DNA from: Armatimonadota bacterium | GTDB taxonomy: Bacteria; Armatimonadota; UBA5829; DTLH01 | Assembly (NCBI GenBank): GCA_039679675.1 | Contig: JBDKUN010000030.1 | Location: forward strand, 743-64,742 | DNA: 64,000 nt | Direction: 5' to 3' | Part shown: one piece after another, positions 1 to 64,000 of the stretch | How the letters are laid out: every line of letters begins with the position of its first letter | Numbering within the stretch: position 1 is the stretch's first letter | The notes under the pieces: model-generated | Told to the model about the DNA's origin: nothing | The model's database searches: none | Seen by the model: only the letters and a program-made list of their open reading frames with translations | Made by a program: the position numbers and the translations under genes

Positions 1-1028
1 CCAATGATGCGACCCTCGGCAAACCCATGCCCAATGTAGCCTGTATCTAGCAACTTGGTCTTCATGTCCTCAAAAAGGAATAACAGTATTTTGCAGTCAT
101 CGGACAATCCGGGTATCCCCAGAAATTCAACAATTTGAGTATATCCTTGCTCCCTGGCCTGTGCCAGTGAGTCAAGTTCCCGTTCGGCGGTGGAGTTCTT
201 GTAGTAGTGGACCTCAAAGTGCTGAGTATTGAAAGTCAGTGTTTTTGCTAGCACAAGCCTTAGCCAATCGCTACTATCTGGAATATGAAGAATCGCGGGC
301 TCAAAGCCACTGATCCAGTCGATGTGCCAGTCGCTCTCGGAGGGGATGAAATCGATTAGCCAAGTCTCCTCGTCGTTCGTCACCGAAAGGACGGTAAGAT
401 TGCCCGAACTGCTCACGGAAGCGGGGTGCATGCCCAGCAGAACATCTCGATCCCAATACAGCAAGGAAGTCGGGATATCACCTGTCAGAGCCTTCTCAAA
501 AATGTCCGGTGACTGCATGCCTGCGTTACGGTAGTCTTCGGAGAAGACAGTGTCCCATATCTCGCGATAATGTCCCTCACGGATAAGCTTCTGAAATGAC
601 ATAAATACACGCCTGACCTCGACTGCCCTAATATCGGACTCCGGTAAGATATTAAGTTTTACTGGCGTTTTCAACCGTAAATCGCTCAGGCTAAATAGCT
701 GCTGCTGAAAATACTGACCATAGTCACAACTCTCCGCCGAGACTGGTTCGTAAAATCTGAGAGTTACCGAAGAATTCTCCGCAATTTCTCCGATAAAAGA
801 GAATGCACAACGAACCTGCCTTGTTTCTCCAGCATTTACGGTTGCAGTGTACTGGCGTTCCCACGCGATATAACCATCTGTTCGAATATCTACGAAGAAG
901 ATCTTCTGCTTAGGCATCGGATTCGAAACGCTAACCTGCACCACATTCTTGCCGGAACCAATTGGCTCTAACTCCACTGATTGAATTCTCAAATCACTCT
1001 GCGCGGGTCCTGCACTGATTTCTGGCAT
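1..1028 (-). CDS. Hypothetical protein, N-terminal 342 aa only (ORF continues past window start)
   Basis: Uninterrupted minus-strand reading frame from ATG at 1028 (preceded by GGGGG SD-like run) to position 1; absent from ORF track only because no stop in window; no recognisable motif. Confidence 0.45.
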   Translation of the reverse strand, partial: MPEISAGPAQSDLRIQSVELEPIGSGKNVVQVSVSNPMPKQKIFFVDIRTDGYIAWERQYTATVNAGETRQVRCAFSFIGEIAENSSVTLRFYEPVSAESCDYGQYFQQQLFSLSDLRLKTPVKLNILPESDIRAVEVRRVFMSFQKLIREGHYREIWDTVFSEDYRNAGMQSPDIFEKALTGDIPTSLLYWDRDVLLGMHPASVSSSGNLTVLSVTNDEETWLIDFIPSESDWHIDWISGFEPAILHIPDSSDWLRLVLAKTLTFNTQHFEVHYYKNSTAERELDSLAQAREQGYTQIVEFLGIPGLSDDCKILLFLFEDMKTKLLDTGYIGHGFAEGRII

Positions 1029-1253
1029 ACACCAACCCCCTGATAAAAGTGTTAGAATAAGCACAATCCCCAACTATAAACAATGGCACTCTTCTCGATA
1101 TATCAGTCTCAGCTTTTTCAATGCTTCGGTGCGCTTTTTGCGCCGAAGCCCCCATTATCGGCATCCACGGTCTGAACAATCCATCCTACCATCCGCCTGC
1201 ATTGTTTATCACTAAAGAACCGGTACGCCATCTATATATGATGTCTCTTCTAA

Positions 1254-1320
1254 TAAAAAAACCAGGTCATCACAACGTCGGCGTGATATAAACGACGGCG
1301 CGGATGAGCCTGGTTTTTAA
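1254..1320 (-). terminator. Putative rho-independent terminator for gene 1372..2778
   Basis: Long imperfect inverted repeat aaaccaggtcatc ... gatgagcctggttt (1256-1316) flanked by A-run on + strand / T-run on - strand, 55 nt downstream of the minus-strand stop at 1372. Confidence 0.5.
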
Positions 1321-1371
1321 TTTCACTGGATGATCTGAGAGTTCAACCTCTCTATCTTCCACGGTACCTCG

Positions 1372-2778
1372 CTACTTATTTTTCACTAGTTCCTTCGTTA
1401 TTGTTAGTCTTATTCTGACCTGAGTCTGCCCTGTTCCAGACGCTCCACCAGCGGACATGCCGCCGCCGGACATACGGGGCGAACTACTAAAGCCAGGTAT
1501 TTCATGCTGTGCAGCGGACGGAGGCATCCCCGGCATATAACTGCCAGAATTACCGCCGACTAGAGACTGTGAGCCGGAAGAAGCGGTGTCACTTCCGGTT
1601 TTTGGAGCAGGCATCTGCTGCTGAATAGCCGCAACTGTCTCATTGCTCATGACCGCGCCAAACTCAACTAAAGTCACATCTTTCAGGAGCTTACCCGGTT
1701 TGTAGGCAAAATACGCGGTATTGACTGCTCTGATCTCATCCATTTTTCCGAGACCGAGGAAGTAAAGCGTGGCAGACCCGCTTATGTTCGAGACAATTTT
1801 CGCGCACTCATAGCCGCCTTCCCATTCAAGGTTTTCCAGAACGCTCGTGCCCTTATACTTTCCATAACTGGAAAGCCCTTCGAGCTTCATATGCATACTG
1901 GTCGGCCACTTGTCGCCTACCTGGATCGGATAACCCGGCAGCGACAACAGACAATCCGTTACTTCCACCTTCGATCTTTCGGACATAACGCTTGCATCTA
2001 TAACTCTTCCGAAAACATCTACGAGCTTGTATACAGATTGGTATTTTTGCGACTGCCCCAGCAGGCTGACCTGTCCAAACATCTGGGTAAAAGCGCTGTC
2101 TTTATCAACTTTGTATCGAAGAAGTGCCGAACCACTTGGTTCTAGGTCTTCGACCATCTGGATTACATCATATTCGCCGAGTACAGGGGCTTGACCGCCC
2201 GTCAAACTGTAACCGGTAGCATCGAGAACCTCACAGGTAGTAGAAACTTTGTATCTGCTCTCCGTGCCCAGATAATAATGGTATTTCATACGGACAGGAG
2301 GGGCAGGATTTGGCCTCTGTACCTGGTTCTGCAGAGTCACGTTAACTGTAGCGGACTCAATAGCCACATCCTTTGAGGTTGTAGCACTGCCTATAGAAAA
2401 TGCCTCGACACGAATTACATGCCGTCCATCGCGATAGCTTCGCTGATCAGCAGGAAGAGTTGTATCATTTATCGAGCGCTTGGTATCCCACATATATACG
2501 ATGTTGGGATTCAATGGGGCCTTGCCGGTCACAGGCGGAATGGAAGCGTCAACCGCCGCCAAAAATCTACCGTCTACCTTAACGGTAATAAAACCAGCTC
2601 TGGCGACCTCAGCCGGAAGAGAATAGCGAGGTATAACAATCGGCACCTTATCACGCACCAAACGATTCTCAGTTGGTGAAGCAATCGTAATCGCAAGAGC
2701 GGATGCGGCCGTAAACAGCACTGATCCAAGCAGCACAGCTGCTGTGGTAATAGAACGAACCTTGTGGGTAAAACGCAT
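1372..2778 (-). CDS. Secreted protein of unknown function with Gly/Ser/Met-rich low-complexity C-terminus
   Basis: ORF 1372..2847; preferred start ATG 2778 (MRFTHKVRSITTAAVLLGSVLFTAASALA signal-peptide-like) preceded by AGAGGG SD; C-terminal GGNSGSYMPGMPP...SGGGMSAGGASGTGQ tail. Confidence 0.6.
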   Translation of the reverse strand: MRFTHKVRSITTAAVLLGSVLFTAASALAITIASPTENRLVRDKVPIVIPRYSLPAEVARAGFITVKVDGRFLAAVDASIPPVTGKAPLNPNIVYMWDTKRSINDTTLPADQRSYRDGRHVIRVEAFSIGSATTSKDVAIESATVNVTLQNQVQRPNPAPPVRMKYHYYLGTESRYKVSTTCEVLDATGYSLTGGQAPVLGEYDVIQMVEDLEPSGSALLRYKVDKDSAFTQMFGQVSLLGQSQKYQSVYKLVDVFGRVIDASVMSERSKVEVTDCLLSLPGYPIQVGDKWPTSMHMKLEGLSSYGKYKGTSVLENLEWEGGYECAKIVSNISGSATLYFLGLGKMDEIRAVNTAYFAYKPGKLLKDVTLVEFGAVMSNETVAAIQQQMPAPKTGSDTASSGSQSLVGGNSGSYMPGMPPSAAQHEIPGFSSSPRMSGGGMSAGGASGTGQTQVRIRLTITKELVKNK

Positions 2779-3079
2779 AGGGACCCTCTCTGAAGCCAAT
2801 TGGCCGGTCTGCATATTCCAGCTCAACATAATGCTACCACGGAGCAACAGTTTAAGTCAATCAAATGTCGAGCACAACCACATCATTGACTGTTTTTAAG
2901 GCCAGTATGTTCCTGCAGATGTAGATAGGATTACTGAATTGAAGCAATATGGAAAGCCGGCATGTGATAAAATGTAATATCAGCCTCAACAGCAAATTTG
3001 GCATTGATTTTGCCGATAGCCTGATTTGGGGGAAAGTCATAGCCATTATCGCCGTGCTGCTTTGGAGGCAGCTAACACA

Positions 3080-6000
3080 GTGACGCGCATATGTACGATA
3101 ATCATTATGCTGTTATCAGTCCTGGGGGCTGCAGTTTACGCCGCTTCCTGGGATTACTCGTACGAGTGTAACAATCTCCCTGAGAGCCCGATTTGTGCAA
3201 CTACAGAGCCAGTCACCGGTGATGTCCGCGAAGCCGTCAGCGGCTGCCTGCATATAGTGGACAGCGCAGCCAACCGTTCTCTCTACCAGGTGGACCTGAG
3301 CGGATGCTATTCCCCCGGAATACAAGCTGGTACAATCGAGACCATGCAGCAGTTCGTATCGTCGAGCAATATGAACAATATCATACTCATGATGCGGCAA
3401 GACACGAACGGCGCATCCGCCGAGATACGAATCGGATATTATGATGCCGGTGACGGCAGAAAAGGGCTCTGGAACGCAAATACAGGCCAGTATCTCGGCC
3501 CGACTGATCCGAACCTGTTTTACAAGATCAGAATGGTGCTCGACGGTCCGTCCGGCGGCCGCCTGTTCATAAACGACTCCTGCTTTGCCCACCTCGACGC
3601 AATCGCAGGCGGCACTTCACGCCTTTATTTCGGCGCAAATTCGACCCTTGGCACTGGCGAAGTCAACATAGACTATTTCCGGTGGAAATGCGCTGCCATG
3701 GCAGCCCCAGGCGACGCTGACGACCCCGGCGATCCGTCGGAGTTCATCAGTCCAAGGACTACATCGCTGCCCACAGCAGCGCCGGAACAGATGGCAGCCA
3801 CAATCACCTGGACTACCGATGTTCCAACCGACAGCACTGTCCGGTGGGGAACCGCATGGACCTGTCCGAATGCCACCCACGATGATACGCCCGTCACAAA
3901 TCACAGCGTCAGGATCGAAGGGCTGCAGCTTGGGACTACTTACAGGTTCTATGTCGAGTCATCCAACAGCACTACATACACTGCCCGGTCCGGCATACAA
4001 TCTTTTGCCACTCAAGACACCTTCAGGATAAGCTCCGGCCCGTTTGTCAGGACTGCTGCCGACGGCACATCCGCAACGGTCAGTTGGAATACGCCGTTCA
4101 CATCGGACTCGAAGCTCTTTATAAGGCAAAAGGGCCTCACTTCCTGGAATGAAGTCTGTAATCAGACGCCCGTAACGCTGCATGCGCTGGGCGCCTCGGA
4201 GCTTATCCCCAACACAGAGTATGAGTATTACGTTGTCTCTACGAGAGTAGGATCGACCGACGCGCAGTCACAGATATCCGGTTTCTTTACATATGTGTAT
4301 GACAACACTAACCCGCTACTTTCGAACTCCAGCTTCGAGCTGGGAAACACAGCCGGATGGTCCGGCACCGGAGCAGATGTGGGAGTGGTTTACGCCGGGC
4401 CTAAGTTCGACAGCATAATGCCGCACTCCGGCAACTACTTCCTTTGCGCGGAATCAAGCGGCGGAGCTAAAAGTGGCGCAGTATATCAGACTATCAGCAG
4501 CCTGCCCAAAGCGGATTACGTATATGCTTCTGTCTGGATTCACACCTATGAGACCGATTCGTCCGGCAATGAAGAACACAACTCAGCATTTTGCCAGATA
4601 GGTATAGATACAGTCCAACCGGCATCCGACGTACAGACGGATGCTTCGACTATCAAATGGTCAGCTCCTGTTTCTACCGCCAATACCGGCCCATGGGTAT
4701 GCATCGGGGTAAATATTCCGCTGTCAGGGTCAGACCATGCAACCGTCTTCCTCCGCCATGTGCAGACTGCGGACGGCGGGTTCAATGCGACGTGTTTCGA
4801 TGATGCCACAGTTTCCGTATCAGCTCAGACCTGCATAACTACCGGCCCAGCCATCACGATGAACGATGACCACACCAGCGCAGCTGTAGAATGGACGACC
4901 AGCGCTGAATCGACCAGCTTCATCCAGTATGGAAACGGAACAGCTGACAGTTACCAGTTCGGGAATTACCAACTGGACCTGACACCGAAGACTGCGCACC
5001 GGGTTGAGATCAGCATAGTTCCCGGTTCGAATTACGTGCTCCAGATAGGATCAGCGACACCAATGGGAATTTCACTTTCGGCTCCGATGGCGGTGTCCGC
5101 ACAGTCAAGTAACGAGCTTGTGAACTCCGATTTTGAAGCTGTCGATAGCCAGAATAATCCCACCCTGACGCCCTGGACGGTATTTCAGTATGACATCGAC
5201 GCACTCCAACGGTTCGCTTCGCCGGGACAGCCTGCCGGAGGCCCCATAGACGGGCTGACCGGCCCATATCCATATGGCGGCAGCAGTGACTGGCATGGAG
5301 TCACCTGCGAAAGTGACGGCGGCACGCACTTCATAGGGGCCTATTCCGAACCGGGAGAGAACAAAAACGGCGGAGTCTACCAGCAAGTGAAAGTAAGTCC
5401 CAGCAAATTGTATAAAGCATCTATGCGCTTTTTGACGCGCCAGGACCCTATCGACTTTACAAACCCTGCCGAATATACGGCATGCGCCATAGCAATCGAC
5501 CCGACCGGAGGGACGGATGTGCTGTCATCCAGCCTGATCTGGTCTCAGGACAAGAACAGCGCGACCAACGGCCAGTGGGAAGAAGTCGCAGTCTCCGCAC
5601 AGCCCAAAGGCGATGTTATCACCGTGTTTTGCATCATGGAGCAGCGGTATGACACCGCAACACATGTGAACGCCATAGACAATGTAAAACTCAAAGCAAT
5701 ACGGCCGGTTGCTGGAATACTCGGAAAAATGAAGCAGGACAATTCCATCGGCGGCACGGCCGCAATCGAGTCCGCAGTCGTCACCTGCGTTCACAGGCCG
5801 GAGATGTTAGGACAGCCTATACGCATTTACATCGAAGACCTCGACAGGTCTTGCGGAATCGGCGCAATATCGACAGACTGGAACCTCTGGTCCAATCCGC
5901 CCGCCGTAGGAGAAAGTATTTCTGTTCATGGGACTCTGACGACAGTATCGCTGAACGGATATCCGGCAGCTACCGGCGAAGCCGCGATAAATGATGCTGT

Positions 6001-6424
6001 CATAACTAGGCTGACAGACCCGCCCATTCTCCTTCAGCCGCTCGCCTTGACGCAGCGGCACCTGGGAGGCGGCACGTTCGGAATCCAACCCGGAGTAACC
6101 GGCGGCAGCGGGCTATCCAACATAGGACTTTTGATAAAAACGGTAGGAAAAGTCACGAGCGGGGACTCAAGCAGCGGCTGGATTACGGACGCAGACTCAA
6201 ACACCTGTATATACATCGATGACGGCTCGAAGATAAACTCAGGAACGGGCATCTACGGCATTAAAATCGTTGCCAATTCATCGACACCTTCGGTCTGCCC
6301 ACTTGCAGCCGGAGATATGGTCATGGTTACAGGGATTTCTACGGTCGAAGAAGTTAACGGCAGCCTGAAACCGGTATTGATCCTGCAGATGGACAGCGCC
6401 ATATCGGTCATTAATCAACAGTAG
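3080..6424 (+). CDS. Large secreted multi-domain protein (FN3-like and CBM4/9-like sugar-binding modules)
   Basis: GTG start at 3080, 11 nt after GGAGG; signal peptide MTRICTIIIMLLSVLGAAVYAAS. FN3-like segments (ATITWTTDVPTDSTVRWG ... TYRFYVESSN) and two CBM4/9-like segments beginning NSSFELGNTAGWSG and LVNSDFEAVDSQNNPTLTPW. Confidence 0.7.
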   Translation: MTRICTIIIMLLSVLGAAVYAASWDYSYECNNLPESPICATTEPVTGDVREAVSGCLHIVDSAANRSLYQVDLSGCYSPGIQAGTIETMQQFVSSSNMNNIILMMRQDTNGASAEIRIGYYDAGDGRKGLWNANTGQYLGPTDPNLFYKIRMVLDGPSGGRLFINDSCFAHLDAIAGGTSRLYFGANSTLGTGEVNIDYFRWKCAAMAAPGDADDPGDPSEFISPRTTSLPTAAPEQMAATITWTTDVPTDSTVRWGTAWTCPNATHDDTPVTNHSVRIEGLQLGTTYRFYVESSNSTTYTARSGIQSFATQDTFRISSGPFVRTAADGTSATVSWNTPFTSDSKLFIRQKGLTSWNEVCNQTPVTLHALGASELIPNTEYEYYVVSTRVGSTDAQSQISGFFTYVYDNTNPLLSNSSFELGNTAGWSGTGADVGVVYAGPKFDSIMPHSGNYFLCAESSGGAKSGAVYQTISSLPKADYVYASVWIHTYETDSSGNEEHNSAFCQIGIDTVQPASDVQTDASTIKWSAPVSTANTGPWVCIGVNIPLSGSDHATVFLRHVQTADGGFNATCFDDATVSVSAQTCITTGPAITMNDDHTSAAVEWTTSAESTSFIQYGNGTADSYQFGNYQLDLTPKTAHRVEISIVPGSNYVLQIGSATPMGISLSAPMAVSAQSSNELVNSDFEAVDSQNNPTLTPWTVFQYDIDALQRFASPGQPAGGPIDGLTGPYPYGGSSDWHGVTCESDGGTHFIGAYSEPGENKNGGVYQQVKVSPSKLYKASMRFLTRQDPIDFTNPAEYTACAIAIDPTGGTDVLSSSLIWSQDKNSATNGQWEEVAVSAQPKGDVITVFCIMEQRYDTATHVNAIDNVKLKAIRPVAGILGKMKQDNSIGGTAAIESAVVTCVHRPEMLGQPIRIYIEDLDRSCGIGAISTDWNLWSNPPAVGESISVHGTLTTVSLNGYPAATGEAAINDAVITRLTDPPILLQPLALTQRHLGGGTFGIQPGVTGGSGLSNIGLLIKTVGKVTSGDSSSGWITDADSNTCIYIDDGSKINSGTGIYGIKIVANSSTPSVCPLAAGDMVMVTGISTVEEVNGSLKPVLILQMDSAISVINQQ

Positions 6425-6430
6425 AATATC

Positions 6431-7198
6431 TCAGCCTTTTTTGAAGGTAATCGCCGCTATTACGGCGGAAAAAGCTCCGAACACTACCATCAACAGCGGC
6501 ACAGGCATATTTATGGCTGCAGCAGTCCCGGCACATGCGCCGAGCGCCCCTCCTGCAGCAAGCTGAAGCATAATCTTCCGGTCCGCCCTGTTACCGATGT
6601 AGTAGAGCATGACAAGAGGCAGCGATGCCGGGATAATTACCGCCAGTGCAACAGCCTGCGCCAGTTTTTGAGGCACCGCAAGGAAAACCACGAGCGCGGG
6701 AATCAGGAGCGCGCCCCCGGCAACACTCGCCATGCCGCCGATAAGCCCTGCGCCAAAGCCGATTGTAAGCCCCTGTAAAATCGATATGGCTGATGATCCA
6801 GGCTGGCCCGAAGAGACCACAGCTATGTATATACCGGCGGCTGCCAGGACAAGCGCGACCAGCCTTCGGAAAACTGACCGGTTTTTACCTATAGTCAACC
6901 GCGTGCCGATAATCGCACCGGCAACCATGCCGAGCGCCGCCAAACCTGCCGGAGCCCAGTCCATGTATCCCGCTTTTGTGTAGATAATAACGGAAGGTAA
7001 CGCAGCGGCAAGCATCAGAGTCATCGCCGTGCCGCGCGCCCGGTTGGCACTGAGCCCGAACATATAAGCAATGAGAGGCATAGTAAGCGAACCTATCCCT
7101 ACTCCCGTCAAGCCTGTCAAGGCCCCGACCATAAAACCAACTGCCGCCACAAAAACCGTTCTAAGGCTTATATAAAGCTCTTCAGCTCCCGTTTGCAT
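6431..7198 (-). CDS. TauE/SafE (TSUP) family sulfite/anion exporter-like membrane protein
   Basis: 255 aa, about 8 hydrophobic helices, Gly-rich TM segments, internal two-fold repeat typical of TSUP proteins. Confidence 0.75.
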   Translation of the reverse strand: MQTGAEELYISLRTVFVAAVGFMVGALTGLTGVGIGSLTMPLIAYMFGLSANRARGTAMTLMLAAALPSVIIYTKAGYMDWAPAGLAALGMVAGAIIGTRLTIGKNRSVFRRLVALVLAAAGIYIAVVSSGQPGSSAISILQGLTIGFGAGLIGGMASVAGGALLIPALVVFLAVPQKLAQAVALAVIIPASLPLVMLYYIGNRADRKIMLQLAAGGALGACAGTAAAINMPVPLLMVVFGAFSAVIAAITFKKG

Positions 7199-7213
7199 AC
7201 ACCTCCGCTTTTA

Positions 7214-8389
7214 CTAAAGAAAATCTGCCATTACTTCGTTGGCGATAAGCAGTCCGGCCTCTGTCAGCCTGAGAGATCTGCCGTCAATCTCGATCAGCCC
7301 CCGTGCAGACAGCTTTGCCAATTCGTCAGGGTACGATTCTTCGAGTTCGACGCCAAAACGGGCTCTAAACGCATCCAGGTCCAATCCATCGATCATTCTG
7401 AGCCCAAGCATTATAGTCTCACCCATTGCCTGCCGTCCTGTTAAGGCTTCCGATGTCGCTACCGCGCTCCGGCCAGCCGATATCGCATCTATATACCGGA
7501 CAGGTTCCTTTAGATTAGTATAGCGGACGCCTTCGACATAGCCTGAAGCACCCGCACCGAACCCGTAATACGGTTCGTTGCGCCAGTATGTCATATTGTG
7601 GCGGGAGCGCCTGCCCGAAAGAGCAAAATTCGAGATCTCGTAACGATCGTAACCTGCCGGCGCAAGAGTCTCTATTGCAGCCGTATACATCTCTATCTGC
7701 TGATCCTCATCCGGCAGGCGGAGCATGCACTTTTTCCTAAGGTTTCCGAATACTGTCCCCTCTTCCACTGTCAGTTCATACAGTGAAATGTGTTCAGGAG
7801 AAAGCTCCAGGGCAGTCTCGAGCGTCCTCTGCCATTCAGACACCGACTGTCCGGGCAGCGCATACATCAAGTCGATGCTTATGTTATCGAACCCGGCTTT
7901 CCGGCCTATATAAAACGCATCTCTCGCCTGTTCCGCCGTATGGATGCGGCCTATTCGGGCAAGAATACTGTCATTGAACGACTGGATCCCGATGCTCAGC
8001 CTGTTGAACCCTGCGCGCTTCAGTTCCGCCACGGACCGGCCGTTAATAGTCCCCGGATTGGCCTCGATGGTCGCTTCTATATCATCTGAAAAGCCGAAAT
8101 GCGCCCGAAGCGCGTCCAGCATCTTCAAAAGCAGGCCGGATGAAAGGACTGTGGGAGTTCCGCCGCCGAAATAAGCCGAGCTCAGGCTGAAACCTGACGG
8201 CTTTGTTGAATATATCTCCTGAACCAGCGCATCAGCGTAGTCGCCGAACCGGTCTTCCATGTGCGGATAGGAGTTGAAATCGCAGTAGAAGCATTTAGCC
8301 AGGCAAAACGGGATGTGCACATAAGCGGCGCGAACAGGGCCGGAACACGAATGCTCCGGCCCGTCATTACAAGTGTAATTATCGCTCAT
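7214..8389 (-). CDS. hemW: Radical SAM family heme chaperone / oxygen-independent coproporphyrinogen-III oxidase-like protein HemW
   Basis: N-terminal YVHIPFCLAKCFYCDFNS (CxxxCxxC radical SAM motif in HemN/HemW context); 391 aa (HemW size rather than HemN). Confidence 0.8.
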   Translation of the reverse strand: MSDNYTCNDGPEHSCSGPVRAAYVHIPFCLAKCFYCDFNSYPHMEDRFGDYADALVQEIYSTKPSGFSLSSAYFGGGTPTVLSSGLLLKMLDALRAHFGFSDDIEATIEANPGTINGRSVAELKRAGFNRLSIGIQSFNDSILARIGRIHTAEQARDAFYIGRKAGFDNISIDLMYALPGQSVSEWQRTLETALELSPEHISLYELTVEEGTVFGNLRKKCMLRLPDEDQQIEMYTAAIETLAPAGYDRYEISNFALSGRRSRHNMTYWRNEPYYGFGAGASGYVEGVRYTNLKEPVRYIDAISAGRSAVATSEALTGRQAMGETIMLGLRMIDGLDLDAFRARFGVELEESYPDELAKLSARGLIEIDGRSLRLTEAGLLIANEVMADFL

Positions 8390-8406
8390 CGTCCGAAAAT
8401 CATTGC

Positions 8407-11400
8407 TCAGAACAACCTCTGCACGCAGGTCGGCTGCTCCAGATTGGACGAGTTCTTCATCTTTTGAGTGTACGGCCCCAAGTCTGAATTATCCGCAGTA
8501 GGATCATTTCTCCAGATATCAGGGGTATACCACTCGATATAGTTCGGTGAGGAGTCTCGGTGGTAATCCACCTCGAACACCTCGCCGTTGAATTTGCTTC
8601 TGAACAGGTCGCCGATCTGACCAGCGTAGCTGTTCACGATAAGTATCCGGTTATTGGGCAGCATCTGCGCCCTGTACGGCATGAACGGTACCGGAACTAC
8701 AACATTATCCAGAGTAGACTCTTCTCCATTGACCGTGTTTACCTTGGTAATCTTCCTGGACAACGCAGCGTATTCTTTGGCAGTCAAATCCCAGATGATT
8801 TTGCCATCCGAGCCTTCCACCACATAGACCGCCGACGAATCGCAGATAAGCAGCCTCGGAAGAGTGGAATCCAAGGCATCGAAATACGTCGGGCCCGAAA
8901 GCGCGACCTTTGACCCATTACTGGCAGTCAACGTCGTAAGCTGGCTTACGATGACTGAATTGTCATCATAAGTCCACTGGAAGTCACCGGCACCCTCGCG
9001 GTATTTCATGGCGACTATTGCGCCGCCTAACTGCCCACCGCCTGTGCTTTCGGTCTTGACCAGATCATTCGCGGTTCCCAGTCCATAGTTCGAGAGCGAA
9101 GCCCAGACCTGGTTGATGTATATATTCGACCCAGACGATTTATCAACCCCGGAAATCAGCTTCACACTGTTATACGTGAACCGTTTGTCTCTGTCCGTCG
9201 TTCGGGATATCCAATTCAGCTGATGAATCGGCCTGCCGTTGCTGTCTGTCTTTACCGGGCCAAGTATTTGCCTGCTCGCATTTGCGTAATACCTGTCCAC
9301 TATATCAAGAATCCTGAAATTGCCGCTGTCAGCTACCATACAGTGGTTCAGATAATACCAATTACCGTCAATTTTCTCGAACTCGCTCCACATAATGGCA
9401 TCGCTTGGAGACTCAAGCTTTTTCGGCTCTCCGGAGCGAAGGAGACTCCTAAACGAATCATCGAACACTGTGCATGACCATGCTATCTGGCCGCCCCTGT
9501 CGATCCTGAGTATCCGGTCGTTGCCTGAATCGACAACAAGATAATCAGAGCCGTTATACTTCTGAGCGACAAGCGGCTTGTTCAGCGGCTGCGAGGTAGC
9601 TCCATAAATAGTCCCGGTTCCGGAGCCGCTGAGCGGCGCGTATTCTGAAACGGAATCACAGGACCATGAAACCTTGCCGTCCGTCCCGACTTCGAGTAAG
9701 CGGTGGTTGTCTGTCAGCAGGCTCAACTCGTTCTTGAAAAGATAAATCCCGCAGGGTGAAGGCACAACCAGCATACCGTTCCCGCCGGCAAGCGACGATC
9801 TGAAGCTCCCGGTCATGGTGTTGATATCCGGGTCGATGCGCTGTTTCATCTCCGCGATCTTGCCGGCATCGACTATCTTTGTCTTGGAGTCCTCCGGCGT
9901 CGCGTCTACTGGCACGGCGAATATGTAGCCGTCATCACAGGTAAAGTAAACATAATCGCCAAGGACTATTGGCGAACTCGATACACCGGAGCACGGAACA
10001 CCGTCATGGTCAGGCACAGCCATGGACCAAAGCAGGTTGTCCCAGCTGGAGAAATCTACCTGGTCCAGCGGAATAAGCTGGTGGTCGACGAATACCCATA
10101 CAGGAAGCGATGTCGAGAGCATGTTCGTCTGTATCTGCACACCACCCACTGTCAGACCCTGCAGCCTGATTCGGCTGAAATTACTGACCGTAATCGTTCC
10201 CGAATCGTAGTCTATCATATCGCTCGGCACTCTCGTTGCTGCATTGGCGGGTGTCAGAGTCGATGCGCCATCAGCGAATAGGAAATCCGGCTGCCAGACC
10301 GATACATCATACTTCCTGTCCGGCACAGATGGGTCCTTGAGTGACCTGTTCAGCCTGATCGTGAACTCCTGTCCAGCCTTGAGGCAGAGCAGATATCCTC
10401 TGGACATTGCCGAATTACCGGGATCATGAGTAGTAGCGGTGACAAACACTCTGTCGTTCGTTACCGCGGGAGTGCACTTAGCCTCAAGATTGGCGACCGG
10501 ATATATTATCTCCTTTTGCGGATCGGTCGGGTCCGGCAAGCTTGCCTGAACGCCCCAAAATCTGTCCGGCACTCCTGTCATGGAGTTTCTGGTCGCGTCA
10601 AGAAGCGACATCATACCCCCGGCTGTACTACTATCTGCAGCTGGATTAATGAAACTCCCTGCACCGTGCAGAAAATAATTAAAGCCGAGCTTCGCGGAGC
10701 GCGATGTACCGTCAAACCACATCGAGTAGATGGACGAGCGGCCCGAACCTGGAGTGTCTCCCCAATCGACTCCCATATAGAAGGTATCATTGGAACTTAT
10801 CGCTGGAGTCGATGCGGCTTCGAGCTGCTGAGTCAAAACGTCTCCCATGTTAGGCGGCAGTTCATAGTTTGGCGGTATAAAGTTCGTGACTTTGCTATAG
10901 TCTATCGCATAGGACATGTACACCTTGACATTAGGGCCCAGGACGCCGCTTGTTGTTCTGATCGTCACCTGTCCCACTGTACTCGAGATATCAGGCGTAT
11001 CCAGAGGGATAGAATTGCCTGCTCCGTCGACTGCCCACGCCTCTGGCGCCGGATATGACGATATTGGGAGCATGCCATAAGATGTTCTGAACTTGGCAGA
11101 CGTTGGATTGTATCTCAACATAGCCGGGCTGATGGGACTCAACTTGTCACTCGACACAAAGACCGGCAGCGAATAGATATAGTCGTTAGGCGAAGGAGAC
11201 ATTACTTTGGGCGGCCTCCCTATGACCGAGAGCATCTGCACTACGGCGCCGTTGGTCTGGTTCTTCACAAACGCAAGCGTCGGACCGGACTTGACCTTAA
11301 CAGGATTAGCTGAGTTCATGTTAAGAGGAAGCGACCAGTCAGAAGATTGATTGAACATGCTTTTTGAAGCTGCTTCCTTTAGCATCGGACTGTAGGCATA

Positions 11401-12861
11401 GATCTTCCCGTCGCGTCCGGCAACATAAATCCATCCGTTCTGCACGACCGGCGGCAGCAGCGCTCCGTCGCCATCACCAATCGAGCCTGTCCAAAGATCA
11501 TCTCGTAGAGTGTCAGAAGCTAAATTGGATGAGAGAGCACTAAACACATATACATGCCCATCCCTGCAGGTGACGAGCACGAAATCTCTCGGCTCAAGCG
11601 GATCAGCAGATGGATCCAGCATAGTTACTACTGTCGGGCTGGAAATCTCATCCGGGCAATTATGGCTCCAGATCACATCGCAGTCAGCATTTGCCCCATC
11701 GGGCACACCGTCATCCGCGACACCGTTCATGTCGATGTCGTTACCGGGGTTGGCATCCATCGCGTAGAGTGTATTACCTGATGAATAGAATATGATGCCT
11801 TTCCAGATAACAGGGCTGTTCTCTATGTCTCCCCTGCTGATCGCCTGGCTGCAGCGCCATTGTTTCAGAAGCGGTGCACCGAGAGTCTCGACGGAATAGC
11901 CTGTACGGCGATACTCTTTTCTGAATGTTGTATAGGAAGTCGCATACCCGACGACGTTATAAGCAAACCTTACATTAGCCGGAGAAGCGGCCATTATATT
12001 AATGTTGGATGAATTGAGATCCAGATGATCGGGAATAGGACTCGCCCCGTTAATTATCGGATTCTGGATATTTCCGCCTATGAAACCGGAAGTAAAAACC
12101 ACCCGGCCGCTGCCGTACTCTATTGCAGCGATTGTAGGTGGATCGCTGCTGATCCCGCTGCCGCTGGTGGAGACCAGAATCGGCGAAAGCGTGGTAGGGC
12201 TGGGAATCGACGGCCCCCAGCTTGATTCATACCCCGGATTTATGGCTTTGGAAGTCGAGCTGAGCGAAGCAAGCTCAAGCGGATTCAATCTATAAGGCGT
12301 CGTGACCAGCGGGTGAAGTGACTGCAGAAGCATCGGTGTTCCGCCGCCGCCCGATACGAAGTTTATACCAGGAAGGAAAAACTCATCCGCGCCGCTTGGG
12401 AACTTCATATTCCCGCCGTTATCCACCCAGAGACACCCGCCGCCGTCAACATACCTGCGGAGTTTGTCTCTATCGTCCATGGGGAATCTCACAGCCTCGT
12501 CCGCGCTCATATAGAGCACATCGAACTTGGCAAGGTTCTCGTATGTCGTATTCCCCAGCGAGACTTCCCAATATCCTGCATAGTTCTTATAGGCAGCATT
12601 ACCGCCTGCCAGCGGATTGACAAATGTCCAGCCATGCGGTTTGAGGTCGTCTCTCAGCCCCATTATATAGAAGATGTACGGAGCCATCGGCGCGGCTACA
12701 GCGTCTTTATTTATGCCGCTGTCTTTTCTCGGAAGCAGCACCCCCGCGTTAATAACATGCTGTTTATCGACATACGTCTGCGCGCCTGCGAACGCAATCT
12801 GCGCGAGCAGTATGGTTAGGACCAGTATAGCTATTGCTATATATGAAAATCTGCGTATCAT
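8407..12861 (-). CDS. 1484-aa secreted protein; putative PilY1-like pilus-associated adhesin (N-terminal GATase1/ThuA-like region, C-terminal beta-propeller-like repeats)
   Basis: Signal peptide MIRRFSYIAIAILVLTILLAQIAFAGA. N-terminal DVLYMSADEAVRFPMDDRDKLRRYVDGGGCLWVDNGG (ThuA/DUF4159-like). Repeated ...DG.IYA / ..W.. segments suggest PQQ-like propeller blades; sits immediately downstream of the pseudopilin genes in the same operon. Confidence 0.5.
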   Translation of the reverse strand: MIRRFSYIAIAILVLTILLAQIAFAGAQTYVDKQHVINAGVLLPRKDSGINKDAVAAPMAPYIFYIMGLRDDLKPHGWTFVNPLAGGNAAYKNYAGYWEVSLGNTTYENLAKFDVLYMSADEAVRFPMDDRDKLRRYVDGGGCLWVDNGGNMKFPSGADEFFLPGINFVSGGGGTPMLLQSLHPLVTTPYRLNPLELASLSSTSKAINPGYESSWGPSIPSPTTLSPILVSTSGSGISSDPPTIAAIEYGSGRVVFTSGFIGGNIQNPIINGASPIPDHLDLNSSNINIMAASPANVRFAYNVVGYATSYTTFRKEYRRTGYSVETLGAPLLKQWRCSQAISRGDIENSPVIWKGIIFYSSGNTLYAMDANPGNDIDMNGVADDGVPDGANADCDVIWSHNCPDEISSPTVVTMLDPSADPLEPRDFVLVTCRDGHVYVFSALSSNLASDTLRDDLWTGSIGDGDGALLPPVVQNGWIYVAGRDGKIYAYSPMLKEAASKSMFNQSSDWSLPLNMNSANPVKVKSGPTLAFVKNQTNGAVVQMLSVIGRPPKVMSPSPNDYIYSLPVFVSSDKLSPISPAMLRYNPTSAKFRTSYGMLPISSYPAPEAWAVDGAGNSIPLDTPDISSTVGQVTIRTTSGVLGPNVKVYMSYAIDYSKVTNFIPPNYELPPNMGDVLTQQLEAASTPAISSNDTFYMGVDWGDTPGSGRSSIYSMWFDGTSRSAKLGFNYFLHGAGSFINPAADSSTAGGMMSLLDATRNSMTGVPDRFWGVQASLPDPTDPQKEIIYPVANLEAKCTPAVTNDRVFVTATTHDPGNSAMSRGYLLCLKAGQEFTIRLNRSLKDPSVPDRKYDVSVWQPDFLFADGASTLTPANAATRVPSDMIDYDSGTITVSNFSRIRLQGLTVGGVQIQTNMLSTSLPVWVFVDHQLIPLDQVDFSSWDNLLWSMAVPDHDGVPCSGVSSSPIVLGDYVYFTCDDGYIFAVPVDATPEDSKTKIVDAGKIAEMKQRIDPDINTMTGSFRSSLAGGNGMLVVPSPCGIYLFKNELSLLTDNHRLLEVGTDGKVSWSCDSVSEYAPLSGSGTGTIYGATSQPLNKPLVAQKYNGSDYLVVDSGNDRILRIDRGGQIAWSCTVFDDSFRSLLRSGEPKKLESPSDAIMWSEFEKIDGNWYYLNHCMVADSGNFRILDIVDRYYANASRQILGPVKTDSNGRPIHQLNWISRTTDRDKRFTYNSVKLISGVDKSSGSNIYINQVWASLSNYGLGTANDLVKTESTGGGQLGGAIVAMKYREGAGDFQWTYDDNSVIVSQLTTLTASNGSKVALSGPTYFDALDSTLPRLLICDSSAVYVVEGSDGKIIWDLTAKEYAALSRKITKVNTVNGEESTLDNVVVPVPFMPYRAQMLPNNRILIVNSYAGQIGDLFRSKFNGEVFEVDYHRDSSPNYIEWYTPDIWRNDPTADNSDLGPYTQKMKNSSNLEQPTCVQRLF

Positions 12862-12918
12862 TTTGGCTACACACCTTCTTACAAGACTTCAACCCGGCAG
12901 GAATAGCTTTGCCGGCAG

Positions 12919-15639
12919 TTATGTAGGCTCTCCGTAATAGTAAAGCGATCTGCAGACAGGCAGACGCGGCGTAATAGGAAGCGGACGGCCATAATCGTCC
13001 TTACGTACCGGAGTCATCACCCCGCCGTTCTCATATACAGGCCAGCCGACCATCGAATCGTAAAGGAGCGTAAGGCCGTCTCCCTTATGCGCCGTTGCAA
13101 CACTGGACGTGCCGTATTTGTCAGGTATATTACTCCATTTTGAGTACCACTCGCTGACATCTCCGACGGATGCGGGCAGGTTTTCGGTGATCGCTCCATC
13201 TATGGTAATCTTGGTATCGAGCGGCTGCCCGAAAAGCGGCCATTTTTGGTTTACACCCCTGGGCCGGTATCCGTCCTTGCCGGTATCAGCGGCGTTCATG
13301 TTGAACCAGTTGCCTGGAATGATGAAAAACGACCGGTTCTGGGCATACATGACCGCTTCGATGCGAATATCCAGCGGCTGTATGGTGAATGCCGACAATA
13401 AGTAATTATTTCTGGAGTAAGATGACTGATCGAGTCCGATCTCGAAATAGTTCGGCCTTCCGATAGCGTTGTATAACCCGGCCTGATCGAACCCGTTCGC
13501 ACTATCGAATATTTTGTGCTCGAACAAGCTCGAAAGCCCTGTGCCCTCTAGGCAATATCGCGGGTCGCCGCAGCCATAGACCCAATCCGGCGGCAGATAC
13601 TGGCTATTCTGCCCAATATGGAGGAGTCCCTGTGTGCCGCTTCCGCGATTCAGCCACATATTGATGTAAGACGGGCCGTATTGTCCGGCATGCCTTACGA
13701 AAAGCATCGTATCGTTACCCATCTGCCAGCTTCCGGTCGGCGGGCCGAACGAGAACGACGAGAAAAACGTGGTCGAAGGTTCCGGCGTCACTATCAGGTG
13801 ATACGGCGGCTGCCCCGTTCCCGAATCAGACCCGATTGAAGTCGGTCCGAGCGAAGACAGGAGCGATACGAACTGAGTAGTATTTACGCAGACATACTGC
13901 TTGGCAAGAAGCGATACTGCGGAAGTCGGATCGACATTACCATCTGTATCGCGATATTTCAGCAAATTGCCTTCCACATAGATGATCCCGCCGGAGACCA
14001 CAGTAAGCTGCTTGCCCTGGGCCAGCATACCTTTGATACGTATATTCCCTTCGGCATAGATAACGCCGTTTCGGTCGATGGTTATATCCTGCGCTGTCTT
14101 GTTTCCGCTGTCATCCACATTGTAATGAGTGAACGTCTGTGTCCCCTGCGGATACGGAATAGTTATGGTAGAACCCTTGTCGTTCATCGGAACCCCGAAA
14201 GAGTTGTACCAAACAGACTTCTTGCCGTAAAGGGCGTCACTCCTCTTGCTCTTGATGTCTGTCCTTGTGATAGTGATATCCGGCTGGTTGTCCCCGTCCG
14301 TATCGTATGGGTTCAAGGTGATGACAACGCCTGGCGGGACGTAATAGGGTCCCTGCCAGTAGGCGGACATATCGTTGTTCGGCTTCATCCAGTCCGCTCT
14401 GGGGGTGTAACCTCCGAAAAGTGTCTCACTTTCCTGCTGAATATCATCGCTGTTATCGATATAAATGCCGCGGCCCCAACCATATCGGCCGCTGTTCACC
14501 CACCTTTGGGTTCCCCAGCCCTGCTGGAGCCATATACCCGAGTCGCGCGTAAGCGCTATGTATCTGGAGACCTTGGTAGGCGTGTCTTCATCGTCCAAAA
14601 GCGGCGGTTCCAGCCGTTTGATGCCTCTGGCGTTTTTGCCGGCATCCGGGCTATCAGAACCATCGCGGTAAAAACCATATGCTGTAGTAAACGGCTGAGT
14701 ATAATCCGACGGCTGGACAGGATAACTGTTCACCGTGCCTCCGTTGATTACCTCATAAAGAGTTACAGGGACCGGCTGGCTGCTATTGTTGACATCAACA
14801 TTTTCATGTTTGATCGTTCCGGAGACTTCCACCATATCGAGCGGCATGTAATCGGTATTTGAGCCGTCCTGATAACTGGTTCCCCTGAGCACCAGGTCTA
14901 TTCTATTGCCGTACCATTCAAGGTTGCCGTTTACCCTGATCGGCGCCCCACGGACGCCCTCCCCTGCTGTTGTTTCGTTGCCGTATTTCACATTGAACCC
15001 GGCAGCGCCGAGCGGAATATCCTCTGATTTTTTCTCCAGATTTGTCACGAACCTGAGATAGTCCGTAACGCCGATCGGTTTATATGCAGTGAGTTCCCGG
15101 CGAAGACGGACATTGCTGTCCCAGGTGGTAGGGTCGTCATTTTCGACGGTACCGATCCGGCCTATGGACTCGATCTTTATATATTTGGACATCGGGTCTT
15201 TCGGATCCGGATTGTAGCTGACACGAAGCAGGTACCGGCCATCTCCCATTCTGAAGGTAGTATACCCGCCGGTCGGGCCGGTGCTGCCATCTGTAGCTTC
15301 GGCAGCAGAATAAGGCCTTAGCCATTGAAAATCGGGGTTAAGTGTGTTATCGACTCCTGCAGTACTGGTCTTCGGCATATTGTCCGGTACAGGACGCCAA
15401 TCAGCGCCGTCATCGCTCGTCATGAGCATGTTATCCGCGTAATGTATGCCTGCTTCCGACAGGTATTGTGCCGTAATGACGTCTCTCGACCGTCCGGCGC
15501 GGCCCTGGTTCCGGGCGACGAGCACGACAAACACTACACTGATGAACGCGAGCAAAAGCATCACTATGATTGCGATCACCAGTGATTGCCCACGCTCGTT
15601 TCCAAGCTGCACCTTGCTTTTATTCATCGATTTCATCAT
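12919..15639 (-). CDS. Giant (906 aa) GspK/PilX-like minor pseudopilin lacking Glu+5
   Basis: N-terminus KVQLGNERG/QSLVIAIIVMLLLAFISVVFVVLV has a class-III signal-peptide-like leader plus hydrophobic helix, but Ile instead of Glu at +5 (a GspK hallmark); last pilin gene in the operon, as gspK is. Confidence 0.55.
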   Translation of the reverse strand: MMKSMNKSKVQLGNERGQSLVIAIIVMLLLAFISVVFVVLVARNQGRAGRSRDVITAQYLSEAGIHYADNMLMTSDDGADWRPVPDNMPKTSTAGVDNTLNPDFQWLRPYSAAEATDGSTGPTGGYTTFRMGDGRYLLRVSYNPDPKDPMSKYIKIESIGRIGTVENDDPTTWDSNVRLRRELTAYKPIGVTDYLRFVTNLEKKSEDIPLGAAGFNVKYGNETTAGEGVRGAPIRVNGNLEWYGNRIDLVLRGTSYQDGSNTDYMPLDMVEVSGTIKHENVDVNNSSQPVPVTLYEVINGGTVNSYPVQPSDYTQPFTTAYGFYRDGSDSPDAGKNARGIKRLEPPLLDDEDTPTKVSRYIALTRDSGIWLQQGWGTQRWVNSGRYGWGRGIYIDNSDDIQQESETLFGGYTPRADWMKPNNDMSAYWQGPYYVPPGVVITLNPYDTDGDNQPDITITRTDIKSKRSDALYGKKSVWYNSFGVPMNDKGSTITIPYPQGTQTFTHYNVDDSGNKTAQDITIDRNGVIYAEGNIRIKGMLAQGKQLTVVSGGIIYVEGNLLKYRDTDGNVDPTSAVSLLAKQYVCVNTTQFVSLLSSLGPTSIGSDSGTGQPPYHLIVTPEPSTTFFSSFSFGPPTGSWQMGNDTMLFVRHAGQYGPSYINMWLNRGSGTQGLLHIGQNSQYLPPDWVYGCGDPRYCLEGTGLSSLFEHKIFDSANGFDQAGLYNAIGRPNYFEIGLDQSSYSRNNYLLSAFTIQPLDIRIEAVMYAQNRSFFIIPGNWFNMNAADTGKDGYRPRGVNQKWPLFGQPLDTKITIDGAITENLPASVGDVSEWYSKWSNIPDKYGTSSVATAHKGDGLTLLYDSMVGWPVYENGGVMTPVRKDDYGRPLPITPRLPVCRSLYYYGEPT

Positions 15640-15653
15640 TGCTCGCCTTATCC

Positions 15654-17432
15654 TTATCTCAACAGGTTTCTCACACGGACCTTGTTCGTAAGCTCCATTG
15701 GATGAACTTTCTGGGTGTTCCGGTCGTAGTATCGAATGCCCATGGTTATCTGCATAAGAGTCTTAGTCGTATAATTGCCTATGACCACATCACCATCACG
15801 GTTACACTGGAATTTGTAGCTTATCTCGAACCTGGAAACTCCAGTGGACATTGTCTCCGGGATCACTTCGTCGTAGGCCGGGCTGAAAACAATCCAACCA
15901 ACCCTTTTGTCCGCGTTCGCGCTGTCGCTCATGCCGTAATCTATCTTGTACTGGTTCCTTCTCGGATCGCCGAGATTGAACGGCACGCGCTCATACCTGA
16001 CCATCCTGATTTCTTCCGGCTGCAGCCCCGGAGTCATATCCGGGCCCATAACCACTTCGCTTCCAGGGACTATCCTCGGCTTAAATTCGGAGTTCGACGG
16101 AACATTGCTGAACATCGTGAGCCGGTATATACGGGCCGGAGCGTTGCCGGGAGCGGTATTGGCCGCACGTTGGTTCATGGCAATAATATCGTCCTGGTGT
16201 ATCACATCCGAATCAGGAAAATCGAACCGCACCTCGCCTTTGACAGGATCGACATCAAACGCGACTTCGGGATTATTCGCTGGGAAAACTTTGTTCGTCT
16301 CGTAATCGGTGATGTCGAAAACAAAGGTCGGTTTACCTGCAGAATCATACCTATTGATTATCAGGTGTTTATTATCACCTTGGCGCGCGGTCCGGTACCA
16401 GATATCGTTGGCCTGCGTTGCCGGATTGTAGCGGTTCAGCGACACATTGTACATCTCAAGGTTGGAATCCCCTACCGAACTCGCCCACGCACCGTAACTG
16501 GCTCTAAAAACAGTCGGAATGCTCACCGGTGACTCTTTGCCCTCATCGGTGACATATGCCGGTTTGAAGGTGTCATCCGTTACCGGGGACGACTGGAACC
16601 GTACGCTCGGAACTACTGCCACGATCTTGTCTTTCGCATCGTTCATCCTCAAAAGCACGAGGTCGGTATCCGCCTGCGGGCCGACAGGCTTCGAGACAGC
16701 CTTCCAATTCTCCCAGAAAGGCTTACCATTTCCACCATTAGGAATATCCGTGCTGTAGAAGAAATCCGGGTCGTCGAGGATGGGTTTACCGTCAGTATCG
16801 AATTTGAAAAGGTTTTTATCGTATGGATCGACTTCAGCACGGTAGAGAATAAACCCGTTCAACGGAGAAGCGGAATCAGCCCAGTCCCGGTAGTTCGCTG
16901 CGGGATATGATGTAGAATTTGCATTGGGATCGTTATTGACCAGACCCACGAAATAACGCACGATCTTACCATCGGCAACGAGAGGCTCCTTCGGACGGGC
17001 TTCCACATCGGTAGACCCACACACTGGGCACGGCGGCCATGCGTCATCGCCTCGTTCATAATCACGAGGCTCGCTCTCGTCATGTTGAGGGTTGTTGCAG
17101 TGCATAACCAGCTTGGGCATTATAAGGTCGATCTTGCCGTACAGCGCCGTTATTTGTTCCCTGGTGCCGTTCGGCTGTTCGACCGGAAAGACAATCGGGC
17201 TGTTCGAGTTGTCATAGACAAACATCGCCTGGCTGACCTCCCGGCTCACCTGTTCCAGGGTCGTCCGGGCGGTATCCTGGGCCATAACCATCGCATTGGC
17301 CTGGCTGGTCATGTTGAATGTCTGGACGATAGGATAAAAGATCAGGCCCATCAGGATAATCGTGATAGTAATGACCACGAGAAGCTCAATTAACGTAAAA
17401 CCTGCTCTTGTCCTCTTATTGAACATAACCAC
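15654..17432 (-). CDS. Large (592 aa) prepilin-type N-terminal cleavage/methylation domain pseudopilin
   Basis: MVMFNKRTRAG/FTLIELLVVITITIIL is the canonical G|FTLIE prepilin motif with Glu+5, followed by a large periplasmic domain. Confidence 0.75.
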   Translation of the reverse strand: MVMFNKRTRAGFTLIELLVVITITIILMGLIFYPIVQTFNMTSQANAMVMAQDTARTTLEQVSREVSQAMFVYDNSNSPIVFPVEQPNGTREQITALYGKIDLIMPKLVMHCNNPQHDESEPRDYERGDDAWPPCPVCGSTDVEARPKEPLVADGKIVRYFVGLVNNDPNANSTSYPAANYRDWADSASPLNGFILYRAEVDPYDKNLFKFDTDGKPILDDPDFFYSTDIPNGGNGKPFWENWKAVSKPVGPQADTDLVLLRMNDAKDKIVAVVPSVRFQSSPVTDDTFKPAYVTDEGKESPVSIPTVFRASYGAWASSVGDSNLEMYNVSLNRYNPATQANDIWYRTARQGDNKHLIINRYDSAGKPTFVFDITDYETNKVFPANNPEVAFDVDPVKGEVRFDFPDSDVIHQDDIIAMNQRAANTAPGNAPARIYRLTMFSNVPSNSEFKPRIVPGSEVVMGPDMTPGLQPEEIRMVRYERVPFNLGDPRRNQYKIDYGMSDSANADKRVGWIVFSPAYDEVIPETMSTGVSRFEISYKFQCNRDGDVVIGNYTTKTLMQITMGIRYYDRNTQKVHPMELTNKVRVRNLLR

Positions 17433-17499
17433 TACCTCTTTGCCGGACGGTTATTATGCTTCCGACACGCTTATGCTTTCTCTCAAAGGTAATCCGGCA

Positions 17500-19158
17500 T
17501 TAATCCGAAGATTTTTTCGCAATAATCGAATCCAGATCGACATGCCGCCACTTTTCAGTCTCGCGCCAGATGACTCTCGCTCTCACGGAAACGCCGTTGA
17601 CCGAGAGAATCCTTGTCGGCTCGTTGCTGAGATCGATATAAGTGCTATCGATGCCGCCATATCGGAGCAACGCGTCGGATGTCTTATGGCACTCGCCAAG
17701 GACCCTTCTGGTCTGCCCGTTCAGAGCGTATTCGTAATCGACCGAGATCGTATGACAGGCATTACAGGCCGCGAGCCACAACCGCTGTGGGTTATTTGAT
17801 TCATCAATGGCATAACTCTTATAATCCAGCTGGCCGGAGTTGTAGTCTCTATCGTACTGTACATAGGCTTTTTGGAACTGGAGCGACCAATCGCCTTCTG
17901 CTTTGTAGTAGAACCGGATATTCCGCCCCGCCGGAGAAATAGTAACATTTGAATTTCCACCGGTCCCGAAAAGCTCAATATTCTCGGGTAGATCTACTGT
18001 ACCGTTCTCATAATCGACCCACTCGGAGTCAAACGCAATCTGCCGGCCTGACTCAAGGTCCACAGCGATCATATCGGGGACAAATTTGGTTCCATTCGGC
18101 CCCGGAACGCTAAATCGCGGGTTCAGTCCTGCATACGGTTCACCGTTCAACTCCATGGACACGCCGCTCTCTTTTATGTGGTTGAGCGTCATATGCACAC
18201 GGTAAGGCGCATTCGTAGGAACGCGCTTGTCCTCATGGATAATCTCCAGATCGAGAATATCGTAATCGATCCGCGCCTTGAGCGGACGGCCGAACTCCTG
18301 TTGGCTGTAGCCGATTGGGTTGAACGATATAATACCGAGCAACGGATCCACCATCATGTATTCATACGGATCAGATGACCAGCTTGTAACCTCTGAAAAC
18401 CCACGTGCCACTGTGTCGCTGTATCTGTCGATACCCGCGTACGAAGCACCGGATGCCATACGATCCTGGATCGCCGGACCGAAATTGATCCACCCCTCTG
18501 TCCCGCCCGGAACTTCTATTTTTATGTTCGTGACCGTCCGCAGGTGAGGATTACTGCTTCCGTTCGGCGTTTCCCACCAGGAACAGCTGAGATAATAAAT
18601 ATGTGTCTGGCTCGATTCGCGGAAGCATACCGACAGGTTATCATAATCTATGGCATACTGGGAGGACCTAAGGAACTTCCATGGCTCCGTGTTGTCATCG
18701 GAATCCATCACCCGTCGTGATAGATTGCTTCCCTTTATGACAATTCCACCGTGAGTTGTATCTATCGGGCTGAAAGAGAGCACATAAGTCGAACCGCTCA
18801 ATGGCCCAGTGGACCATCCGCCGAAGGGTATGCGAACAGTCTCGCCTATGATCCGGCGAAAAGAGGTAGCATTGTCATCACCGACCGGCGGTCCCGGAAA
18901 ACAATCGTTAAGGACAACACCTGATGAATCTATCGGCAGAACGCCATCCGGCAGGTTCTCGGAATTGTTTTTCCACCGCTCCATCTCGAACTGAGCAAGC
19001 CGACCGGCCAGAGTCACATGTTCGGCATGGCGGACAGACCGGAACCCAGGCGGGTACAGCCTGACCACAGTCAGAATTCCCACCACGAGCACGATCAATA
19101 CAACCAGCACCTCGACTAACGAGGTGCCCCGATTATCTTTAGCTCTCAAGCACACCAT
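17500..19158 (-). CDS. Large (about 552-559 aa) prepilin-type pseudopilin
   Basis: ORF 17500..19179; leader MVCLRAKDNRG/TSLVEVLVVLIVLVVGIL has Gly-1 and Glu+5. Start is either 19179 or the internal ATG at 19158, which gives a short leader. Confidence 0.7.
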   Translation of the reverse strand: MVCLRAKDNRGTSLVEVLVVLIVLVVGILTVVRLYPPGFRSVRHAEHVTLAGRLAQFEMERWKNNSENLPDGVLPIDSSGVVLNDCFPGPPVGDDNATSFRRIIGETVRIPFGGWSTGPLSGSTYVLSFSPIDTTHGGIVIKGSNLSRRVMDSDDNTEPWKFLRSSQYAIDYDNLSVCFRESSQTHIYYLSCSWWETPNGSSNPHLRTVTNIKIEVPGGTEGWINFGPAIQDRMASGASYAGIDRYSDTVARGFSEVTSWSSDPYEYMMVDPLLGIISFNPIGYSQQEFGRPLKARIDYDILDLEIIHEDKRVPTNAPYRVHMTLNHIKESGVSMELNGEPYAGLNPRFSVPGPNGTKFVPDMIAVDLESGRQIAFDSEWVDYENGTVDLPENIELFGTGGNSNVTISPAGRNIRFYYKAEGDWSLQFQKAYVQYDRDYNSGQLDYKSYAIDESNNPQRLWLAACNACHTISVDYEYALNGQTRRVLGECHKTSDALLRYGGIDSTYIDLSNEPTRILSVNGVSVRARVIWRETEKWRHVDLDSIIAKKSSD

Positions 19159-19301
19159 AATCAGCTCCCAGTTGAGCATTATCTGTTTTTAATACTCTAC
19201 GAGTAACGATTCACCCTTACACGCCACTTCGAAACAAATACGTCACTCTGCACAACTAATACATCACCCTAAACGAAGGGCCATCGCCCTGAACGAGGAG
19301 A

Positions 19302-19329
19302 CGTCACCCTGAACTTGATTCAGGGTCCA
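19302..19329. repeat. 28-bp hairpin repeat cgtcaccctgaacttgattcagggtcca, copy 1
   Basis: Exact match to 41099-41126; stem accctgaa/ttcagggt; preceded by degenerate tandem units tcaccctNaacg. Confidence 0.8.
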
Positions 19330-19431
19330 CCGGATTCCGAATCAAGTTCGGAATGGCGCTCTATTCATTCAGCATGACATTATATTCACAGTTTGTGAAC
19401 ACTCACATCAACATATGTTGACTATCACCGG

Positions 19432-20190
19432 CTATTTATTAGGCCCAATCCTCCAGCGGGATCCGGGATCGGAGGTAGTATTCGAGCCTTCTATGTTAGA
19501 AATCGGAACCATATCGGAATGTCCGTCCAAAAACAACACCGGGACCATCGACTTGGCGTCGCCTTGGCGCTGATGGTAGCTGCACCAGGTCACGACAGTA
19601 TCATCTGACGGGTTGCGGAACCTGAGCTGCCTTTTGTAGTCATAAGCATCATCTGAAGTAGTCGATGCGGCTTTGTATTGGCCTACATTATTCGTGGTAT
19701 CAGCCCACTTGGTGGTATACCGGACATCGTACGGGTAATTTGCCGTAGCAGTATCGTTTACTACTCCCGGTGTGTATATATCATAACTGCTGTATGCATA
19801 GTACCAGTAATCCTTGCCGTCATCTTTGGTCACTTTAACTGTCGCAGTGGTTGATGACGTTACTGCTAGCGGGCAGTGGAAGCCTTTGATAGACTTGACA
19901 TACTCCGGGTACAGACCACCGCCGGTCCTGGCACGCTCCAGCGGAACAGGTGTATTACCCTGAAACTCGACGTAACCAGCGAGTGAGTCCGGATACCGCC
20001 TGTTGTCCTGCTGGAACATCTTGATCGCTATAGCCAGGTTATGCAGGTTAGTCATACACTGAACCCGTCTAGCATTGTTCTTCACGGACCCCATTACCGG
20101 GAAAATAATCGCCGAAAGTATCGCAATGATCGCGATTACTGTGAGGAGTTCCACCAGGCTGAATCCCTGCTTACCGCGCATCGTTTTCAT
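19432..20190 (-). CDS. Prepilin-type pilin with C-terminal H-X9-DG-type (DUF1559-like) domain
   Basis: MKTMRGKQG/FSLVELLTVIAIIAIL prepilin leader with Glu+5; C-terminal TWCSYHQ...VLFLDGHSD motif; TNLHNLAIAIKMFQQD region typical of PVC-type DUF1559 pilins. Confidence 0.8.
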   Translation of the reverse strand: MKTMRGKQGFSLVELLTVIAIIAILSAIIFPVMGSVKNNARRVQCMTNLHNLAIAIKMFQQDNRRYPDSLAGYVEFQGNTPVPLERARTGGGLYPEYVKSIKGFHCPLAVTSSTTATVKVTKDDGKDYWYYAYSSYDIYTPGVVNDTATANYPYDVRYTTKWADTTNNVGQYKAASTTSDDAYDYKRQLRFRNPSDDTVVTWCSYHQRQGDAKSMVPVLFLDGHSDMVPISNIEGSNTTSDPGSRWRIGPNK

Positions 20191-20302
20191 ATCTCATCCC
20201 TCCAAGGCAGTTGATACCTGCTCTCCTTGTATATTATTGACTAACAGTTAAATTCGAATGTTCCTTTATATGCTATATAAACAGGCGAAATCGCATCGTT
20301 TA

Positions 20303-20935
20303 TCATTTCGGACGCGTATTCCACCTGCTTCCGACTGATCCATTATTGCCTTCGACGGCTGCAGCTGAGCATATGTCTGAATGACCATCATAAAACAACA
20401 CCGGCAGGCCGCCCTCTCTGTGATAGCTGCACCAAGTGATTACAGTGTTATCTTCAGCTTTTTTTGCACCGGGAAGCGATGGGTTGTAACGCAGCGCATC
20501 TGTGCCGAGCTTCACAACACCATCCGATTCTTTCGGCGTATATACATCGTAGCTGTCGTAAGCGTAGTATCTGCGGACTTTACCGCCTACCAGTATCTCC
20601 GCCACAGTATCTGTTCGTTCTACAGGTGATAACCGGCAGTGGAACCCTTTCATTACCTTAATGTACTCAGGATAGAGTCCTCTGCTCTTTCTAAAATGAA
20701 CAGCCTTCCCTGCGTCCATCTCTACATAACCCGCGAGACTTTCAGGAAACCCTTTATAGTCCTGTTCATACATCTTAAATCCAATAGCTATGTTGTGCAG
20801 GTTCGTCATACATGTGACTTTTGGACTAATAGGATCAACATACGCAAACATAGGAACCAGCACTGCGATAACAACTACAACCGCGAGTATTGCAACTATG
20901 GCCCCAAAAACGCTCCAGCCTCTACTGTTACGCAT
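20303..20935 (-). CDS. H-X9-DG-type pilin paralog with degenerate prepilin leader
   Basis: Paralog of 19432..20190 (shared CMTNLHNIAIGFKMYEQD, SLAGYVE, TWCSYHREGGLPVLFYDGHSD), but N-terminus MRNSRGWSVFGAIVAILAVVVV lacks Glu+5 and the F/T/L/I/E pattern. Confidence 0.7.
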   Translation of the reverse strand: MRNSRGWSVFGAIVAILAVVVVIAVLVPMFAYVDPISPKVTCMTNLHNIAIGFKMYEQDYKGFPESLAGYVEMDAGKAVHFRKSRGLYPEYIKVMKGFHCRLSPVERTDTVAEILVGGKVRRYYAYDSYDVYTPKESDGVVKLGTDALRYNPSLPGAKKAEDNTVITWCSYHREGGLPVLFYDGHSDICSAAAVEGNNGSVGSRWNTRPK

Positions 20936-20979
20936 AACACAGACCCCTCCCGGTTCTTTGCCGCTGCCTTAAATAAGCT

Positions 20980-21849
20980 CTAGAACCCGTGATGAAGAAA
21001 CTGCATATACCAATTGATTAACTGATTTCCAAAGAACATCGTGATCAGCACGCCACTGACCATCATCGGGCCGAACGGCAGCGTATTGCTGTTTTCCTGC
21101 CCTTTATGGGCGATCATCCACCCGATCCCTATAATACTGCCTGCAAAAACGGCGATGAAAAACGACAATAACGCCAATCCCAGCCCCAAACCGCTCGTAA
21201 CAGCCCCGCAAAAGACTGCACCGATCGCACCGGCAAGTTTGACATCACCGCCGCCCATCGCCTCCTTTTTGAAAGCTCTTGTGCCAAGCTCCGCTATAGC
21301 TAAAAATATGCCGCCGCATATAAACAATCCGGCGACAGACCACAACATCGGAATCTCAATACCGGTAAACGGTACTGGAATATGGAGGAGGGTATGCCCC
21401 TCCTCATGCATCACTAATCCGTAAATGTCCCGAACTACCCCTATGCTCATTCCGAACCACACCGAAAGCTGGTCTGGAATGACCCAGTGCTCCAGGTCGA
21501 TAAAAAACACCGCTATCAGCGCAGCCGTAAAAAGCGCGTAGAGAAAGAAATTGACCGCAAAACCATATTCGGCGAAAAGCGCCACGGATATAAGCCCTGT
21601 AATCAACTCTACAGTAAAATACCGCCAGCTTATCGGCTCGCCGCAGTAGCGGCATTTACATCTAAGCATCAAAAAGCTCAAAAGCGGAATATTATCTATC
21701 CATCTAAGCTTTTTGTTGCATTTTGGGCAGTGCGACGGCGGATAGATGATCGACTGCTCTATCGGCATCCGGTAGATACAGACGTTCAAAAAGCTGCCGA
21801 TTACAGCGCCATAAATAAATACAACAAGCGCCCAAAACCAAAACTGCAC
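20980..21849 (-). CDS. pilD: Prepilin peptidase (A24 family, PilD/GspO-like)
   Basis: 289 aa polytopic protein with N-terminal CPKCNKKL...CKCRYCGEPIS tetracysteine zinc-finger typical of PilD and multiple TM helices. Confidence 0.85.
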   Translation of the reverse strand: MQFWFWALVVFIYGAVIGSFLNVCIYRMPIEQSIIYPPSHCPKCNKKLRWIDNIPLLSFLMLRCKCRYCGEPISWRYFTVELITGLISVALFAEYGFAVNFFLYALFTAALIAVFFIDLEHWVIPDQLSVWFGMSIGVVRDIYGLVMHEEGHTLLHIPVPFTGIEIPMLWSVAGLFICGGIFLAIAELGTRAFKKEAMGGGDVKLAGAIGAVFCGAVTSGLGLGLALLSFFIAVFAGSIIGIGWMIAHKGQENSNTLPFGPMMVSGVLITMFFGNQLINWYMQFLHHGF

Positions 21850-21854
21850 TAAGA

Positions 21855-23078
21855 CTACTCCGATGCGCCAGAAAGATTCTGAATTACCGCAATAAGCGGC
21901 AGGAAGATCGATATAACAATAAACCCTACCGCTCCTCCGAGGAATACGATCATAACAGGCTCAATAGTCGCCGTAAGACTGTCAAGCGCGGCATCAACCT
22001 CAGCCTCATAGAACTCAGCGACTTTATGAAGCATCGGATCGAGTGCACCGGACTCCTCACCGATGGAGATCATCTGGACAACCATCGGAGGGAACAGTTT
22101 ACTTCTCTGCAACGGGTCTCCGATCCGGTCACCTTCCCGAATCCTTGCCCTTGCTTCAAGTATGGCATCGCTTACAATCTCATTCGAGACCGTTCCTGCA
22201 ACCGTTTCAAGTGCCTGCAGGATCGGGACTCCTGAAGCAAGCAGTGTCCCAAGCGTTCTCGAGAACCTGGCAAGAACGATTTTGTGATTCAGTTTTCCAA
22301 AGACCGGAGCCTTCAGTTTAAACCTGTCATAAACACGCCTGCCGGCCTTCGACTTGATAAACAGCTTGAAAGCGATGACAAACACCACCAGGCATACGAT
22401 CATGATATACCACTTGCTGGTCAGAAAGTGGCTGAATCCCATCAGCAATCTTGTAGGCGCAGGAAACTCTTTGACACCGAGGTCATCGAACAGGGACATA
22501 AACTTAGGCAGGATGAACGTAACCAGGCCGATTACGATACCGACAGCCACGATCATAACAATGATCGGATAAGTCATCGCTGACTTGACCTTTCGCCGTA
22601 GTTCCATGTCGCCTTCAAGGAACTGCGAAAGCCTCTGTAAGCTTTCCTCAAGAACACCGCCGACTTCGCCTGCCTTGATCAGACCGATAAACAGGTTCGA
22701 GAACACGTTCGGGTACTTGCTCAGCGCTCTTGAGAGTGTCTGGCCTGCCTCTACTTCCATCTGCATGTCGTTGATGATCCTTTTGAGCTTCGGGCTTACC
22801 GTCTGCTCCGCAAGGACGGACAGGCACCTGACCATCGACACACCGGCGTCAATCATAGTGGAAAACTGACGGCAAAAGACCGAAAGGTCGCTCAGCTTTA
22901 TCCTTCCGAACCCTCCGCCAGCATTCTTCTTCTTAGCGCCTTTGGTTTCTTTGATGTCGACAACCGTAAATCCCTGCTCGGTCAGCCTCCGCCTCAGCAA
23001 TCCTTCACTTTCGGCCTCGACTGTTCCGGGGATCTGGTTTCCGCTTGCATCACGTACTGTGTATGCAAAATTTGGCAT
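21855..23078 (-). CDS. pilC: Type IV pilus / T2SS inner-membrane platform protein (PilC/GspF family)
   Basis: 407 aa with duplicated GspF-like cytoplasmic domains and 3 TM segments; N-terminus MPNFAYTVRDASGNQIPGTVEAESEGLLRRRLTEQGFTVVDI is a typical PilC opening. Confidence 0.85.
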   Translation of the reverse strand: MPNFAYTVRDASGNQIPGTVEAESEGLLRRRLTEQGFTVVDIKETKGAKKKNAGGGFGRIKLSDLSVFCRQFSTMIDAGVSMVRCLSVLAEQTVSPKLKRIINDMQMEVEAGQTLSRALSKYPNVFSNLFIGLIKAGEVGGVLEESLQRLSQFLEGDMELRRKVKSAMTYPIIVMIVAVGIVIGLVTFILPKFMSLFDDLGVKEFPAPTRLLMGFSHFLTSKWYIMIVCLVVFVIAFKLFIKSKAGRRVYDRFKLKAPVFGKLNHKIVLARFSRTLGTLLASGVPILQALETVAGTVSNEIVSDAILEARARIREGDRIGDPLQRSKLFPPMVVQMISIGEESGALDPMLHKVAEFYEAEVDAALDSLTATIEPVMIVFLGGAVGFIVISIFLPLIAVIQNLSGASE

Positions 23079-23201
23079 ATGCCTTCACTCCTATCCTGAT
23101 TCGTATTCCTAATCCGTAGTTCGAAGGTATTTATAAAGTATGAACTAAGGCCGGCCTTACAGTCTGCAAGAACACACGGACTGGACTACGAAACTTTTGT
23201 A

Positions 23202-24398
23202 CTATCTCCTGTTCATGCCGTTCGGTACGTCCGTCGACATCGGCGCAGCGATCATTTTCTTGAGTTCTTCAGGGTTCATAGCACGCGTCATAGCATCATC
23301 ATAAGTAATGGCGCCTCTATGATAGAGTTCCCTCAAGTGCTGGTCCATCGTCTGCATACCAACATTGGCGCTCGTCTGGATAATAGACGTAATCTGGTGG
23401 CTCTTCGCCTCTCGGATAAGGTTCCTGATAGCCGGAGTAGCTATCATAATCTCCATCGCGCAGACTCGTCCGGGCATACCGGCCCTCGGCATGAGCTGCT
23501 GGCAGAGGACGGCTTCCAAACTGTTCGAAAGCATCAATCGTATCTGGTCCTGCTGGTTTGCAGGGAATGAATCTACGATCCTGTCGACTGTCGATGCGGC
23601 ACTGTTCGTGTGCAGCGTGGCGAAAACAAGGTGTCCTGTTTCTGCAGCGCGGATTGCGTTCGACATCGTCTCAAGGTCTCTCATCTCACCGACCAGTATC
23701 ACGTCAGGATCTTCTCGAAGGGCAGCCCTTAGGGCATTTGCGAACTCATGTGTATCCTGGCCGACTTCGCGCTGGTTGATAATACAATATTTATGCTGAT
23801 GCAGATATTCAACCGGGTCCTCGATTGTGATGATATGGCAGCTTCGCTCATTATTCATCTGGTTGATCATAGCCGCAAGCGATGTAGACTTGCCGCTTCC
23901 CGTCGGCCCGGTAACAATGATCATACCTCTTGGCCTTCGGGTAAGTTCCTCCAGAATCGGAGGAAGCCCCAGGTCTTGTATGGTCGGAATCTTCGTCGGG
24001 ATCAACCTGAAAGCCCCTGCGACAGCACCTTTATCACGATACACATTGACACGGAACCGTGCTACCTTACCAAGAGCATATGAAAGGTCAAGCTCAAGAT
24101 TCTCTTCAAACCGCTGTATCTGCTCATCCGAGAGAATATCGTACATAATTCTCTGGCATTGGATGGTCTCGACCCTTGTATAGTTAAGCGGTAAAAGCTG
24201 ACCGTCGACGCGGATAATCGGCGGTACACCCACACAGAGATGCAGGTCCGATGCGCCTTTCTCTACTACAATTCTGAGAAGATCATCGACGTGTGTATCG
24301 CCTATCTCAATCGGCTTGTTCGCGTTTTGAGTCTGAGTTATCTGCGCAGCCTGCTCCGGCGGAATCTGCTGTGCATGGTTTGTTATCTGCTGTTCCAA
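23202..24398 (-). CDS. pilT: PilT-type retraction ATPase (twitching motility protein family)
   Basis: Walker A GPTGSGKSTSLAAMI; PilT/PilU-size core with an N-terminal extension of about 35 aa; ...DPIE...RE... motifs. Confidence 0.8.
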   Translation of the reverse strand: MEQQITNHAQQIPPEQAAQITQTQNANKPIEIGDTHVDDLLRIVVEKGASDLHLCVGVPPIIRVDGQLLPLNYTRVETIQCQRIMYDILSDEQIQRFEENLELDLSYALGKVARFRVNVYRDKGAVAGAFRLIPTKIPTIQDLGLPPILEELTRRPRGMIIVTGPTGSGKSTSLAAMINQMNNERSCHIITIEDPVEYLHQHKYCIINQREVGQDTHEFANALRAALREDPDVILVGEMRDLETMSNAIRAAETGHLVFATLHTNSAASTVDRIVDSFPANQQDQIRLMLSNSLEAVLCQQLMPRAGMPGRVCAMEIMIATPAIRNLIREAKSHQITSIIQTSANVGMQTMDQHLRELYHRGAITYDDAMTRAMNPEELKKMIAAPMSTDVPNGMNRR

Positions 24399-24479
24399 TC
24401 CCTATTGCCTCCGACTAAAGAAAGTTCAGAGTTCAAAGTGCAGTGTGCACAGTTCATGCACCCGCACCAAATACCTCTA

Positions 24480-26246
24480 TTAATGTCCCGCGGTGAAGAC
24501 TACTCTCATAATCTCATCCGGGGTCGTCAAACCTTCAAGAACCTTTGTGAGTCCGTCTTCGCGAAGCTCATGCATACCGTTTGCCTTGGCAGCTTCGCGG
24601 ACATCGGCGAGCGGAGCGCGCCTTACGACAAGCTCGGCGATCTCATCGTTCATTCTCATCAATTCGTAAAGGCCGACCCGGCCTTTGTAACCTGTCTGCC
24701 TGCATACTTCGCATCCAGTGCCCCGGTAAAGCGTAACCGGCTGCTCTGGATCATCGGTCTTCATCCCAAACCGTCTGAGTTCCTTTGCCGCCACGGTGTA
24801 GCTGGTCTTGCAGTTCTGGCAAACTCTTCTTGCAAGCCTCTGTGCAAGGACTCCGATAATCGTCGCCGAAATAAGGAACGGTTCGACACCCATATCCACA
24901 AGCCTGATAACGCACGAAGGAGCATCGTTCGTGTGAAGCGTCGAAAGAAGGAGGTGTCCTGTAAGCGCCGCTTCGACAGCGACCTCAGCCGTCTCAAGGT
25001 CTCGGATTTCACCGACCATGATGATATCAGGGTCCTGTCTCAGGAAACATCTCAGCGCGCTGGAGAACGTAAGTCCTGCTTTTCTGTTTACATGCACCTG
25101 GGATATTCCGCTTAGCTGGTACTCGACAGGGTCTTCGACCGTAATAATGTTCTTATCGACCGTATTGATCTTGTGCAGAACGGAATACTGTGTAGTCGTC
25201 TTTCCGCTACCCGTTGGCCCCGTCGAAAGGAACATACCGTTCGGCTGCTGTGTGATCTCATCGATCTGCGCCTGCGTCTCCGGTGTAAACCCGAGTTTGT
25301 TCAAGCCGAGGAGAACGCTCGATTTATCGAGGATTCTCATAACGATCTTTTCGCCGTGAATGGTAGGAAGACAGGATACACGGAGGTCATAGTCTTTATT
25401 TTCCCAGCGGATCGGGATACGCCCATCCTGAGGGATTCGCCGCTCGGCGATGTTCATATCGGCCATAATCTTGAGGCGCGAGATAAGCGGAGCCTGGATA
25501 TATTTAGGAAGCGACATAACTTCGTGCAAAACGCCGTCAATTCTATAACGGACGCGCATGCCGCGCCGGTCCGGCTCTACGTGAATATCACTAGCCGCGT
25601 CGCGGATCGCCTGCTGGATGATAGTGTGGGCAATACGGATGATCGGCGCTTCTTCAGCGGCCTGGCGGACCTGGTTTTCATCGTCCTCCACCACCTCTTC
25701 GTGCGCGCCGTAAGTAGCAATCGCTTCACTGATCGAGGACATTCCCGTGCTACCGCTGCCGCCGTTAGTCGGGGCGTTCACTGCGGGAACCGCAGCGCCG
25801 TTATCCGATGATGTCTTATAAATGCGGCGGATTGCGTCATCTACATCGTCTTCGGTCGCAAGGACTGTCATTATTTGAGCGCCGCCCACTACAAGCCTGA
25901 CATCCTGAAGAGCCATCGGGTTACCGGGGTCGGACATGGCGACGATCATCTTCCCGCCGACTTTGCCTATGGCAATGAGTTTATGCTGTTTAGAGATACG
26001 TTCGGGGATCGAGGTGGCGATCGACTCATCAATCTTCTGCGTGGAAAGATCGACGAACTGCATTCCTGAGACTTCGGCCTTGGCCTTTATGACTTCCTTA
26101 TCAGTGGCAAAGCCCAGGTCGATTATGATCCGACCGATATCACCAGGCGCGCTGCGCTGTGCATCCCGCGCCTGAGCAAGCTCCTCCGCCGTGATTATTT
26201 TCTTAGCGACGAGCACCTCGCCCAGATCTTTTCTCGCCATTACCAT
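24480..26246 (-). CDS. pilB: PilB/GspE-type assembly ATPase
   Basis: 588 aa; N-terminal T2SSE_N/GSPII-like domain (LGEVLVAKKIITAEELAQA); Walker A GPTGSGKTTT; CxxC...CxxC tetracysteine motif (CQNCK...CEVC). Confidence 0.85.
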   Translation of the reverse strand: MVMARKDLGEVLVAKKIITAEELAQARDAQRSAPGDIGRIIIDLGFATDKEVIKAKAEVSGMQFVDLSTQKIDESIATSIPERISKQHKLIAIGKVGGKMIVAMSDPGNPMALQDVRLVVGGAQIMTVLATEDDVDDAIRRIYKTSSDNGAAVPAVNAPTNGGSGSTGMSSISEAIATYGAHEEVVEDDENQVRQAAEEAPIIRIAHTIIQQAIRDAASDIHVEPDRRGMRVRYRIDGVLHEVMSLPKYIQAPLISRLKIMADMNIAERRIPQDGRIPIRWENKDYDLRVSCLPTIHGEKIVMRILDKSSVLLGLNKLGFTPETQAQIDEITQQPNGMFLSTGPTGSGKTTTQYSVLHKINTVDKNIITVEDPVEYQLSGISQVHVNRKAGLTFSSALRCFLRQDPDIIMVGEIRDLETAEVAVEAALTGHLLLSTLHTNDAPSCVIRLVDMGVEPFLISATIIGVLAQRLARRVCQNCKTSYTVAAKELRRFGMKTDDPEQPVTLYRGTGCEVCRQTGYKGRVGLYELMRMNDEIAELVVRRAPLADVREAAKANGMHELREDGLTKVLEGLTTPDEIMRVVFTAGH

Positions 26247-26388
26247 TGCTTAAGCACCTCTCCATACCCCTCGAAGATAAAATTCAACGGAACAAAGAAA
26301 CATCCCTTTGCTCCATGCGTAGCCGGGGCGAAACCTTCGATATGATTATCCACAGTAATCCGCGGTAAATGTGAGCCATTAATTATAG

Positions 26389-26397
26389 ATTATAGCA
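26389..26397 (-). promoter_or_regulatory. Candidate extended -10 element (TGCTATAAT) upstream of pilB
   Basis: Reverse complement of attatagca at 26389-26397 reads TGCTATAAT, about 140 nt upstream of the pilB ATG in the aroE-pilB spacer; no clear -35. Confidence 0.3.
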
Positions 26398-26408
26398 TTA
26401 AACAGGCT

Positions 26409-27269
26409 CTACCGGCTACTGCTGCCCAGCCGCTTCATGAGAGCGGCTTTCATCGTATGGATCAAAGGTTCGATACCCGTCCATATCTTAAATGACAGCG
26501 CTCCCTGATAAACAAGCATATCAAGCCCGTTTACGGTTTGCGCCCCTGCGGCTTCCGCAGCTTCGAGAAGGGCGGTCTTGACCGGGTTATATACAAGATC
26601 GTATACAACCATACCTCGCCTAAGCGCTTCTGCCGGAACAGGTGTCTTTCCAATATCAGGATACATTCCGACCGGCGTGCAATTCACCAGTAAATCAGCT
26701 TCAAGCCCCGAACATAAAGTCTGGAGCCTGGAAATATCTCCTGCACCGCACTCCCTGCCCAGAGACCTGATGTCCTCCGCCAGCCGTTCAGCTTTTGTCA
26801 ATGACCGGCTAAATACCGTCACTTCTGCTCCGGCTTTTGCCAATGCAAATGTTACCGCTCTGCCGGACCCACCGGCCCCAAGAACAACCGCGGTCTTCCC
26901 TTCGGGAGAAAACCCCGATTCTTCGAGCGATCTCAAAAACCCGGCTCCGTCTGTGCTCATTCCTGTCAGTCTTCCGTCGATATTGACTATCGTGTTGACC
27001 GAACCGACTTCGCGGGCATCGCCTGCAACCTCGTCCAGAAGCTCGATCACAGCCTCTTTATGAGGTATCGTAACATTAACGCCTGATACTCCAAGTGCGC
27101 AGACTCCGCAAAGAGCCTGCGTGAGATTTTCAGGCGTCACATCGAAAGGAACATAAACATAATTCAGGCCAAGAGACTCAATAACGGCGTTATGCATCAC
27201 CGGAGACAGGCTGTGCCCGACCGGATGGCCGAACACCCCCAAAACCTTAGTCTTGCCTGATACGAACAC
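26409..27269 (-). CDS. aroE: Shikimate dehydrogenase
   Basis: MFVSGKTKVLGVFGHPVGHSLSPVMHNA substrate-binding N-terminus; GAGG NADP-binding glycine motif (VVLGAGGSGRAV). Confidence 0.85.
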   Translation of the reverse strand: MFVSGKTKVLGVFGHPVGHSLSPVMHNAVIESLGLNYVYVPFDVTPENLTQALCGVCALGVSGVNVTIPHKEAVIELLDEVAGDAREVGSVNTIVNIDGRLTGMSTDGAGFLRSLEESGFSPEGKTAVVLGAGGSGRAVTFALAKAGAEVTVFSRSLTKAERLAEDIRSLGRECGAGDISRLQTLCSGLEADLLVNCTPVGMYPDIGKTPVPAEALRRGMVVYDLVYNPVKTALLEAAEAAGAQTVNGLDMLVYQGALSFKIWTGIEPLIHTMKAALMKRLGSSSR

Positions 27270-27272
27270 CTT

Positions 27273-27794
27273 TTATTCCTGTATTTCTGACGCTTTGTCC
27301 GGCGCCTTTGTTCCAAGCATGCCTTTCTTCAAAAGGTATGCCATTATCCGGTGTTCCAGCAGTCTGCTGAACTTGGTTCCGATAAACTCTTTCCTGTGCA
27401 TCGGTTTGACGAGGATCGTCAGAATAGAAAGCCTGTTGCCCCCTATTATATCCGTCAAAATCTGGTCTCCGATTATAGCAGTCGTTTCAGGAGTCGCTTC
27501 CATCGACTCCATAACCTCACGCAGTCCTTTTCTCCTGGGTTTGATGAGCTTATCCCTGCATGGTATCCCCAATTCTTCAGCTACAGCACGAAGCCTTGCC
27601 GGATTGTGGGTATTTGAGGCTATACAGAGCTTTATCCCCCGGTCCAGCGCATTTCGAACCCACTTAGCCGACTGCACGGGCACATTATGGTCTTTCCAGG
27701 GCAGGATCGTATTGTCCAGATCGAGCATAATAGCCTTGATCCCACGTGAGACAAGGTCATCCAGGTCCACATCCACGAGAGATGAAACGTACAT
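27273..27794 (-). CDS. HAD-superfamily (subfamily IIIA, YqeG-like) phosphatase
   Basis: IMLDLDNTILPW (DxD HAD motif I), 173 aa; yqeG-aroE adjacency as in Firmicutes. Confidence 0.7.
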   Translation of the reverse strand: MYVSSLVDVDLDDLVSRGIKAIMLDLDNTILPWKDHNVPVQSAKWVRNALDRGIKLCIASNTHNPARLRAVAEELGIPCRDKLIKPRRKGLREVMESMEATPETTAIIGDQILTDIIGGNRLSILTILVKPMHRKEFIGTKFSRLLEHRIMAYLLKKGMLGTKAPDKASEIQE

Positions 27795-27823
27795 CCCCGG
27801 GCAGAGGATATCTATCAGTTTTT

Positions 27824-28873
27824 TCAGGGTCGGCCTCCCTTCCTTAAACGATTTATGGCAGCATCATGTTCTGAAAGTGTTCTTGAGAAAATATGCGAGC
27901 CATCCGTCCGGGCAACGTAGTAAAGATAATCGGCCTTTTCTGGATGGAGCGCAGCTTTAATAGACTCGATACCGGGATTCGCAATCGGTCCCGGAGGCAA
28001 GCCAGGGTGGATATAGGTATTATAAGGAGATTCGACCGCAAGGTCTTTGTAATATAACCGTTTTCGATGTCCTCCCAGCGCATACTGCACAGTAGCATCT
28101 ATATCGAGCTTCATGCCGATCCTCAGCCTGTTCCAGATGACTGCAGAAATAAGGGTGCGATCTTTGGGAACCCGCGCTTCACGCTCTATAAGTGAAGCCA
28201 CGATTATAATCCTGTTCAGGGCCTCCCCTTTTGATTCGGCATCGGAGCCGCCAGCAATCTGCTCGATCTCAGAAGACATGGGATCGGCCACCTGCGACTT
28301 GAAAGTCTTGAGCATCTGGGTGACAATCTCCCGCGGGCTGGCATTCAGCGGGACCAGATAAGTGTCCGGGAACAAATAGCCTTCGAGTCCCGAAGAAGGT
28401 ACGGAGACAATATCTTTAAAGTCTCCTGCACAGGCAGTCACGAGCGTCAGAAACTCGTTTTCATTCACCAACCGCTTGTCCGCCAGCCGCCTGGCCAGTT
28501 GCTGCGCCGTAAACCCTTCCGGTACAGTGACCCACACAGCGGCGATATCACCATGGACCATCGCATCCAGCATCCGCCGGACCGACATCGATCTGTTGAA
28601 TAGATACGCACCCGGTTTGAGCTTACTTGCATCCTCGCGGGCGCGTGCAATCACGCTGAACCCAAACGCCGACCGCACAAGGCCGACTTCCTTAAGTTTA
28701 CAGCCGACCTTCGCGGCTGTCGCGCCTTGCGGCACGATAACCATAACCGGAGACGTACTGCCTCCGACCGGGGCTCCGAGATAAAAAAGCAACCCCAGTA
28801 CCATTACGGCCAGCACCAGGAGTGTTATCAGATAATTTCGTCCTTCGCGGGCGTATTCCAGAATGAATCTCAA
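27824..28873 (-). CDS. mltG: Endolytic murein transglycosylase MltG (YceG family)
   Basis: N-terminal TM anchor, YceG-like domain, conserved C-terminal LYYVARTDGSHIFSRTLSEH; 4-bp overlap with ruvX. Confidence 0.85.
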   Translation of the reverse strand: MRFILEYAREGRNYLITLLVLAVMVLGLLFYLGAPVGGSTSPVMVIVPQGATAAKVGCKLKEVGLVRSAFGFSVIARAREDASKLKPGAYLFNRSMSVRRMLDAMVHGDIAAVWVTVPEGFTAQQLARRLADKRLVNENEFLTLVTACAGDFKDIVSVPSSGLEGYLFPDTYLVPLNASPREIVTQMLKTFKSQVADPMSSEIEQIAGGSDAESKGEALNRIIIVASLIEREARVPKDRTLISAVIWNRLRIGMKLDIDATVQYALGGHRKRLYYKDLAVESPYNTYIHPGLPPGPIANPGIESIKAALHPEKADYLYYVARTDGSHIFSRTLSEHDAAINRLRKGGRP

Positions 28874-29292
28874 CTATCGTTTCCTTTTGCGTCTATATAG
28901 CTCTGGAGAATAACTGCCGCGGCAGCTTTATCAATTATATTTTTCCTCGCTTCACGGCTTTTGCCTGCATCAATAAGCATCCGTTCCGCTTCCGCAGTCG
29001 AATACCGCTCATCCCAATATTCCAGCGGGATTCTAAGCCTTCTAGCAAGTTTACCGGCAAATGCGCGGATCTTTTCCGCCTGCACTGCTTCCTGCCCACT
29101 CAGCATTATCGGGATTCCAGCTATAACCTTCGAGACATTTTCCTCTTCAATTATACGCACAATCGACCTCAGATCGGCTTTTTCGCTCACCGTACGCACG
29201 ATTGTTGTAAATGGAAACGCAAACGAGCCTGTATCATCGCTCAGAGCAACGCCGATCCGTTTTTCGCCGATATCCAACCCCATCAGCTTCAT
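28870..29292 (-). CDS. ruvX: Holliday-junction resolvase-like YqgF/RuvX
   Basis: MKLMGLDIGEKRIGVALSD RNase H-like N-terminus; 140 aa. Confidence 0.85.
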   Translation of the reverse strand: MKLMGLDIGEKRIGVALSDDTGSFAFPFTTIVRTVSEKADLRSIVRIIEEENVSKVIAGIPIMLSGQEAVQAEKIRAFAGKLARRLRIPLEYWDERYSTAEAERMLIDAGKSREARKNIIDKAAAAVILQSYIDAKGNDS

Positions 29293-31535
29293 GACAGCGC
29301 GGGTTCCTGCCTATCGAGGAGCGAGTAGAGGACTGCCATCACAAGGAAGCCAAAAATAAGCCCGCCGGCAACGATACCGGAATCGTTGAACAGGAACGCG
29401 GCTCCGGCTCCGACAATTGATGCGACAATACCAGAATGGAATGTCGGTCTGCCTTGAGACAACTCATCGATCTTCCGTCCAATCGAGGAAAACCAGAAGA
29501 TGAAAAACGGTATCGCACCGATAAGGGCCGTCTGCGCCTGTGTAGTGCCTATCAGGCTGATATTCATCGACAGTTTCCGGACTATGGTAGCGAGCAGGAT
29601 CGAATACCCTCCCCGGCTCCCAACAGAAGCCGCCAGGCCTATATGCGACTGGGCGCCGCGAGATAGAAACGCCTCCATAAAGCCGACACATGCGACAACA
29701 AGGCAACCGAGAATGACCAGCGCTGCTACATCGCGCGCACCAAACTTGCCCTTCACGCCCGATATATACACAGCTCCAAGCCCAACCACTGCTGCAAGCA
29801 TTCCTCCGGCATTGGCGCCGAATGCAGGGACTCCCAACCACAGTATGACAACCATAGAGGCTGCAAGTGCAGCCAGTTTTCCTTTATAACCGGCTGCCCA
29901 TCCGGGAAAACACTCTCTCAGCCACACCATTGCAATAAAAACGCAGCCCAGCCAGACTCCCATATACTCGTTACCAATCCCGTAAAACCTGTAACCTCTG
30001 AAATCCGTTACGCTGGGAAGAGCATATCTGATGATCTGGCCGCCGCCGCAGGCTTCAATAAACAGGACCACCATCGTAATCAGCGACAGGGCTACCAAAG
30101 GAAGCGCTCCAGGCAGGCGGTTGATCCGGTCTCCCAGCACACGTTTCAGTAAACTACTCATACCAAACGCGGCTGCAGTCAGAGCGACCATCCAGACACT
30201 GAGCCTTAATGCATAGGAAACTACGGACGGGCTCCCCGGCACGGCGAAAAACATGGCAAGCGGACTAGCCATTGTAGCAACAAGCAGGACTCTAAGGGCC
30301 ATCCCTGGCACTACCGGCCTGAACCCTTTGAATACTACAGCAGCGCCAGCAGCTGTGACGGCAATTATGCCTATCGCCGCAAGCACGCCAAGCACTGGCC
30401 AGACTGTTTTTCTGCAAAGCAGCACCATGCTATCGAGCCACTTTACCTGGTCTTCCTTACCTTGAATAGAGGTTATGGGTGTGCCGACCATCTTTTCAGG
30501 CTTCGATATGTCAAGCGCTGCCAGCACTGTAGGAGCAATATCAAAACCGGATACGAGCCCCACCGTCCGTGTGGTAGATGATGTGAGACTGCCGGACGAA
30601 CCTCCAGAATGCCATATGACTATCGGTGCAAGCCTGGACTTATCCCCCCGAACCGGGATTTTGGCAGCCATCGACGCAAGAATCACTGTCTCCCGTCCAT
30701 CACTGTCTTTCAAAATCCGCGACAAAAACTGATCCAGGTTCGCAAACGCCTTTGCGCGCTGCTTGGAATAGGCATAATCCGAAAGGTTTGTCTTGTTCAA
30801 CTCGACCCGAGCTGTGTCTCCAAAGTCTGCGACGGCAAAATCGACCGATTTGAGTGCGCTGTCAACGTCTGTGGCGAGTTTCGCTGAATCCGTAACGAAG
30901 CCCGTCGCGCTGACCGGATCGCGGCGAAGCATCCTATTACTGGTATCACCCACAGCGACTGCTCCGATCTCGTTCGCAGCCATAATCGCAGCCCTGCGGC
31001 GCTTTTGATCGGCGAGGTCTGAGTTTCCGAAAGCGGCGGTCTTTTTCCCGTTCTTATAAAGTGTATCTCCAAGGACACCTGGGAATGAGTTGGACCCTTT
31101 TTCCAGATTTATGGCGTCAAGCAGTGGGACTTCAAGCTGTACGACCGCAGGCATACTGCGCAGGCCCGTCCGGCGCTTGAATATCGTCCCAGCCGATCCA
31201 TACTCATCATCATCTGGTGATTCAAAGCTTGAATAGGCCTGATCCACATTACTATCGGCCCAGCAGTATGCCCCTGCGCTTACAGACGCATAACTGGATT
31301 GGACCGATCCCTTTCCGGTCGTTCCGGGGCAAATCAGCCCGACAGCACCTTCTGAAGCCAACTTATGAATGCCGGGCAGCTTGCTGTCCAGAAGGTCTGA
31401 CAGGGTTATGTAGTCGGCGATGACGAGCACGACCTTCGGACGCGCGGAAGCGCCCTGAGCAGGCATTGCAAGCGCTGTGAGCGCCAGGACAAGAAGAATG
31501 AAATTACGTATTACAGACATATTACTAGTTTTCAA
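29289..31535 (-). CDS. 748-aa membrane protein: N-terminal periplasmic alpha/beta-like domain plus C-terminal polytopic (at least 10 TM) domain, function unknown
   Basis: Signal peptide MKTSNMSVIRNFILLVLALTALAMPAQGA, soluble domain of about 330 aa (KVVLVIADYITLSDLLD), then many hydrophobic helices; translationally coupled to ruvX by a 4-bp overlap. Confidence 0.5.
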   Translation of the reverse strand: MKTSNMSVIRNFILLVLALTALAMPAQGASARPKVVLVIADYITLSDLLDSKLPGIHKLASEGAVGLICPGTTGKGSVQSSYASVSAGAYCWADSNVDQAYSSFESPDDDEYGSAGTIFKRRTGLRSMPAVVQLEVPLLDAINLEKGSNSFPGVLGDTLYKNGKKTAAFGNSDLADQKRRRAAIMAANEIGAVAVGDTSNRMLRRDPVSATGFVTDSAKLATDVDSALKSVDFAVADFGDTARVELNKTNLSDYAYSKQRAKAFANLDQFLSRILKDSDGRETVILASMAAKIPVRGDKSRLAPIVIWHSGGSSGSLTSSTTRTVGLVSGFDIAPTVLAALDISKPEKMVGTPITSIQGKEDQVKWLDSMVLLCRKTVWPVLGVLAAIGIIAVTAAGAAVVFKGFRPVVPGMALRVLLVATMASPLAMFFAVPGSPSVVSYALRLSVWMVALTAAAFGMSSLLKRVLGDRINRLPGALPLVALSLITMVVLFIEACGGGQIIRYALPSVTDFRGYRFYGIGNEYMGVWLGCVFIAMVWLRECFPGWAAGYKGKLAALAASMVVILWLGVPAFGANAGGMLAAVVGLGAVYISGVKGKFGARDVAALVILGCLVVACVGFMEAFLSRGAQSHIGLAASVGSRGGYSILLATIVRKLSMNISLIGTTQAQTALIGAIPFFIFWFSSIGRKIDELSQGRPTFHSGIVASIVGAGAAFLFNDSGIVAGGLIFGFLVMAVLYSLLDRQEPALS

Positions 31536-31568
31536 CTTTCAGCAGGGAGGGGATTAGCGAAGATTCGT

Positions 31569-31927
31569 GCTTCGGGATGAACTGCGATCCCGAAGCATAG
31601 GGTTAGGTGCTGTAAATTTTATTTATGCTGCGGGAATGGCAGGTCTGTATAATTTACTAACTTACACAGATTTAATTCCCGCAGCAACGGAAATTGGCGA
31701 ATGTCGCAATAGCTGCGGGAACTAAGTTAGGAACAATAGAAAATTATTCACATATTTTCCGTTTCCGCAGCATAGAAATTTCTTGTTATTTCGGGACGCC
31801 CTCGTCCCGAAATCTACCCTCCGTAGTTAGGCCGGTATCGGGACAAGGTGTCCCGATACAACAGGCAATCACCCTCACCCTGTTCCACACTCCGCACTTT
31901 CCTAAATCCTCGAATCCTCAATCCTTT
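31569..31927. repeat. Composite intergenic repeat region (REP-like palindromes)
   Basis: gcttcgggat-N10-atcccgaagc (31569-31596); ctgcgggaat-N37-attcccgcag (31628-31684); ttcgggacg-ccc-cgtcccgaa (31790-31813); atcgggac-aaggt-gtcccgat (31846-31866); (aatcct)3 tail 31904-31927. Modules recur at 39687-39708, 41193-41219, 41290-41310, 56433-56490, 56547-56574. Confidence 0.65.
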
Positions 31928-31930
31928 CCC

Positions 31931-34579
31931 CTAACCCGCCTGTTTGCGGACCAGTTCGACAGCTGTCTGCAGTGCTTCATCGACTTTAGATGCGTCTCTG
32001 CCGCCAGCCTGGGCGAACTCCGGTCTTCCACCGCCGCCGCCGCCAGCGACTTTCGCAACTTCGCGTATCAGGTTTCCAGCATGGAACCCGCGCTTCACAA
32101 GATCAGGTGTGACTTTGCTGATAAAGAGCACTTTGCCGTCGCCTACTCCGCCGAGCACCACGACACCGGACTTCAATTTATCGGCTATGCCGTCTGCGAG
32201 AGCACTGAGCACCTGAGCGTTCGCCGTCTGGACTTTGTTCGCAACCAGATTTACGCCGGATATGTCATGCGCGGCCGCTGCAAGTTCCTGCGACTGCTCC
32301 GCGGCTGATTTTGCCTGAATCTGCTCGATCTTCCGCTGAGTCTCCTTCAGGTTCGTCTGCAGCCGCTCGATAGCCGAAGCTGCTTCAAGCGGCGAGGAAC
32401 CAAGCTTTTCCGACACCTCATGCAAAAGGTCTTCTATATCATGAACGTGCTGCACTGCGCCGCTCCCGGTCACAGCTTCGATCCTTCTCAAGCCCGCGCC
32501 GACGCTCGACTCGCTCACAAGCTTGAAAAGCCCCACCTGTGACGTCCGGCTGAGGTGAGTTCCACCGCAAAGCTCGGTGCTGTAATCGCCGACCTTCATC
32601 ACGCGGACATGCTTGCCGTATTTCTCACCGAAGAGAGCCATCGCGCCCATTTTTCTGGCTTCGTCTATGTTGGTCTCTGTGACTTCGACCGGAAGATCGG
32701 CTAGAATTTTATCGTTTACCTCATCCTCTATCTGCCTGAGCTCGTCCGATGTCACCGCCTGAAAGTGCGAAAAATCGAACCTCAACCTTCCGGGTTCGAC
32801 AACCGAACCTGCCTGAAGCGCGTGCGGTCCCAAAATATGTCTGAGAGCCGCGTGCAAAAGGTGTGTCGCAGTGTGATTCCGGGCAATAGCCATCCGCCGC
32901 TCAACATCGACCTCACAGTGGACATCATCGCCGACCTTTATCTCGCCGGAAACGACTTCTACCGCATGTAAGAATACGTGCGCAGCCTTCACAGTGTTCT
33001 TGACTCTCAGCATTGCGCCGCGGGACATTATCTGGCCTTCGTCGCCGACCTGTCCGCCGGACTCAGCATAAAACGGCGTCCTGTCGAGCACTAAATCGAC
33101 CAGATTGCCCTCTTTTGCTACGCTTATCTGCTCGCCGCGTTCGAGTATCGCAAGTACCTTCGCATCTGACTTCAGACTGTGATAGCCCACGAACTCCGTG
33201 GCTGGAACGGTCTGCTCGAGCTCAAGAATCGCACCGTTGCCGCCGCCGAAGAGGGATGCCGCGAAGTCGCTGGACTCCTTTGCGCGTTTACGCTGGTCTT
33301 CCATTGCGGTCTCGAACCCTGCTACATCTACCTCTATTCCTTCTGACTGGGCAATCTCCTGTGTAAGCTCCAGCGGGAATCCATAAGTGTCATGAAGCGA
33401 GAATGCCGCATCACCGGGAAGAAGGTTCCCGCCGCTCTTTTTGACATCCTCGATCTGCTGCATAAGTCTGGACATGCCGGAGTCCAACGTGTGAAGGAAC
33501 TTCTCTTCCTCGGCTTTGATAAGACTCGTGACATAATCCTGCCTGTCCTTCGGCTCGGTGTAAACATCCTTCATCAGGTCCGCGACGACTCCGACGAGTT
33601 CGTGCAGGAACGGCTTGTCTACTCCGAGAGAATTGCCCCTCAGCACCGCCCGCCGTATGATCCTGCGGAGAACATAGCCTCTGCCGATGTTCGACGGCAT
33701 AACTCCGTCGGCTATCGCGAAGACTGCGCCCCTGATATGGTCCGCTATGACCCGGATAGCTCTCGTGGTCTCCTCGTCCTTGCCATAACTTGCGCCCGTA
33801 ATCTTCTCGATTGCCTTGATTATAGGCTGGAACAGGTCAGTATCGTAGTTCGACGGAGCGTTGTTCAGGATGGCGATAGTCCGCTCAAGCCCCATACCCG
33901 TATCGATGTTCTTTGTGGGAAGCGGGTCGAGCGTTCCGTCCTCCTGGCGGTCGAACTGCTGGAAGACCAGGTTCCATATCTCGACGAAACGGTTGCCATC
34001 GTGGGCTATGGACCATGCCGGGTCCTCTGGTGCGCCCGCTTCAGGGTTCACATCGAGGAATATCTCATTGCAGGGGCCGCAGGGACCGTTCGGACCCATG
34101 GTAGGCGCGTTTGCAGGCCAGTAGTTCTTGTCCTCGCCGAGCCGCACGATCCTTTCCTTCGGGAAGCCGACTTCGTTGACCCAGATATCATAGGCCTCAT
34201 CGTCATCCAGATAAATACTCGTCCAGAGATTGTCCGGGTTGAGCTTCAGGGCATCCGTAAGGAACTCCCAGGCCCAGGTAATTGCTTCACGCTTGAAATA
34301 ATCGCCGAAGCTGAAGTTACCGAGCATCTCGAAGAAGGTATGATGCACCGCATCGCCGACTTCTTCTACGTCATCAGTCCGCATGCACTTCTGGGACGTG
34401 ACTAATCTCGGCGCCGGAGGAACCCTGTCCCCTATGAAATACGGCTTGAACTGCACCATTCCCGCTGCGGTATAAAGAAGGGACGGGTCGTTCGGCACTA
34501 GCGAATCACTTGGGTGGATAAGGTGTTTTTTACTCTCAAAAAATTTCAGATATGCTGTTCTAAGTTCACTACTTGTCAT
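31931..34579 (-). CDS. alaS: Alanine--tRNA ligase
   Basis: MTSSELRTAYLKFFESKKHLIHPSDSLVP...LLYTAAGMVQFKP class-II AlaRS N-terminus, HxxxH editing-domain motifs, 882 aa. Confidence 0.9.
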   Translation of the reverse strand: MTSSELRTAYLKFFESKKHLIHPSDSLVPNDPSLLYTAAGMVQFKPYFIGDRVPPAPRLVTSQKCMRTDDVEEVGDAVHHTFFEMLGNFSFGDYFKREAITWAWEFLTDALKLNPDNLWTSIYLDDDEAYDIWVNEVGFPKERIVRLGEDKNYWPANAPTMGPNGPCGPCNEIFLDVNPEAGAPEDPAWSIAHDGNRFVEIWNLVFQQFDRQEDGTLDPLPTKNIDTGMGLERTIAILNNAPSNYDTDLFQPIIKAIEKITGASYGKDEETTRAIRVIADHIRGAVFAIADGVMPSNIGRGYVLRRIIRRAVLRGNSLGVDKPFLHELVGVVADLMKDVYTEPKDRQDYVTSLIKAEEEKFLHTLDSGMSRLMQQIEDVKKSGGNLLPGDAAFSLHDTYGFPLELTQEIAQSEGIEVDVAGFETAMEDQRKRAKESSDFAASLFGGGNGAILELEQTVPATEFVGYHSLKSDAKVLAILERGEQISVAKEGNLVDLVLDRTPFYAESGGQVGDEGQIMSRGAMLRVKNTVKAAHVFLHAVEVVSGEIKVGDDVHCEVDVERRMAIARNHTATHLLHAALRHILGPHALQAGSVVEPGRLRFDFSHFQAVTSDELRQIEDEVNDKILADLPVEVTETNIDEARKMGAMALFGEKYGKHVRVMKVGDYSTELCGGTHLSRTSQVGLFKLVSESSVGAGLRRIEAVTGSGAVQHVHDIEDLLHEVSEKLGSSPLEAASAIERLQTNLKETQRKIEQIQAKSAAEQSQELAAAAHDISGVNLVANKVQTANAQVLSALADGIADKLKSGVVVLGGVGDGKVLFISKVTPDLVKRGFHAGNLIREVAKVAGGGGGGRPEFAQAGGRDASKVDEALQTAVELVRKQAG

Positions 34580-34627
34580 GTTTTTGGTTATGGACCATAG
34601 TAGGCCCGGCTTCTCCGATAATTTAAA

Positions 34628-34996
34628 CTAGCTGGACTTTTCAGGTTTCTTAATACGAAGCTTGTGTTCCGTAACAACCACAAAACAATCTCGCCAATTC
34701 TCTACATCCTCGGATGTAAACATCGATTCTACTAATTGAATTAGCGTTCTTATTCCTGGTTGAATCAAACGTATTACGAGAACACCACAATGAGTCCCCG
34801 GCTTGAATTTCCTCGTGTCGGAAAAATCCAAGTCCTGAGTCAGAAAAAATCTTCCAGAGTCCTGGGCAGCTTTCCACACTGCCTCATCGTCTCTTCCTGT
34901 AAGATTCTCATCTTGAACCGTATCTACATCGTGGCCTAGACTCGCCAAGACCGCCGAAAGCCCAACAGGAATGTTTTCGTCAAGTTTAATTCTCAT
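34628..34996 (-). CDS. DUF5615-family (PIN-like) putative toxin
   Basis: MRIKLDENIPVGLSAVLASLGHDVDTV...; 122 aa; 4-bp overlap with upstream DUF433 gene. Confidence 0.65.
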   Translation of the reverse strand: MRIKLDENIPVGLSAVLASLGHDVDTVQDENLTGRDDEAVWKAAQDSGRFFLTQDLDFSDTRKFKPGTHCGVLVIRLIQPGIRTLIQLVESMFTSEDVENWRDCFVVVTEHKLRIKKPEKSS

Positions 34997-35232
34997 GCCA
35001 CATCCGGAAGTTCAGCTACAGGTAAATCCTCCTGTGCTGAAGCAGCTGCAAAGGCTACAGCAGCCCGCACATGCTCCTCCGTAAGTGTTGGGAAACTCTT
35101 CAATATTTCGCTTGCGTCTGCACCTTCTGCCAAGCTGGCAAGTACAGTGCGGAGTGTAACGCGCGTGCCTTTCAAAACCGGCTCGCCGCCGCAGACTTTT
35201 GCGTTTCGCTCGATGTATTGATAATAATCCAT
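34993..35232 (-). CDS. DUF433-family putative antitoxin
   Basis: 79 aa, YIERNAKVCGGEPVLKGTRVTLRTVL is the DUF433 signature; upstream partner of the DUF5615 gene. Confidence 0.65.
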   Translation of the reverse strand: MDYYQYIERNAKVCGGEPVLKGTRVTLRTVLASLAEGADASEILKSFPTLTEEHVRAAVAFAAASAQEDLPVAELPDVA

Positions 35233-35308
35233 TTCACCATCTCCAAGGCAAAATTATACTTACACAACCAATATTGCGAATCACGCAGCACTTTAAGCGC
35301 GTAAATTG

Positions 35309-36103
35309 CTATTTCAGCTCCCAACCTTTGTCTTCGCCTATCTCAGGTGGCTCTTCTATCACTTTGTAACGGATGTAAAGCTCCCTCAATGCGTGAGTCA
35401 AAAGAATGGAAACAGTCCCGGCAAACAAAATCAGCATCCCAAACGCGCTCACTGCGCACAGGATGCTAAAGCCGAGTATAACAACAAAGAGCCCGATTGT
35501 AAACCCTGGATTATGAGCCGCGAGGAGCAGGCTTTTCTTGATTGCCGCAACTGCGCCCTTACGCTGGCCCATCGGTTTCTGTGCAGCAAGGACAGGCAGT
35601 TGGTAAAGCACCGTCATCAGCCATGTAACCAGCAGATACAGGAATAAAATCCCTGCGAGAGAAAAACCCAGGTTTCCTTTACCCTTAAGCGGGCCGAACA
35701 CTCCCATGAAGAACAGCGCATCGATCACGAGCATCGAGATGACCGCAATGTCGATCAGCGCGAGGCTAAGACTCGGCAAAAAGAGTTCACGCGCACCGGT
35801 CAGGATGTCGCCAAGACCGGGATCGTTATGGTAAACGATCTTATAGGCCATCTTGAATATGCCGGCGAAGACCGGAGTGCCGATAAATACGGCAATTGTC
35901 AGTCCGGCAAGAAAAATCCGGAATTTGGAAGGATTCCCTGTCCACAGGTCCCATCCGAGACCTAAAGGTACAGCGGTAATGACCGCCCAGATAAGGCTTG
36001 CCGCAATCGTCAGGCCAAACCGGTCGTATACATCGAAAAAGCCTTTTTTCAGAGCTTTTCCAAACCTCGCGGGGGATATATCTACTTGTTCTTCTTCGAC
36101 CAT
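35309..36103 (-). CDS. Polytopic membrane protein of unknown function (YesL/DUF624-like topology)
   Basis: ORF 35309..36238; preferred start MVEEEQVDISPARFGKALKKGFFDVYDRF at 36103, followed by about 6 TM helices; divergent from the sensor gene. Confidence 0.45.
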   Translation of the reverse strand: MVEEEQVDISPARFGKALKKGFFDVYDRFGLTIAASLIWAVITAVPLGLGWDLWTGNPSKFRIFLAGLTIAVFIGTPVFAGIFKMAYKIVYHNDPGLGDILTGARELFLPSLSLALIDIAVISMLVIDALFFMGVFGPLKGKGNLGFSLAGILFLYLLVTWLMTVLYQLPVLAAQKPMGQRKGAVAAIKKSLLLAAHNPGFTIGLFVVILGFSILCAVSAFGMLILFAGTVSILLTHALRELYIRYKVIEEPPEIGEDKGWELK

Positions 36104-36220
36104 AACACGCTGAAGGCGGGTACAATTTGCCCACCCAAACATCATTATACAGAAAGGCAGTGGGTGAGACAAACGGTCAGGCTTAGCAGAAAGATCAAAG
36201 GGGTAAATATTTGCGATGAT

Positions 36221-38683
36221 ATGAATACTACACTGCATCTCCTTATTATTGAAGACTCGGAAGAAGAAGCTCTGCGGATAGTGCGCGAACTGGAACGCGG
36301 AGGCTATAGCGTCGTATTCGAGCGAGTGGACACACCTGAGGTTATGTCTGCCGCGCTTGTCAACAGGTTCTGGGATGTAATTGTCGCTGGTTACAAAATG
36401 CCGCGTTTCAATGGGCTGGAGGCGCTGAAACTTCTAAGAAAAAAAGGGTTCCACCAACCGTTCATCCTGATCTCCGGCAAAATCGGGGAAGATGCTGTCG
36501 CGGAAGCATTGAAATCGGGCGCTGATGACTATATAAACAGAGATAATCTGGCACAATTGGCTCCTACTGTCCAGCGAGTGATAAATGAGGCAATGCGCCG
36601 GGAAGAGCACCTACAGGCGGATAATGAACTCAGGCAAAGCGAACGTTTACACAGGCAGATCATCGAGACTGCGCTTGAAGGCGTGTGGTTACTGGATTCG
36701 AATTGGAAAACCGCATTTCTGAACAAACGTGTGGCTGAAATGCTCGGCTACACGATGCAGGAATTGATGGATTACACTGTTTTTGATTTCGTATACGAAG
36801 CCGACCTGGAAAACGCAAAGAATTACTATGAGCGGCGCAAACAGGGTATCGCCGAGGTATTCGATTTCCGTTTCCGCCGCAAAGACGGCTCTGAACTATG
36901 GACACTGATCTCCACAACGCCGGTGTTCGACGATTCAGGCAACTTCGCGGGATCACTCGCAATGCTCACAGACATAACCGACCGTAAACATGCCGAAAAA
37001 GAGCGCGAGGAAGCGGAAGTCAAATACCAAATACTGGCAGAAGAATCACTGCTTGGAGTATATATCATACAAGATAGGAAATTCGTCTACGTGAACCCCC
37101 GCTTAGCTGAAATGACCGGTTACACACGTGAGGAGCTTACCGGCAAAATGTCTCCACTGGACATCGCCACTCCTGAAAGCCGAAAACTTGTCGAGGAGAA
37201 TTTACAGCAGCGTCTGGCAGGAGCAGCGAAAAGCATCCATTACAGCCTTAAAGCAATTCGCAAAGATGGTTCGCGGTTCGACATGGAGGTCATCGGATCG
37301 CGTGCCATGTACATGGGAAAACCTGCAATTCTCGGATCCGTCCTCGACATCACAGAGCGCAAACAAGCCGAAGAAGCCCTCGATGAAGAACGAAAGCTCT
37401 TTGCAGCCGGGCCAACTGTGGTTTTCAAGTGGAGAAACGCGGAAGGTTGGCCGGTAGAATACGTCTCCCCAAACATCAAGAGCCAGTTCGGCTATGATCC
37501 TGAAGATCTAGCCAGCGGTAAAATCAGCTATTCATCGTTAATTCACCCTGATGACCTGTTTCGAGTAGCAATGGAAGTGATGTCCCACAGTAAGTCCGGC
37601 GAACCCTACTTCGAGCAGGAATACCGGATTCTTCGCTCAGATGGTGAATATCGGTGGCTGCATGACTTTACGCTGGTAGTAAGGAATTCCAGTGGAGATA
37701 TTACACACTATCACGGCTATGTAGTGGATATGACCGACCGCAAGCATGCCGAAGAAGAACTGAAAGAAGCCGAAGCTAAATACCGGATACTGGCTGAGGA
37801 GTCATTGGTCGGCGTTTACATCATCCAGAACGATAAATTCGTCTATGTGAACCCTCGCTTTGCCGAAATGCTTGGCTACACACGTGAAGAGATTGTCGAT
37901 AAGGTATCTCCGCTAGATATTGTTTCTCCCGAAGATCGGGCTACAGTCGCTGAGAACATACGCCGCCGTATGGCAGGAGAAATAGAAAGCGTCCACTACA
38001 CACTCAAATGGCTGCGTAAGGATGGCACGACTGTAGACGGAGAAGTAATCGGCACTCTTGCAACATATAGGGGAAAACCGGCAATCATCGGGCTGTTCAT
38101 AGACATCACTGAGCGAGTAAGGGCCGAGGAAAGACGTCTGGAACTCGAAAACCAGCAAAGGCAGTTCTACAGGCAGACCATCCTGTCAGCCACCGGCGGA
38201 AAACTCATCATATCAGAGCCGTATGAGATCTCAGAGCTTGACCGGTACGTTACCAAAACCTATCCGCTCCGAACACCTGCCGATCTGGAAGCCATACGCG
38301 TAGAAACTAGGAATACAGCAATGTCTTACGGCATGTCTGAATCGAGAGCAGGAAATTTCGCCCTATGTGTAGGAGAGGCAGCAACCAATGCACTGAAACA
38401 TGCCGGTGGTGGAGAGGTAATGCTGATTCACCGGGACGATAGGATCCTGGCCCGCGTCAGTGACCATGGCCACGGAATGGATGCGCTGATCCTGCCGCTC
38501 GTGACACTGGAGCGAGGTTATTCCACTACCAAGTCGCTCGGTATGGGTTATGCGATCATCCTCAGCATAGCTGACCATGTTTTTCTGAACACCGGGCCTT
38601 TGGGGACTAATGTAGTGATAGAAATGGACATTAAGCCCAAACCCCCGGTATCGCTCATCGAAGCACTACCCGATACATGGTAA
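36221..38683 (+). CDS. Hybrid signalling protein: response-regulator receiver + 4 PAS domains + C-terminal RsbW/SpoIIAB-like GHKL ATPase (HATPase_c_2), no HisKA domain
   Basis: Preferred start MNTTLHLLIIEDSEEEALRI (receiver; D in IVAGYKMP). Four PAS blocks, two nearly identical (KHAEKEREEAEVKYQILAEESLLGVYII... and KHAEEELKEAEAKYRILAEESLVGVYII...). C-terminal GEAATNALKHAGGGEVMLIHRDD...DHGHGMD. Confidence 0.75.
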   Translation: MNTTLHLLIIEDSEEEALRIVRELERGGYSVVFERVDTPEVMSAALVNRFWDVIVAGYKMPRFNGLEALKLLRKKGFHQPFILISGKIGEDAVAEALKSGADDYINRDNLAQLAPTVQRVINEAMRREEHLQADNELRQSERLHRQIIETALEGVWLLDSNWKTAFLNKRVAEMLGYTMQELMDYTVFDFVYEADLENAKNYYERRKQGIAEVFDFRFRRKDGSELWTLISTTPVFDDSGNFAGSLAMLTDITDRKHAEKEREEAEVKYQILAEESLLGVYIIQDRKFVYVNPRLAEMTGYTREELTGKMSPLDIATPESRKLVEENLQQRLAGAAKSIHYSLKAIRKDGSRFDMEVIGSRAMYMGKPAILGSVLDITERKQAEEALDEERKLFAAGPTVVFKWRNAEGWPVEYVSPNIKSQFGYDPEDLASGKISYSSLIHPDDLFRVAMEVMSHSKSGEPYFEQEYRILRSDGEYRWLHDFTLVVRNSSGDITHYHGYVVDMTDRKHAEEELKEAEAKYRILAEESLVGVYIIQNDKFVYVNPRFAEMLGYTREEIVDKVSPLDIVSPEDRATVAENIRRRMAGEIESVHYTLKWLRKDGTTVDGEVIGTLATYRGKPAIIGLFIDITERVRAEERRLELENQQRQFYRQTILSATGGKLIISEPYEISELDRYVTKTYPLRTPADLEAIRVETRNTAMSYGMSESRAGNFALCVGEAATNALKHAGGGEVMLIHRDDRILARVSDHGHGMDALILPLVTLERGYSTTKSLGMGYAIILSIADHVFLNTGPLGTNVVIEMDIKPKPPVSLIEALPDTW

Positions 38684-38752
38684 TTACCCGTTTGAATGCC
38701 GGTCCGGCAGGGCAAAAGAAAGTGGGTTGCGCTGGAGTTGGAGGGGTTCGAA

Positions 38753-39616
38753 ATGCGGCGCATAGAAACACTGGAGGAAGGACAGGCGCATGGGCGGCTA
38801 AAAACTATATACGGAGAAATCCAACGTGATTTCAGTTCACCCTTTGTCGGCTCCATATTCAGGGCATTGGCGACGCAGCCAGGGTTATTGGAGGCAATCT
38901 GGCCGCAGCTCCAACCTGATGTGACAACACAGGCATTCGCCGATCTTGCGAGCCGCATAAGACAGCGGGCGGATACAATTGCCGGGCTGACGTTCGATCT
39001 CGACGATCTATATACATGGCTCCATGACCACAGATTTACCAGAGAGGATATCAGGCGCATTCTTTATGTCCTCGAAGTGCTGCACTATGTAAACCCGAAG
39101 CTGATGCTGGCAACAGCTGCACTTACGGTCTCGGTGACAGGAATCGAAACTTCCGGCATTAATCGATACAGGGCAACGCGGATCACAAAGGAAGAACCTG
39201 AGTATCCGAACAAAATTCCACAGGTCATGTTCGAACAGGCTTCGAACGGCATAAAAGAGGATTATTATGACATTTCGGATGTGATGGGAATACCGGTCAT
39301 CCCGGACGATTTTCAGGCGTTGGCTGAGTGGCCTCCGTTCCTGCACCGGGTTTGGAGCATGCTGAAACCTGGGATGCGATCGACAACCCTGCTCAATGAG
39401 GCCCAAGGCATCTCGCAGTCTGCCCTGGAACTGGCGCAGGAACTACCGAACCCTGTATCAATTGACTATCCCGACCAACAACATGTCCGGCAGCTGTTCG
39501 AGACGTTCCTCAGCCTGTATGCACGTATAATGGTCGGCATCTCAGCGGTCCGCTGGACGATGATCGAGGGGCAGCAGAATGCTCGAATCGCCGGCTGGGC
39601 TGTCGGGGCGGAGTAG
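38753..39616 (+). CDS. Hypothetical protein (DehI-like / AhpD-like helical fold suspected)
   Basis: ORF 38696..39616; start chosen at ATG 38753 after GGAGG; RLKTIYGEIQRDFSSPFVGSIFRALATQPGLLEAIW resembles halocarboxylic acid dehydrogenase DehI-type repeats. Weak. Confidence 0.4.
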   Translation: MRRIETLEEGQAHGRLKTIYGEIQRDFSSPFVGSIFRALATQPGLLEAIWPQLQPDVTTQAFADLASRIRQRADTIAGLTFDLDDLYTWLHDHRFTREDIRRILYVLEVLHYVNPKLMLATAALTVSVTGIETSGINRYRATRITKEEPEYPNKIPQVMFEQASNGIKEDYYDISDVMGIPVIPDDFQALAEWPPFLHRVWSMLKPGMRSTTLLNEAQGISQSALELAQELPNPVSIDYPDQQHVRQLFETFLSLYARIMVGISAVRWTMIEGQQNARIAGWAVGAE

Positions 39617-39972
39617 TTTTTGAGCAATCAGCTTTCAGCCGTCAGCTATCAGTGAAAAAGAACCATGCTCGGGAGGAATTTTGTTGTGCTGCGAGAATGG
39701 CAGATTTGGTGGATGTCGTGCTTCTCCCCGTGGTCCGGTAGGTCCACAGCTACTACCCCCGTGGTCCGGTAGGTCCACGGGGTAACTGCGGTCCCGAAGC
39801 ACAAAATATCCTGGACTCTTGCTCGGTAGGGGTTTGTAATCCCTACCGGATAGGCAAATGAGGCATCTCTGATGCAGGGTGATCGATTATAGTCGAATAA
39901 CCGGGATCTATAGATCCCTATCCGGCCATTCCGGGCTGCATTTCAAATACAGCCCGAGTAATCTATTCCCTG

Positions 39973-41022
39973 TCACCTGTTCCCTCTTTTCAACGAATGT
40001 CCTTTGCCGGTTGCCACAGTCCGGCCTACAGAGAGGATTCGGGCGGTGAGACACGAGCCGCATTTTTCAGGGTCTTCCGTGATACACCGCTTATTCGGAT
40101 AGATTTCGTAGTCCACACGGTAGACAAGCGGAGTGTGGTTCGGCATCACGACATTTGCCCCGGCCTGAAGCGCCTTTTCCCTGCCGAACTCGTCGACCGA
40201 CCCTGCGGCCGTAGTTGCAGGGAGGAGCGCGTTTCGCGTAACAATTCTGGCGAGAGCGACCATCCTGAGCGCCATTTCAAGCGAACCCTGAGCCGCACAC
40301 CCAAGCGGAGTATCGGGATGAGGGATAAACGGCCCGATTCCGGCCATATCGACATCGAGTTCTTTAAAGAGCAGAATATCATTCGCCATATCTTCGACTG
40401 TCTGGCCCGGAAGCCCGACCATACAGCCCGCTCCTATCTGATAACCAAGCCTCTTCAGCTCACGAAGGCATCCCAGCCGCTTCTCAAGAGTTGAGTCCGG
40501 GTGCATTTTCCTGAAAAGCTCCGGGTTGGATGTCTCATGGCGGAGCAAATAGCGGTCTGCCCCAGCCTCTTTCCAGAGCGCATAGTCATCGAACGGCCGC
40601 TCACCAAGGCAAAGAGTCACTGCAATGTCCGCGACGGACTTTATCCTCCGGACTATGTCCGCAACGACTTCCCTGGTGAAGCTCAAATCCTCGCCGGACT
40701 GGAGAACGATGGTTTGAATCTTCTTAGCCGAGAGCTTTACAGCCATTTCGACTATTTCGTCCGGGGTCATCCTGTAGCGGTTGACCGACTTGTTCGATCT
40801 CCTTAGCCCGCAGTAGAGGCAGTCGTTTTTGCATATATTCGAGAACTCGATCAGCCCACGAATATGGACATCATCGCCGCAGTACCGCTTTCTGACCTCG
40901 TCGGCGGCTGCAATCAGCCGCGCAACATCAGCCTCATCCTTAAGCGACAACAAAAAGATAATCTCGTCCCGGTTAAGATCGCCGGACTCTATGCATTTGG
41001 TTAATAAGTTATCTAGATTCAT
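39973..41022 (-). CDS. hydE: [FeFe]-hydrogenase maturase HydE (radical SAM)
   Basis: VHIRGLIEFSNICKNDCLYCGLRRSN...YRMTPDEIVE...IVLQSGED...GADRYLLRHET...GAGCMVGLPGQT...GIGPFIPHPDTPL closely matches conserved HydE blocks; 349 aa. Confidence 0.8.
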   Translation of the reverse strand: MNLDNLLTKCIESGDLNRDEIIFLLSLKDEADVARLIAAADEVRKRYCGDDVHIRGLIEFSNICKNDCLYCGLRRSNKSVNRYRMTPDEIVEMAVKLSAKKIQTIVLQSGEDLSFTREVVADIVRRIKSVADIAVTLCLGERPFDDYALWKEAGADRYLLRHETSNPELFRKMHPDSTLEKRLGCLRELKRLGYQIGAGCMVGLPGQTVEDMANDILLFKELDVDMAGIGPFIPHPDTPLGCAAQGSLEMALRMVALARIVTRNALLPATTAAGSVDEFGREKALQAGANVVMPNHTPLVYRVDYEIYPNKRCITEDPEKCGSCLTARILSVGRTVATGKGHSLKRGNR

Positions 41023-41098
41023 AGTTAGTTAGGGAACAGGTGACAGGGAAGAGGGAATAGAAAAGCTGTCAGCAAAGGCGTCACCATGAACAGACCGA

Positions 41099-41126
41099 CG
41101 TCACCCTGAACTTGATTCAGGGTCCA
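41099..41126. repeat. 28-bp hairpin repeat, copy 2
   Basis: Exact copy of 19302-19329 in the hydG-hydE spacer; also preceded by gcgtcaccatgaacaga / cgacgtcaccctgaac units. Confidence 0.8.
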
Positions 41127-41311
41127 TTTTTTCCTGGATGCTGAGTCAAGCTCAGCATGACGTTGTATCCAATGCTTCGAGTAGCACCCTATGCTTCGGG
41201 ATTCTTTTCTTCCCGAAGCACGAGTCTCCACTAATCCGTAGAGCTGGCTTGACGTTGTTACCTATCGAATCTCCATCAATCCCATCCCTGAATCCTGTAT
41301 CCTGTATCCTC

Positions 41312-42703
41312 TCACACATACACATCCCGCTTGCCGGATTCCACTTCGGCAAGGAGTGTTCTGATCCTCTCCTTGATGGTCGGCTCAAGCATTTCGAGCC
41401 GCTCTGCAATGGTTTTTTCGCCTTCGACGCGGGTGGCCTGGTCGGCATAGTCGATCAGATATTCCTTAAATGAAAGGAGCGCATCAGGCTCGCACATCTT
41501 GTGAATATCGCCGTGCTTTGCGAGCTTCATAAACCTTCCGCTGGTCCTTTTGCTCCGATAGCAGGCTGTGCAGAAGCTCGGAATACAGCCTTCATGACAC
41601 ATCCGGCGTGTCATCTCAGCAAGACTTCTCGTGTCTCCAGTTGGAAACTGCTCCGTCTCTGGATGATGGGCTTTCGCGTATCCGCCACCAGCGCTTGTCT
41701 GGGAGACTCCAAGGTCATACAGCTGGTTTCTGAGCTCCGGACTCTCTCTGGTCGGAAGAATAATCTCCGTATATGGGACAGCCAGCCTGAGGAGCGCCGC
41801 TATCCGCTTCATGTCTTCGCATGTAAGGGTAAACGGCGGGTTTTCGGCAGCGGGAGCGTTCGATTCAGGTTCCAGTCTCGAAATTGAAATGCTATGCGGG
41901 CCGATTCCGAACTTGGAGTCCAGATGTTCTGCGTGCATGAGAGTTGCCATCAACTCGAACTTCCAGTCGAAAAGCCCGAAGAGCGGGCCTATGCCTACAT
42001 TTTCGAGCCCAGCATCCATTGCCCTGTCCGCCGCCTCGATGCGCCAGTTGTAGAACCGCTTTGGACCGGACGGGTGCATCTGTCTGTAAGTTTCTCTGTA
42101 GTAGGTCTCCTGGAAAATCTGGTAGGTGCCGATTTTTGCGGCTTTCAGCCTTCTGAACTCCTCAGCTGATAATGGGGCGCAGTTGACGTTGACTCTTCGG
42201 ATTGATGCTTTACCGGAACGGGTCCGGTAGATGGCTGCAACGGCTTTTTCGATGTAATCTATGCCAGCCAGTCTTGGATTCTCTCCAACAACGACGAGGA
42301 TTCTTTTGTGTCCTTGATTGAGAATGTTTTTCGTCTCATTCTCGATCTCTTCTTCGGTCAAAACTTTACGGACGATGTCTTTGTTGTCTTTTCTGAAGCT
42401 GCAATAAAGGCAGTTGTTTACGCAGGTATTGGAAGCATAAAGCGGTGCGAAAAAGACCATTCTCGACCCATAAATGCGTTCTTTTACTGAGTGGGCTGCC
42501 TCAAAGACGGCATCCCGCACCTCTGGATCGTTATTCATAAGCAGCACTGCAAGTTCATCAGGCGAAAGCCCTGCAAAGGACTTCGACTTTTCGACAATAT
42601 CCAGCGATTGCGCTTTGGAGGCGGTTTTCGCTTGTTTTAGTGAATTTAGAATCTCTTCTTCGTCTATATACCCTGTGTCCCTGACTATTCTCCGGCTAAC
42701 CAT
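41312..42703 (-). CDS. hydG: [FeFe]-hydrogenase maturase HydG (radical SAM, ThiH-like with C-terminal auxiliary-cluster motif)
   Basis: CVNNCLYCSFRKDN radical SAM motif near residue 95; 463 aa; C-terminal CHEGCIPSFCTACY...C cysteine cluster consistent with HydG rather than ThiH. Confidence 0.7.
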   Translation of the reverse strand: MVSRRIVRDTGYIDEEEILNSLKQAKTASKAQSLDIVEKSKSFAGLSPDELAVLLMNNDPEVRDAVFEAAHSVKERIYGSRMVFFAPLYASNTCVNNCLYCSFRKDNKDIVRKVLTEEEIENETKNILNQGHKRILVVVGENPRLAGIDYIEKAVAAIYRTRSGKASIRRVNVNCAPLSAEEFRRLKAAKIGTYQIFQETYYRETYRQMHPSGPKRFYNWRIEAADRAMDAGLENVGIGPLFGLFDWKFELMATLMHAEHLDSKFGIGPHSISISRLEPESNAPAAENPPFTLTCEDMKRIAALLRLAVPYTEIILPTRESPELRNQLYDLGVSQTSAGGGYAKAHHPETEQFPTGDTRSLAEMTRRMCHEGCIPSFCTACYRSKRTSGRFMKLAKHGDIHKMCEPDALLSFKEYLIDYADQATRVEGEKTIAERLEMLEPTIKERIRTLLAEVESGKRDVYV

Positions 42704-42796
42704 CCATTCATTCCTTAACTAACAAGCTCTACATATAGTTTCCCACAGGCCGCTTCTGCTAAAAACTGAAGTTTGTGAATTTTCGTGCAATCAAAT

Positions 42797-42825
42797 TTTA
42801 TCATACATTGCACCTTACGTCGAGA
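42797..42825. promoter_or_regulatory. Candidate operator: 7-bp inverted repeat GTGCAAT-N15-ATTGCAC upstream of nanA-like/sialidase genes
   Basis: gtgcaatcaaattttatcatacattgcac; perfect arms, AT-rich centre containing tatcat, about 95 nt upstream of ATG 42918. Confidence 0.35.
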
Positions 42826-42917
42826 ATAGGATTTTGGGATGATAATAAAGAATCCTCCAGCTATTCCTTTGCATACAGAAAATGATAGAATGCAGCATCA
42901 ATAGCAGGAGAGCAAAG

Positions 42918-43817
42918 ATGTTAAGAAGTAAACTTGAAGGCGTAATTGTTCCGGTAATAACGCCTGTGGATGACAGAGACCGAGTGGATGAATCGGCATT
43001 CAGGCAGGTAATACGATACGTGCTTGGTGCAGGTGTAGACGGTATGTTCGTAGGAGGTTCAGCCGGGGAGGGACCTCTTCTCACCGCAGACCAGTGGGAT
43101 AGAATGATAGAAATAGCCATCGATGAGGCGGGAGAGGATACTTACCTTCTTGGAGGGGCTATTGATACTTCAACAGAAAGAGTCCTGGGCAAAATACGGC
43201 AACTGAAGGAAGCCGGTTACCACAACATAGTAGTCGCTCCTACTTTTTATACATCCATCAAAACGCCGGATGAGCATTTACGGCTTTTCGGAGCAGCAAA
43301 AGAAGCATGCGGAGATTCCGAGCTTATTGCTTATAATATCCCATCCTGCACAGGATCAGAGATAGCTGTAGATACAATGTGTGAGATGGCAAAGCGAGGC
43401 TGGATACAATATTGCAAAGAGAGTTCCGGCAATCTCGATTACTTCCGGCGGCTGCTCGAACAGGGAAAAGAAGCCGGACTGGAAGCATTCATGGGTGATG
43501 AGGCAGGCATCTCGGAAGGACTGCTTATGGGAGCTTGCGGGGTTGTTCCTGTGTGCGCCAACTACGAGCCCGAGACATTTATCAAAGCTTACAAGGCCGG
43601 TATACAGGGAAACCAGGATGAGCTCAGGCAACTGCAGCAGAGAATAGACTATCTCCGGCAAAGACTTCCTCTTGCAGGACCCTGCTGGATCGCCGGCGTG
43701 AAGTACGCTGTCGCAAGCCTGGGCATAGGTTCGGGAAAACCAGTCTCACCGCTGCAGCCCCTTGATGACCGGCAGAAGGCCCAAATAGACGAGCTGACTG
43801 CCGCCAGGTTACGCTAA
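42918..43817 (+). CDS. DapA/NanA-family aldolase (probable N-acetylneuraminate lyase)
   Basis: DHDPS family motifs (VPVITPVDD..., GMFVGGSAGEGPLLT, YNIPSCTG); directly upstream of the sialidase. Start moved to MLRSKLEG. Confidence 0.65.
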   Translation: MLRSKLEGVIVPVITPVDDRDRVDESAFRQVIRYVLGAGVDGMFVGGSAGEGPLLTADQWDRMIEIAIDEAGEDTYLLGGAIDTSTERVLGKIRQLKEAGYHNIVVAPTFYTSIKTPDEHLRLFGAAKEACGDSELIAYNIPSCTGSEIAVDTMCEMAKRGWIQYCKESSGNLDYFRRLLEQGKEAGLEAFMGDEAGISEGLLMGACGVVPVCANYEPETFIKAYKAGIQGNQDELRQLQQRIDYLRQRLPLAGPCWIAGVKYAVASLGIGSGKPVSPLQPLDDRQKAQIDELTAARLR

Positions 43818-43829
43818 CAGGAGAAACGG

Positions 43830-44906
43830 ATGACCGGTTCAAACATCAAAATCGAGCAGCTCGACCTGTTCGTAAACGGCGAGGGAGGCTACAATACCTA
43901 CAGGATTCCAGCCATTATCACAACCACCAATGGGACAATGCTTGCTTTTTGTGAAGGCAGGAAGCATGGCGCCGATGATTTCGGAGAAATAGACATTCTG
44001 CTCAGACGCAGCACTGACGGAGGCAAAACCTGGAGCAAATTCCAGACCGTTGCATCAGAAAAAGGCATGACTTGCGGCAATCCATGCCCTGTAGTGGATG
44101 CAAGCGACGGCACAGTCTGGCTTCCATTCTGTAAAAACCTCGCGGACGGGCCGGAAGAGATGATACTCCGGGGCGAGGCGCCGCGTACCGTCTGGATTAC
44201 CAAATCTACAGATGACGGCCTTGCTTGGAGCCAGCCGATAGAGATAACCGGACAAACCAAACTACCTGACTGGACATGGTATGCTACCGGACCATGCCAC
44301 GGCATCCAACTGAGAGACGGACGGTTGGTTATCCCTTGTGATCATGTTGTTGGAAACACTCCTCGCTACCATTCGCACGTAATACTGAGCGACGACCATG
44401 GCAAAAGCTGGAGGATCGGCGGTATAGTGGATGAAGGCACCAACGAATCTGCTGTAGTCGAAACGGAAGACGGAGCAGTATACATCAACTGTAGAAATTT
44501 TGGAGAACCGCCACAGAAACGCGCTTACGCATGGAGTCATGACGGAGGAGAGACCTTCTGTGAGGTTGCGAGAGATGAAACACTGATAGAACCGGTATGC
44601 CAGGCCGGCCTTGCCAGATTTACGAGCAGAACAAGGCACAGCTGGAACCGGGTTCTTTTTTCCAACCCTGCAAACGGTGTAAGGGTGAATATGACGGTCA
44701 GGATGAGCTATGATGAGTGCAGGACATGGCCTGTCGCAAAGGCTCTTTACTCCGGGGCGTCGTCTTATTCCGACATAGCTATCGCCCCCGACATGACCAT
44801 TTGCTGCATATATGAAAACGGCGAAATCTACCCATGTGAGCGGCTGACTCTTGCACGCTTCAACGTCGAGTGGCTGACAGACGGCAAAGATACGATTGAA
44901 GGGTAG
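43830..44906 (+). CDS. Exo-alpha-sialidase (GH33)
   Basis: YRIP (FRIP-type) motif at N-terminus plus three Asp-boxes (STDGGKTWS, SDDHGKSW, SHDGGETF). Confidence 0.85.
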   Translation: MTGSNIKIEQLDLFVNGEGGYNTYRIPAIITTTNGTMLAFCEGRKHGADDFGEIDILLRRSTDGGKTWSKFQTVASEKGMTCGNPCPVVDASDGTVWLPFCKNLADGPEEMILRGEAPRTVWITKSTDDGLAWSQPIEITGQTKLPDWTWYATGPCHGIQLRDGRLVIPCDHVVGNTPRYHSHVILSDDHGKSWRIGGIVDEGTNESAVVETEDGAVYINCRNFGEPPQKRAYAWSHDGGETFCEVARDETLIEPVCQAGLARFTSRTRHSWNRVLFSNPANGVRVNMTVRMSYDECRTWPVAKALYSGASSYSDIAIAPDMTICCIYENGEIYPCERLTLARFNVEWLTDGKDTIEG

Positions 44907-44952
44907 AATTAGCCGGAATCATCATCCAACAAGCAGGTTATTGCGGTAAAAT

Positions 44953-44986
44953 GCAGTCTCGGCGCATGCACTCGCGCCGAGACTGC
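44953..44986. terminator. GC-rich perfect hairpin between convergent genes (bidirectional terminator candidate)
   Basis: gcagtctcggcgc-atgcactc-gcgccgagactgc, 13-bp perfect stem; lies between the sialidase stop (44906) and the stop of the minus-strand gene at 44997. No strong U-run. Confidence 0.45.
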
Positions 44987-44996
44987 TCAAAGTTCT

Positions 44997-46088
44997 TTAC
45001 TTCCCGACCTTCCACAGCCGGGAGACTTCGTTGACATACCAAACGACGGGTTTGCACACCGAGTCCATGGCTGCCGCAAAGCCCACATCCGTCGTCTGGA
45101 GCTTTACCGGCGCTCCATTTGGAGGCGTGGGGTTGTCCATAGACATGGATTCCTTGAAATTGAGGTCATCCAGGCTGGCTGCCCAGCGTTTATTGGCTTT
45201 AAAGTACCTCTTCTGGGCGTAATAGACTTCCATCAGATAGTTACGGATGGGTTCATCGGGGTCTCGGACGAACTCAACTTCGCCTTTACCGGCAACGGTG
45301 TTCGTAAACTGCACATATCCCCATCTTTCCGGCAGATGGATGTTGCGGGCATACTGAGGTGTCCATGTCTGGTCGTTCGAGAGCCTGTTTTTCACCTTTT
45401 CATACTTGCCGTCGACGATCTCATGGTCCCACTCGACCCGTGAGAAGTTGACTCTCCACTGGTCTCCCTCTCCCGGAGGTGTCCGCATATAAGCGCATTC
45501 CCTCAGCACTGCCCAGGGGATCGCAAACTCTACTGTCCAGCCTTTGTCCACATCGCTCGAATCGTTCAAGGTGCCGTCTACATGCACAGCGTGCTTTAAG
45601 CCGTTGATGTCCCAGTTATATATCGCTGGAGCGCCGTCACGGTAGGGCTTTACCAAAAACAGGTCCCATACTGTGTTGAGCGCGTTTATCTCGATCTCGT
45701 AATACAGGTGTGTGTCGCCGTCCGGGTCGATGAACACCTCGAAATCGTTGTCCATGTATATAATCGAGTCGCGCTTCGTGAGAGTCCCCCACACATGCGG
45801 CTCCTCCATCTCGGCGGCGATGTAGAAATACTCATCGTCCCACAGCATCTTCACCCTTGTTTTGTACCGGGGTTTGGGCTGCACATCCCCTTCGATGTCG
45901 GCAAAATAATTCGTCCACGGAGCGTTTTTCCAGGACTCCTCGTCCATCTTGCCGTCTATTTCAATCGGACCGGATGCGCGGTAGCAGATATAGCCGTACG
46001 GCGGCTTGATAGGATGCTCAGGCTGTTCGGGATACCTCTCGGCAACTACGGCCTCAGGTGTAGTGTCTGATTTTGACTCGCTATTCAA
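44997..46088 (-). CDS. CBM9-like / DOMON-like carbohydrate-binding domain protein
   Basis: IEIDGKMDEESWKNAPWTNYFADIEG...KMLWDDEYFYIAAEMEE resembles family-9 carbohydrate-binding module proteins; no obvious signal peptide. Confidence 0.5.
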   Translation of the reverse strand: MNSESKSDTTPEAVVAERYPEQPEHPIKPPYGYICYRASGPIEIDGKMDEESWKNAPWTNYFADIEGDVQPKPRYKTRVKMLWDDEYFYIAAEMEEPHVWGTLTKRDSIIYMDNDFEVFIDPDGDTHLYYEIEINALNTVWDLFLVKPYRDGAPAIYNWDINGLKHAVHVDGTLNDSSDVDKGWTVEFAIPWAVLRECAYMRTPPGEGDQWRVNFSRVEWDHEIVDGKYEKVKNRLSNDQTWTPQYARNIHLPERWGYVQFTNTVAGKGEVEFVRDPDEPIRNYLMEVYYAQKRYFKANKRWAASLDDLNFKESMSMDNPTPPNGAPVKLQTTDVGFAAAMDSVCKPVVWYVNEVSRLWKVGK

Positions 46089-46180
46089 AATGACTTTCTC
46101 CTCAATTTCGTTTTCTGACTTTAATGATTTCTATAGCGGCGGTCTAATTCCTCTGTAGAAGTGACTGCGTTAGGTGCTTA

Positions 46181-46543
46181 TTAAATGCTCACTTTACGCC
46201 ACATGAGCTGCATTATGAACGACATCGCAGCCAAAAGCCCGAACAGAACGGCCAGCCATACAAAACCCTTAACTAACGCTGCTATGAAGAGGCAGAGCAT
46301 CACGATAAAGCGAAATCTGGAGAATCTGCGGGAATAACCTGCGGCAGTCTGGACAGTTATACTGCCGTCTTCCACACGCTTAGCCCCAATCAATGTCAAG
46401 AGCCATGAAGCTGCTGCTACAATCAGGGCTATCGATATCATCGCAGCCGCGGCTGTCCCCCATGGGCCTCGTGTAAAGACGAATACTACCGCGACAACTG
46501 CCAACTTAATGCATACCAATACCAGCCACCACGATTTCCTCAA
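46181..46543 (-). CDS. Small membrane protein, hypothetical
   Basis: 120 aa, 3-4 hydrophobic helices, no motif. Confidence 0.4.
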   Translation of the reverse strand: MRKSWWLVLVCIKLAVVAVVFVFTRGPWGTAAAAMISIALIVAAASWLLTLIGAKRVEDGSITVQTAAGYSRRFSRFRFIVMLCLFIAALVKGFVWLAVLFGLLAAMSFIMQLMWRKVSI

Positions 46544-46695
46544 AGCTCTATTCTCCTTTACTTTAATAAGCGTTTTTGTTTCGCAAACAGGAATATATCA
46601 GTAAATACCGGCAGCTTTAATCAGAAAACTTTCGAGCCAATCAAAATCCCGCCTCTCAACCCCCTTGGCACGCAGTGCCTGGAGTATTATAAGCA

Positions 46696-46995
46696 TCAGC
46701 TGATCCTTAAGGCGATATCACGGCCAAGGCAATGATTCTCCTCGTAAAGAATCAGGTCAAATAGTGACCCAGACCCGCCCCAAAAGTTATTGCTGATCGC
46801 TTCCTTCATTGCCGTATTCGGGTCTTCATCCAGCAGTTGCAAGATTTTCTCTACATAAGACGCAAAATGGTAAGCTTTTGCGCGCTCAAGCAACTCATAG
46901 AGTTCTTTTAGCGCTGAATGAAGCTGCTCATCAGCAGAATCAATATCGTTCAGCATATTTTCGCCCGCCTGTTCGTCATTCATGAGTTCAGCCAA
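46696..46995 (-). CDS. Small acidic hypothetical protein
   Basis: 99 aa, acidic helical N-terminus, WGGSGSLFDLIL motif; no assignable family. Confidence 0.35.
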   Translation of the reverse strand: MAELMNDEQAGENMLNDIDSADEQLHSALKELYELLERAKAYHFASYVEKILQLLDEDPNTAMKEAISNNFWGGSGSLFDLILYEENHCLGRDIALRIS

Positions 46996-47127
46996 CCGAA
47001 TGTTACGCCACTATACTGCACCAGTCAATAGTTTAACACTAAATCAGGCATGCCCAAAGCTGTTTCTCATCAAGACTTCACGCCTGGCAGCATATGCCTT
47101 ATAATCGTATAAAACGAGGGTTGAGTA

Positions 47128-47682
47128 ATGAGCATATTTTCGACAGTGGAAACCGAGAGGCTGGTCTTGAGACCACTTACGCCTCAGGATGTAGATTTCA
47201 TATACAGGCACTTTTCGGATGAAGATGTCTGCAGGTATCTGTTCGACGCTGAGCCGCTGACAAGTATCGATGGGGCACAGGCGATAATCGACTTCTACGT
47301 AAATTCGGAAAATCACGACCGGAACAGGTGGTGCATCATCAATAAAGAATCCAATAAAACGATCGGCACATGCGGTTATCACCGTTGGGATAAAACGAAT
47401 AACATAGCAGAGCTTGGTTATGATATGGAACGCGGGTCATGGGGACATGGTTATATGCAGGAAGCCCTGAACGCGGCGTTCAAGGCAGGTTTCTGCACTA
47501 CGAACCTGAACCGGATAGAGGCATTCACATCCGTTGAGAACGAAAGGTCCATCAAGATTCTAAAAAGGCTCGGATTTACCAAAGAAGGAATTGTCAGGAG
47601 CAAACACTATTTCCGGGGAGAGTATTACGATCATTACTGCTTTTCACTTCTAAGGCGAGAGTGGACCGGCAACTGCGTTTGA
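47128..47682 (+). CDS. GNAT family N-acetyltransferase (RimL/Acetyltransf_3-like)
   Basis: ETERLVLRPLTPQDVDFIYRHFSDEDVCRYL N-terminus typical of RimJ/RimL-like GNATs; 184 aa. Confidence 0.8.
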   Translation: MSIFSTVETERLVLRPLTPQDVDFIYRHFSDEDVCRYLFDAEPLTSIDGAQAIIDFYVNSENHDRNRWCIINKESNKTIGTCGYHRWDKTNNIAELGYDMERGSWGHGYMQEALNAAFKAGFCTTNLNRIEAFTSVENERSIKILKRLGFTKEGIVRSKHYFRGEYYDHYCFSLLRREWTGNCV

Positions 47683-47693
47683 GATAATACCGG

Positions 47694-48980
47694 CTATACC
47701 GTGTCTGTCCGGCCTGTCTTGCCGATACTCCGAACTAACAAAATGGCGGCTAGTGTTCCCAGTATGATTAGAACCAAAAGCGGAGTGTACGAGTCCAGAG
47801 TGAGAATCCCTATGCGGCCCGATATATGCTTCGCATGCTCAAGTATGAAACCCGCCAAAATCGGGCTCAAGCCGCCGATCAAGCCTGACCAGGCATAATA
47901 GAGCGCCATGTACCTGGTGCTATTATCTGCCGGTACCAGGTTCACGTACATAATCTGCAAGGAGGCAGTCGTATTCCCCGTCGTGAAAGCTCCTGAGCCG
48001 AACATTATCGCCGAAGCAGCCAAAAAACTCCACTCACTGTGCCTGGGCATCAGCATCAGAAAGATCGGGACCATCAGACTTAATCTCAGGCAAAACAGGA
48101 GCGCCCGCTTTCCCCCGTACTTATCTGCTGCCCATCCCCACACATAGCTGATCACACCACCCAGTGACGCGGCAATCGAGAGCAGCACGACATTTGCGGA
48201 TGAAATTCCCACCTCATGCGCGAAATAAAGAGGGAAGAAAGCTGCGATTCCAACAGTGAATGCAATTGCGCCGATTCCGAGGAGGTATCGCAGGAAGTTG
48301 GGGTCCCTGGCCGGATCGATAATATCCCTGAAATACCTTGTTTCCGATGAATCCACACTTTGAGGAGCGCCGCCCGGTATACGGGTTGAAGACCAGACCG
48401 CTATAAAGCCGAAAAATATGCCTATGGCCATCAAGAGCATGAATGAGTTCAAGGTGTCAGAGCGCCCGATTACATATCCGGCGAACCCAATCGATATTAT
48501 GGTTATAACGTTAGCTACCACGCTGTTCGTAGCAAAAAACCTGCCGCGTATGTCATCCGGTATTACTTCCTGAAGCCAGGGGTAAAACGCACTTTCCCCG
48601 ACCGCGCGGCATATGGCAAACATCAGGATAACAGCAGCAACGAAGGTAAAAGCACTGCCTGCGCCATACCGAAATAGCACCAATGGGGTCAAAAGCAGAA
48701 AGCATGTCACGATCTTTCGCGCGCCCCAGAAGATAACGAGCGTGCGCTTCAGCCCAAACCGCGCGATATGCGGCGCTATGAAGAGCGCTACGACGCCGCA
48801 GAACGGAAACAGAGAGAGAATGAAACCTATCCGGCTCTTCGGCAGGCCGAGCTTATCCAGAAAGAGGATAAACACATTTCCAAACACCGTCAGCGTCGTA
48901 AAGATGGTATTTGCTGCCGCGAAGGCGTAGTTCCACCTTAAGCTCCGGATTTTCTGGGCATACGTCAGCTGCTCAACCAT
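47694..48980 (-). CDS. MFS transporter
   Basis: 428 aa, 12 predicted TM helices, GxxxDKxGxR-like loop (WAADKYGGKRALLF). Confidence 0.75.
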   Translation of the reverse strand: MVEQLTYAQKIRSLRWNYAFAAANTIFTTLTVFGNVFILFLDKLGLPKSRIGFILSLFPFCGVVALFIAPHIARFGLKRTLVIFWGARKIVTCFLLLTPLVLFRYGAGSAFTFVAAVILMFAICRAVGESAFYPWLQEVIPDDIRGRFFATNSVVANVITIISIGFAGYVIGRSDTLNSFMLLMAIGIFFGFIAVWSSTRIPGGAPQSVDSSETRYFRDIIDPARDPNFLRYLLGIGAIAFTVGIAAFFPLYFAHEVGISSANVVLLSIAASLGGVISYVWGWAADKYGGKRALLFCLRLSLMVPIFLMLMPRHSEWSFLAASAIMFGSGAFTTGNTTASLQIMYVNLVPADNSTRYMALYYAWSGLIGGLSPILAGFILEHAKHISGRIGILTLDSYTPLLVLIILGTLAAILLVRSIGKTGRTDTV

Positions 48981-48985
48981 TTCAG

Positions 48986-49813
48986 TTATTTTCTGCCCTT
49001 TTCTGCTCCCTTTGAATGCCGAAGGTTGTGCAGCCCCTGGTTCAGGATGTGCAGCGGAGTAACCTTCGCTGCAAAATCCTGAAGCGGTTTTCTGGCTGAT
49101 ACGCTGACTCTTCGGAGTGCATACAAGTCATTATGCCAGATGGTTGTCCCACTGGATATTGCCAGTGCAGCTTTATAAGAGGCACTTGCCAGCCGCCTGA
49201 CACGGCCGTCGAAGTTCCCGTAAGGGTAACAGAGAAAGTCTACCGGCACGTTCAGCAATGACTCAAGAGCTTTCTTGCTGTCCGTCAGTTCTCTTGCTAT
49301 CTCTTCCTCTGTCAGTTCGGAAAGCCGTGGATGGCTTACTGTGTGAGCCCCAATTTCAAGCCCCGCATCCAGCCACTCACGGAGTTGATCGAGGTCCATT
49401 GTACGGCAGACCGGTCTTCCGGGCCGCTGCACCTCCCATTCATTTTGCTTGCCGATCCAGTCACTTATAACAAATACTATCGCTGTCATGCCGTGTTTTT
49501 TCAGCACAGGCATTGCGTTGGTGAAGTTATCCTCATATCCATCATCAAATGTTATGACAACCGGCTTTCGAGGAAGTGGAGTGCCTTTCGTAAGGTGATC
49601 GTGCAGCATACTCAGGTTGACCGTATGATACCCATGCGATGCCAGATATTCCATCTGGCGCCTAAAATCCTCAGGATGCACGCTCAGTCCGTCTCCGGGA
49701 AAATCCATTATGCGGTGGTACATCAGAATGGGAACTTCCCGTCTGAACCTAAGCCATAGATACATTAGGGCAGCTGATCCACATATTACTATCAAAATAC
49801 CAAATGGCATCAT
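48986..49813 (-). CDS. Polysaccharide deacetylase (NodB-homology, CE4) family protein
   Basis: VVITFDDGYEDNFTNAMPVLKKHGMTAIVFV (TFDDG motif), HTVSHP His motif, N-terminal TM anchor. Confidence 0.8.
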   Translation of the reverse strand: MMPFGILIVICGSAALMYLWLRFRREVPILMYHRIMDFPGDGLSVHPEDFRRQMEYLASHGYHTVNLSMLHDHLTKGTPLPRKPVVITFDDGYEDNFTNAMPVLKKHGMTAIVFVISDWIGKQNEWEVQRPGRPVCRTMDLDQLREWLDAGLEIGAHTVSHPRLSELTEEEIARELTDSKKALESLLNVPVDFLCYPYGNFDGRVRRLASASYKAALAISSGTTIWHNDLYALRRVSVSARKPLQDFAAKVTPLHILNQGLHNLRHSKGAEKGRK

Positions 49814-50970
49814 TATATTTTATCCGCCTTATGATGCTCTATCAGCACTTGATTATAGACCTGCTCAACACAGTCAGTCATCTGTTCAATATTAAATGAT
49901 TCAGCCACCCGTGTCCGGCCCTGCTGGCCAAGTTTCTTTCTCATATCTGGGTCCTTGCTCAACAGGTTCAGCTTCTCTGCCAATCCGTCTATATCTCCTG
50001 AAGGTATAAGGAAACCCGTGTGTCCATCTATCACAATCTCAGGTATACCCCCTACAGAGTAAGCTACAACCGGTTTCGCCATAGCCATAGCTTCAGCAAT
50101 AGCCAGTCCGAATGTCTCCTTATCAGAAGGCAGCGCCATAGCATCTATCGCATCGAGAACCGGAGTAATATCCACTAGATTTCCGAGAAAGTGCACGCGG
50201 TCCGTCAGTCCAAGGTTTGAAACCATTCTGCGCAGTCCGGGAAGGGCTTTCCCCTCGCCGGCTACAGCCAGGTGCCATGATTTTGCTTCAGGGCGCTCAG
50301 CCAGCAGGTGAATTAAATCTCTATGACCTTTATGGTTTTCTGAATAGATTCGCGCTATGATTCCGATAAGAAACCTGTCCTCCGGGATTTTCCATTTACG
50401 GCGAAACCCGGCACCTTGCCCGCGTGGAGTGAACCTTTCCATATCGATGCCGTTGTAAATGGTCACAAGCTTATCCTTGGGCACATTAGTGTTCGCTGCA
50501 GCCCAATCACTAAGGTACTGACTGACACACATCATACGGTCTGTCTGGGCAAGAACGACATCTGACGGTGAATGTCCAAAAAGGCTGTGAGCCGTCATCA
50601 CCCAGGGCAAGCCGGTTTGCTCACACATCTTCGCGACGCATTTGCCCGCTGTAGTCATGTTTGCATGGACCAGATCGACTTTTGCCCGACGCGCCACAAT
50701 CCGCAGCATCAGTGCGCCCAGCGGTTTGTAAAATCGCATGTTCACATAAAAATGAGTGATTCCCAGCTTATTAGCAATTGATTTTGCAAGAATCCCTCTC
50801 CCGGACGCAAGGATCACTCGGTAGCCGCGGCTCTTTAATGCGTGCGAGAGAGAAAGAACGCACCATTCAGCCCCGCCTATACGAAGTGAAGCTACTACAA
50901 GGAGCACTGTTGGCTTGCCCGGTAGAGAACCGCTCGAAGTCGTTTGTTCCTCACATTGACTGATAGACAT
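49813..50970 (-). CDS. Glycosyltransferase family 4 (GT4)
   Basis: EGFGLAIAEAMAMAKPVVAYSVGGIPEIV (E-x7-E GT4 motif). ORF starts with TTG at 51030; ATG at 50970 (MSISQ..) preferred; 1-bp overlap with deacetylase gene. Confidence 0.75.
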   Translation of the reverse strand: MSISQCEEQTTSSGSLPGKPTVLLVVASLRIGGAEWCVLSLSHALKSRGYRVILASGRGILAKSIANKLGITHFYVNMRFYKPLGALMLRIVARRAKVDLVHANMTTAGKCVAKMCEQTGLPWVMTAHSLFGHSPSDVVLAQTDRMMCVSQYLSDWAAANTNVPKDKLVTIYNGIDMERFTPRGQGAGFRRKWKIPEDRFLIGIIARIYSENHKGHRDLIHLLAERPEAKSWHLAVAGEGKALPGLRRMVSNLGLTDRVHFLGNLVDITPVLDAIDAMALPSDKETFGLAIAEAMAMAKPVVAYSVGGIPEIVIDGHTGFLIPSGDIDGLAEKLNLLSKDPDMRKKLGQQGRTRVAESFNIEQMTDCVEQVYNQVLIEHHKADKI

Positions 50971-51110
50971 CCGAGCATCCTGTGCTCCTCTTTTTTTAAT
51001 GCACAACATTCCTGCAGCGGTTCTCCTCAAGTCGTTATAGCTCGTTTGAATGAATAGATATTACATCAGTTAATGTTTCAGCGTAAAGCTGGGCTTGGGG
51101 TCCAAAGTAA

Positions 51111-51572
51111 TTAACGGGTGAATTCGATCAACCCAAGGCGGATGAGGCCTTCAACAGCAAATTTGTCCGCTTTGGTCTGTTTGTAGCGGCCGTTTCGCCC
51201 CTCCATGTGGTCGAGGTAGTGGGAGAACTCATGCAGGAATATCCCCACCATCAGGTGCTCAGCGCAGCTGAATTTCTCCGAACGGAGCTTCTGATAAGTC
51301 AACTCCCGCCCACGCAGGTCGGTCTTTTTGTAATATTCCGATGTCTTGAACGGCACTGTGACCGGATAACGGTTCGTGTGGTTTATCCTGAGCCGGATAA
51401 GCCTGCCGTCCGGCGTGGATTTTGTCCAGCGGTAGTACGTGCCGGATATGGAACGCCGAGACCCCACCGGACAGTATTTCACTTCGACAACCAGCCCGTC
51501 ATGGTCGTAGTCCGAAACAGACTCTTGAAATAAATGTTCGATGTTATATTTTGTGAGATTACGAATGATCAT
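51111..51572 (-). CDS. HExxH zinc-metallopeptidase-like small protein (SprT/DUF45-like)
   Basis: LHEFSHYLDHME contains an HExxH motif near the C-terminus; 153 aa; 14-bp overlap with the upstream membrane gene. Confidence 0.4.
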   Translation of the reverse strand: MIIRNLTKYNIEHLFQESVSDYDHDGLVVEVKYCPVGSRRSISGTYYRWTKSTPDGRLIRLRINHTNRYPVTVPFKTSEYYKKTDLRGRELTYQKLRSEKFSCAEHLMVGIFLHEFSHYLDHMEGRNGRYKQTKADKFAVEGLIRLGLIEFTR

Positions 51573-52815
51573 GTGGCCGGTAAATGCTTATTCCAATTAG
51601 TCCAAACACGAGTGCAAGGACAAATCCGAGGGCAAACGACTCTGCGATTGACGGGCCGAGCGTTATTGCAGCCTGGTTGGTAGTATTTTCGATGGTAAAG
51701 CTCGATTTCTGAACGAGCATGTAAAGCGGCGCAAATAGAGCCATAAGAACCGCGTAAGCTATGGCAATCCCGGCAGCAAGCTGCCCCTTTTTGACAGGCT
51801 TGTTCGATGTCTTTGCGGCGTGATGCCCTCCAAGAACGAGTGCCACGGCCGGAATGATAAGCGCGAGGTACGCGAGCGCCGGGACATGCTTCTTCTTGCC
51901 GTCCGTCTCGATTCCTCTGATGAGTCCGGCGCGCAGCTTGAACCCGCTTTCCTCATCGATAGTCGAAGACGCGCCTCCACGGACGGTCACTCCGTGCGAA
52001 ATGTAGTATGCAAGCCCGGACGCTGCAGGAAGGAGTGTCACAGCACTCTTGACCCGCTCGGTTTTTTCCGCTTTAGTGTGTCCTTTGAGTCCGAAGCCGA
52101 TGTATGCAGCAAACAGGAGGAAAAATATGAGCTGTCCGACCAGAAATGAGATCAGCGCGCCGCGTATCCATGCCGGAAGCCATGCATCTTTTCCGAAAAG
52201 GCCGTTTTTGATGGCTTTACAGCCGCCTAGTGCCCCAATTCCACCGAAAATTATCCCGAATATTAACCCATAGAATATCGTGCTGCCTATAGCAGGAATA
52301 AGTTTCGCTGCAATCAATTCGGGAGCGGGGTTCCATCCGCCTATTTCGAACTGCGGCAGATGGATGGCACCGGTCGTCGCCGTAAAGAACGGTCTTGCGA
52401 TCAAAAGGAAGATAACGTAAGGTATCGCAACGAGCGCTCCAGTCGTAAACCGGCCTGAGTCTTTTGCTCCGGCCAGCTTCGCGCTCGCCAGCCCTCCGAG
52501 CGCAAGCGCTATGGCCGGCACTACCGCCCACAGGGTCAGCGGCCATAAAATGTTCAGCGTCAGCCCCGGTATTCCTCCGGGCATACCGTTACCGGCTATA
52601 TTTATGTGGTGGATTGCGTAAAAGTTAAGCCCGGCACGGCCTATGAACTGGCTGATCGTCGATATTTTCCCAGATGGGATAATCAACCCAAGCCCAAGCA
52701 TTTGAAACCAGGCGCTCAACCCGAATCCCAATATGGCTGCGACGACCGCGCCCGATGCCGCGCCATAGACAAGCCTGACCCATCCTGGAGAGGCATTATT
52801 TTCAGTTTCCCGCAC
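51559..52815 (-). CDS. Polytopic Gly-rich membrane protein, unknown function
   Basis: 418 aa, about 10 hydrophobic helices; overlaps the HExxH gene. Confidence 0.5.
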   Translation of the reverse strand: MRETENNASPGWVRLVYGAASGAVVAAILGFGLSAWFQMLGLGLIIPSGKISTISQFIGRAGLNFYAIHHINIAGNGMPGGIPGLTLNILWPLTLWAVVPAIALALGGLASAKLAGAKDSGRFTTGALVAIPYVIFLLIARPFFTATTGAIHLPQFEIGGWNPAPELIAAKLIPAIGSTIFYGLIFGIIFGGIGALGGCKAIKNGLFGKDAWLPAWIRGALISFLVGQLIFFLLFAAYIGFGLKGHTKAEKTERVKSAVTLLPAASGLAYYISHGVTVRGGASSTIDEESGFKLRAGLIRGIETDGKKKHVPALAYLALIIPAVALVLGGHHAAKTSNKPVKKGQLAAGIAIAYAVLMALFAPLYMLVQKSSFTIENTTNQAAITLGPSIAESFALGFVLALVFGLIGISIYRPHDHS

Positions 52816-52844
52816 TACACAGTATCCTCGTATGAATTAATCGC

Positions 52845-53282
52845 TCAAAACGGCCATCTATCGGATCGGTAAAGTGCAAACGCCCCCGGTCCCGAAAGCA
52901 CGAGCGACAGCGCCATGGCTATAAGGGCAAGATTATACTCGAACCCGCCGCCTCCGGCAAAGAACCCTTTCCTCCCATGGATTAGGGCAACTGCCACAAC
53001 CATGTCTATGATTATTAAGACGCTCACAATCCGGGTGAATAGACCAATCACCAGAAAAAGGCCGCCAAGGAATTCCACGAGCGCTACAATCCATGCCGAA
53101 AATGCCGGCAGCGGAATACTGAGTGACTGCATAAACTGTGTAGTGCCGCTGATTCCGCCGCCGCCGAACAAGCCGAACAGCTTCTGCGCTCCATGGGCCA
53201 TAAAGATAATCCCAAGCACCAACCGGATAACGAACGGAGCCCAGATTGCGGCCGGTTTGAGATAAATCGAAAGATCAGGCAT
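52845..53282 (-). CDS. DoxX family membrane protein
   Basis: 145 aa, 4 TM helices, LGGLFLVIGLFTRI...ALIHG typical of DoxX. Confidence 0.7.
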   Translation of the reverse strand: MPDLSIYLKPAAIWAPFVIRLVLGIIFMAHGAQKLFGLFGGGGISGTTQFMQSLSIPLPAFSAWIVALVEFLGGLFLVIGLFTRIVSVLIIIDMVVAVALIHGRKGFFAGGGGFEYNLALIAMALSLVLSGPGAFALYRSDRWPF

Positions 53283-53478
53283 ATTTATCGCCTCCGTCTT
53301 CTGTTCCTACCATATTCGCTTCAGATAATATACCCGGCGGGCTGTAGATTAAAAGCCAAGATACGGTTTAGAGATGGCTGAGAGCCATGTGTCAGGTAAA
53401 AGCTGACCGCTATTTCTTGACATTGCAGCGCTATGTGCGGTTTCATGATGGGTATTACTTGGACAGCAGGAGGCGAAT

Positions 53479-54588
53479 ATGGCAGATTATAAAGCTAAGT
53501 ATTTCAGCAGAAATGAGGGTGAATTCCCGGATGAGATCACGATCATCGATACAAAGTATACCAAGGTCGATGACCTGCGTTACGGGACTAACCCGCATCA
53601 ATCAGCAGCTTATTACCGTCCCAAGGGGTCTTCAGGCCTGCCCTTCGCCGACATGGAGATACTGAAGACTGGTAAATCGGGGCTATCCGAGACCAACCTG
53701 TCCGATATTCATCACGGAATATCGATAGTCAAATACTTCGTCAACCCTGCATGCACGGTGATGAAGCACCTGAACCCAAGCGGCGCGGCGGTCTCTGGTG
53801 CCGGTGATACCCAGGCAGACGCCTACATCCACGCACGCGACGCAGACTCCCGCGCGGCGTTCGGAGGAACAGTCTGCTTCAACACACCTCTCGATGCAAC
53901 TACGGCTGAAGAGATTATGCAGTCGGTAGTCGAGGTTGTCGCTGCGCCGGACTTTGAAGATGGTGCGCTGGACGTGCTGAATGACTTCGCGAAGTTCAAG
54001 AAAAACAAAGAACTCCGCGCAATAAAGGTTCCGGGGATAGCTGCACTGCCGAAATTCGTCGGCGATCCCGCAGCACCGACTATCAAAGTCCTCGGAGACG
54101 GTTCCTTGATTCTTGCAGAGCCGCTTTTAACGAAGATTCGGACTGCGGCAGACCTTCAGCCTGCCGTAACGGACCACCCGAAGCAGGGACATTTCGAGAT
54201 AGCGCGGGTCCCTACCGAGCAGGAATACGACGATCTTATTTTCTCATGGTATGTGAACCTGAATGTCCGTTCGAACGGCATTGTCATCGCGCGCGACGGC
54301 GTAACGCTTGCGGTCGGCACGGGCGAGCAGGACAGGGTAGGCGCAGTCGAGCAGGCTATCGATAAGGCGAAGCGCAAGTTCGTCGGCGATGCTGATCTCA
54401 AGGGTGCGGTGCTGTCATCTGACGGCTTCTTCCCCATGCGGGACTCGATAGATATATGCGCTGCTGAAGGTATCACAGCAATCGTCCAGCCGGGCGGCTC
54501 CGTGCGCGACTGGGAAGTCATCCAGGCCGCGAACGAGCACGGCATTGCTATGGTATTCACTGATGAGAGGATATTCTCGCATCACTAA
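53479..54588 (+). CDS. Stand-alone AICAR transformylase domain protein (PurH C-terminal domain-like, no IMP cyclohydrolase/MGS domain)
   Basis: LRYGTNPHQ (compare PurH LRYGENPHQ), VVAAPDFE, C-terminal AIVQPGGSVRDWEVIQAANEHGIAMVFTDERIFSHH mirrors the PurH C-terminus; 369 aa. Confidence 0.7.
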   Translation: MADYKAKYFSRNEGEFPDEITIIDTKYTKVDDLRYGTNPHQSAAYYRPKGSSGLPFADMEILKTGKSGLSETNLSDIHHGISIVKYFVNPACTVMKHLNPSGAAVSGAGDTQADAYIHARDADSRAAFGGTVCFNTPLDATTAEEIMQSVVEVVAAPDFEDGALDVLNDFAKFKKNKELRAIKVPGIAALPKFVGDPAAPTIKVLGDGSLILAEPLLTKIRTAADLQPAVTDHPKQGHFEIARVPTEQEYDDLIFSWYVNLNVRSNGIVIARDGVTLAVGTGEQDRVGAVEQAIDKAKRKFVGDADLKGAVLSSDGFFPMRDSIDICAAEGITAIVQPGGSVRDWEVIQAANEHGIAMVFTDERIFSHH

Positions 54589-54604
54589 GGTAAGATTTAG
54601 AGTG

Positions 54605-54637
54605 TGGCCGGGCTGAAGTCCCGGCCTTTTTCTTTTT
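54605..54637 (+). terminator. Rho-independent terminator after purH-like gene
   Basis: ggccgggc-tgaagt-cccggcc hairpin followed by tttttcttttt, 17 nt after the stop. Confidence 0.7.
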
Positions 54638-54888
54638 GAACCGCGGAGACGCGGAATAATGGGAAACGCGGAAGGTAGAGATTTACAGCATTTACTCTTA
54701 TGCTACAAATCTCTGCCAATCTCTTTGGAGTGCGGAAGCTGGCGCTTCCGCTTTTCTATCGGCATACTCTATCCCGTCCTATGCGTCGGGCCCCGTGGAC
54801 CCACTGGACCACGGGGAGAAACACAATTTTCTACTAATTTGGCAAGCTAGCTTTGATGCAAACTACAAGCATCCGAAGGAAGGACGAT

Positions 54889-55470
54889 ATGGAAGATAAA
54901 TCAAGTTTGTATGATATGTTTCTCAAAGCTGAAAAGTTATGGAAAAAGAGGAAATCGGAAGACGAGAAGGAGAGCGTAGTTAAGGCAGTAAAGATTCTCA
55001 ATCGGATACTGAAAGAAGATCCTGATCATGTCCTTTCACTCATCCTAATGGGAGGTATCTTAGAATTTAGCAAGGGATGTTTTCAGGAACTAGGATTATC
55101 TGATGAGGCACAGGCATATACCAAAGCCTTGGAATACTGCGACCGTGCTTTAGAGATAGACCCATTGTCTGCTGAAGCCTGGGCTTGTAAAAGTGAAATA
55201 CTATTGCTGCGTATTGGACAGCCGGCGCAGGCCCTTGATGCAGTTAAAAAGGGTATGCAAGCCTTTGTAGGTGGTAGTCCAAGCCCGGAGGATGACCCAA
55301 AACTGCGGTTGTGGGTGGGGGAAACGCTATATTCGAACAAGGTCTGGGCACTTGCGGCTCTAGGAAGGGAAGATGAAGCTCGTGAGACGCTTGCGGAAGG
55401 TTTCCGGCACTATCCAGGCAGTAAATTTCTGCAAGAGACGGAAGAGAGATTCCTACCAGCAGGAAATTAG
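54889..55470 (+). CDS. TPR-repeat protein
   Basis: Start at ATG 54889 after AAGGAAGGA SD; tetratricopeptide-like helical repeats (AQAYTKALEYCDRALEIDPLSAEAWACKSEIL). Confidence 0.6.
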   Translation: MEDKSSLYDMFLKAEKLWKKRKSEDEKESVVKAVKILNRILKEDPDHVLSLILMGGILEFSKGCFQELGLSDEAQAYTKALEYCDRALEIDPLSAEAWACKSEILLLRIGQPAQALDAVKKGMQAFVGGSPSPEDDPKLRLWVGETLYSNKVWALAALGREDEARETLAEGFRHYPGSKFLQETEERFLPAGN

Positions 55471-55491
55471 CATAAAGTCTCCATTATTCCC

Positions 55492-55537
55492 TTTTCGCGT
55501 CTTTTGTGCTTCTTCGCGTCCATCGCGATTCGAAACA
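55492..55537. repeat. 45-bp direct repeat, copy 1 (ttttcgcgtcttttgtgcttcttcgcgtccatcgcgattcgaaaca)
   Basis: Matches 56593-56636 with 2 mismatches; the pair brackets the Mrr-like gene plus a repeat-element segment (about 1.1 kb). Confidence 0.7.
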
Positions 55538-55538
55538 A

Positions 55539-56345
55539 CTAGTAATCTATAGTTCCACGGCATGAAGGATAGGCAGTGCAACCCCAGAACTTGCTGCCTG
55601 CTCGGTTCCCACGGCGCGCAGTTCGAATCACCATTTGCCTGCCGCAAAAAGGACAATAAGGTGATAACGGCACATTGACGCTCTCTGCAGGCTGCGTCGA
55701 TTGATTTTTTGTCTGGACTGATCGGATCATTTCAGCCAATGTCCGGCCATCAATCAGCTTTACACCATTTTCCTTCGCGAAAACAACGGCATCAGAAGTA
55801 TATCTGCCGAAAGTGACAAATATGCCTTTGCTTCCCTGGTACATCTTGCTGTGAGTGAGGCCATGAAGCTCTCTAATCAGCGCCACACCTACCTTGGATG
55901 ATCGCCAGTGCTTACACTGTACAAGAGTCTGCTCTCCGCCTCGGCTAAGGACGATATCAATTCCCCCATCCGCACCGCTACCGGTCATGATTGCTCCATA
56001 CCCTTGCTTACGAAAAACGGCTGCAACAAGCTCTTCGAATTCGCGCCAACTCAAGTCCTTGATCGTGTCCAACCCGGTTTGTTTAGCAAGAAGCAATCCG
56101 CTGCTCCTTCTCTTCAATCCCGCTATAAGGCCCATTGCCAGAATCAAGCCTGCCGCCCATGGCGCAAACAGCCGTGACACACCACCCACTTCTTTTAGCA
56201 TTGGATTTATGCCAAATGATAACGGAATAACCTGGGACAGCATCAGGTAAATCGCAGCAGCCACACAAAGACAAGTCCACCAGGGTGCCACCACAAACAA
56301 ATTCTTCAAAACTGTGAATGCATCATCTGAACGGCGTTTTGACAT
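55539..56345 (-). CDS. Mrr-cat-type restriction endonuclease-like domain protein with C-terminal topoisomerase-type C4 zinc ribbon and N-terminal TM segments
   Basis: WREFEELVAAVFRKQGYGAIMTGSGADGGIDIVLSRGGEQTLVQCKHW (Mrr_cat D..E.K-like core); C-terminal CPFCGRQMV...CTAYPSCRG zinc ribbon; 2 N-terminal TM helices. Confidence 0.65.
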   Translation of the reverse strand: MSKRRSDDAFTVLKNLFVVAPWWTCLCVAAAIYLMLSQVIPLSFGINPMLKEVGGVSRLFAPWAAGLILAMGLIAGLKRRSSGLLLAKQTGLDTIKDLSWREFEELVAAVFRKQGYGAIMTGSGADGGIDIVLSRGGEQTLVQCKHWRSSKVGVALIRELHGLTHSKMYQGSKGIFVTFGRYTSDAVVFAKENGVKLIDGRTLAEMIRSVQTKNQSTQPAESVNVPLSPYCPFCGRQMVIRTARRGNRAGSKFWGCTAYPSCRGTIDY

Positions 56346-56432
56346 TAGAACATCCTTTGCATCATATTATTATTAAATATGAATGACACAAAGTGATTGT
56401 TCCATATCATGTATTTCGGAATCGCTTCATTG

Positions 56433-56574
56433 CTGCGGGAATTGATTCTGTGCATATCGCACAATTATCCGAAATCTGCCATTCCCGCAGCGTACCCCTC
56501 GTCCCACCCTTCTCCCGCAAGGGACAAATAGTGCTAAATTCCTATGTTTCGGGACCGCAGTTCGTCCCGAAACA
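56433..56574. repeat. Second copy of composite repeat modules
   Basis: ctgcgggaat-N38-attcccgcag (56433-56490) then cctcgtccc, then gtttcgggac-cgcagttc-gtcccgaaac (56547-56574); same module order as 31628-31813. Confidence 0.65.
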
Positions 56575-56592
56575 CGAGTTTCTATCAATCTC

Positions 56593-56636
56593 TTTCGCGT
56601 CTTTCGTGCTTCTTCGCGTCCATCGCGATTCAAAGC
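56593..56636. repeat. 45-bp direct repeat, copy 2
   Basis: tttcgcgtctttcgtgcttcttcgcgtccatcgcgattcaaag; ends at the rsmG stop codon. Confidence 0.7.
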
Positions 56637-57343
56637 GGCTTTTTGACGATTTTTGCGCCGTGGCGGGGAAACTCATCCGGTGTGGGCTTCTGTTTCTTGA
56701 TAACGACCAGGCTGCGCTCTATATCCGTGCCGGGGAGAGCAAGGCGGATAACTTCGGGGTGTCCGCCGCCAAGTGTTCCTATACCGGGTCTTGCGCCGTC
56801 GAGCTCGCTGTCTACACCAGGTCCTTTCATAGCGATAAACACGCCCCCTACCCTTACAAGCGGCAGGCAATACTCGACCAGCACCCTCATATCGGCAACA
56901 GCCCTTGCGGTGACTATGTTGTAGTGCTCTCTGTGCTCCGGTATCCGCCCTGCTTCTTCCGCGCGGGAATGCACAAGCTCGATATTGGAAAGATTCAGCC
57001 GTTGGCGGACTTCATCCAGAAAAGTCAGCTTCTTGTTTGTAGCTTCGATCAGCGTGACTTTGACATCCGGCCGCACAATCGCTATTGGAACACCCGGAAA
57101 CCCGGCTCCGGTCCCTACATCGGCAACTCCGTCGCCGTTTCGGAACCTGGCCGCCCTAAAGCATGAGAGCGAGTCGAGATAATGCTTCACACCTATCTCG
57201 CCGGGGTCAGTGATGGATGTTAAGTTGAACTTCTGGTTCCATTCCAAAAGAAGCTCCGTATATTCCGCAAACTTCTCCGCCTGTTCGTTATCTATCTTTA
57301 CTCCCAGTTCAAAAGCGCCATTAACAAGCCGTTCCTTGATCAC
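56630..57343 (-). CDS. rsmG: 16S rRNA (guanine527-N7)-methyltransferase RsmG (GidB)
   Basis: LLEWNQKFNLTSITDPGEIGVKHYLDSL and DVGTGAGFPGVPIAI SAM-binding motif; 237 aa. Confidence 0.85.
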   Translation of the reverse strand: MIKERLVNGAFELGVKIDNEQAEKFAEYTELLLEWNQKFNLTSITDPGEIGVKHYLDSLSCFRAARFRNGDGVADVGTGAGFPGVPIAIVRPDVKVTLIEATNKKLTFLDEVRQRLNLSNIELVHSRAEEAGRIPEHREHYNIVTARAVADMRVLVEYCLPLVRVGGVFIAMKGPGVDSELDGARPGIGTLGGGHPEVIRLALPGTDIERSLVVIKKQKPTPDEFPRHGAKIVKKPL

Positions 57344-57443
57344 ACAGCCCTCCGTCTCTCATTCACAATCTGTTTCAGATTATACCTGAAACTCATTAAT
57401 AGTATAACAAACCCTAAAGCAGTGGATTATAGATTAGCAGTGT

Positions 57444-57755
57444 TTGGGAAAAATAAAAATGCTCCATTTACTCAGCGGTTCCACAGACACGATTACCGCT
57501 TGCGATGAGTGTGGAAAGGAAGTGTTTCAGATGCCGATGATCTTCGATGCAGCTATGGGCCAGCTCATAAGAGAACGCCTGCAGCAGGACAAGCGCACAG
57601 CGGGAGTAACAGTCGAAATTAACTGTGCGGACGGATGCATCAGCCTGATCGGTGCAGTGGACTCGGAAGAACAGAAAAACACAGCGCTGTTTCTTATCGA
57701 AGGGCTGTCTGGAGTGAGGTCTGTAATGGACCAGATCATTATCAGACCCCACTGA
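57444..57755 (+). CDS. BON-domain protein
   Basis: GVTVEINCADGCISLIGAVDSEEQKNTALFLIEGLSGVRSVMDQI fits the BON pattern; 103 aa. Confidence 0.55.
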   Translation: MGKIKMLHLLSGSTDTITACDECGKEVFQMPMIFDAAMGQLIRERLQQDKRTAGVTVEINCADGCISLIGAVDSEEQKNTALFLIEGLSGVRSVMDQIIIRPH

Positions 57756-57766
57756 TTCTATCTTTA

Positions 57767-58813
57767 TTACTTGCTAAGTAGCGGAAGATAAGGCGACATG
57801 GCAAGCTGCGCCAGTAGGCAGCATACTGTCGACTCAGAACCCTGGTTCAAGTTGACACCCGACCTCATAAGGCCGTCGTAGCATCCGCCCGTTACAGGGT
57901 CATAGAGCGCTTCGTTGATACTGTTGCCGCCGAAGAACCAATCGAACGCAATCCTGGCCTGGTCAAGATAGTTGCGGTCGTTCGTAGCATCGTACGCTGA
58001 CAGGTTAGCCATGACTGACGCCATCGGATCGACCGCCTGCTGGTCAAACCAGGCTCTTTCCTCATTCTTGATGTACCAACCGTTGCAACCGATGGGATGA
58101 TGGACTCCATCTATATTGGTAACGCTGTTCAGAAAATCGAGACTGCGGGACGCCACGTCCAGATATTCCTGCTTTCCAAACACCTGATACGCGAGGAAGA
58201 GCGCTCTCGGCGGGATTCCATTGGAATAAGTCAGGTAGTTATCGAACCACGGCCAGTCATCCGTAGCGTTTTTGTGGAACGCTTTGCACATCGTATCTGC
58301 AAGTTTTCCCAGGTGCACGCGCACTGCATCCGCTTCGGGTTCGCCCTTCAGGTAGAAGTAGCATCCCAGTGCGGAATACGCATGTCCCCTGGTCCAGGTA
58401 ATGGCCGGGAGCCATCTTATAGCATCGTCGAACAGCCTGCGCGCAACTTTTTTTACATTTTCGTGTATGTTGGTTGCAAGCGCTTCTCCGCAGGCCCATA
58501 GAACCCTTCCGAAGCAGTCTTCGGACCCCTCATCGTCCAGAAATATCTGGTCGAACGACATGAAATTGTGGAACCGCTTGCCGGATGTCTGCGCATAATG
58601 CAGGAAACTCAAGTAAGTGCTGACCAGCCTGAGCATCCGCCTGTCACCGCTGCGTTCATATTCCTGCAGCGCAACGATCAAAGCGCGGGCATTGTCATCG
58701 GTGGTATAGCCTGTCCGTCTGTTTGGTATCGAATAAATGGCATGCTGGATAACGCCCGTGCGGTCCGTGAGCGTTTCCAGATGCTCAAGCACAATCGGTG
58801 GATAATCCGTCAC
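57767..58813 (-). CDS. (alpha/alpha)6-barrel glycoside-hydrolase-like protein, family unassigned
   Basis: 348 aa; TGYTTDDNARALIVAL and aromatic-rich helical repeats; 4-bp overlap with upstream GT4 gene. Weak. Confidence 0.45.
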   Translation of the reverse strand: MTDYPPIVLEHLETLTDRTGVIQHAIYSIPNRRTGYTTDDNARALIVALQEYERSGDRRMLRLVSTYLSFLHYAQTSGKRFHNFMSFDQIFLDDEGSEDCFGRVLWACGEALATNIHENVKKVARRLFDDAIRWLPAITWTRGHAYSALGCYFYLKGEPEADAVRVHLGKLADTMCKAFHKNATDDWPWFDNYLTYSNGIPPRALFLAYQVFGKQEYLDVASRSLDFLNSVTNIDGVHHPIGCNGWYIKNEERAWFDQQAVDPMASVMANLSAYDATNDRNYLDQARIAFDWFFGGNSINEALYDPVTGGCYDGLMRSGVNLNQGSESTVCCLLAQLAMSPYLPLLSK

Positions 58814-60144
58814 TGCTGAACCTCTACTGCATCTTCTTTCGGCGTTGTCTCAGCCGCGGCTCGTCTCCGCAGCAGGATCCTGTGGAACATGTCCAGATAA
58901 TCTATAGCAACATTGAACCACGCTGTCCGCCTGCCGAATTTGTAGGCCAGAGCTTCCATTTGCTCTCTCTTTGCAGGATTATCCAATAAATCTATAATGG
59001 CATCCGCCATAGCACCAGGATCCTTGAAATCTACCAGCATTCCTCTGCCGTCGGCCAGTATTTCCTCGGCGTAAAGATAAGGGGTAGATACTATAGCTTT
59101 GCCGCAACCCAACGCATAAGCAAGCGTGCCGCTTACGATCTGGTCTTTATTCAGATAAGGGGTAATATACACATCGGTTGCGCACAGGTATCTGACGAGC
59201 TCTGTGAGAGATAGGAAACGGTTGTTGAACCGAACATTGTTCTCCAAATTGTTGCGCCGGACAGTCTCGATCATCTCGTTGCGGTAAGTTTCGCCTTCCC
59301 AGGCTCTAACGCCGGGGTGTGTCTCACCGAGCACAAGGTAAAGCGCTTCCGGATATTTGGCAACCACGCGAGCCATGGCCTCTATTGCAAACTCTATACC
59401 CTTGCCGCGATTAATCAGGCCAAAAGTGGATATGATCTTGCGGTCAGCGATCCCCAGAGATCTCTTCACCGCAGCTGTCGATACTCTGTGAACGTTCGGC
59501 ACTCCGTGGTGGATAATCGTTATCTTCTTTGGGTCGATGTCGTATGTATCGAGCAGTATCTGCCGACCCGTGCGGACCATAACTACCACAACTTCGCAAA
59601 GGTCCGCCAGTTCCTGCAGCACCCGTTTCTGGTCCGGGTCAGGGTTATTGAGCACGGTATGCAGCGTAGCAACGGCTGGCTTTTTGAGGTTTTTGATCAG
59701 GTCGAGCACATACTCTCCCTGCGTGCCGCCGTAAATTCCATACTCGTGCTGGATACTGACGATATCGACTGTGGAATCGTTGATATACTTCGCCGCATCC
59801 AGGTAACTCTGCCGGTCATCGCGGAATATCTGAGCCCGGACTATCCTTCCGTAAGGCTCGATCTCTTCTTTCCGCTTAACGGCTATGACCGTCGGCTTGG
59901 AGAATGGGGTATACTTGGCTACTGAAGTCACCACGTCTTTTGTGAAAGTCGCAATACCGCATTCGCTTGGAGGATATGTAGCGACATACGCAGGCTCAAT
60001 CTTGTTCATCGATTCCTGGAGGAACTTGAACAGCTTATTGTCTTCGGCCTTGAGCCACCTTACCTCGTCTCTAAGGACATACTCCTCCGGAACATCTGTT
60101 TCATATGGCGATTTGCCATCGGGTTTTGTTTTATCTTTTTGCAT
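58810..60144 (-). CDS. Glycosyltransferase family 4 with N-terminal extension
   Basis: GT4 C-terminal domain (GLINRGKGIEFAIEAMARV...LVLGE...) and E-x7-E-like region; 444 aa. Confidence 0.7.
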   Translation of the reverse strand: MQKDKTKPDGKSPYETDVPEEYVLRDEVRWLKAEDNKLFKFLQESMNKIEPAYVATYPPSECGIATFTKDVVTSVAKYTPFSKPTVIAVKRKEEIEPYGRIVRAQIFRDDRQSYLDAAKYINDSTVDIVSIQHEYGIYGGTQGEYVLDLIKNLKKPAVATLHTVLNNPDPDQKRVLQELADLCEVVVVMVRTGRQILLDTYDIDPKKITIIHHGVPNVHRVSTAAVKRSLGIADRKIISTFGLINRGKGIEFAIEAMARVVAKYPEALYLVLGETHPGVRAWEGETYRNEMIETVRRNNLENNVRFNNRFLSLTELVRYLCATDVYITPYLNKDQIVSGTLAYALGCGKAIVSTPYLYAEEILADGRGMLVDFKDPGAMADAIIDLLDNPAKREQMEALAYKFGRRTAWFNVAIDYLDMFHRILLRRRAAAETTPKEDAVEVQQ

Positions 60145-60234
60145 AACTTTTCCGAAGCCAAGCGACTACCGCTTGACTCGCTGCGAGCACAAGAACTACT
60201 AAATTTGGATAATCTACGGAGCAATTAACGCGGT

Positions 60235-60585
60235 TTAAGGCGTAAGTGTGACTGCTGCTTCCGATTCATCCTCGAACAGGGGAAAAACCTTCTCCAAACC
60301 TGTGATTTCGAAGACTTTTCGGATCTGGTTGGAACTGCACACTACTGCGATCTTGCCGCCGCTCTCGCTGGCTCGCTTAAGACCTCCCACCAGTGTTCCC
60401 AGACCGGAACTGTCGATATATTCTACCCCAGCCATGCTGACCACGACACTCGGATGACCTTGCTCTATGACATCTATCATCGTATCTCTGAATTGGGCAC
60501 AAGTGTAAGAATCCAGTTCGCCAACTAACTCGATGATGGGGATGTCCTTCACCATTTTCGTCCTGATTCGCAAATCCATTTCCAT
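60235..60585 (-). CDS. STAS-domain anti-sigma factor antagonist (SpoIIAA/RsbV-like)
   Basis: Start at MEMDLRI; IIELVGELDSYTCAQFRD...VEYIDSSGLGTLV contains the conserved DSSGLG phospho-serine motif. Confidence 0.75.
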   Translation of the reverse strand: MEMDLRIRTKMVKDIPIIELVGELDSYTCAQFRDTMIDVIEQGHPSVVVSMAGVEYIDSSGLGTLVGGLKRASESGGKIAVVCSSNQIRKVFEITGLEKVFPLFEDESEAAVTLTP

Positions 60586-60933
60586 TATTCTGGCACTCCT
60601 TCTCCAGCAGGTAACGCGGACGTGTCGAGCGGCCGTCTGCGGGCTTGACTGCGATACGCACGAAGGCATCAGGTTGCGGGGCGATGTGGAACTGCCGCCA
60701 CATATTGAGTTTCAGCGTTCCTCATGCCTGAAACCCGTCCTCAAGATTTCCGGCAACAGCCAGAAATCTATAATTACTTATTCCTTGGGACAGTCCAAAT
60801 CGAAACATGACATCCTCGGCATCGTCTCGTCGGAGGAAGTTTATCATTTACGCAGGACAATGTCAACTGCACCCCCGCCAAATTGCACCCTCGCCAAATC
60901 TGATAGTTGACAGGTTATTGATGGGGCTAAATA

Positions 60934-61383
60934 TCATGCATACTGCGGAAACTCGTCTTTCAACCACCTACGCACGAGTTTATCGAACTCCTCTGCTTCT
61001 TTATAGAGTTCATCAGCTTCCGTTCTACTCACAACAGAAGATTGGTGATAAATGGCAGTGCTTCGTTTAGCTCGGCAGGTCTGGAAATAATCGGCGATTT
61101 CAGCAGTTTTATCGCCCATAATGTCAGGAAGTGCATTGAAGACTGCCCAATGATGCCCTTCACCGCGAGTTCTATAGCCTTTACATCGAAGTGGAATAGT
61201 CGAAAGCTGTAGAACAGCATCATAAGCAAGGGCAAAACGTCCTTCGGGAGAAAGCCCCTCTGCATTCGCATCCTGCAGTGATCGGGCAGCAACACGCAGC
61301 AGTTCTTGTATCTCACTTTTTGAGGTTTCCTGCTGAACTATATTGCCCCCATCCACCAAATCCTTAAAGCCCATTTTCATCAC
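60934..61383 (-). CDS. HEPN-like domain protein (putative toxin of HEPN/MNT pair)
   Basis: 149 aa helical protein with R-x5-HH (RTRGEGHH) candidate Rx4-6H motif; 20-bp overlap with upstream MNT gene. Confidence 0.5.
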   Translation of the reverse strand: MMKMGFKDLVDGGNIVQQETSKSEIQELLRVAARSLQDANAEGLSPEGRFALAYDAVLQLSTIPLRCKGYRTRGEGHHWAVFNALPDIMGDKTAEIADYFQTCRAKRSTAIYHQSSVVSRTEADELYKEAEEFDKLVRRWLKDEFPQYA

Positions 61384-61951
61384 CTATCAAGAACAGCTTC
61401 GGCGAGTTTATCAGTGAAGTTATGAAGTGGTCATCTTCGTTTTTACGGAAATTAAACTCATCTTCGGACATAACAATGGGGTTTATTACCCTGGACACAT
61501 TCGCTGACTTTAGAAGCGAAGTCAGCTTGCGAAGCGTTATGCTGCCGATGATAAACAAGTCTATATCACTTTCTGGTCTGACTTCACCTGTGGCAAAAGA
61601 GCCAAAGATGAATGCTGTGCGTATAGATTTGATTTCAGGTTGTAATGCTTCCTTTATGGCGTCAACCACACCAACAGTTTTAATGAAGATTGACCGAAGT
61701 TCAGGAATTATTGGACACAGCGGGTCTAGCTGATAATATGTCTGTCTGCCACTTGTTTCCTTCGTCAGGATTCCGGCTTTGAGTAGTTGGGCAAGCTCAC
61801 GCTGCACACTGCCTTGTGCAAGGCCAGTTTTTGCAACTAGCTCTCTGAGATAAAAACGCCTATTATCACCCAGAAGGAATATTTTAAGAAGATCAATTCT
61901 TGTTTTTGACTGTATAATGGCTTCCAGCATCTCTAGCATCTCCGTACGCAA
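61364..61951 (-). CDS. Winged-HTH + minimal nucleotidyltransferase (MNT) domain protein (putative antitoxin)
   Basis: FIFGSFATGEVRPESDIDLFIIG (GS-x9-DxD NTase motif); N-terminal ArsR-like wHTH. Confidence 0.75.
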   Translation of the reverse strand: MRTEMLEMLEAIIQSKTRIDLLKIFLLGDNRRFYLRELVAKTGLAQGSVQRELAQLLKAGILTKETSGRQTYYQLDPLCPIIPELRSIFIKTVGVVDAIKEALQPEIKSIRTAFIFGSFATGEVRPESDIDLFIIGSITLRKLTSLLKSANVSRVINPIVMSEDEFNFRKNEDDHFITSLINSPKLFLIGDENGL

Positions 61952-62020
61952 TATGCGTACAATTGTACCTTATTTGCGTACGATGTCAAGCTTCCACCCG
62001 CCAGAATGGTTACGCAATGG

Positions 62021-62611
62021 TCAGGAGTGTTTGCGTGGAATTAGCAAGCGGTTCAGCCGGTTTTCGCTTGCGGTGCTTTCAGCAACGGACTGCAGAGTTA
62101 TCTCGGTGACATACCACTGGTTTACTACCGGTAAGCCCAGTTGTTTCAGCCTTATGAGCATAGCCGGTCTGGACACATAAAACTTGTCGGACAGAACTGA
62201 CAGCCGCCAGTCCGGGTCGTCCTCCAGAAAATTATACATTTCGACGACCAGTGGCTCGGGCATCAGGAGGCACGCGGCAAACTGCGACGCATACCGCTCT
62301 TCCGCGTCCCCGTCTGCCCCAGCCTCTCTCATGAGGAGCCGCATTTGAGGACGTGCTGAGCCTATGATGTGATGCCCCAACTCATGAGCTATGGAAAACT
62401 GCCTTCTCCTGGGCGAATCGAGAGAGTTCACTACAATCTCGGTCCTGCCGCTCGGCAGAGTCAAATAGAATGCGGAAACTTCGTCTCCCAAAGGCCGGCG
62501 TATCAAGTCTATATTGTAGTGACTGCAGACAGCGCCGACATCACAGGGAATGATAAGGCCCAACTGCTTCCATATCCGGGCTGATTGTTCCTCCAGCAAG
62601 TCATTGACCAT
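62021..62611 (-). CDS. ImmA/IrrE-family metallo-endopeptidase (DUF955)
   Basis: SIAHELGHHIIG HExxH motif in DUF955 context; overlaps the upstream XRE gene by 11 bp. Confidence 0.75.
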   Translation of the reverse strand: MVNDLLEEQSARIWKQLGLIIPCDVGAVCSHYNIDLIRRPLGDEVSAFYLTLPSGRTEIVVNSLDSPRRRQFSIAHELGHHIIGSARPQMRLLMREAGADGDAEERYASQFAACLLMPEPLVVEMYNFLEDDPDWRLSVLSDKFYVSRPAMLIRLKQLGLPVVNQWYVTEITLQSVAESTASENRLNRLLIPRKHS

Positions 62612-62957
62612 GTTCGGAGTTCCTGTCTATCTCGAGCCTTTCTCTTACCACTTCTTCTATAATCTTTCTGGACTCCTCCGACAGAGTATCATTTCGCCTG
62701 AGCGCTATCCGCACTACTTCGATAGTATCCTTTGGCTCAATATAACCGGCAGCGATCATAAGCGGCTCTGCGGATGTCTTGTAGCCTTTTGCGAATTTTT
62801 CTACGATCTCGCGGGACGGCACTTTTCCGCCTTTCATTGCATGGAGGTAAGCCTGGCTTATACCGGTCTTTATCGTGGCTTTGCCATAGCTGTCCTCTCC
62901 CATTATTTCCTTGACTATATGTCCAAAGTCTTCGCTTACACGGGTCTCAACTGGCAT
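62601..62957 (-). CDS. XRE-family helix-turn-helix regulator
   Basis: 118 aa; HTH-like GISQAYLHAMKGGKVPSREIVEKFAKG; classic XRE/ImmA gene pair arrangement. Confidence 0.6.
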   Translation of the reverse strand: MPVETRVSEDFGHIVKEIMGEDSYGKATIKTGISQAYLHAMKGGKVPSREIVEKFAKGYKTSAEPLMIAAGYIEPKDTIEVVRIALRRNDTLSEESRKIIEEVVRERLEIDRNSEHGQ

Positions 62958-63094
62958 TGTTCACCTCACTACAAAGGTTAGCATACGAACACAAAGAATT
63001 CCAAAAGTTCCTTAATGAAAGCCTTTACAACGTAGCGAAGAACGTTTAGAATCAATATGATACACGTCATTCACTATGATAAGAATAATGACCT

Positions 63095-63547
63095 ATGTCA
63101 GATAATCACATCAACGATAACACTGAATTTGAAGTATCATCCGAGCAATCGCAGGTTGACTTCCACTTCAAGGCAACTGCGGAAGCGGCAGCACAGGCCC
63201 GCAGGCAATTCAGACATATACTGGACAACTGGTGTCCGAACTGCAGTGCCACCAGAGATGAGCTGCTGCTCGCTGTCGGAGAAGCAATAAGCAATGCTTG
63301 CCGCCACGGCTGCGGCGGCAAGCCCTTACCTATCCATGTCAGCGCGTCCTGGGATGCAAAAGACCGAGAAGTGACTGTGGAAGTGCATGACCCCGGCTCC
63401 GGGTTTGATTACCCGCTGTTTATGCGCCGTACGCATGCCGATGAAGACTACTCATGCGGCCTCTTCCTGATGGTCAACAGCGCGGACAGCGTAAGCTATG
63501 AACGCCGGGACAATTCCTTCGTTTGCACGATCAAAAAACGGCTCTGA
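63095..63547 (+). CDS. Anti-sigma regulatory factor / Ser-protein kinase (RsbW/SpoIIAB-like HATPase_c_2)
   Basis: LAVGEAISNACRHGCGG...VEVHDPGSGFD matches the GHKL N, G1 boxes of RsbW-type kinases; 150 aa. Confidence 0.75.
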   Translation: MSDNHINDNTEFEVSSEQSQVDFHFKATAEAAAQARRQFRHILDNWCPNCSATRDELLLAVGEAISNACRHGCGGKPLPIHVSASWDAKDREVTVEVHDPGSGFDYPLFMRRTHADEDYSCGLFLMVNSADSVSYERRDNSFVCTIKKRL

Positions 63548-63671
63548 CACTCCATCTAACCTAATATTTAAACCATCACACCCTCACATCCTGCATTACG
63601 ACATACAAACTCTTTCAAATCACTCCTGTATGAAGGATAATCCGGCGAATACGGCGTATATTTTATAGATA

Positions 63672-64000
63672 ATGGAAATTATTGGTATCGGAACCGATAT
63701 TATTGAAATAGAGCGGATCGCGAAGGTGATGGCGGAAAACCATCGGTTTGCTTCGCGCATCTTCACCAGGGCAGAACTCGACTACTGCCGGGACAAGAAG
63801 AACTGCTACCCTCATTTTGCCGCAAGGTTCGCCGCCAAAGAGGCTGTCGGAAAAGCAATCGGCAGGCCGCTTTCGTGGCAGGATGTGGAAGTAGTGAAAG
63901 GCGATTGGGGAAAGCCGGAAATCAAGCTCCACGGCGAGGCAAAAGCTGCAGCGGAAGGCTGCAGGGTTTTTGTAACCATATCACACTCAAGAGACTACGC
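63672..64000 (+). CDS. acpS: Holo-[acyl-carrier-protein] synthase (partial, runs off window end)
   Basis: MEIIGIGTDIIEIERI and FAAKEAVGKA AcpS motifs; ATG at 63672; no stop before 64000. Confidence 0.8.
   Translation, partial: MEIIGIGTDIIEIERIAKVMAENHRFASRIFTRAELDYCRDKKNCYPHFAARFAAKEAVGKAIGRPLSWQDVEVVKGDWGKPEIKLHGEAKAAAEGCRVFVTISHSRDY

What the first reader, a model, noticed from the sequence alone, without database searches (positions are those of the whole stretch)
31536..31930. Dispersed family of intergenic palindromic (REP-like) modules at five or more loci
Related modules recur in the intergenic regions at 19.2, 31.6, 39.7, 41.1 and 56.4 kb. They are: (i) gcttcggga-N9-11-tcccgaagc hairpins (31569-31596, 41193-41219; variant gtttcgggac...gtcccgaaac at 56547-56574; half-site at 39788-39802); (ii) ctgcgggaat(ggcag)-N37/38-attcccgcag (31628-31684, 56433-56490; 39687-39708 carries the gctgcgagaatggcagattt arm); (iii) a cctcgtccc core (31800, 56499); (iv) (aatcct)n tails immediately 3' of alaS and hydG stops (31904-31927, 41290-41310). 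The order of modules is conserved between the 31.6-kb and 56.4-kb copies. No protein coding is evident. These are candidates for a REP/MITE-like element or a small structured RNA family.
Basis: seen in the sequence. Interest (0 to 1): 0.6.

Follow-up and report, generated by a model that had tools for sequence, protein, structure and literature searches.

The report
Mosaic of REP-type palindromic repeats
The spacer after alaS, and several other spacers in this Armatimonadota-like genome, are built from short hairpin repeats of the REP type already known from other bacteria, so the finding is real but ordinary in kind.

Summary
The hairpin TTCGGGA-N-TCCCGAA occurs 4 times in the window against 0 expected. 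Repeats fill 27-72% of 9 of the 32 spacers.

It is not one family but a mosaic of several.
- A is a 28-nt hairpin, GCTTCGGGAY-N8-RTCCCGAAGC, with an unpaired 3' ATA(G) tag. The window holds three full copies, and 38 occur in 245 kb of Armatimonadota DNA.
- D is a CGTC-tagged REP in head-to-head dimers. It meets every published defining feature.
- B is a 60-nt long-loop relative of A.
- C palindromes sit nested inside A hairpins.
- There are also heptamer tails and smaller modules.

In a related MAG, the only RAYT-like (REP-associated tyrosine transposase) pseudogene found carries two inverted A copies. At the orthologous alaS spacer of a sister genome the A copy is kept. The remaining ~305 nt (B, F, H1, tail) are absent there, while B and F occur at other loci of that genome.

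No Rfam match, promoter or terminator was found, and A lies in both orientations relative to transcription.

Verdict: REP/BIME-like non-autonomous repeats, and a new member of a known kind. No intact transposase was found, and the copy number in the source genome is unknown.

The parts
31551..31603 (+). Family A copy 1. It has a 5' extension GGATTAGCGAAGATTCGT, the hairpin GCTTCGGGAT-GAACTGCG-ATCCCGAAGC (31569-31596) and the tag ATAGG. It lies 27 nt upstream of the start of the 748-aa gene on the minus strand.
   Evidence: Sequence. Covariance model R1 scores 59 bits on + against 19.9 bits on -. The DNA hairpin folds at -12 kcal/mol, z -4.7. The segment 31536-31620 is 97.6% identical to the orthologous L005 4466-4550.
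31623..31687 (+). Family B unit 1, a long imperfect hairpin: TTAT + GCTGCGGGAAT (31627-31637), a 37-nt interior, then ATTCCCGCAGC (31675-31685).
   Evidence: DNA fold -16 kcal/mol, z -5.6. The arms are identical to L019 6178-6245, which is at a different locus.
31712..31775 (+). Family B unit 2: GCTGCGGGAAC, a 38-nt interior, GTTTCCGCAGC, then the tag ATAG. Together with unit 1 it forms a 155-nt doublet.
   Evidence: Window 31624-31778 matches L019 6178-6324 at 83%. Alignment.
31788..31813 (.). F hairpin ATTTCGGGACG-CCCT-CGTCCCGAAAT.
   Evidence: R1 scores 18.5 bits. Window 31783-31820 is 97% identical to L012 2325-2362.
31835..31859 (.). H1 hairpin GTATCGGGAC-AAGGT-GTCCCGATAC, a weak relative of A.
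   Evidence: R1 scores 12 bits, E 0.22. It is weak and no second copy was seen.
31900..31927 (-). Heptamer tandem tail ((AATCCTC)n on +, GAGGATT on the alaS sense strand). It starts 5 nt after the alaS stop codon.
   Evidence: TRF: period 7, 3.6 copies. It is one of only two such clusters in the window.
41097..41164 (.). Family D: a head-to-head dimer of CGTC-tagged REPs. The two units are GACGTC-ACCCTGAA-CTTGA-TTCAGGGT-CCA and, inverted, AACGTC-ATGCTGAG-CTTGA-CTCAGCAT-CCAGGA.
   Evidence: DNA fold -18.7 kcal/mol with the two tags pairing. Segment 41097-41126 is 100% identical to 19300-19329.
41186..41237 (-). Family A copy 2 (extension, hairpin, ATAGGGT), lying between the two radical-SAM genes on the minus strand.
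   Evidence: R1 scores 51.7 bits. It is 85% complementary to copy 1 over 53 nt. A public 13.4-kb contig of the same organism ends inside this hairpin, at 41208.
41287..41310 (-). Heptamer tandem tail ((CCTGTAT)n on +). It starts 1 nt after the stop codon of the 463-aa radical-SAM/BATS gene.
   Evidence: TRF: period 7, 3.4 copies, 94% matches.
56430..56491 (-). Family B single unit, inverted relative to the 31.6-kb copy.
56495..56535 (.). G module (CCCCTCGTCCCACCCTTCTCCC-GCAA-GGGA...), truncated here.
   Evidence: Window 56495-56523 matches L012 2286-2314 at 90%. Sequences.
56539..56591 (-). Family A copy 3, with stem variant GTTTCGGGAC...GTCCCGAAAC. The C-G to T-A change is compensated on both arms.
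   Evidence: R1 scores 58.9 bits.
39687..39707 (+). Solitary 5' arm of family B (GCTGCGAGAATGGCAGATTT).
   Evidence: 95% match to the 56.4-kb copy over 20 nt, E 2e-4. Alignment.
39709..39806 (+). A::C composite. It reads A extension plus GCTTC, then two C palindromes (CCCCGTGGTCCGGTAGGTCCAC..., 39726-39747 and 39757-39782), then AACTGCG-GTCCCGAAGC.
   Evidence: The same junction (GCTTC-T-CCCCGTGG) is seen in L011 3943-4050 and L025 1127-1235.
54776..54840 (-). A::C composite, reduced. On + it reads CCTATGCGTCGGG + CCCCGTGGACCCACTGGACCACGGGG + AGAAACAC + extension remnant.
   Evidence: (I1, I5).
19299..19358 (.). Family D head-to-head dimer (ACCCTGAA and ATTCCGAA stems), preceded by a 20-nt periodic repeat at 19261-19314.
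   Evidence: (D2, I22).
1116..1155 (-). Weak relative of A: GCTTCGGCGCA-AAAAG-CGCACCGAAGC.
   Evidence: R1 scores 20.3 bits, E 8e-4. Copies in L011 3904-3943 and L024 5756-5809.

Best explanation
The region is a mosaic of REP-type (repetitive extragenic palindrome) non-autonomous repeats, comparable to a BIME cluster. It belongs to an Armatimonadota lineage.

The core family (A) is a 10-bp-stem hairpin, GCTTCGGGAY-N7-9-RTCCCGAAGC. It has an unpaired ATA(G) tag at its 3' foot, which reads CTAT at the 5' foot on the other strand. In this genus it also carries an 18-nt 5' extension.

Inferred mechanism, by analogy with E. coli TnpA-REP (PMC3479197). When the DNA is single-stranded, the hairpin and its foot tag are bound by a RAYT-type HUH tyrosine transposase. 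The enzyme cuts and rejoins nearby and so occasionally seeds new copies. Copies are otherwise inherited vertically and decay, recombine or receive nested insertions, which gives the mosaic.

Family D is a CGTC-tagged REP in head-to-head dimers; no transposase is known for that class. Family B is a long-loop derivative that shares A's foot, TAT|GCTKCGGGA.

Also inferred from what is established for REPs elsewhere, not tested here: because most copies lie between co-directional genes, they are probably transcribed. As stable hairpins they may buffer mRNA 3' ends or dampen read-through.

Shown: the repeats, their anatomy, their extragenic dispersal, presence/absence at an orthologous site, and the link to a RAYT pseudogene in a relative.
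Inferred: RAYT-driven mobility in the window's own genome, and any RNA-level role.
For: - Non-chance recurrence in the window.
- 31 exact hits in 596 Gb of genomes, about 24 of them in five Armatimonadota-type MAGs.
- 38 model hits in 245 kb. Polarity is clear, about 59 bits on one strand against 20 on the other.
- The stem is 97.9% paired, and 4 of 10 pairs show compensatory changes.
- All 10 copies that were not selected through the tag still carry ATA after the stem.
- Most copies are extragenic although 88% of the DNA is coding. Between co-directional genes, 11 are forward and 6 reverse on the mRNA.
- Inverted doublets with 17-nt spacers occur in L026 and L030.
- RAYT pseudogene at L027 ~3650-4235. 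The C-terminal part scores E 4e-21 against a local RAYT profile and E 4.9e-9 against NCBIfam NF047646. The N-terminal part scores E 1.3e-3. One A copy lies inside it and an inverted one 22 nt past its stop.
- Its full-length relatives score 91-98 bits, above the 80-bit NF047646 cut-off. Most are bracketed by inverted hairpins.
- At the orthologous alaS spacer in L005 the A copy is kept, but the ~305 nt holding B, F, H1 and the tail are missing. B and F occur at other loci of that genome.
- D fits every listed feature of CGTC REPs. There are 19 copies against 0-3 for control loops, with three fully compensated stem variants (PMC3733652).
Against: - No intact RAYT carrying A hairpins was found. 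There is none in the window, and none of 80 metagenomic RAYT loci has an A hairpin.
- The one RAYT link is a pseudogene in a different MAG. Its layout is not the clean bracketed form.
- Strict copies are few: 11 or fewer per related MAG. The copy number in the window's own genome is unknown.
- A's tag is neither GTAG nor CGTC.
- The stem sequence is so conserved that covariation is thin, and the seed copies were selected for perfect stems.
- The A copy upstream of the 748-aa gene is more conserved (97.6%) than the flanking genes (81-88%). That could mean host function rather than mobility.
- No target-site signature was identified.
Confidence: 0.75

Rival explanations
1. The hairpins are host cis-acting RNA signals, such as U-tract-less terminators, mRNA 3'-end stabilisers or sites for an RNA- or DNA-binding protein. 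They recur because the host selects them, not because they move.
For: - Most copies lie between co-directional genes, downstream of stop codons.
- The hairpins are very stable: the region folds with z -7.7 to -10, and single units with z -4 to -6.
- The orthologous A copy is 97.6% conserved against 81-88% for the neighbouring genes.
- Loop and tag are conserved, which could reflect a binding protein.
Against: - Both orientations occur relative to transcription, 11 against 6.
- No T-run terminators or promoters were found.
- B, F, H1 and the tail are present in the window but absent at the orthologous spacer of the relative.
- Nested insertions and truncated copies occur.
- A copies are linked to a RAYT pseudogene.
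- This reading is not exclusive of the REP reading, since E. coli REPs have such secondary roles.
Confidence: 0.15
2. The B units, and perhaps the whole 31.62-31.78 kb block, are MITEs derived from a DDE-type insertion sequence. They would be mobilised through their 12-14-nt terminal inverted repeats with a TA target duplication.
For: - B has inverted termini, TATGCTGCGGGAAT / ATTCCCGCAGCATA.
- TA flanks several units.
- The units are 60-155 nt long.
- Placement is non-orthologous between the two genomes.
Against: - No insertion sequence with these termini occurs in any fetched locus. The arm motif is found only in L019 among related loci.
- The arms share the foot and tag of family A, and the A model hits B1 at 19.9 bits. 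The flanking TA is therefore part of the CTAT/ATAG tag rather than a duplication.
- The 56.4-kb unit has AT on one side and TA on the other, not a matching TA pair.
Confidence: 0.07
3. The modules are genes for a family of small structured RNAs.
For: Strong predicted structure and compensatory stem changes in D and, to a small extent, in A.
Against: - No Rfam match at gathering scores or at E 0.5.
- No promoter- or terminator-like sites.
- Units are 28-60 nt, occur in either orientation, and are truncated, nested and shuffled between loci.
Confidence: 0.03

Closest known systems
REP / REPIN elements with RAYT transposases (E. coli, Pseudomonas; PMC3116915, PMC3479197, PMC5581495)
   Same: - Family A is a 28-nt extragenic palindrome with a conserved unpaired tetranucleotide at one foot.
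- It occurs as singletons and as inverted doublets.
- It is conserved across related genomes.
- It is tied to a RAYT-family gene, here a pseudogene in a related MAG.
   Different: - The tag is ATA(G)/CTAT, not GTAG.
- The host phylum is Armatimonadota.
- Only tens of strict copies per related MAG were seen, not hundreds.
- No intact RAYT was found.
- In this genus the hairpin carries an 18-nt 5' extension.
CGTC-tagged REPs (Di Nocera et al. 2013, PMC3733652)
   Same: Family D has the CGTC tag, an 8-bp stem opening with A-T, a 5-nt loop, a CCA tail and head-to-head dimers. Stem variants are compensated. No transposase is nearby.
   Different: It is found here in Armatimonadota, which is not among the five phyla listed in that paper. 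It recurs as a fixed composite with family A through a conserved 26-28-nt linker.
BIMEs of E. coli and the mosaic intergenic regions of Neisseria (dRS3 and other repeats)
   Same: Several short repeat families are combined in varying order and orientation inside the same spacers. Conserved linkers and nested elements are present.
   Different: The sequences are unrelated. Protein partners such as IHF and gyrase could not be tested here.
Insertions into REP hairpins (for example ISPpu9 in P. putida REPs, PMC8450116)
   Same: The C palindrome doublet sits at the same position inside the 5' arm of A hairpins at four sites (window 39.7 and 54.8 kb, L011, L025).
   Different: C is a 26-nt palindrome without coding capacity. 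A single ancestral insertion that then spread as a composite explains the data equally well.

Membership tests
REP (generic definition) | A short (20-40 nt) imperfect palindrome that forms a stem-loop. | tested here: met
   28-nt unit with a 10-bp stem and 7-9-nt loop. DNA fold -11.3 to -12 kcal/mol, z -4.3 to -5.3.
REP (generic definition) | Many dispersed copies that are mainly extragenic. | tested here: met
   38 copies in 245 kb, most of them in spacers although 88% of the DNA is coding. The total per genome could not be counted for the window's organism.
REP (generic definition) | A conserved unpaired tag at one foot of the hairpin. | tested here: met
   ATA(G) follows the stem in all copies, including 10 of 10 that were not selected through the tag.
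GTAG-tagged REP superfamily | The tag fits GTAG or its listed degenerate forms (GYAG, GYRG, GTRG, GTMG). | tested here: not met
   The tag reads CTAT 5' of the hairpin, or ATAG 3' on the other strand. Definition taken from PMC3733652.
REPIN-RAYT system | REP doublets in inverted orientation, separated by a short spacer. | tested here: inconclusive
   Present in related MAGs: L026 2931-3005 and L030 436-510, both with 17-nt spacers. The three A copies in the window are singletons.
REPIN-RAYT system | A cognate RAYT gene flanked by the same REP. | tested here: inconclusive
   Only a RAYT pseudogene was found (L027), with one A copy inside it and one 22 nt past its stop. None was found in the window or in 80 metagenomic RAYT loci.
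CGTC-tagged REP superfamily (family D) | A terminal CGTC tag. | tested here: met
   rACGTC precedes the stem in 15 of 19 copies.
CGTC-tagged REP superfamily (family D) | An 8-9-bp stem opening with A-T, a 4-5-nt loop and a CCA tail. | tested here: met
   8-bp stems starting with A...T, loop CTTGA, tail CCA or CCAGGA. Criteria from PMC3733652.
CGTC-tagged REP superfamily (family D) | Predominantly head-to-head dimers, with the tags on the outside. | tested here: met
   Both window loci (19299-19358 and 41097-41164) are head-to-head dimers.
MITE (DDE transposase-derived) | Terminal inverted repeats, a target-site duplication and a parent insertion sequence with the same ends. | tested here: inconclusive
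   B has inverted termini. No clear duplication was seen and no parent insertion sequence is in the fetched DNA.
Intrinsic terminator | A G+C-rich hairpin followed by a run of T. | tested here: not met
   0 terminator-like sites in 31300-32100. The A hairpins are followed by ATAGG.
Any Rfam RNA family | A covariance-model match. | tested here: not met
   0 matches at gathering scores and 0 at E up to 0.5 over the whole window.

The most novel reading that the evidence does not exclude
Family A would represent a third tag class of REPs (CTAT/ATAG) with its own RAYT lineage in Armatimonadota. The recurrent fixed composite A-linker-D would mean that CGTC-tagged REPs, for which no transposase has ever been identified, are carried along by a RAYT-mobilised partner.
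Probability: 0.1. Interest if true: 0.55.

Novelty: new member of a known kind. Interest (0 to 1): 0.3.

Why it matters
The finding extends tagged REP elements to Armatimonadota, a phylum known mostly from uncultured genomes. This includes the CGTC class, whose means of spread is unknown. It also shows a REP whose foot tag is neither GTAG nor CGTC.

In practice, these repeats explain the unusually long spacers in this genome. They break assemblies: one public contig ends inside a copy. They also provide markers for strain typing and for dating divergence among these MAGs.

It does not open a new kind of biology.

Tried and rejected
- An exact look-up of the GidB-like protein found nothing. The look-up of the 463-aa radical-SAM protein returned only a 13-kb contig of the same organism.
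- The homologue search with the 64-aa RAYT fragment gave 2 proteins. The contig of the second could not be read.
It returned 80 RAYT loci at 37-54% identity, none with an A hairpin. These were useful only to show the bracketed layout of that clade.
- I first read L027 as a RAYT remnant cleanly flanked by two A copies. A local RAYT profile then showed an N-terminal fragment to the left of the 'left' copy, so one copy lies inside the pseudogene. I corrected this.
- I suspected a promoter (TATAAT) inside B1. The scan found none, and the motif is not kept in the 56.4-kb copy.
- I considered that the AATCCT tails pair with the A extension. At 41 kb the two are in direct orientation, not inverted, so there is no consistent pairing.
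- The cctcgtccc 'core' as a module of its own was rejected.

Full report
**Setting.** The window has 51% G+C and carries ordinary chromosomal genes: alaS, a GidB-like methyltransferase, two radical-SAM genes, shikimate dehydrogenase, PAS histidine kinases and DUF1559 proteins. The finding, 31536-31930, is the spacer between alaS (31931-34579, minus strand) and a 748-aa gene (29289-31535, minus strand). No tRNA and no Rfam family is present anywhere in the window, even at E 0.5.

A scan of 185,579 species genomes with the hairpin pattern returned 31 loci, about 24 of them in five Armatimonadota-type MAGs. One locus, L005 from MAG JBDKSP01, is syntenic with window 28.1-36.5 kb at 81-88% identity. 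The window therefore comes from a close relative of that MAG. Its own genome is not in the collections; only a 13-kb contig from run SRR15035648 matches it exactly.

- TTCGGGA-N6-13-TCCCGAA occurs four times against 0.00 expected.
- The GCTGCGGGAAT arm occurs 11 times, allowing one mismatch, against 1.7 expected.
- An all-against-all comparison of the 32 spacers gives matches down to E 5e-15.
- Sequence repeated elsewhere in the window, or at non-syntenic loci of relatives, covers 15% of all spacer DNA. It is concentrated in 9 spacers, at 27-72% each, and reaches 62% in the finding region.
- The cctcgtccc core is not a module of its own (E 2.4).
- The 19.2-kb locus shares only the D module with 41.1 kb.

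**Family A.** Oriented copies read (GGATTAGTGGAGAyTCGT) GCTTCGGGAY - GAAmwGCG - RTCCCGAAGC ATAGG.
- A covariance model built from 31 copies finds three full copies in the window: 31563-31603 on the plus strand (59 bits), 56539-56579 on the minus strand (58.9 bits) and 41186-41225 on the minus strand (51.7 bits).
- The opposite strand of each scores only 18-20 bits, so the element has polarity.
- Weak relatives lie at 1116-1155, 31787-31813 and 31838-31856.
- Across 245 kb of Armatimonadota DNA there are 38 hits at E <= 1e-5.
- The stem is 97.9% paired, and four of ten pairs show changes on both sides, mostly the closing pair C-G to T-A.
- This covariation is modest, and the seed copies were chosen for perfect stems.
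- The ATA(G) tag is not an artefact of the search pattern. All ten copies that were not found through the tag also have ATA after the stem.
- Most copies lie in spacers although 88% of the DNA is coding. Between co-directional genes, 11 are forward and 6 reverse relative to the mRNA.
- In two other MAGs, A occurs as inverted doublets with 17-nt spacers, the REPIN layout (L026 2931-3005, L030 436-510).

**Link to a RAYT.**
- Searching all ORFs of the window and loci with E. coli RayT, taken from the MG1655 record, gave one hit, in L027 (E 2.5e-5).
- NCBIfam names that fragment a REP-associated tyrosine transposase (NF047646, E 4.9e-9, profile positions 103-146 of 146).
- Full-length relatives from metagenomes score 91-98 bits, above that model's 80-bit cut-off. 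Most are bracketed by inverted hairpins such as CTCGTTCCCACGCGCCGCGTGGGAATGC.
- A profile built from these relatives hits L027 twice. Segment 3999-4232 scores E 4e-21 over profile positions 107-176 of 181. Segment 3626-3820 scores E 1.3e-3 over positions 10-44, with the motif TFFITDTVTEWQPLL.
- The gene is therefore a pseudogene of roughly full span that has lost its HUH-motif middle part.
- One A hairpin (3853-3881) lies inside the damaged middle. An exact inverted copy (4258-4286) lies 22 nt past the stop.
- This is not a clean REPtron.
- The association is still unlikely to be chance. RAYT genes are typically single-copy per genome (PMC5581495), and this is the only RAYT-like sequence found in the DNA fetched here. 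By my own rough estimate, which assumes a genome of about 3.5 Mb, the chance of such a gene lying within 400 nt of one of this MAG's eight sampled A copies is about 0.002.
- No intact A-linked RAYT was found.

**Family D.** Window 19299-19358 and 41097-41164 each hold two inverted units of the form rACGTC | A-N7 CTTGA N7-T | CCA(GGA).
- Nineteen such hairpins occur in 245 kb, against 0-3 for control loops.
- There are three stem variants (ACCCTGAA, ATGCTGAG, ATTCCGAG), each fully compensated on the other arm.
- The family meets every feature that Di Nocera et al. list for CGTC-tagged REPs: the tag, an 8-9-bp stem opening with A-T, a 4-5-nt loop, a CCA tail and head-to-head dimers.
- That paper reports the class in five phyla, not including Armatimonadota, and finds no associated transposase.
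- The dimer folds with its two tags paired, at -18.7 kcal/mol.
- A and D also recur as a fixed composite with a 26-28-nt linker, in L011, L021, L024 and window 41.1 kb.

**Other modules.**
- B consists of 60-nt long hairpins (31627-31685, 31712-31771, 56432-56491). Their foot, TAT|GCTGCGGGAA, differs by one base from that of A. The A model detects B1 of L019 at 19.9 bits.
- The B doublet at 31624-31778 matches L019 6178-6324 at 83%, with identical arms, at a non-orthologous locus. B is rare.
- C palindromes (CCCCGTGGACCTACCGGTCCACGGGG) sit at the same position in the 5' arm of A at four sites. This indicates either one insertion that later spread as a composite, or a targeting preference for A.
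- The tails are heptamer arrays found only twice.

**Evidence for movement.** At the orthologous alaS spacer, L005 keeps the A copy and the 5' leader of the downstream gene (97.6% over 85 nt). It has 68 unrelated nucleotides where the window has about 305 nt holding the tail, H1, F, B2 and B1. B and F occur elsewhere in that genome (L019, L012). I found no target duplication.

**How it most likely works.** The anatomy matches the substrate of RAYT enzymes: a hairpin plus a foot tetranucleotide, recognised on single-stranded DNA and cleaved nearby (PMC3479197). I infer RAYT-driven, rare, copy-out spread with mainly vertical inheritance, followed by decay and recombination into mosaics. A secondary RNA-level role is plausible, because most copies lie between co-directional genes and are very stable. 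That role was not tested.

**Rival explanations.**
- Host-selected RNA signals fit the position of the copies and the high conservation of the orthologous copy. They do not fit the two orientations, the missing T-runs, the presence/absence difference, or the nested and truncated copies.
- A DDE-type MITE origin for B is not excluded, but no parent element or duplication supports it.
- A small-RNA gene family is unlikely.

**Novelty and limits.** This is a new member of a known kind. I found no paper that mentions both Armatimonadetes and 'repetitive extragenic palindromic'. The points of mild interest are a foot tag that is neither GTAG nor CGTC, the CGTC class in a further phylum, and the A-D composite. 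The main limits are that the copy number in the source genome is unknown, that no intact transposase was found, and that there are no expression data.

Noticed in passing
window 24423-24456, 26382-26400, 31900-31925, 39623-39652, 41287-41310: All five period-7/8 tandem arrays that TRF finds in the window lie in spacers and begin 1-23 nt after a stop codon. Their unit sequences differ. The AGCTATC-type array at 39623-39652 also follows stop codons in L012, L019 and L020.
   Followed up: partly
window 39963-39985 and 41031-41053: A 23-nt inverted repeat, 96% complementary, brackets the 349-aa radical-SAM gene almost exactly. One arm overlaps its stop codon and the other lies 9 nt before its start. 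The motif AGGGAACAGRTGACAGGGAA recurs in L019 at 500-524 and 6356-6379.
   Followed up: partly
window 55493-55534 and 56593-56634: A 42-nt repeat, 95% identical (TTTCGCGTCTTTYGTGCTTCTTCGCGTCCATCGCGATTC), lies immediately after the stop codons of two minus-strand genes (the Mrr-like and GidB-like genes). It is rich in ACGCGAA-type sub-repeats. Related copies lie at L019 558-606 and L003 5218-5237.
   Followed up: no
window 57372-57398: The hairpin GTTTCAG-ATTATAC-CTGAAAC has five copies in L011 and L025 (89-96% identity). It is a further small repeat family.
   Followed up: no
window 19261-19314: A 20-nt periodic repeat (2.7 copies of ACATCACCCTGAACGAAGAG) leads into the first D hairpin, as if half-sites of D were iterated.
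   Followed up: no
window 41208 (end of locus L001): The only public contig identical to the window (Logan, SRR15035648, 13.4 kb) ends inside the loop of A copy 2, as expected if the assembler broke at a repeat.
   Followed up: yes
L027 3581-3620, 3757-3797 and about 4700: The RAYT pseudogene region of MAG JAUSGG01 holds a further repeat (CCGTTGTCKCGTGAAACCC...), seen in the sequence twice in direct orientation. A possible third copy near 4700 is inferred only from a shared peptide in overlapping ORF translations. One copy lies inside the pseudogene.
   Followed up: no
window 36971-37177 and 37727-37933: A 207-nt direct repeat at 73% identity lies inside the 865-aa PAS/histidine-kinase gene. 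It is a duplication of a PAS domain and is unrelated to the spacer repeats.
   Followed up: partly

Follow-up and report, generated by a model that had tools for sequence, protein, structure and literature searches.

A duplicated piece of the rsmG 3' spacer beside an Mrr-like nuclease gene at a variable rsmG-purH locus in Armatimonadota

SCC elements use the 3' end of rlmH as their target. The locus described here resembles tRNA-gene islands and SCCmec at rlmH/orfX in that accessory cargo is bracketed by a direct repeat lying over an rRNA methyltransferase stop codon, and in that a related genome holds an empty site with one repeat copy. A wider comparison is offered by a survey of variable segments, of which 10-18% were flanked by repeats, most of them shorter than 30 bp (Touzain et al. 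2010; PMC2884548). Small variable segments with direct repeats were attributed in that work to homologous or illegitimate recombination. Like those loci, the present one is a kb-scale, strain-specific intergenic segment with a direct repeat and without mobile-element genes.

The window, i.e. the whole 64-kb stretch of DNA that was analyzed, carries a direct repeat on its plus strand at 55493-55534 and 56593-56634. The copies are 42 nt long with 2 mismatches and lie 1100 nt apart from start to start; none of 100 shuffles matched this. With the next bases included, the copies measure 44-45 nt and have 3 mismatches, which is the "45-mer" that the initial annotation had described as bracketing a ∼1.1-kb segment, and the bracketing repeats are real. 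In a gapped alignment of the two copies the similarity extends over ∼59 nt at ∼86% identity (score 76, with 0/2000 shuffles as high). The features of the locus are as follows:

53479..54588, plus strand: purH-type gene (AICARFT/IMPCHase, Pfam)
54605..54626, plus strand: block D, the purH intrinsic terminator, a 7-bp GC stem followed by a T run
54627..56492: segment of ∼1.87 kb present in the window and missing from the sister genome (sister comparison)
54889..55470, plus strand: orphan TPR-repeat gene of 193 aa, convergent with the Mrr-like gene (TPR families, Pfam)
55474..55490, minus strand: B_L, a short dispersed module (GGATTAGTGGAGAYTYG type) next to A_L, with other copies at 31551, 41221 and 41266
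55493..55536, minus strand: A_L, the left repeat copy, beginning 4 nt after the stop of the Mrr-like gene
55539..56345, minus strand: Mrr-like nuclease gene of 268 aa (Pfam), the only ORF between the repeat copies
56361..56389, minus strand: candidate sigma-70-like promoter (GTGTCA, 17-nt spacer, TATGAT), by consensus match only
56430..56491, minus strand: large hairpin module (gctgcgggaatggcag ... aattcccgcagc) with inverted repeats, another dispersed intergenic repeat
56493..56523, minus strand: block C, native spacer, single-copy in the window and 93.5% identical to L002 6823-6853 of the sister genome
56540..56592, minus strand: B'_R plus a hairpin module (cgtgtttcgggac...gtcccgaaacatagg), a dispersed intergenic repeat inserted after A_R
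56593..56636, minus strand: A_R, the right repeat copy, which is the native rsmG 3' flank with its TGA stop (56630-56632)
56630..57343, minus strand: rsmG, encoding the 16S rRNA m7G527 methyltransferase (GidB, E = 1.6e-53)

The right copy encloses the rsmG stop codon (56630-56632), and A_L has CGA where this TGA would match. Read along the plus strand, the left copy starts 22 nt past the TPR stop and ends 4 nt short of the stop of the Mrr-like gene; A_L and B_L together make up nearly the whole 68-nt gap between these two convergent genes. As the initial annotation had stated, a single ORF (55539-56345, minus strand) lies between the copies and the segment includes a copy of a composite repeat. 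This copy of a dispersed intergenic repeat, located between the two 42-mers at 56400-56592, aligns to 31540-31770 with 74% mean column identity. The candidate promoter ends 15 nt upstream of the Mrr-like start codon.

Searches with half-patterns allowing 3 mismatches and with an nhmmer profile (next best E = 0.56) found no third copy in the 64-kb window. An inverted, degenerate third copy near purH (∼54634-54673), spotted by eye, was not significant (nhmmer E = 7.5) and was rejected. All copies lie at the rsmG-purH locus, two in 65.6 kb of the window genome and one in 20.7 kb of the sister, and no further copy was present in the ∼86 kb of both genomes. Searching JGI metagenomes and IMG/VR with the 23-nt core of the 42-mer likewise yielded nothing. 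With a half-site pattern two matches came up, about the number expected by chance, and neither resembles the repeat overall. In the sequence searched, the 42-mer is therefore not a common REP element or terminator, the possibility that had been raised against an insertion. The arrangement is also found in an independent Logan assembly contig (L001), which agrees with the window at every position over 9336 nt and runs across both copies. An assembly mis-join at the repeat is unlikely because the longest exact stretch common to both copies is, by our own count, ∼25 nt.

The closest relative found is a sister Armatimonadota MAG (L002/L093), whose rsmG is 93% identical. Its rsmG faces purH directly, with one copy of the 42-mer after rsmG and neither the Mrr-like nor the TPR gene. 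The nuclease gene, missing from this genome, is thus a lineage-specific extra, as had been proposed, and the relative without it has one repeat copy rather than both. The predicted form of the empty site, a TPR gene followed directly by rsmG, was not found, since the relative also lacks the TPR gene. The sister spacer is a clean run in the order A, B, spacer, C and purH terminator (D), and no remnant of the Mrr-like or TPR gene was detected in it. Two more distant relatives also have rsmG near purH without the extra genes, directly in L004 and with argS between them in L003.

Because the indel relative to the sister is 54627-56492 (∼1.87 kb), the repeats are not the edges of the genome difference. 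This segment comprises the large hairpin module, the Mrr-like gene, A_L and B_L, the TPR gene and the region upstream of the TPR gene. On one side, block D is the first native sequence beyond it and is identical at 22/22 positions to L002 6876-6897. On the other, A_R is followed by B', spacer and block C (56493-56523), all in native order, and the large hairpin module is the first window-specific sequence past block C. The left copy is internal to the extra segment. A_R is identical at 42/43 positions to the orthologous single copy of the sister (L002 6742-6785), and A_L departs from A_R at 2 positions and from the sister copy at 3. The similarity of the left copy reaches beyond A, since L002 6742-6803 matches 55536-55475 (A_L plus B_L) at 88.7% over 62 nt. 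At the boundaries 54627/56492, the only candidate target duplication was a 27-nt, 74% match of B-type modules at a spacing of 1869, and it was not accepted because B is a dispersed module.

Intergenic DNA in these genomes is a mosaic, built of short repeated modules that insert independently of one another. The hairpin module of 56540-56592 is missing at the corresponding sister position and from the left copy, and the sister has its own 30-nt insert between the rsmG stop and A, with TTTGA on its flanks. The next relative (L086, rsmG 80% identical) carries the B module and has a different sequence where A would be. The sister has also undergone deletions nearby, retaining a remnant of an MFS gene and having lost the glycosyltransferase and deacetylase genes found at 47725-51126 of the window.

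The rsmG-purH spacer is a variable spot in this Armatimonadota lineage. An MNT/HEPN toxin-antitoxin pair ∼5 kb away (60875-61998) is also missing from the sister, and a similar duplication flanks it: ∼29 nt of native promoter sequence are present in two diverged copies, with a score that 8/2000 shuffles reached. The sister instead carries a PDC-S11 candidate defense gene between purH and DoxX. GC3 is 0.49 in the Mrr-like gene and 0.42 in the TPR gene versus 0.57-0.63 in neighboring genes. The TPR protein has no homologue besides itself in the protein database searched.

Our best explanation, held with about even confidence, is that foreign genes were gained in the rsmG-purH spacer by non-site-specific recombination that duplicated native spacer. 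We infer both the gain and its recombination route. On this reading the event is an ordinary strain-level gene gain and involves no new kind of mobile element. The lineage of the window would have acquired ∼1.87 kb of foreign DNA with two genes, the Mrr_cat/zinc-ribbon nuclease gene and the orphan TPR gene. The "45-mer" would then be the best-conserved core (A) of a native rsmG 3' spacer with the order A, B, spacer, C, and not the terminus of an element. At least 60 nt of this spacer (A, B and the start of the spacer) would have been duplicated during the insertion event or events, so that rsmG and the nuclease gene each came to have the same 3' flank. Duplication of the rsmG 3' region by recombination, which the initial annotation had listed as its alternative, describes the locus better than an att cassette does. 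The route may have been a Campbell-type or homology-facilitated integration, with the spacer as the homologous anchor. It could also have begun with a local tandem duplication into which genes were inserted, the TPR gene later overwriting the remainder of the second copy, or the left copy could be templated filler where two foreign pieces join. No intermediate genome with the Mrr-like gene only or the TPR gene only was found, and one event is therefore not distinguishable from two.

The 42-mer itself is unusually well preserved. A differs from the sister at 1/43 positions, compared with ∼25% (0.19-0.32) at four-fold sites (P ∼1e-3 to 1e-6), and such strong conservation hints at a function of its own. 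The divergence of the two copies is uneven, with 2/42 differences in A versus 6/18 in B (Fisher P = 0.007). Such unevenness is not expected from one simple duplication, and the duplication model does not account for the conservation of A either. Each of the three known copies of A directly follows a stop codon, and two of them serve as the spacer of a convergent gene pair. An 8-nt palindrome (ATCGCGAT) can be read in the 42-mer by inspection, as can a pair of GACGCGAA direct repeats with a spacing of 19 nt. No stable or common structure emerged when the three copies were folded on both strands (z -1.8 to +0.1), and a scan found no intrinsic terminator at either copy, the only stem being 5 bp without a U tract. 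The repeat had no Rfam match; at E ≤ 1 there was only a chance PrrB/RsmZ match elsewhere. A small ORF in the repeat (MDAKKHERRE...) was rejected as coding because all three copy differences change the amino acid and the sister insertion shifts its frame relative to rsmG.

Machinery for mobility was sought on both sides of the locus. No recombinase is present among the Pfam-annotated genes from the TPR gene rightward past the window end, in purH and DoxX on the other side, or in 20.7 kb of the sister locus, although one encoded elsewhere in the genome might act in trans. There is no tRNA near the locus; integrases, transposases and tRNAs are lacking for 9 kb on one side and past purH/DoxX on the other. 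A blastn comparison of the 2-kb region with PLSDB plasmids and INPHARED phages gave no match to known mobile DNA. The imperfect palindrome of attC sites with RYYYAAC/GTTRRRY cores is also absent; such cores are lacking in the 42-mer, whose folding is weak, and no integrase accompanies it. Inspection of A showed no dif-like palindromic architecture.

Three other explanations have to be weighed against a gain with spacer duplication. The copies could be attL and attR of a small site-specific element at the rsmG 3' end, with the recombinase lost or acting in trans, similar to a CIME or pseudo-SCC. Direct repeats that bracket one accessory gene, one of them overlapping the stop of a conserved rRNA methyltransferase gene, are what such an element would leave, and the initial annotation had proposed an att-like cassette. 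That proposal holds insofar as a single-copy relative without the nuclease gene exists. Furthermore, the polymorphisms split like those of hybrid att sites, the empty site agreeing with the right copy in the rsmG-proximal bases and with the left copy in the distal flank (B, no hairpin). Speaking against the proposal are the boundaries, which are not the repeats, and the lack of an integrase, a tRNA or an att-like structure. The right copy does not look as an attL junction should, because native B', spacer and C (56493-56523) follow it in the order of the empty site, and because this inner flank is native the duplication reaches well past any core. With the TPR gene missing from the empty site as well, the repeats do not bound the real indel. 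Neither an integrase, a transposase nor a tRNA lies nearby, and A is without attC-like or dif-like palindromes. The MNT/HEPN insertion duplicates a wholly different sequence, which argues against a sequence-specific enzyme, and the 42-mer is missing at other homologues of the Mrr-like gene. We consider a site-specific element very unlikely.

The polarity of the event is a separate matter, and gain and loss were told apart by parsimony against distant outgroups, with one close relative only. If the arrangement in the window were ancestral, the sister would have lost the 1.87-kb segment by deletion and the repeat would be an older, unrelated duplication. Between two genomes, a single deletion costs no more steps than a single insertion, and the sister does have demonstrable deletions nearby (the MFS remnant and the genes of 47725-51126). 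Against this, its spacer is clean (A, B, C, D) with no remnant of either gene, and in the outgroups L004 and L003, where rsmG neighbors purH, both genes are missing. The atypical GC3 and the absence of close homologues for both genes are as expected of recent arrivals, and recombination between the A copies would leave the TPR gene, which the sister does not have. Ancestral presence followed by loss is therefore quite unlikely. The remaining explanation is that the 42-mer is itself a functional or mobile short sequence, and that the two copies are not by-products of gene insertion. It could be a conserved 3'-end cis element (a protein-binding site, a Rho-dependent terminator or an insulator separating the convergent genes) or one of the many small intergenic modules of this genome, present in low copy number. 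Conservation of A far beyond the neutral rate (1/43 versus ∼25%) favors this, as do the placement of all three copies right after stop codons, two between convergent genes, and the palindrome and paired direct repeats within A. Modules do insert independently here, as with the hairpin after A_R and the 30-nt sister insert, and A itself would have come as an insertion in a common ancestor because L086 has B but not A. However, the copies are confined to one locus (65.6 kb + 20.7 kb), the core is unmatched in JGI metagenomes and IMG/VR with half-site matches that look like chance, and no stable structure, terminator-like site or Rfam match was found. The similarity of the left copy also runs past A into B and spacer, as for a copied block. 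We regard this explanation as unlikely.

A bolder proposal builds on the gain with spacer duplication. Defense-type cassettes in this lineage might enter spacers by a recombinase-free or still-undescribed route in which the target is duplicated (tens to >100 nt) and the 3'/5' control sequence of a neighbor is inherited. Host homologous recombination would then allow excision and re-integration, and the 42-mer would be a co-opted functional 3'-end element. We give this proposal only a slim chance. Candidate cassettes for a recombinase-free route are the Mrr-like gene, the MNT/HEPN pair and possibly the Mrr-like homologue on L084.

The architecture described for the nuclease in the initial annotation was recovered, with a TM anchor, an Mrr_cat domain and a topoisomerase-type zinc ribbon; its further description as NERD-like was not, as no Pfam NERD match was found at E ≤ 0.01. 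In the 268-aa protein, Pfam identifies Mrr_cat (PF04471, E = 2.1e-32, profile positions 2-115 of 115) and a C-terminal Zn_ribbon_Top1, a Top1-type C4 zinc ribbon (E = 1e-8). No N-terminal Pfam domain such as the winged-helix Mrr_N was found; residues 1-80 form two hydrophobic helices, and the hydropathy profile places hydrophobic segments at residues ∼16-46 and ∼56-78, predicted as two N-terminal TM helices. Residues D126, D130, Q143 and K145 and the four zinc-binding cysteines are invariant across 15 homologues. With these residues, full-length ends and a promoter-like site, the nuclease looks functional. As judged from its sequence, the protein is probably active as a nuclease that faces the cytoplasm from an anchor in the inner membrane, working as a solo defense-type or Type IV-like enzyme.

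The best PADLOC matches, PDC-S02 (E = 1.5e-17) and ZorD (E = 1e-15), are at the domain level only. The PDC-S02 model is not matched over its full length, and the match covers the nuclease domain at profile positions 192-308 of 334. No relative of solved structure was found by sequence at E ≤ 0.01. Homologues are numerous: a search at E ≤ 1e-10 found 975 proteins, nearly all carrying the PF04471 + PF01396 annotation, from Armatimonadota, Phycisphaerae, Hydrogenedentota, Verrucomicrobia and others. The nearest is 54% identical, and the homologous genes stand alone in unrelated genomic contexts. The neighborhoods of the three closest homologues have nothing in common that would indicate a conserved partner gene, and homologues at other loci do not carry the 42-mer.

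If the reading as a gain with spacer duplication is right, the locus illustrates cleanly, on a small scale, how uncultured bacteria can acquire individual defense-type genes without recognizable mobile-element machinery. Such genes would land between convergent housekeeping genes and bring along a copy of the neighbor's flank. The rsmG-purH-DoxX neighborhood is flagged as a strain-variable hotspot, in which two sister lineages of the same study have different nuclease genes, and the widespread family of putatively membrane-anchored Mrr_cat/zinc-ribbon proteins is marked as a candidate for defense testing. A 42-nt non-coding sequence conserved well above neutral expectation is also identified. 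The practical value is modest, and no new class of element is revealed.

In comparison with tRNA-gene islands and SCCmec, the locus differs in having no recombinase, cargo of only ∼1 kb, indel boundaries off the repeats, and a duplication that runs into native spacer inside the right copy. Compared with the loci of Touzain et al. 2010 (PMC2884548), its repeat is longer than most, with 42 nt at 95% identity (∼60 nt with the diverged extension), above the RecA threshold quoted there, and one repeat copy is internal to the variable segment.

The protein shares with E. coli Mrr and Type IV restriction enzymes the Mrr_cat PD-(D/E)xK domain with its D...QxK catalytic residues, and its gene is solitary, without a methyltransferase partner, as is usual for Type IV. 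It departs from E. coli Mrr in that predicted N-terminal TM helices replace the winged-helix domain and a Top1-type C4 zinc ribbon is found at the C terminus; only its catalytic domain matches the PADLOC mREase_IV models (E = 1e-9). The ∼115-aa nuclease domain is likewise shared with PDC-S02 and Zorya ZorD, but the remaining architecture is different, the ZorD match falls at profile positions 938-1068 of 1071, and there are no Zorya partner genes at the locus. A literature search did not find experimental work on the uncharacterized ∼250-350-aa "restriction system protein" family (TM + Mrr_cat + Zn_ribbon_Top1), which has the same length and domain order. The invariant PWW at the start of TM1, the D-G-D and VQCK motifs and the four cysteines of that family are also present. 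Sequence comparison thus assigns the 268-aa protein to this family, from which nothing material appears to set it apart.

The direct repeat reported in the initial annotation as a 45-mer (here A, 42 nt) was confirmed. Its left (A_L, 55493-55534) and right (A_R, 56593-56634) copies differ by 2 mismatches at a spacing of 1100 nt, and shuffles of the window gave zero matches equal to it. In a gapped alignment, the similarity widens to ∼59 nt at ∼86% identity, a score reached by 0 of 2000 shuffles. Read on the - strand, both copies lie directly 3' of a stop codon: the rsmG TGA (56630-56632) falls inside A_R, while A_L begins 4 nt past the TAG of the Mrr-like nuclease gene and carries CGA at the position equivalent to the rsmG stop. 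Over 9336 nt that include both copies, an independently assembled Logan contig (L001) shows no difference from the window, and the arrangement is therefore not peculiar to one assembler. The proposed search for other copies found no third one in the window (half-patterns with 3 mismatches allowed; nhmmer profile built from the three known copies), no match in JGI metagenomes or IMG/VR, and a single copy in the 20.7 kb of the sister genome examined. A soil metagenome contig (JGI Ga0247825_10077435, 132-160) carries GGACGCGAAG, 9 nt and AGACGCGAAAGG directly after a stop codon, then inverted CTTTCGCGTG; this pattern is probably a coincidence, as ∼2 chance matches were estimated and 2 found.

By its rsmG protein, the window belongs to Armatimonadota. 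The nearest genome is the MAG JBDKSP010000089 (loci L002 and L093), with 93% identity in rsmG and differences at 0.19-0.32 of four-fold degenerate sites; the two lineages come from source runs with adjacent accession numbers (SRR15035648 and SRR15035646). The next relatives, L086, L003 and L004, show rsmG identities of 80%, 67% and 63%. A 197-nt spacer separates rsmG from the convergent purH in L002, and neither the Mrr-like nor the TPR gene is present. The difference from the window covers 54627-56492 (∼1.87 kb) and contains both genes and the left repeat copy.

Order of elements from rsmG to purH, in rsmG orientation
L002: rsmG; 30-nt L002-specific insert (TTTGA-flanked); A; 17-nt module B; short spacer; 31-nt block C; purH terminator D
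Window, in order:
rsmG
A_R, 42/43 positions identical to the L002 copy
B' with an inserted hairpin module, then spacer
56523-56493, block C, 93.5% identical to L002
large hairpin module, then promoter region
55539-56345 (-), Mrr-like gene, 268 aa, the single ORF between the A copies
A_L + B_L, 62 nt, 88.7% identical to L002, hairpin module absent
54889-55470 (+), TPR gene, 193 aa, convergent, then its upstream region
54626-54605, D (purH terminator)
purH

As rsmG directly faces purH in L004 and is separated from it by argS in L003, the gene order lacking the Mrr-like and TPR genes is probably ancestral. The initial annotation had anticipated an empty site in which the TPR gene is directly followed by rsmG with one repeat copy. 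L002 does have a single copy and no nuclease gene, but the TPR gene is missing there too, and rsmG faces purH.

In the clade formed by the window and L002, A is native sequence flanking rsmG on its 3' side. In L086, the rsmG stop and a B-like module are separated by different sequence, so A arrived in the shared ancestor of the window and L002. Conservation of A is striking: A_R and the L002 copy disagree at 1/43 positions, against ∼25% at neutral sites (binomial P = 1.3e-3 to 1.3e-6 by rate used); the final 75 nt of rsmG contain 6 differences, read from the sequences. At A, a terminator scan found no terminator, folding found no stable or common fold, and Rfam gave no match; in a small ORF within A, all differences are amino-acid-changing. 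Divergence between the two copies is uneven (A 2/42, B 6/18; P = 0.007). The best explanation is that the hairpin module has replaced B in the right copy, that A is under constraint, or both.

Two readings of the repeat had been proposed, a nuclease cassette between attL/attR-like copies and a recombinational duplication of the rsmG 3' region. The cassette failed two of its three defining tests and is unlikely. An attL junction should run from host into element, whereas the right copy runs into native B', spacer and C in empty-site order, and the TPR gene is likewise missing from the empty site. No recombinase or tRNA was found near the repeat, and the 42-mer is absent from Mrr-like homologues at other loci. 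A better fit is that native spacer, at least 60 nt of it, was duplicated while foreign DNA was gained; the duplicated stretch possibly extended from A to C, its second copy being later overwritten by the TPR gene. The duplication could have arisen by single-crossover or homology-facilitated integration with the spacer as anchor, by insertion of the foreign genes into a local tandem duplication, or by templated filler at the joint of the two foreign genes, the 68-nt gap between them being nearly exactly A + B.

A live rival is that L002 lost the segment rather than the window lineage gaining it. The 428-aa MFS-type transporter gene survives in L002 as no more than its two ends and a 30-nt island (11775-11866 versus window 47725-51126), and L002 lacks the polysaccharide deacetylase and glycosyltransferase genes next to it; L002 has thus undergone deletions in this neighbourhood, which keeps loss in play, set against the probably ancestral order in L003 and L004. 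The favoured account takes the Mrr-like gene as a lineage-specific extra and the repeat as duplicated native, conserved rsmG 3' spacer linked to its gain.

The annotated architecture of the nuclease also held: two hydrophobic helices close to the N terminus, Mrr_cat (E = 2e-32) and Zn_ribbon_Top1 (E = 1e-8). The protein is a member of a large uncharacterised family with this combination (975 matches at E <= 1e-10). Residues invariant in an alignment of 15 homologues include PWW (TM1 start), D126, G128, D130, V142, Q143, C144, K145 and four Cys; both sites, nuclease and zinc, look intact. Each helix is bordered by basic residues (KRR at 3-5 and 78-80), which under the positive-inside rule would put the catalytic domain on the cytoplasmic side. 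Judged from sequence, the Mrr-like and TPR genes are foreign in origin. GC3 is 0.49 and 0.42, respectively, versus 0.57-0.63 in five neighbouring genes. The nearest Mrr-like homologue is 54% identical, and the three nearest lie in unrelated neighbourhoods with no partner in common; the TPR protein has no homologue besides itself in a database of 5.8 billion proteins. At another locus, L084, a 53%-identical homologue (728-1534) and a 47-aa ORF lie between 71-nt direct repeats (271-340 and 1780-1849; 79% identity, E = 2e-11), the left one inside the upstream gene's coding region. This is a second case of a gene of this family between duplicated host sequence.

Its surroundings also support viewing the locus as a variable hotspot. 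Apart from several small indels, L002 is colinear with the window. An MNT (NTP_transf_2)/HEPN toxin-antitoxin pair at 60875-61998 is missing in L002 (2455-2535); its flanks (∼61985-62012 and ∼60878-60905) are a diverged duplication of ∼29 nt of native sequence with a TTGACA -35 box, an alignment score reached by 8 of 2000 shuffles. Apparently the inserted operon uses the left copy, and the native STAS gene the right one. Conversely, L002 carries a 346-aa gene between purH and DoxX (8248-9288, = L093 12248-13288) that the window lacks (empty site 53396-53404), and it seems to have inserted into the loop of a small hairpin that is seen in the window. The gene product aligns over almost the full length with PADLOC's candidate defence family PDC-S11 (E = 6.5e-36) and also gives a weak NucS_C-like match.

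Intergenic regions of the window are mosaics of short repeated modules (31540-31770, 39688-39800, 41190-41282, 54700-54860 and 56400-56592; also 19264-19329 and 41081-41126), and the segment between the A copies also holds a dispersed repeat recurring at 31540-31770. The module types are the B module GGATTAGTGGAGAYTCG, the cttcggga...tcccgaag and gctgcgggaat...attcccgcagc hairpins, the CCCCGTGGTCCGGTAGGTCCAC repeat and the CACCCTGAACTTGATTCAGGGT hairpin; kin occur in L086 and possibly in L082. The L002-specific insert AGGGAGCCGTCAGCCATCAGCTGTCAGGT (6715-6748), which separates the 42-mer from the rsmG stop, has a TTTGA duplication at its edges and is similar to a module near window 39637-39652, suggesting that such very small modules generate short target duplications when they insert. 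Nucleotide identity to L002 is uneven, at 88.6% (53404-54629) and 87.6% (51126-53396) on the purH side and 91.6% (56629-60874) on the rsmG side. At four-fold sites, purH differs by 0.32, rsmG by 0.22 and the C5-epimerase-like gene by 0.19. A possible cause is mosaic ancestry, the recombination breakpoint lying at the variable spacer.

No solved structure matched the Mrr-like protein by sequence. E. coli Mrr has a winged-helix domain, which the Mrr-like protein lacks, and the PADLOC models PDC-S02, ZorD and mREase_IV match only its nuclease domain; the protein could plausibly act alone at the membrane as a defence-type or Type IV-like nuclease. The repeat length, its high conservation and a second flanked insertion nearby are mildly unusual. 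Both components belong to known kinds: the nuclease is a solitary member of the Mrr_cat family, and the locus is a small variable segment with a direct-repeat flank, comparable to those described by Touzain et al. 2010.
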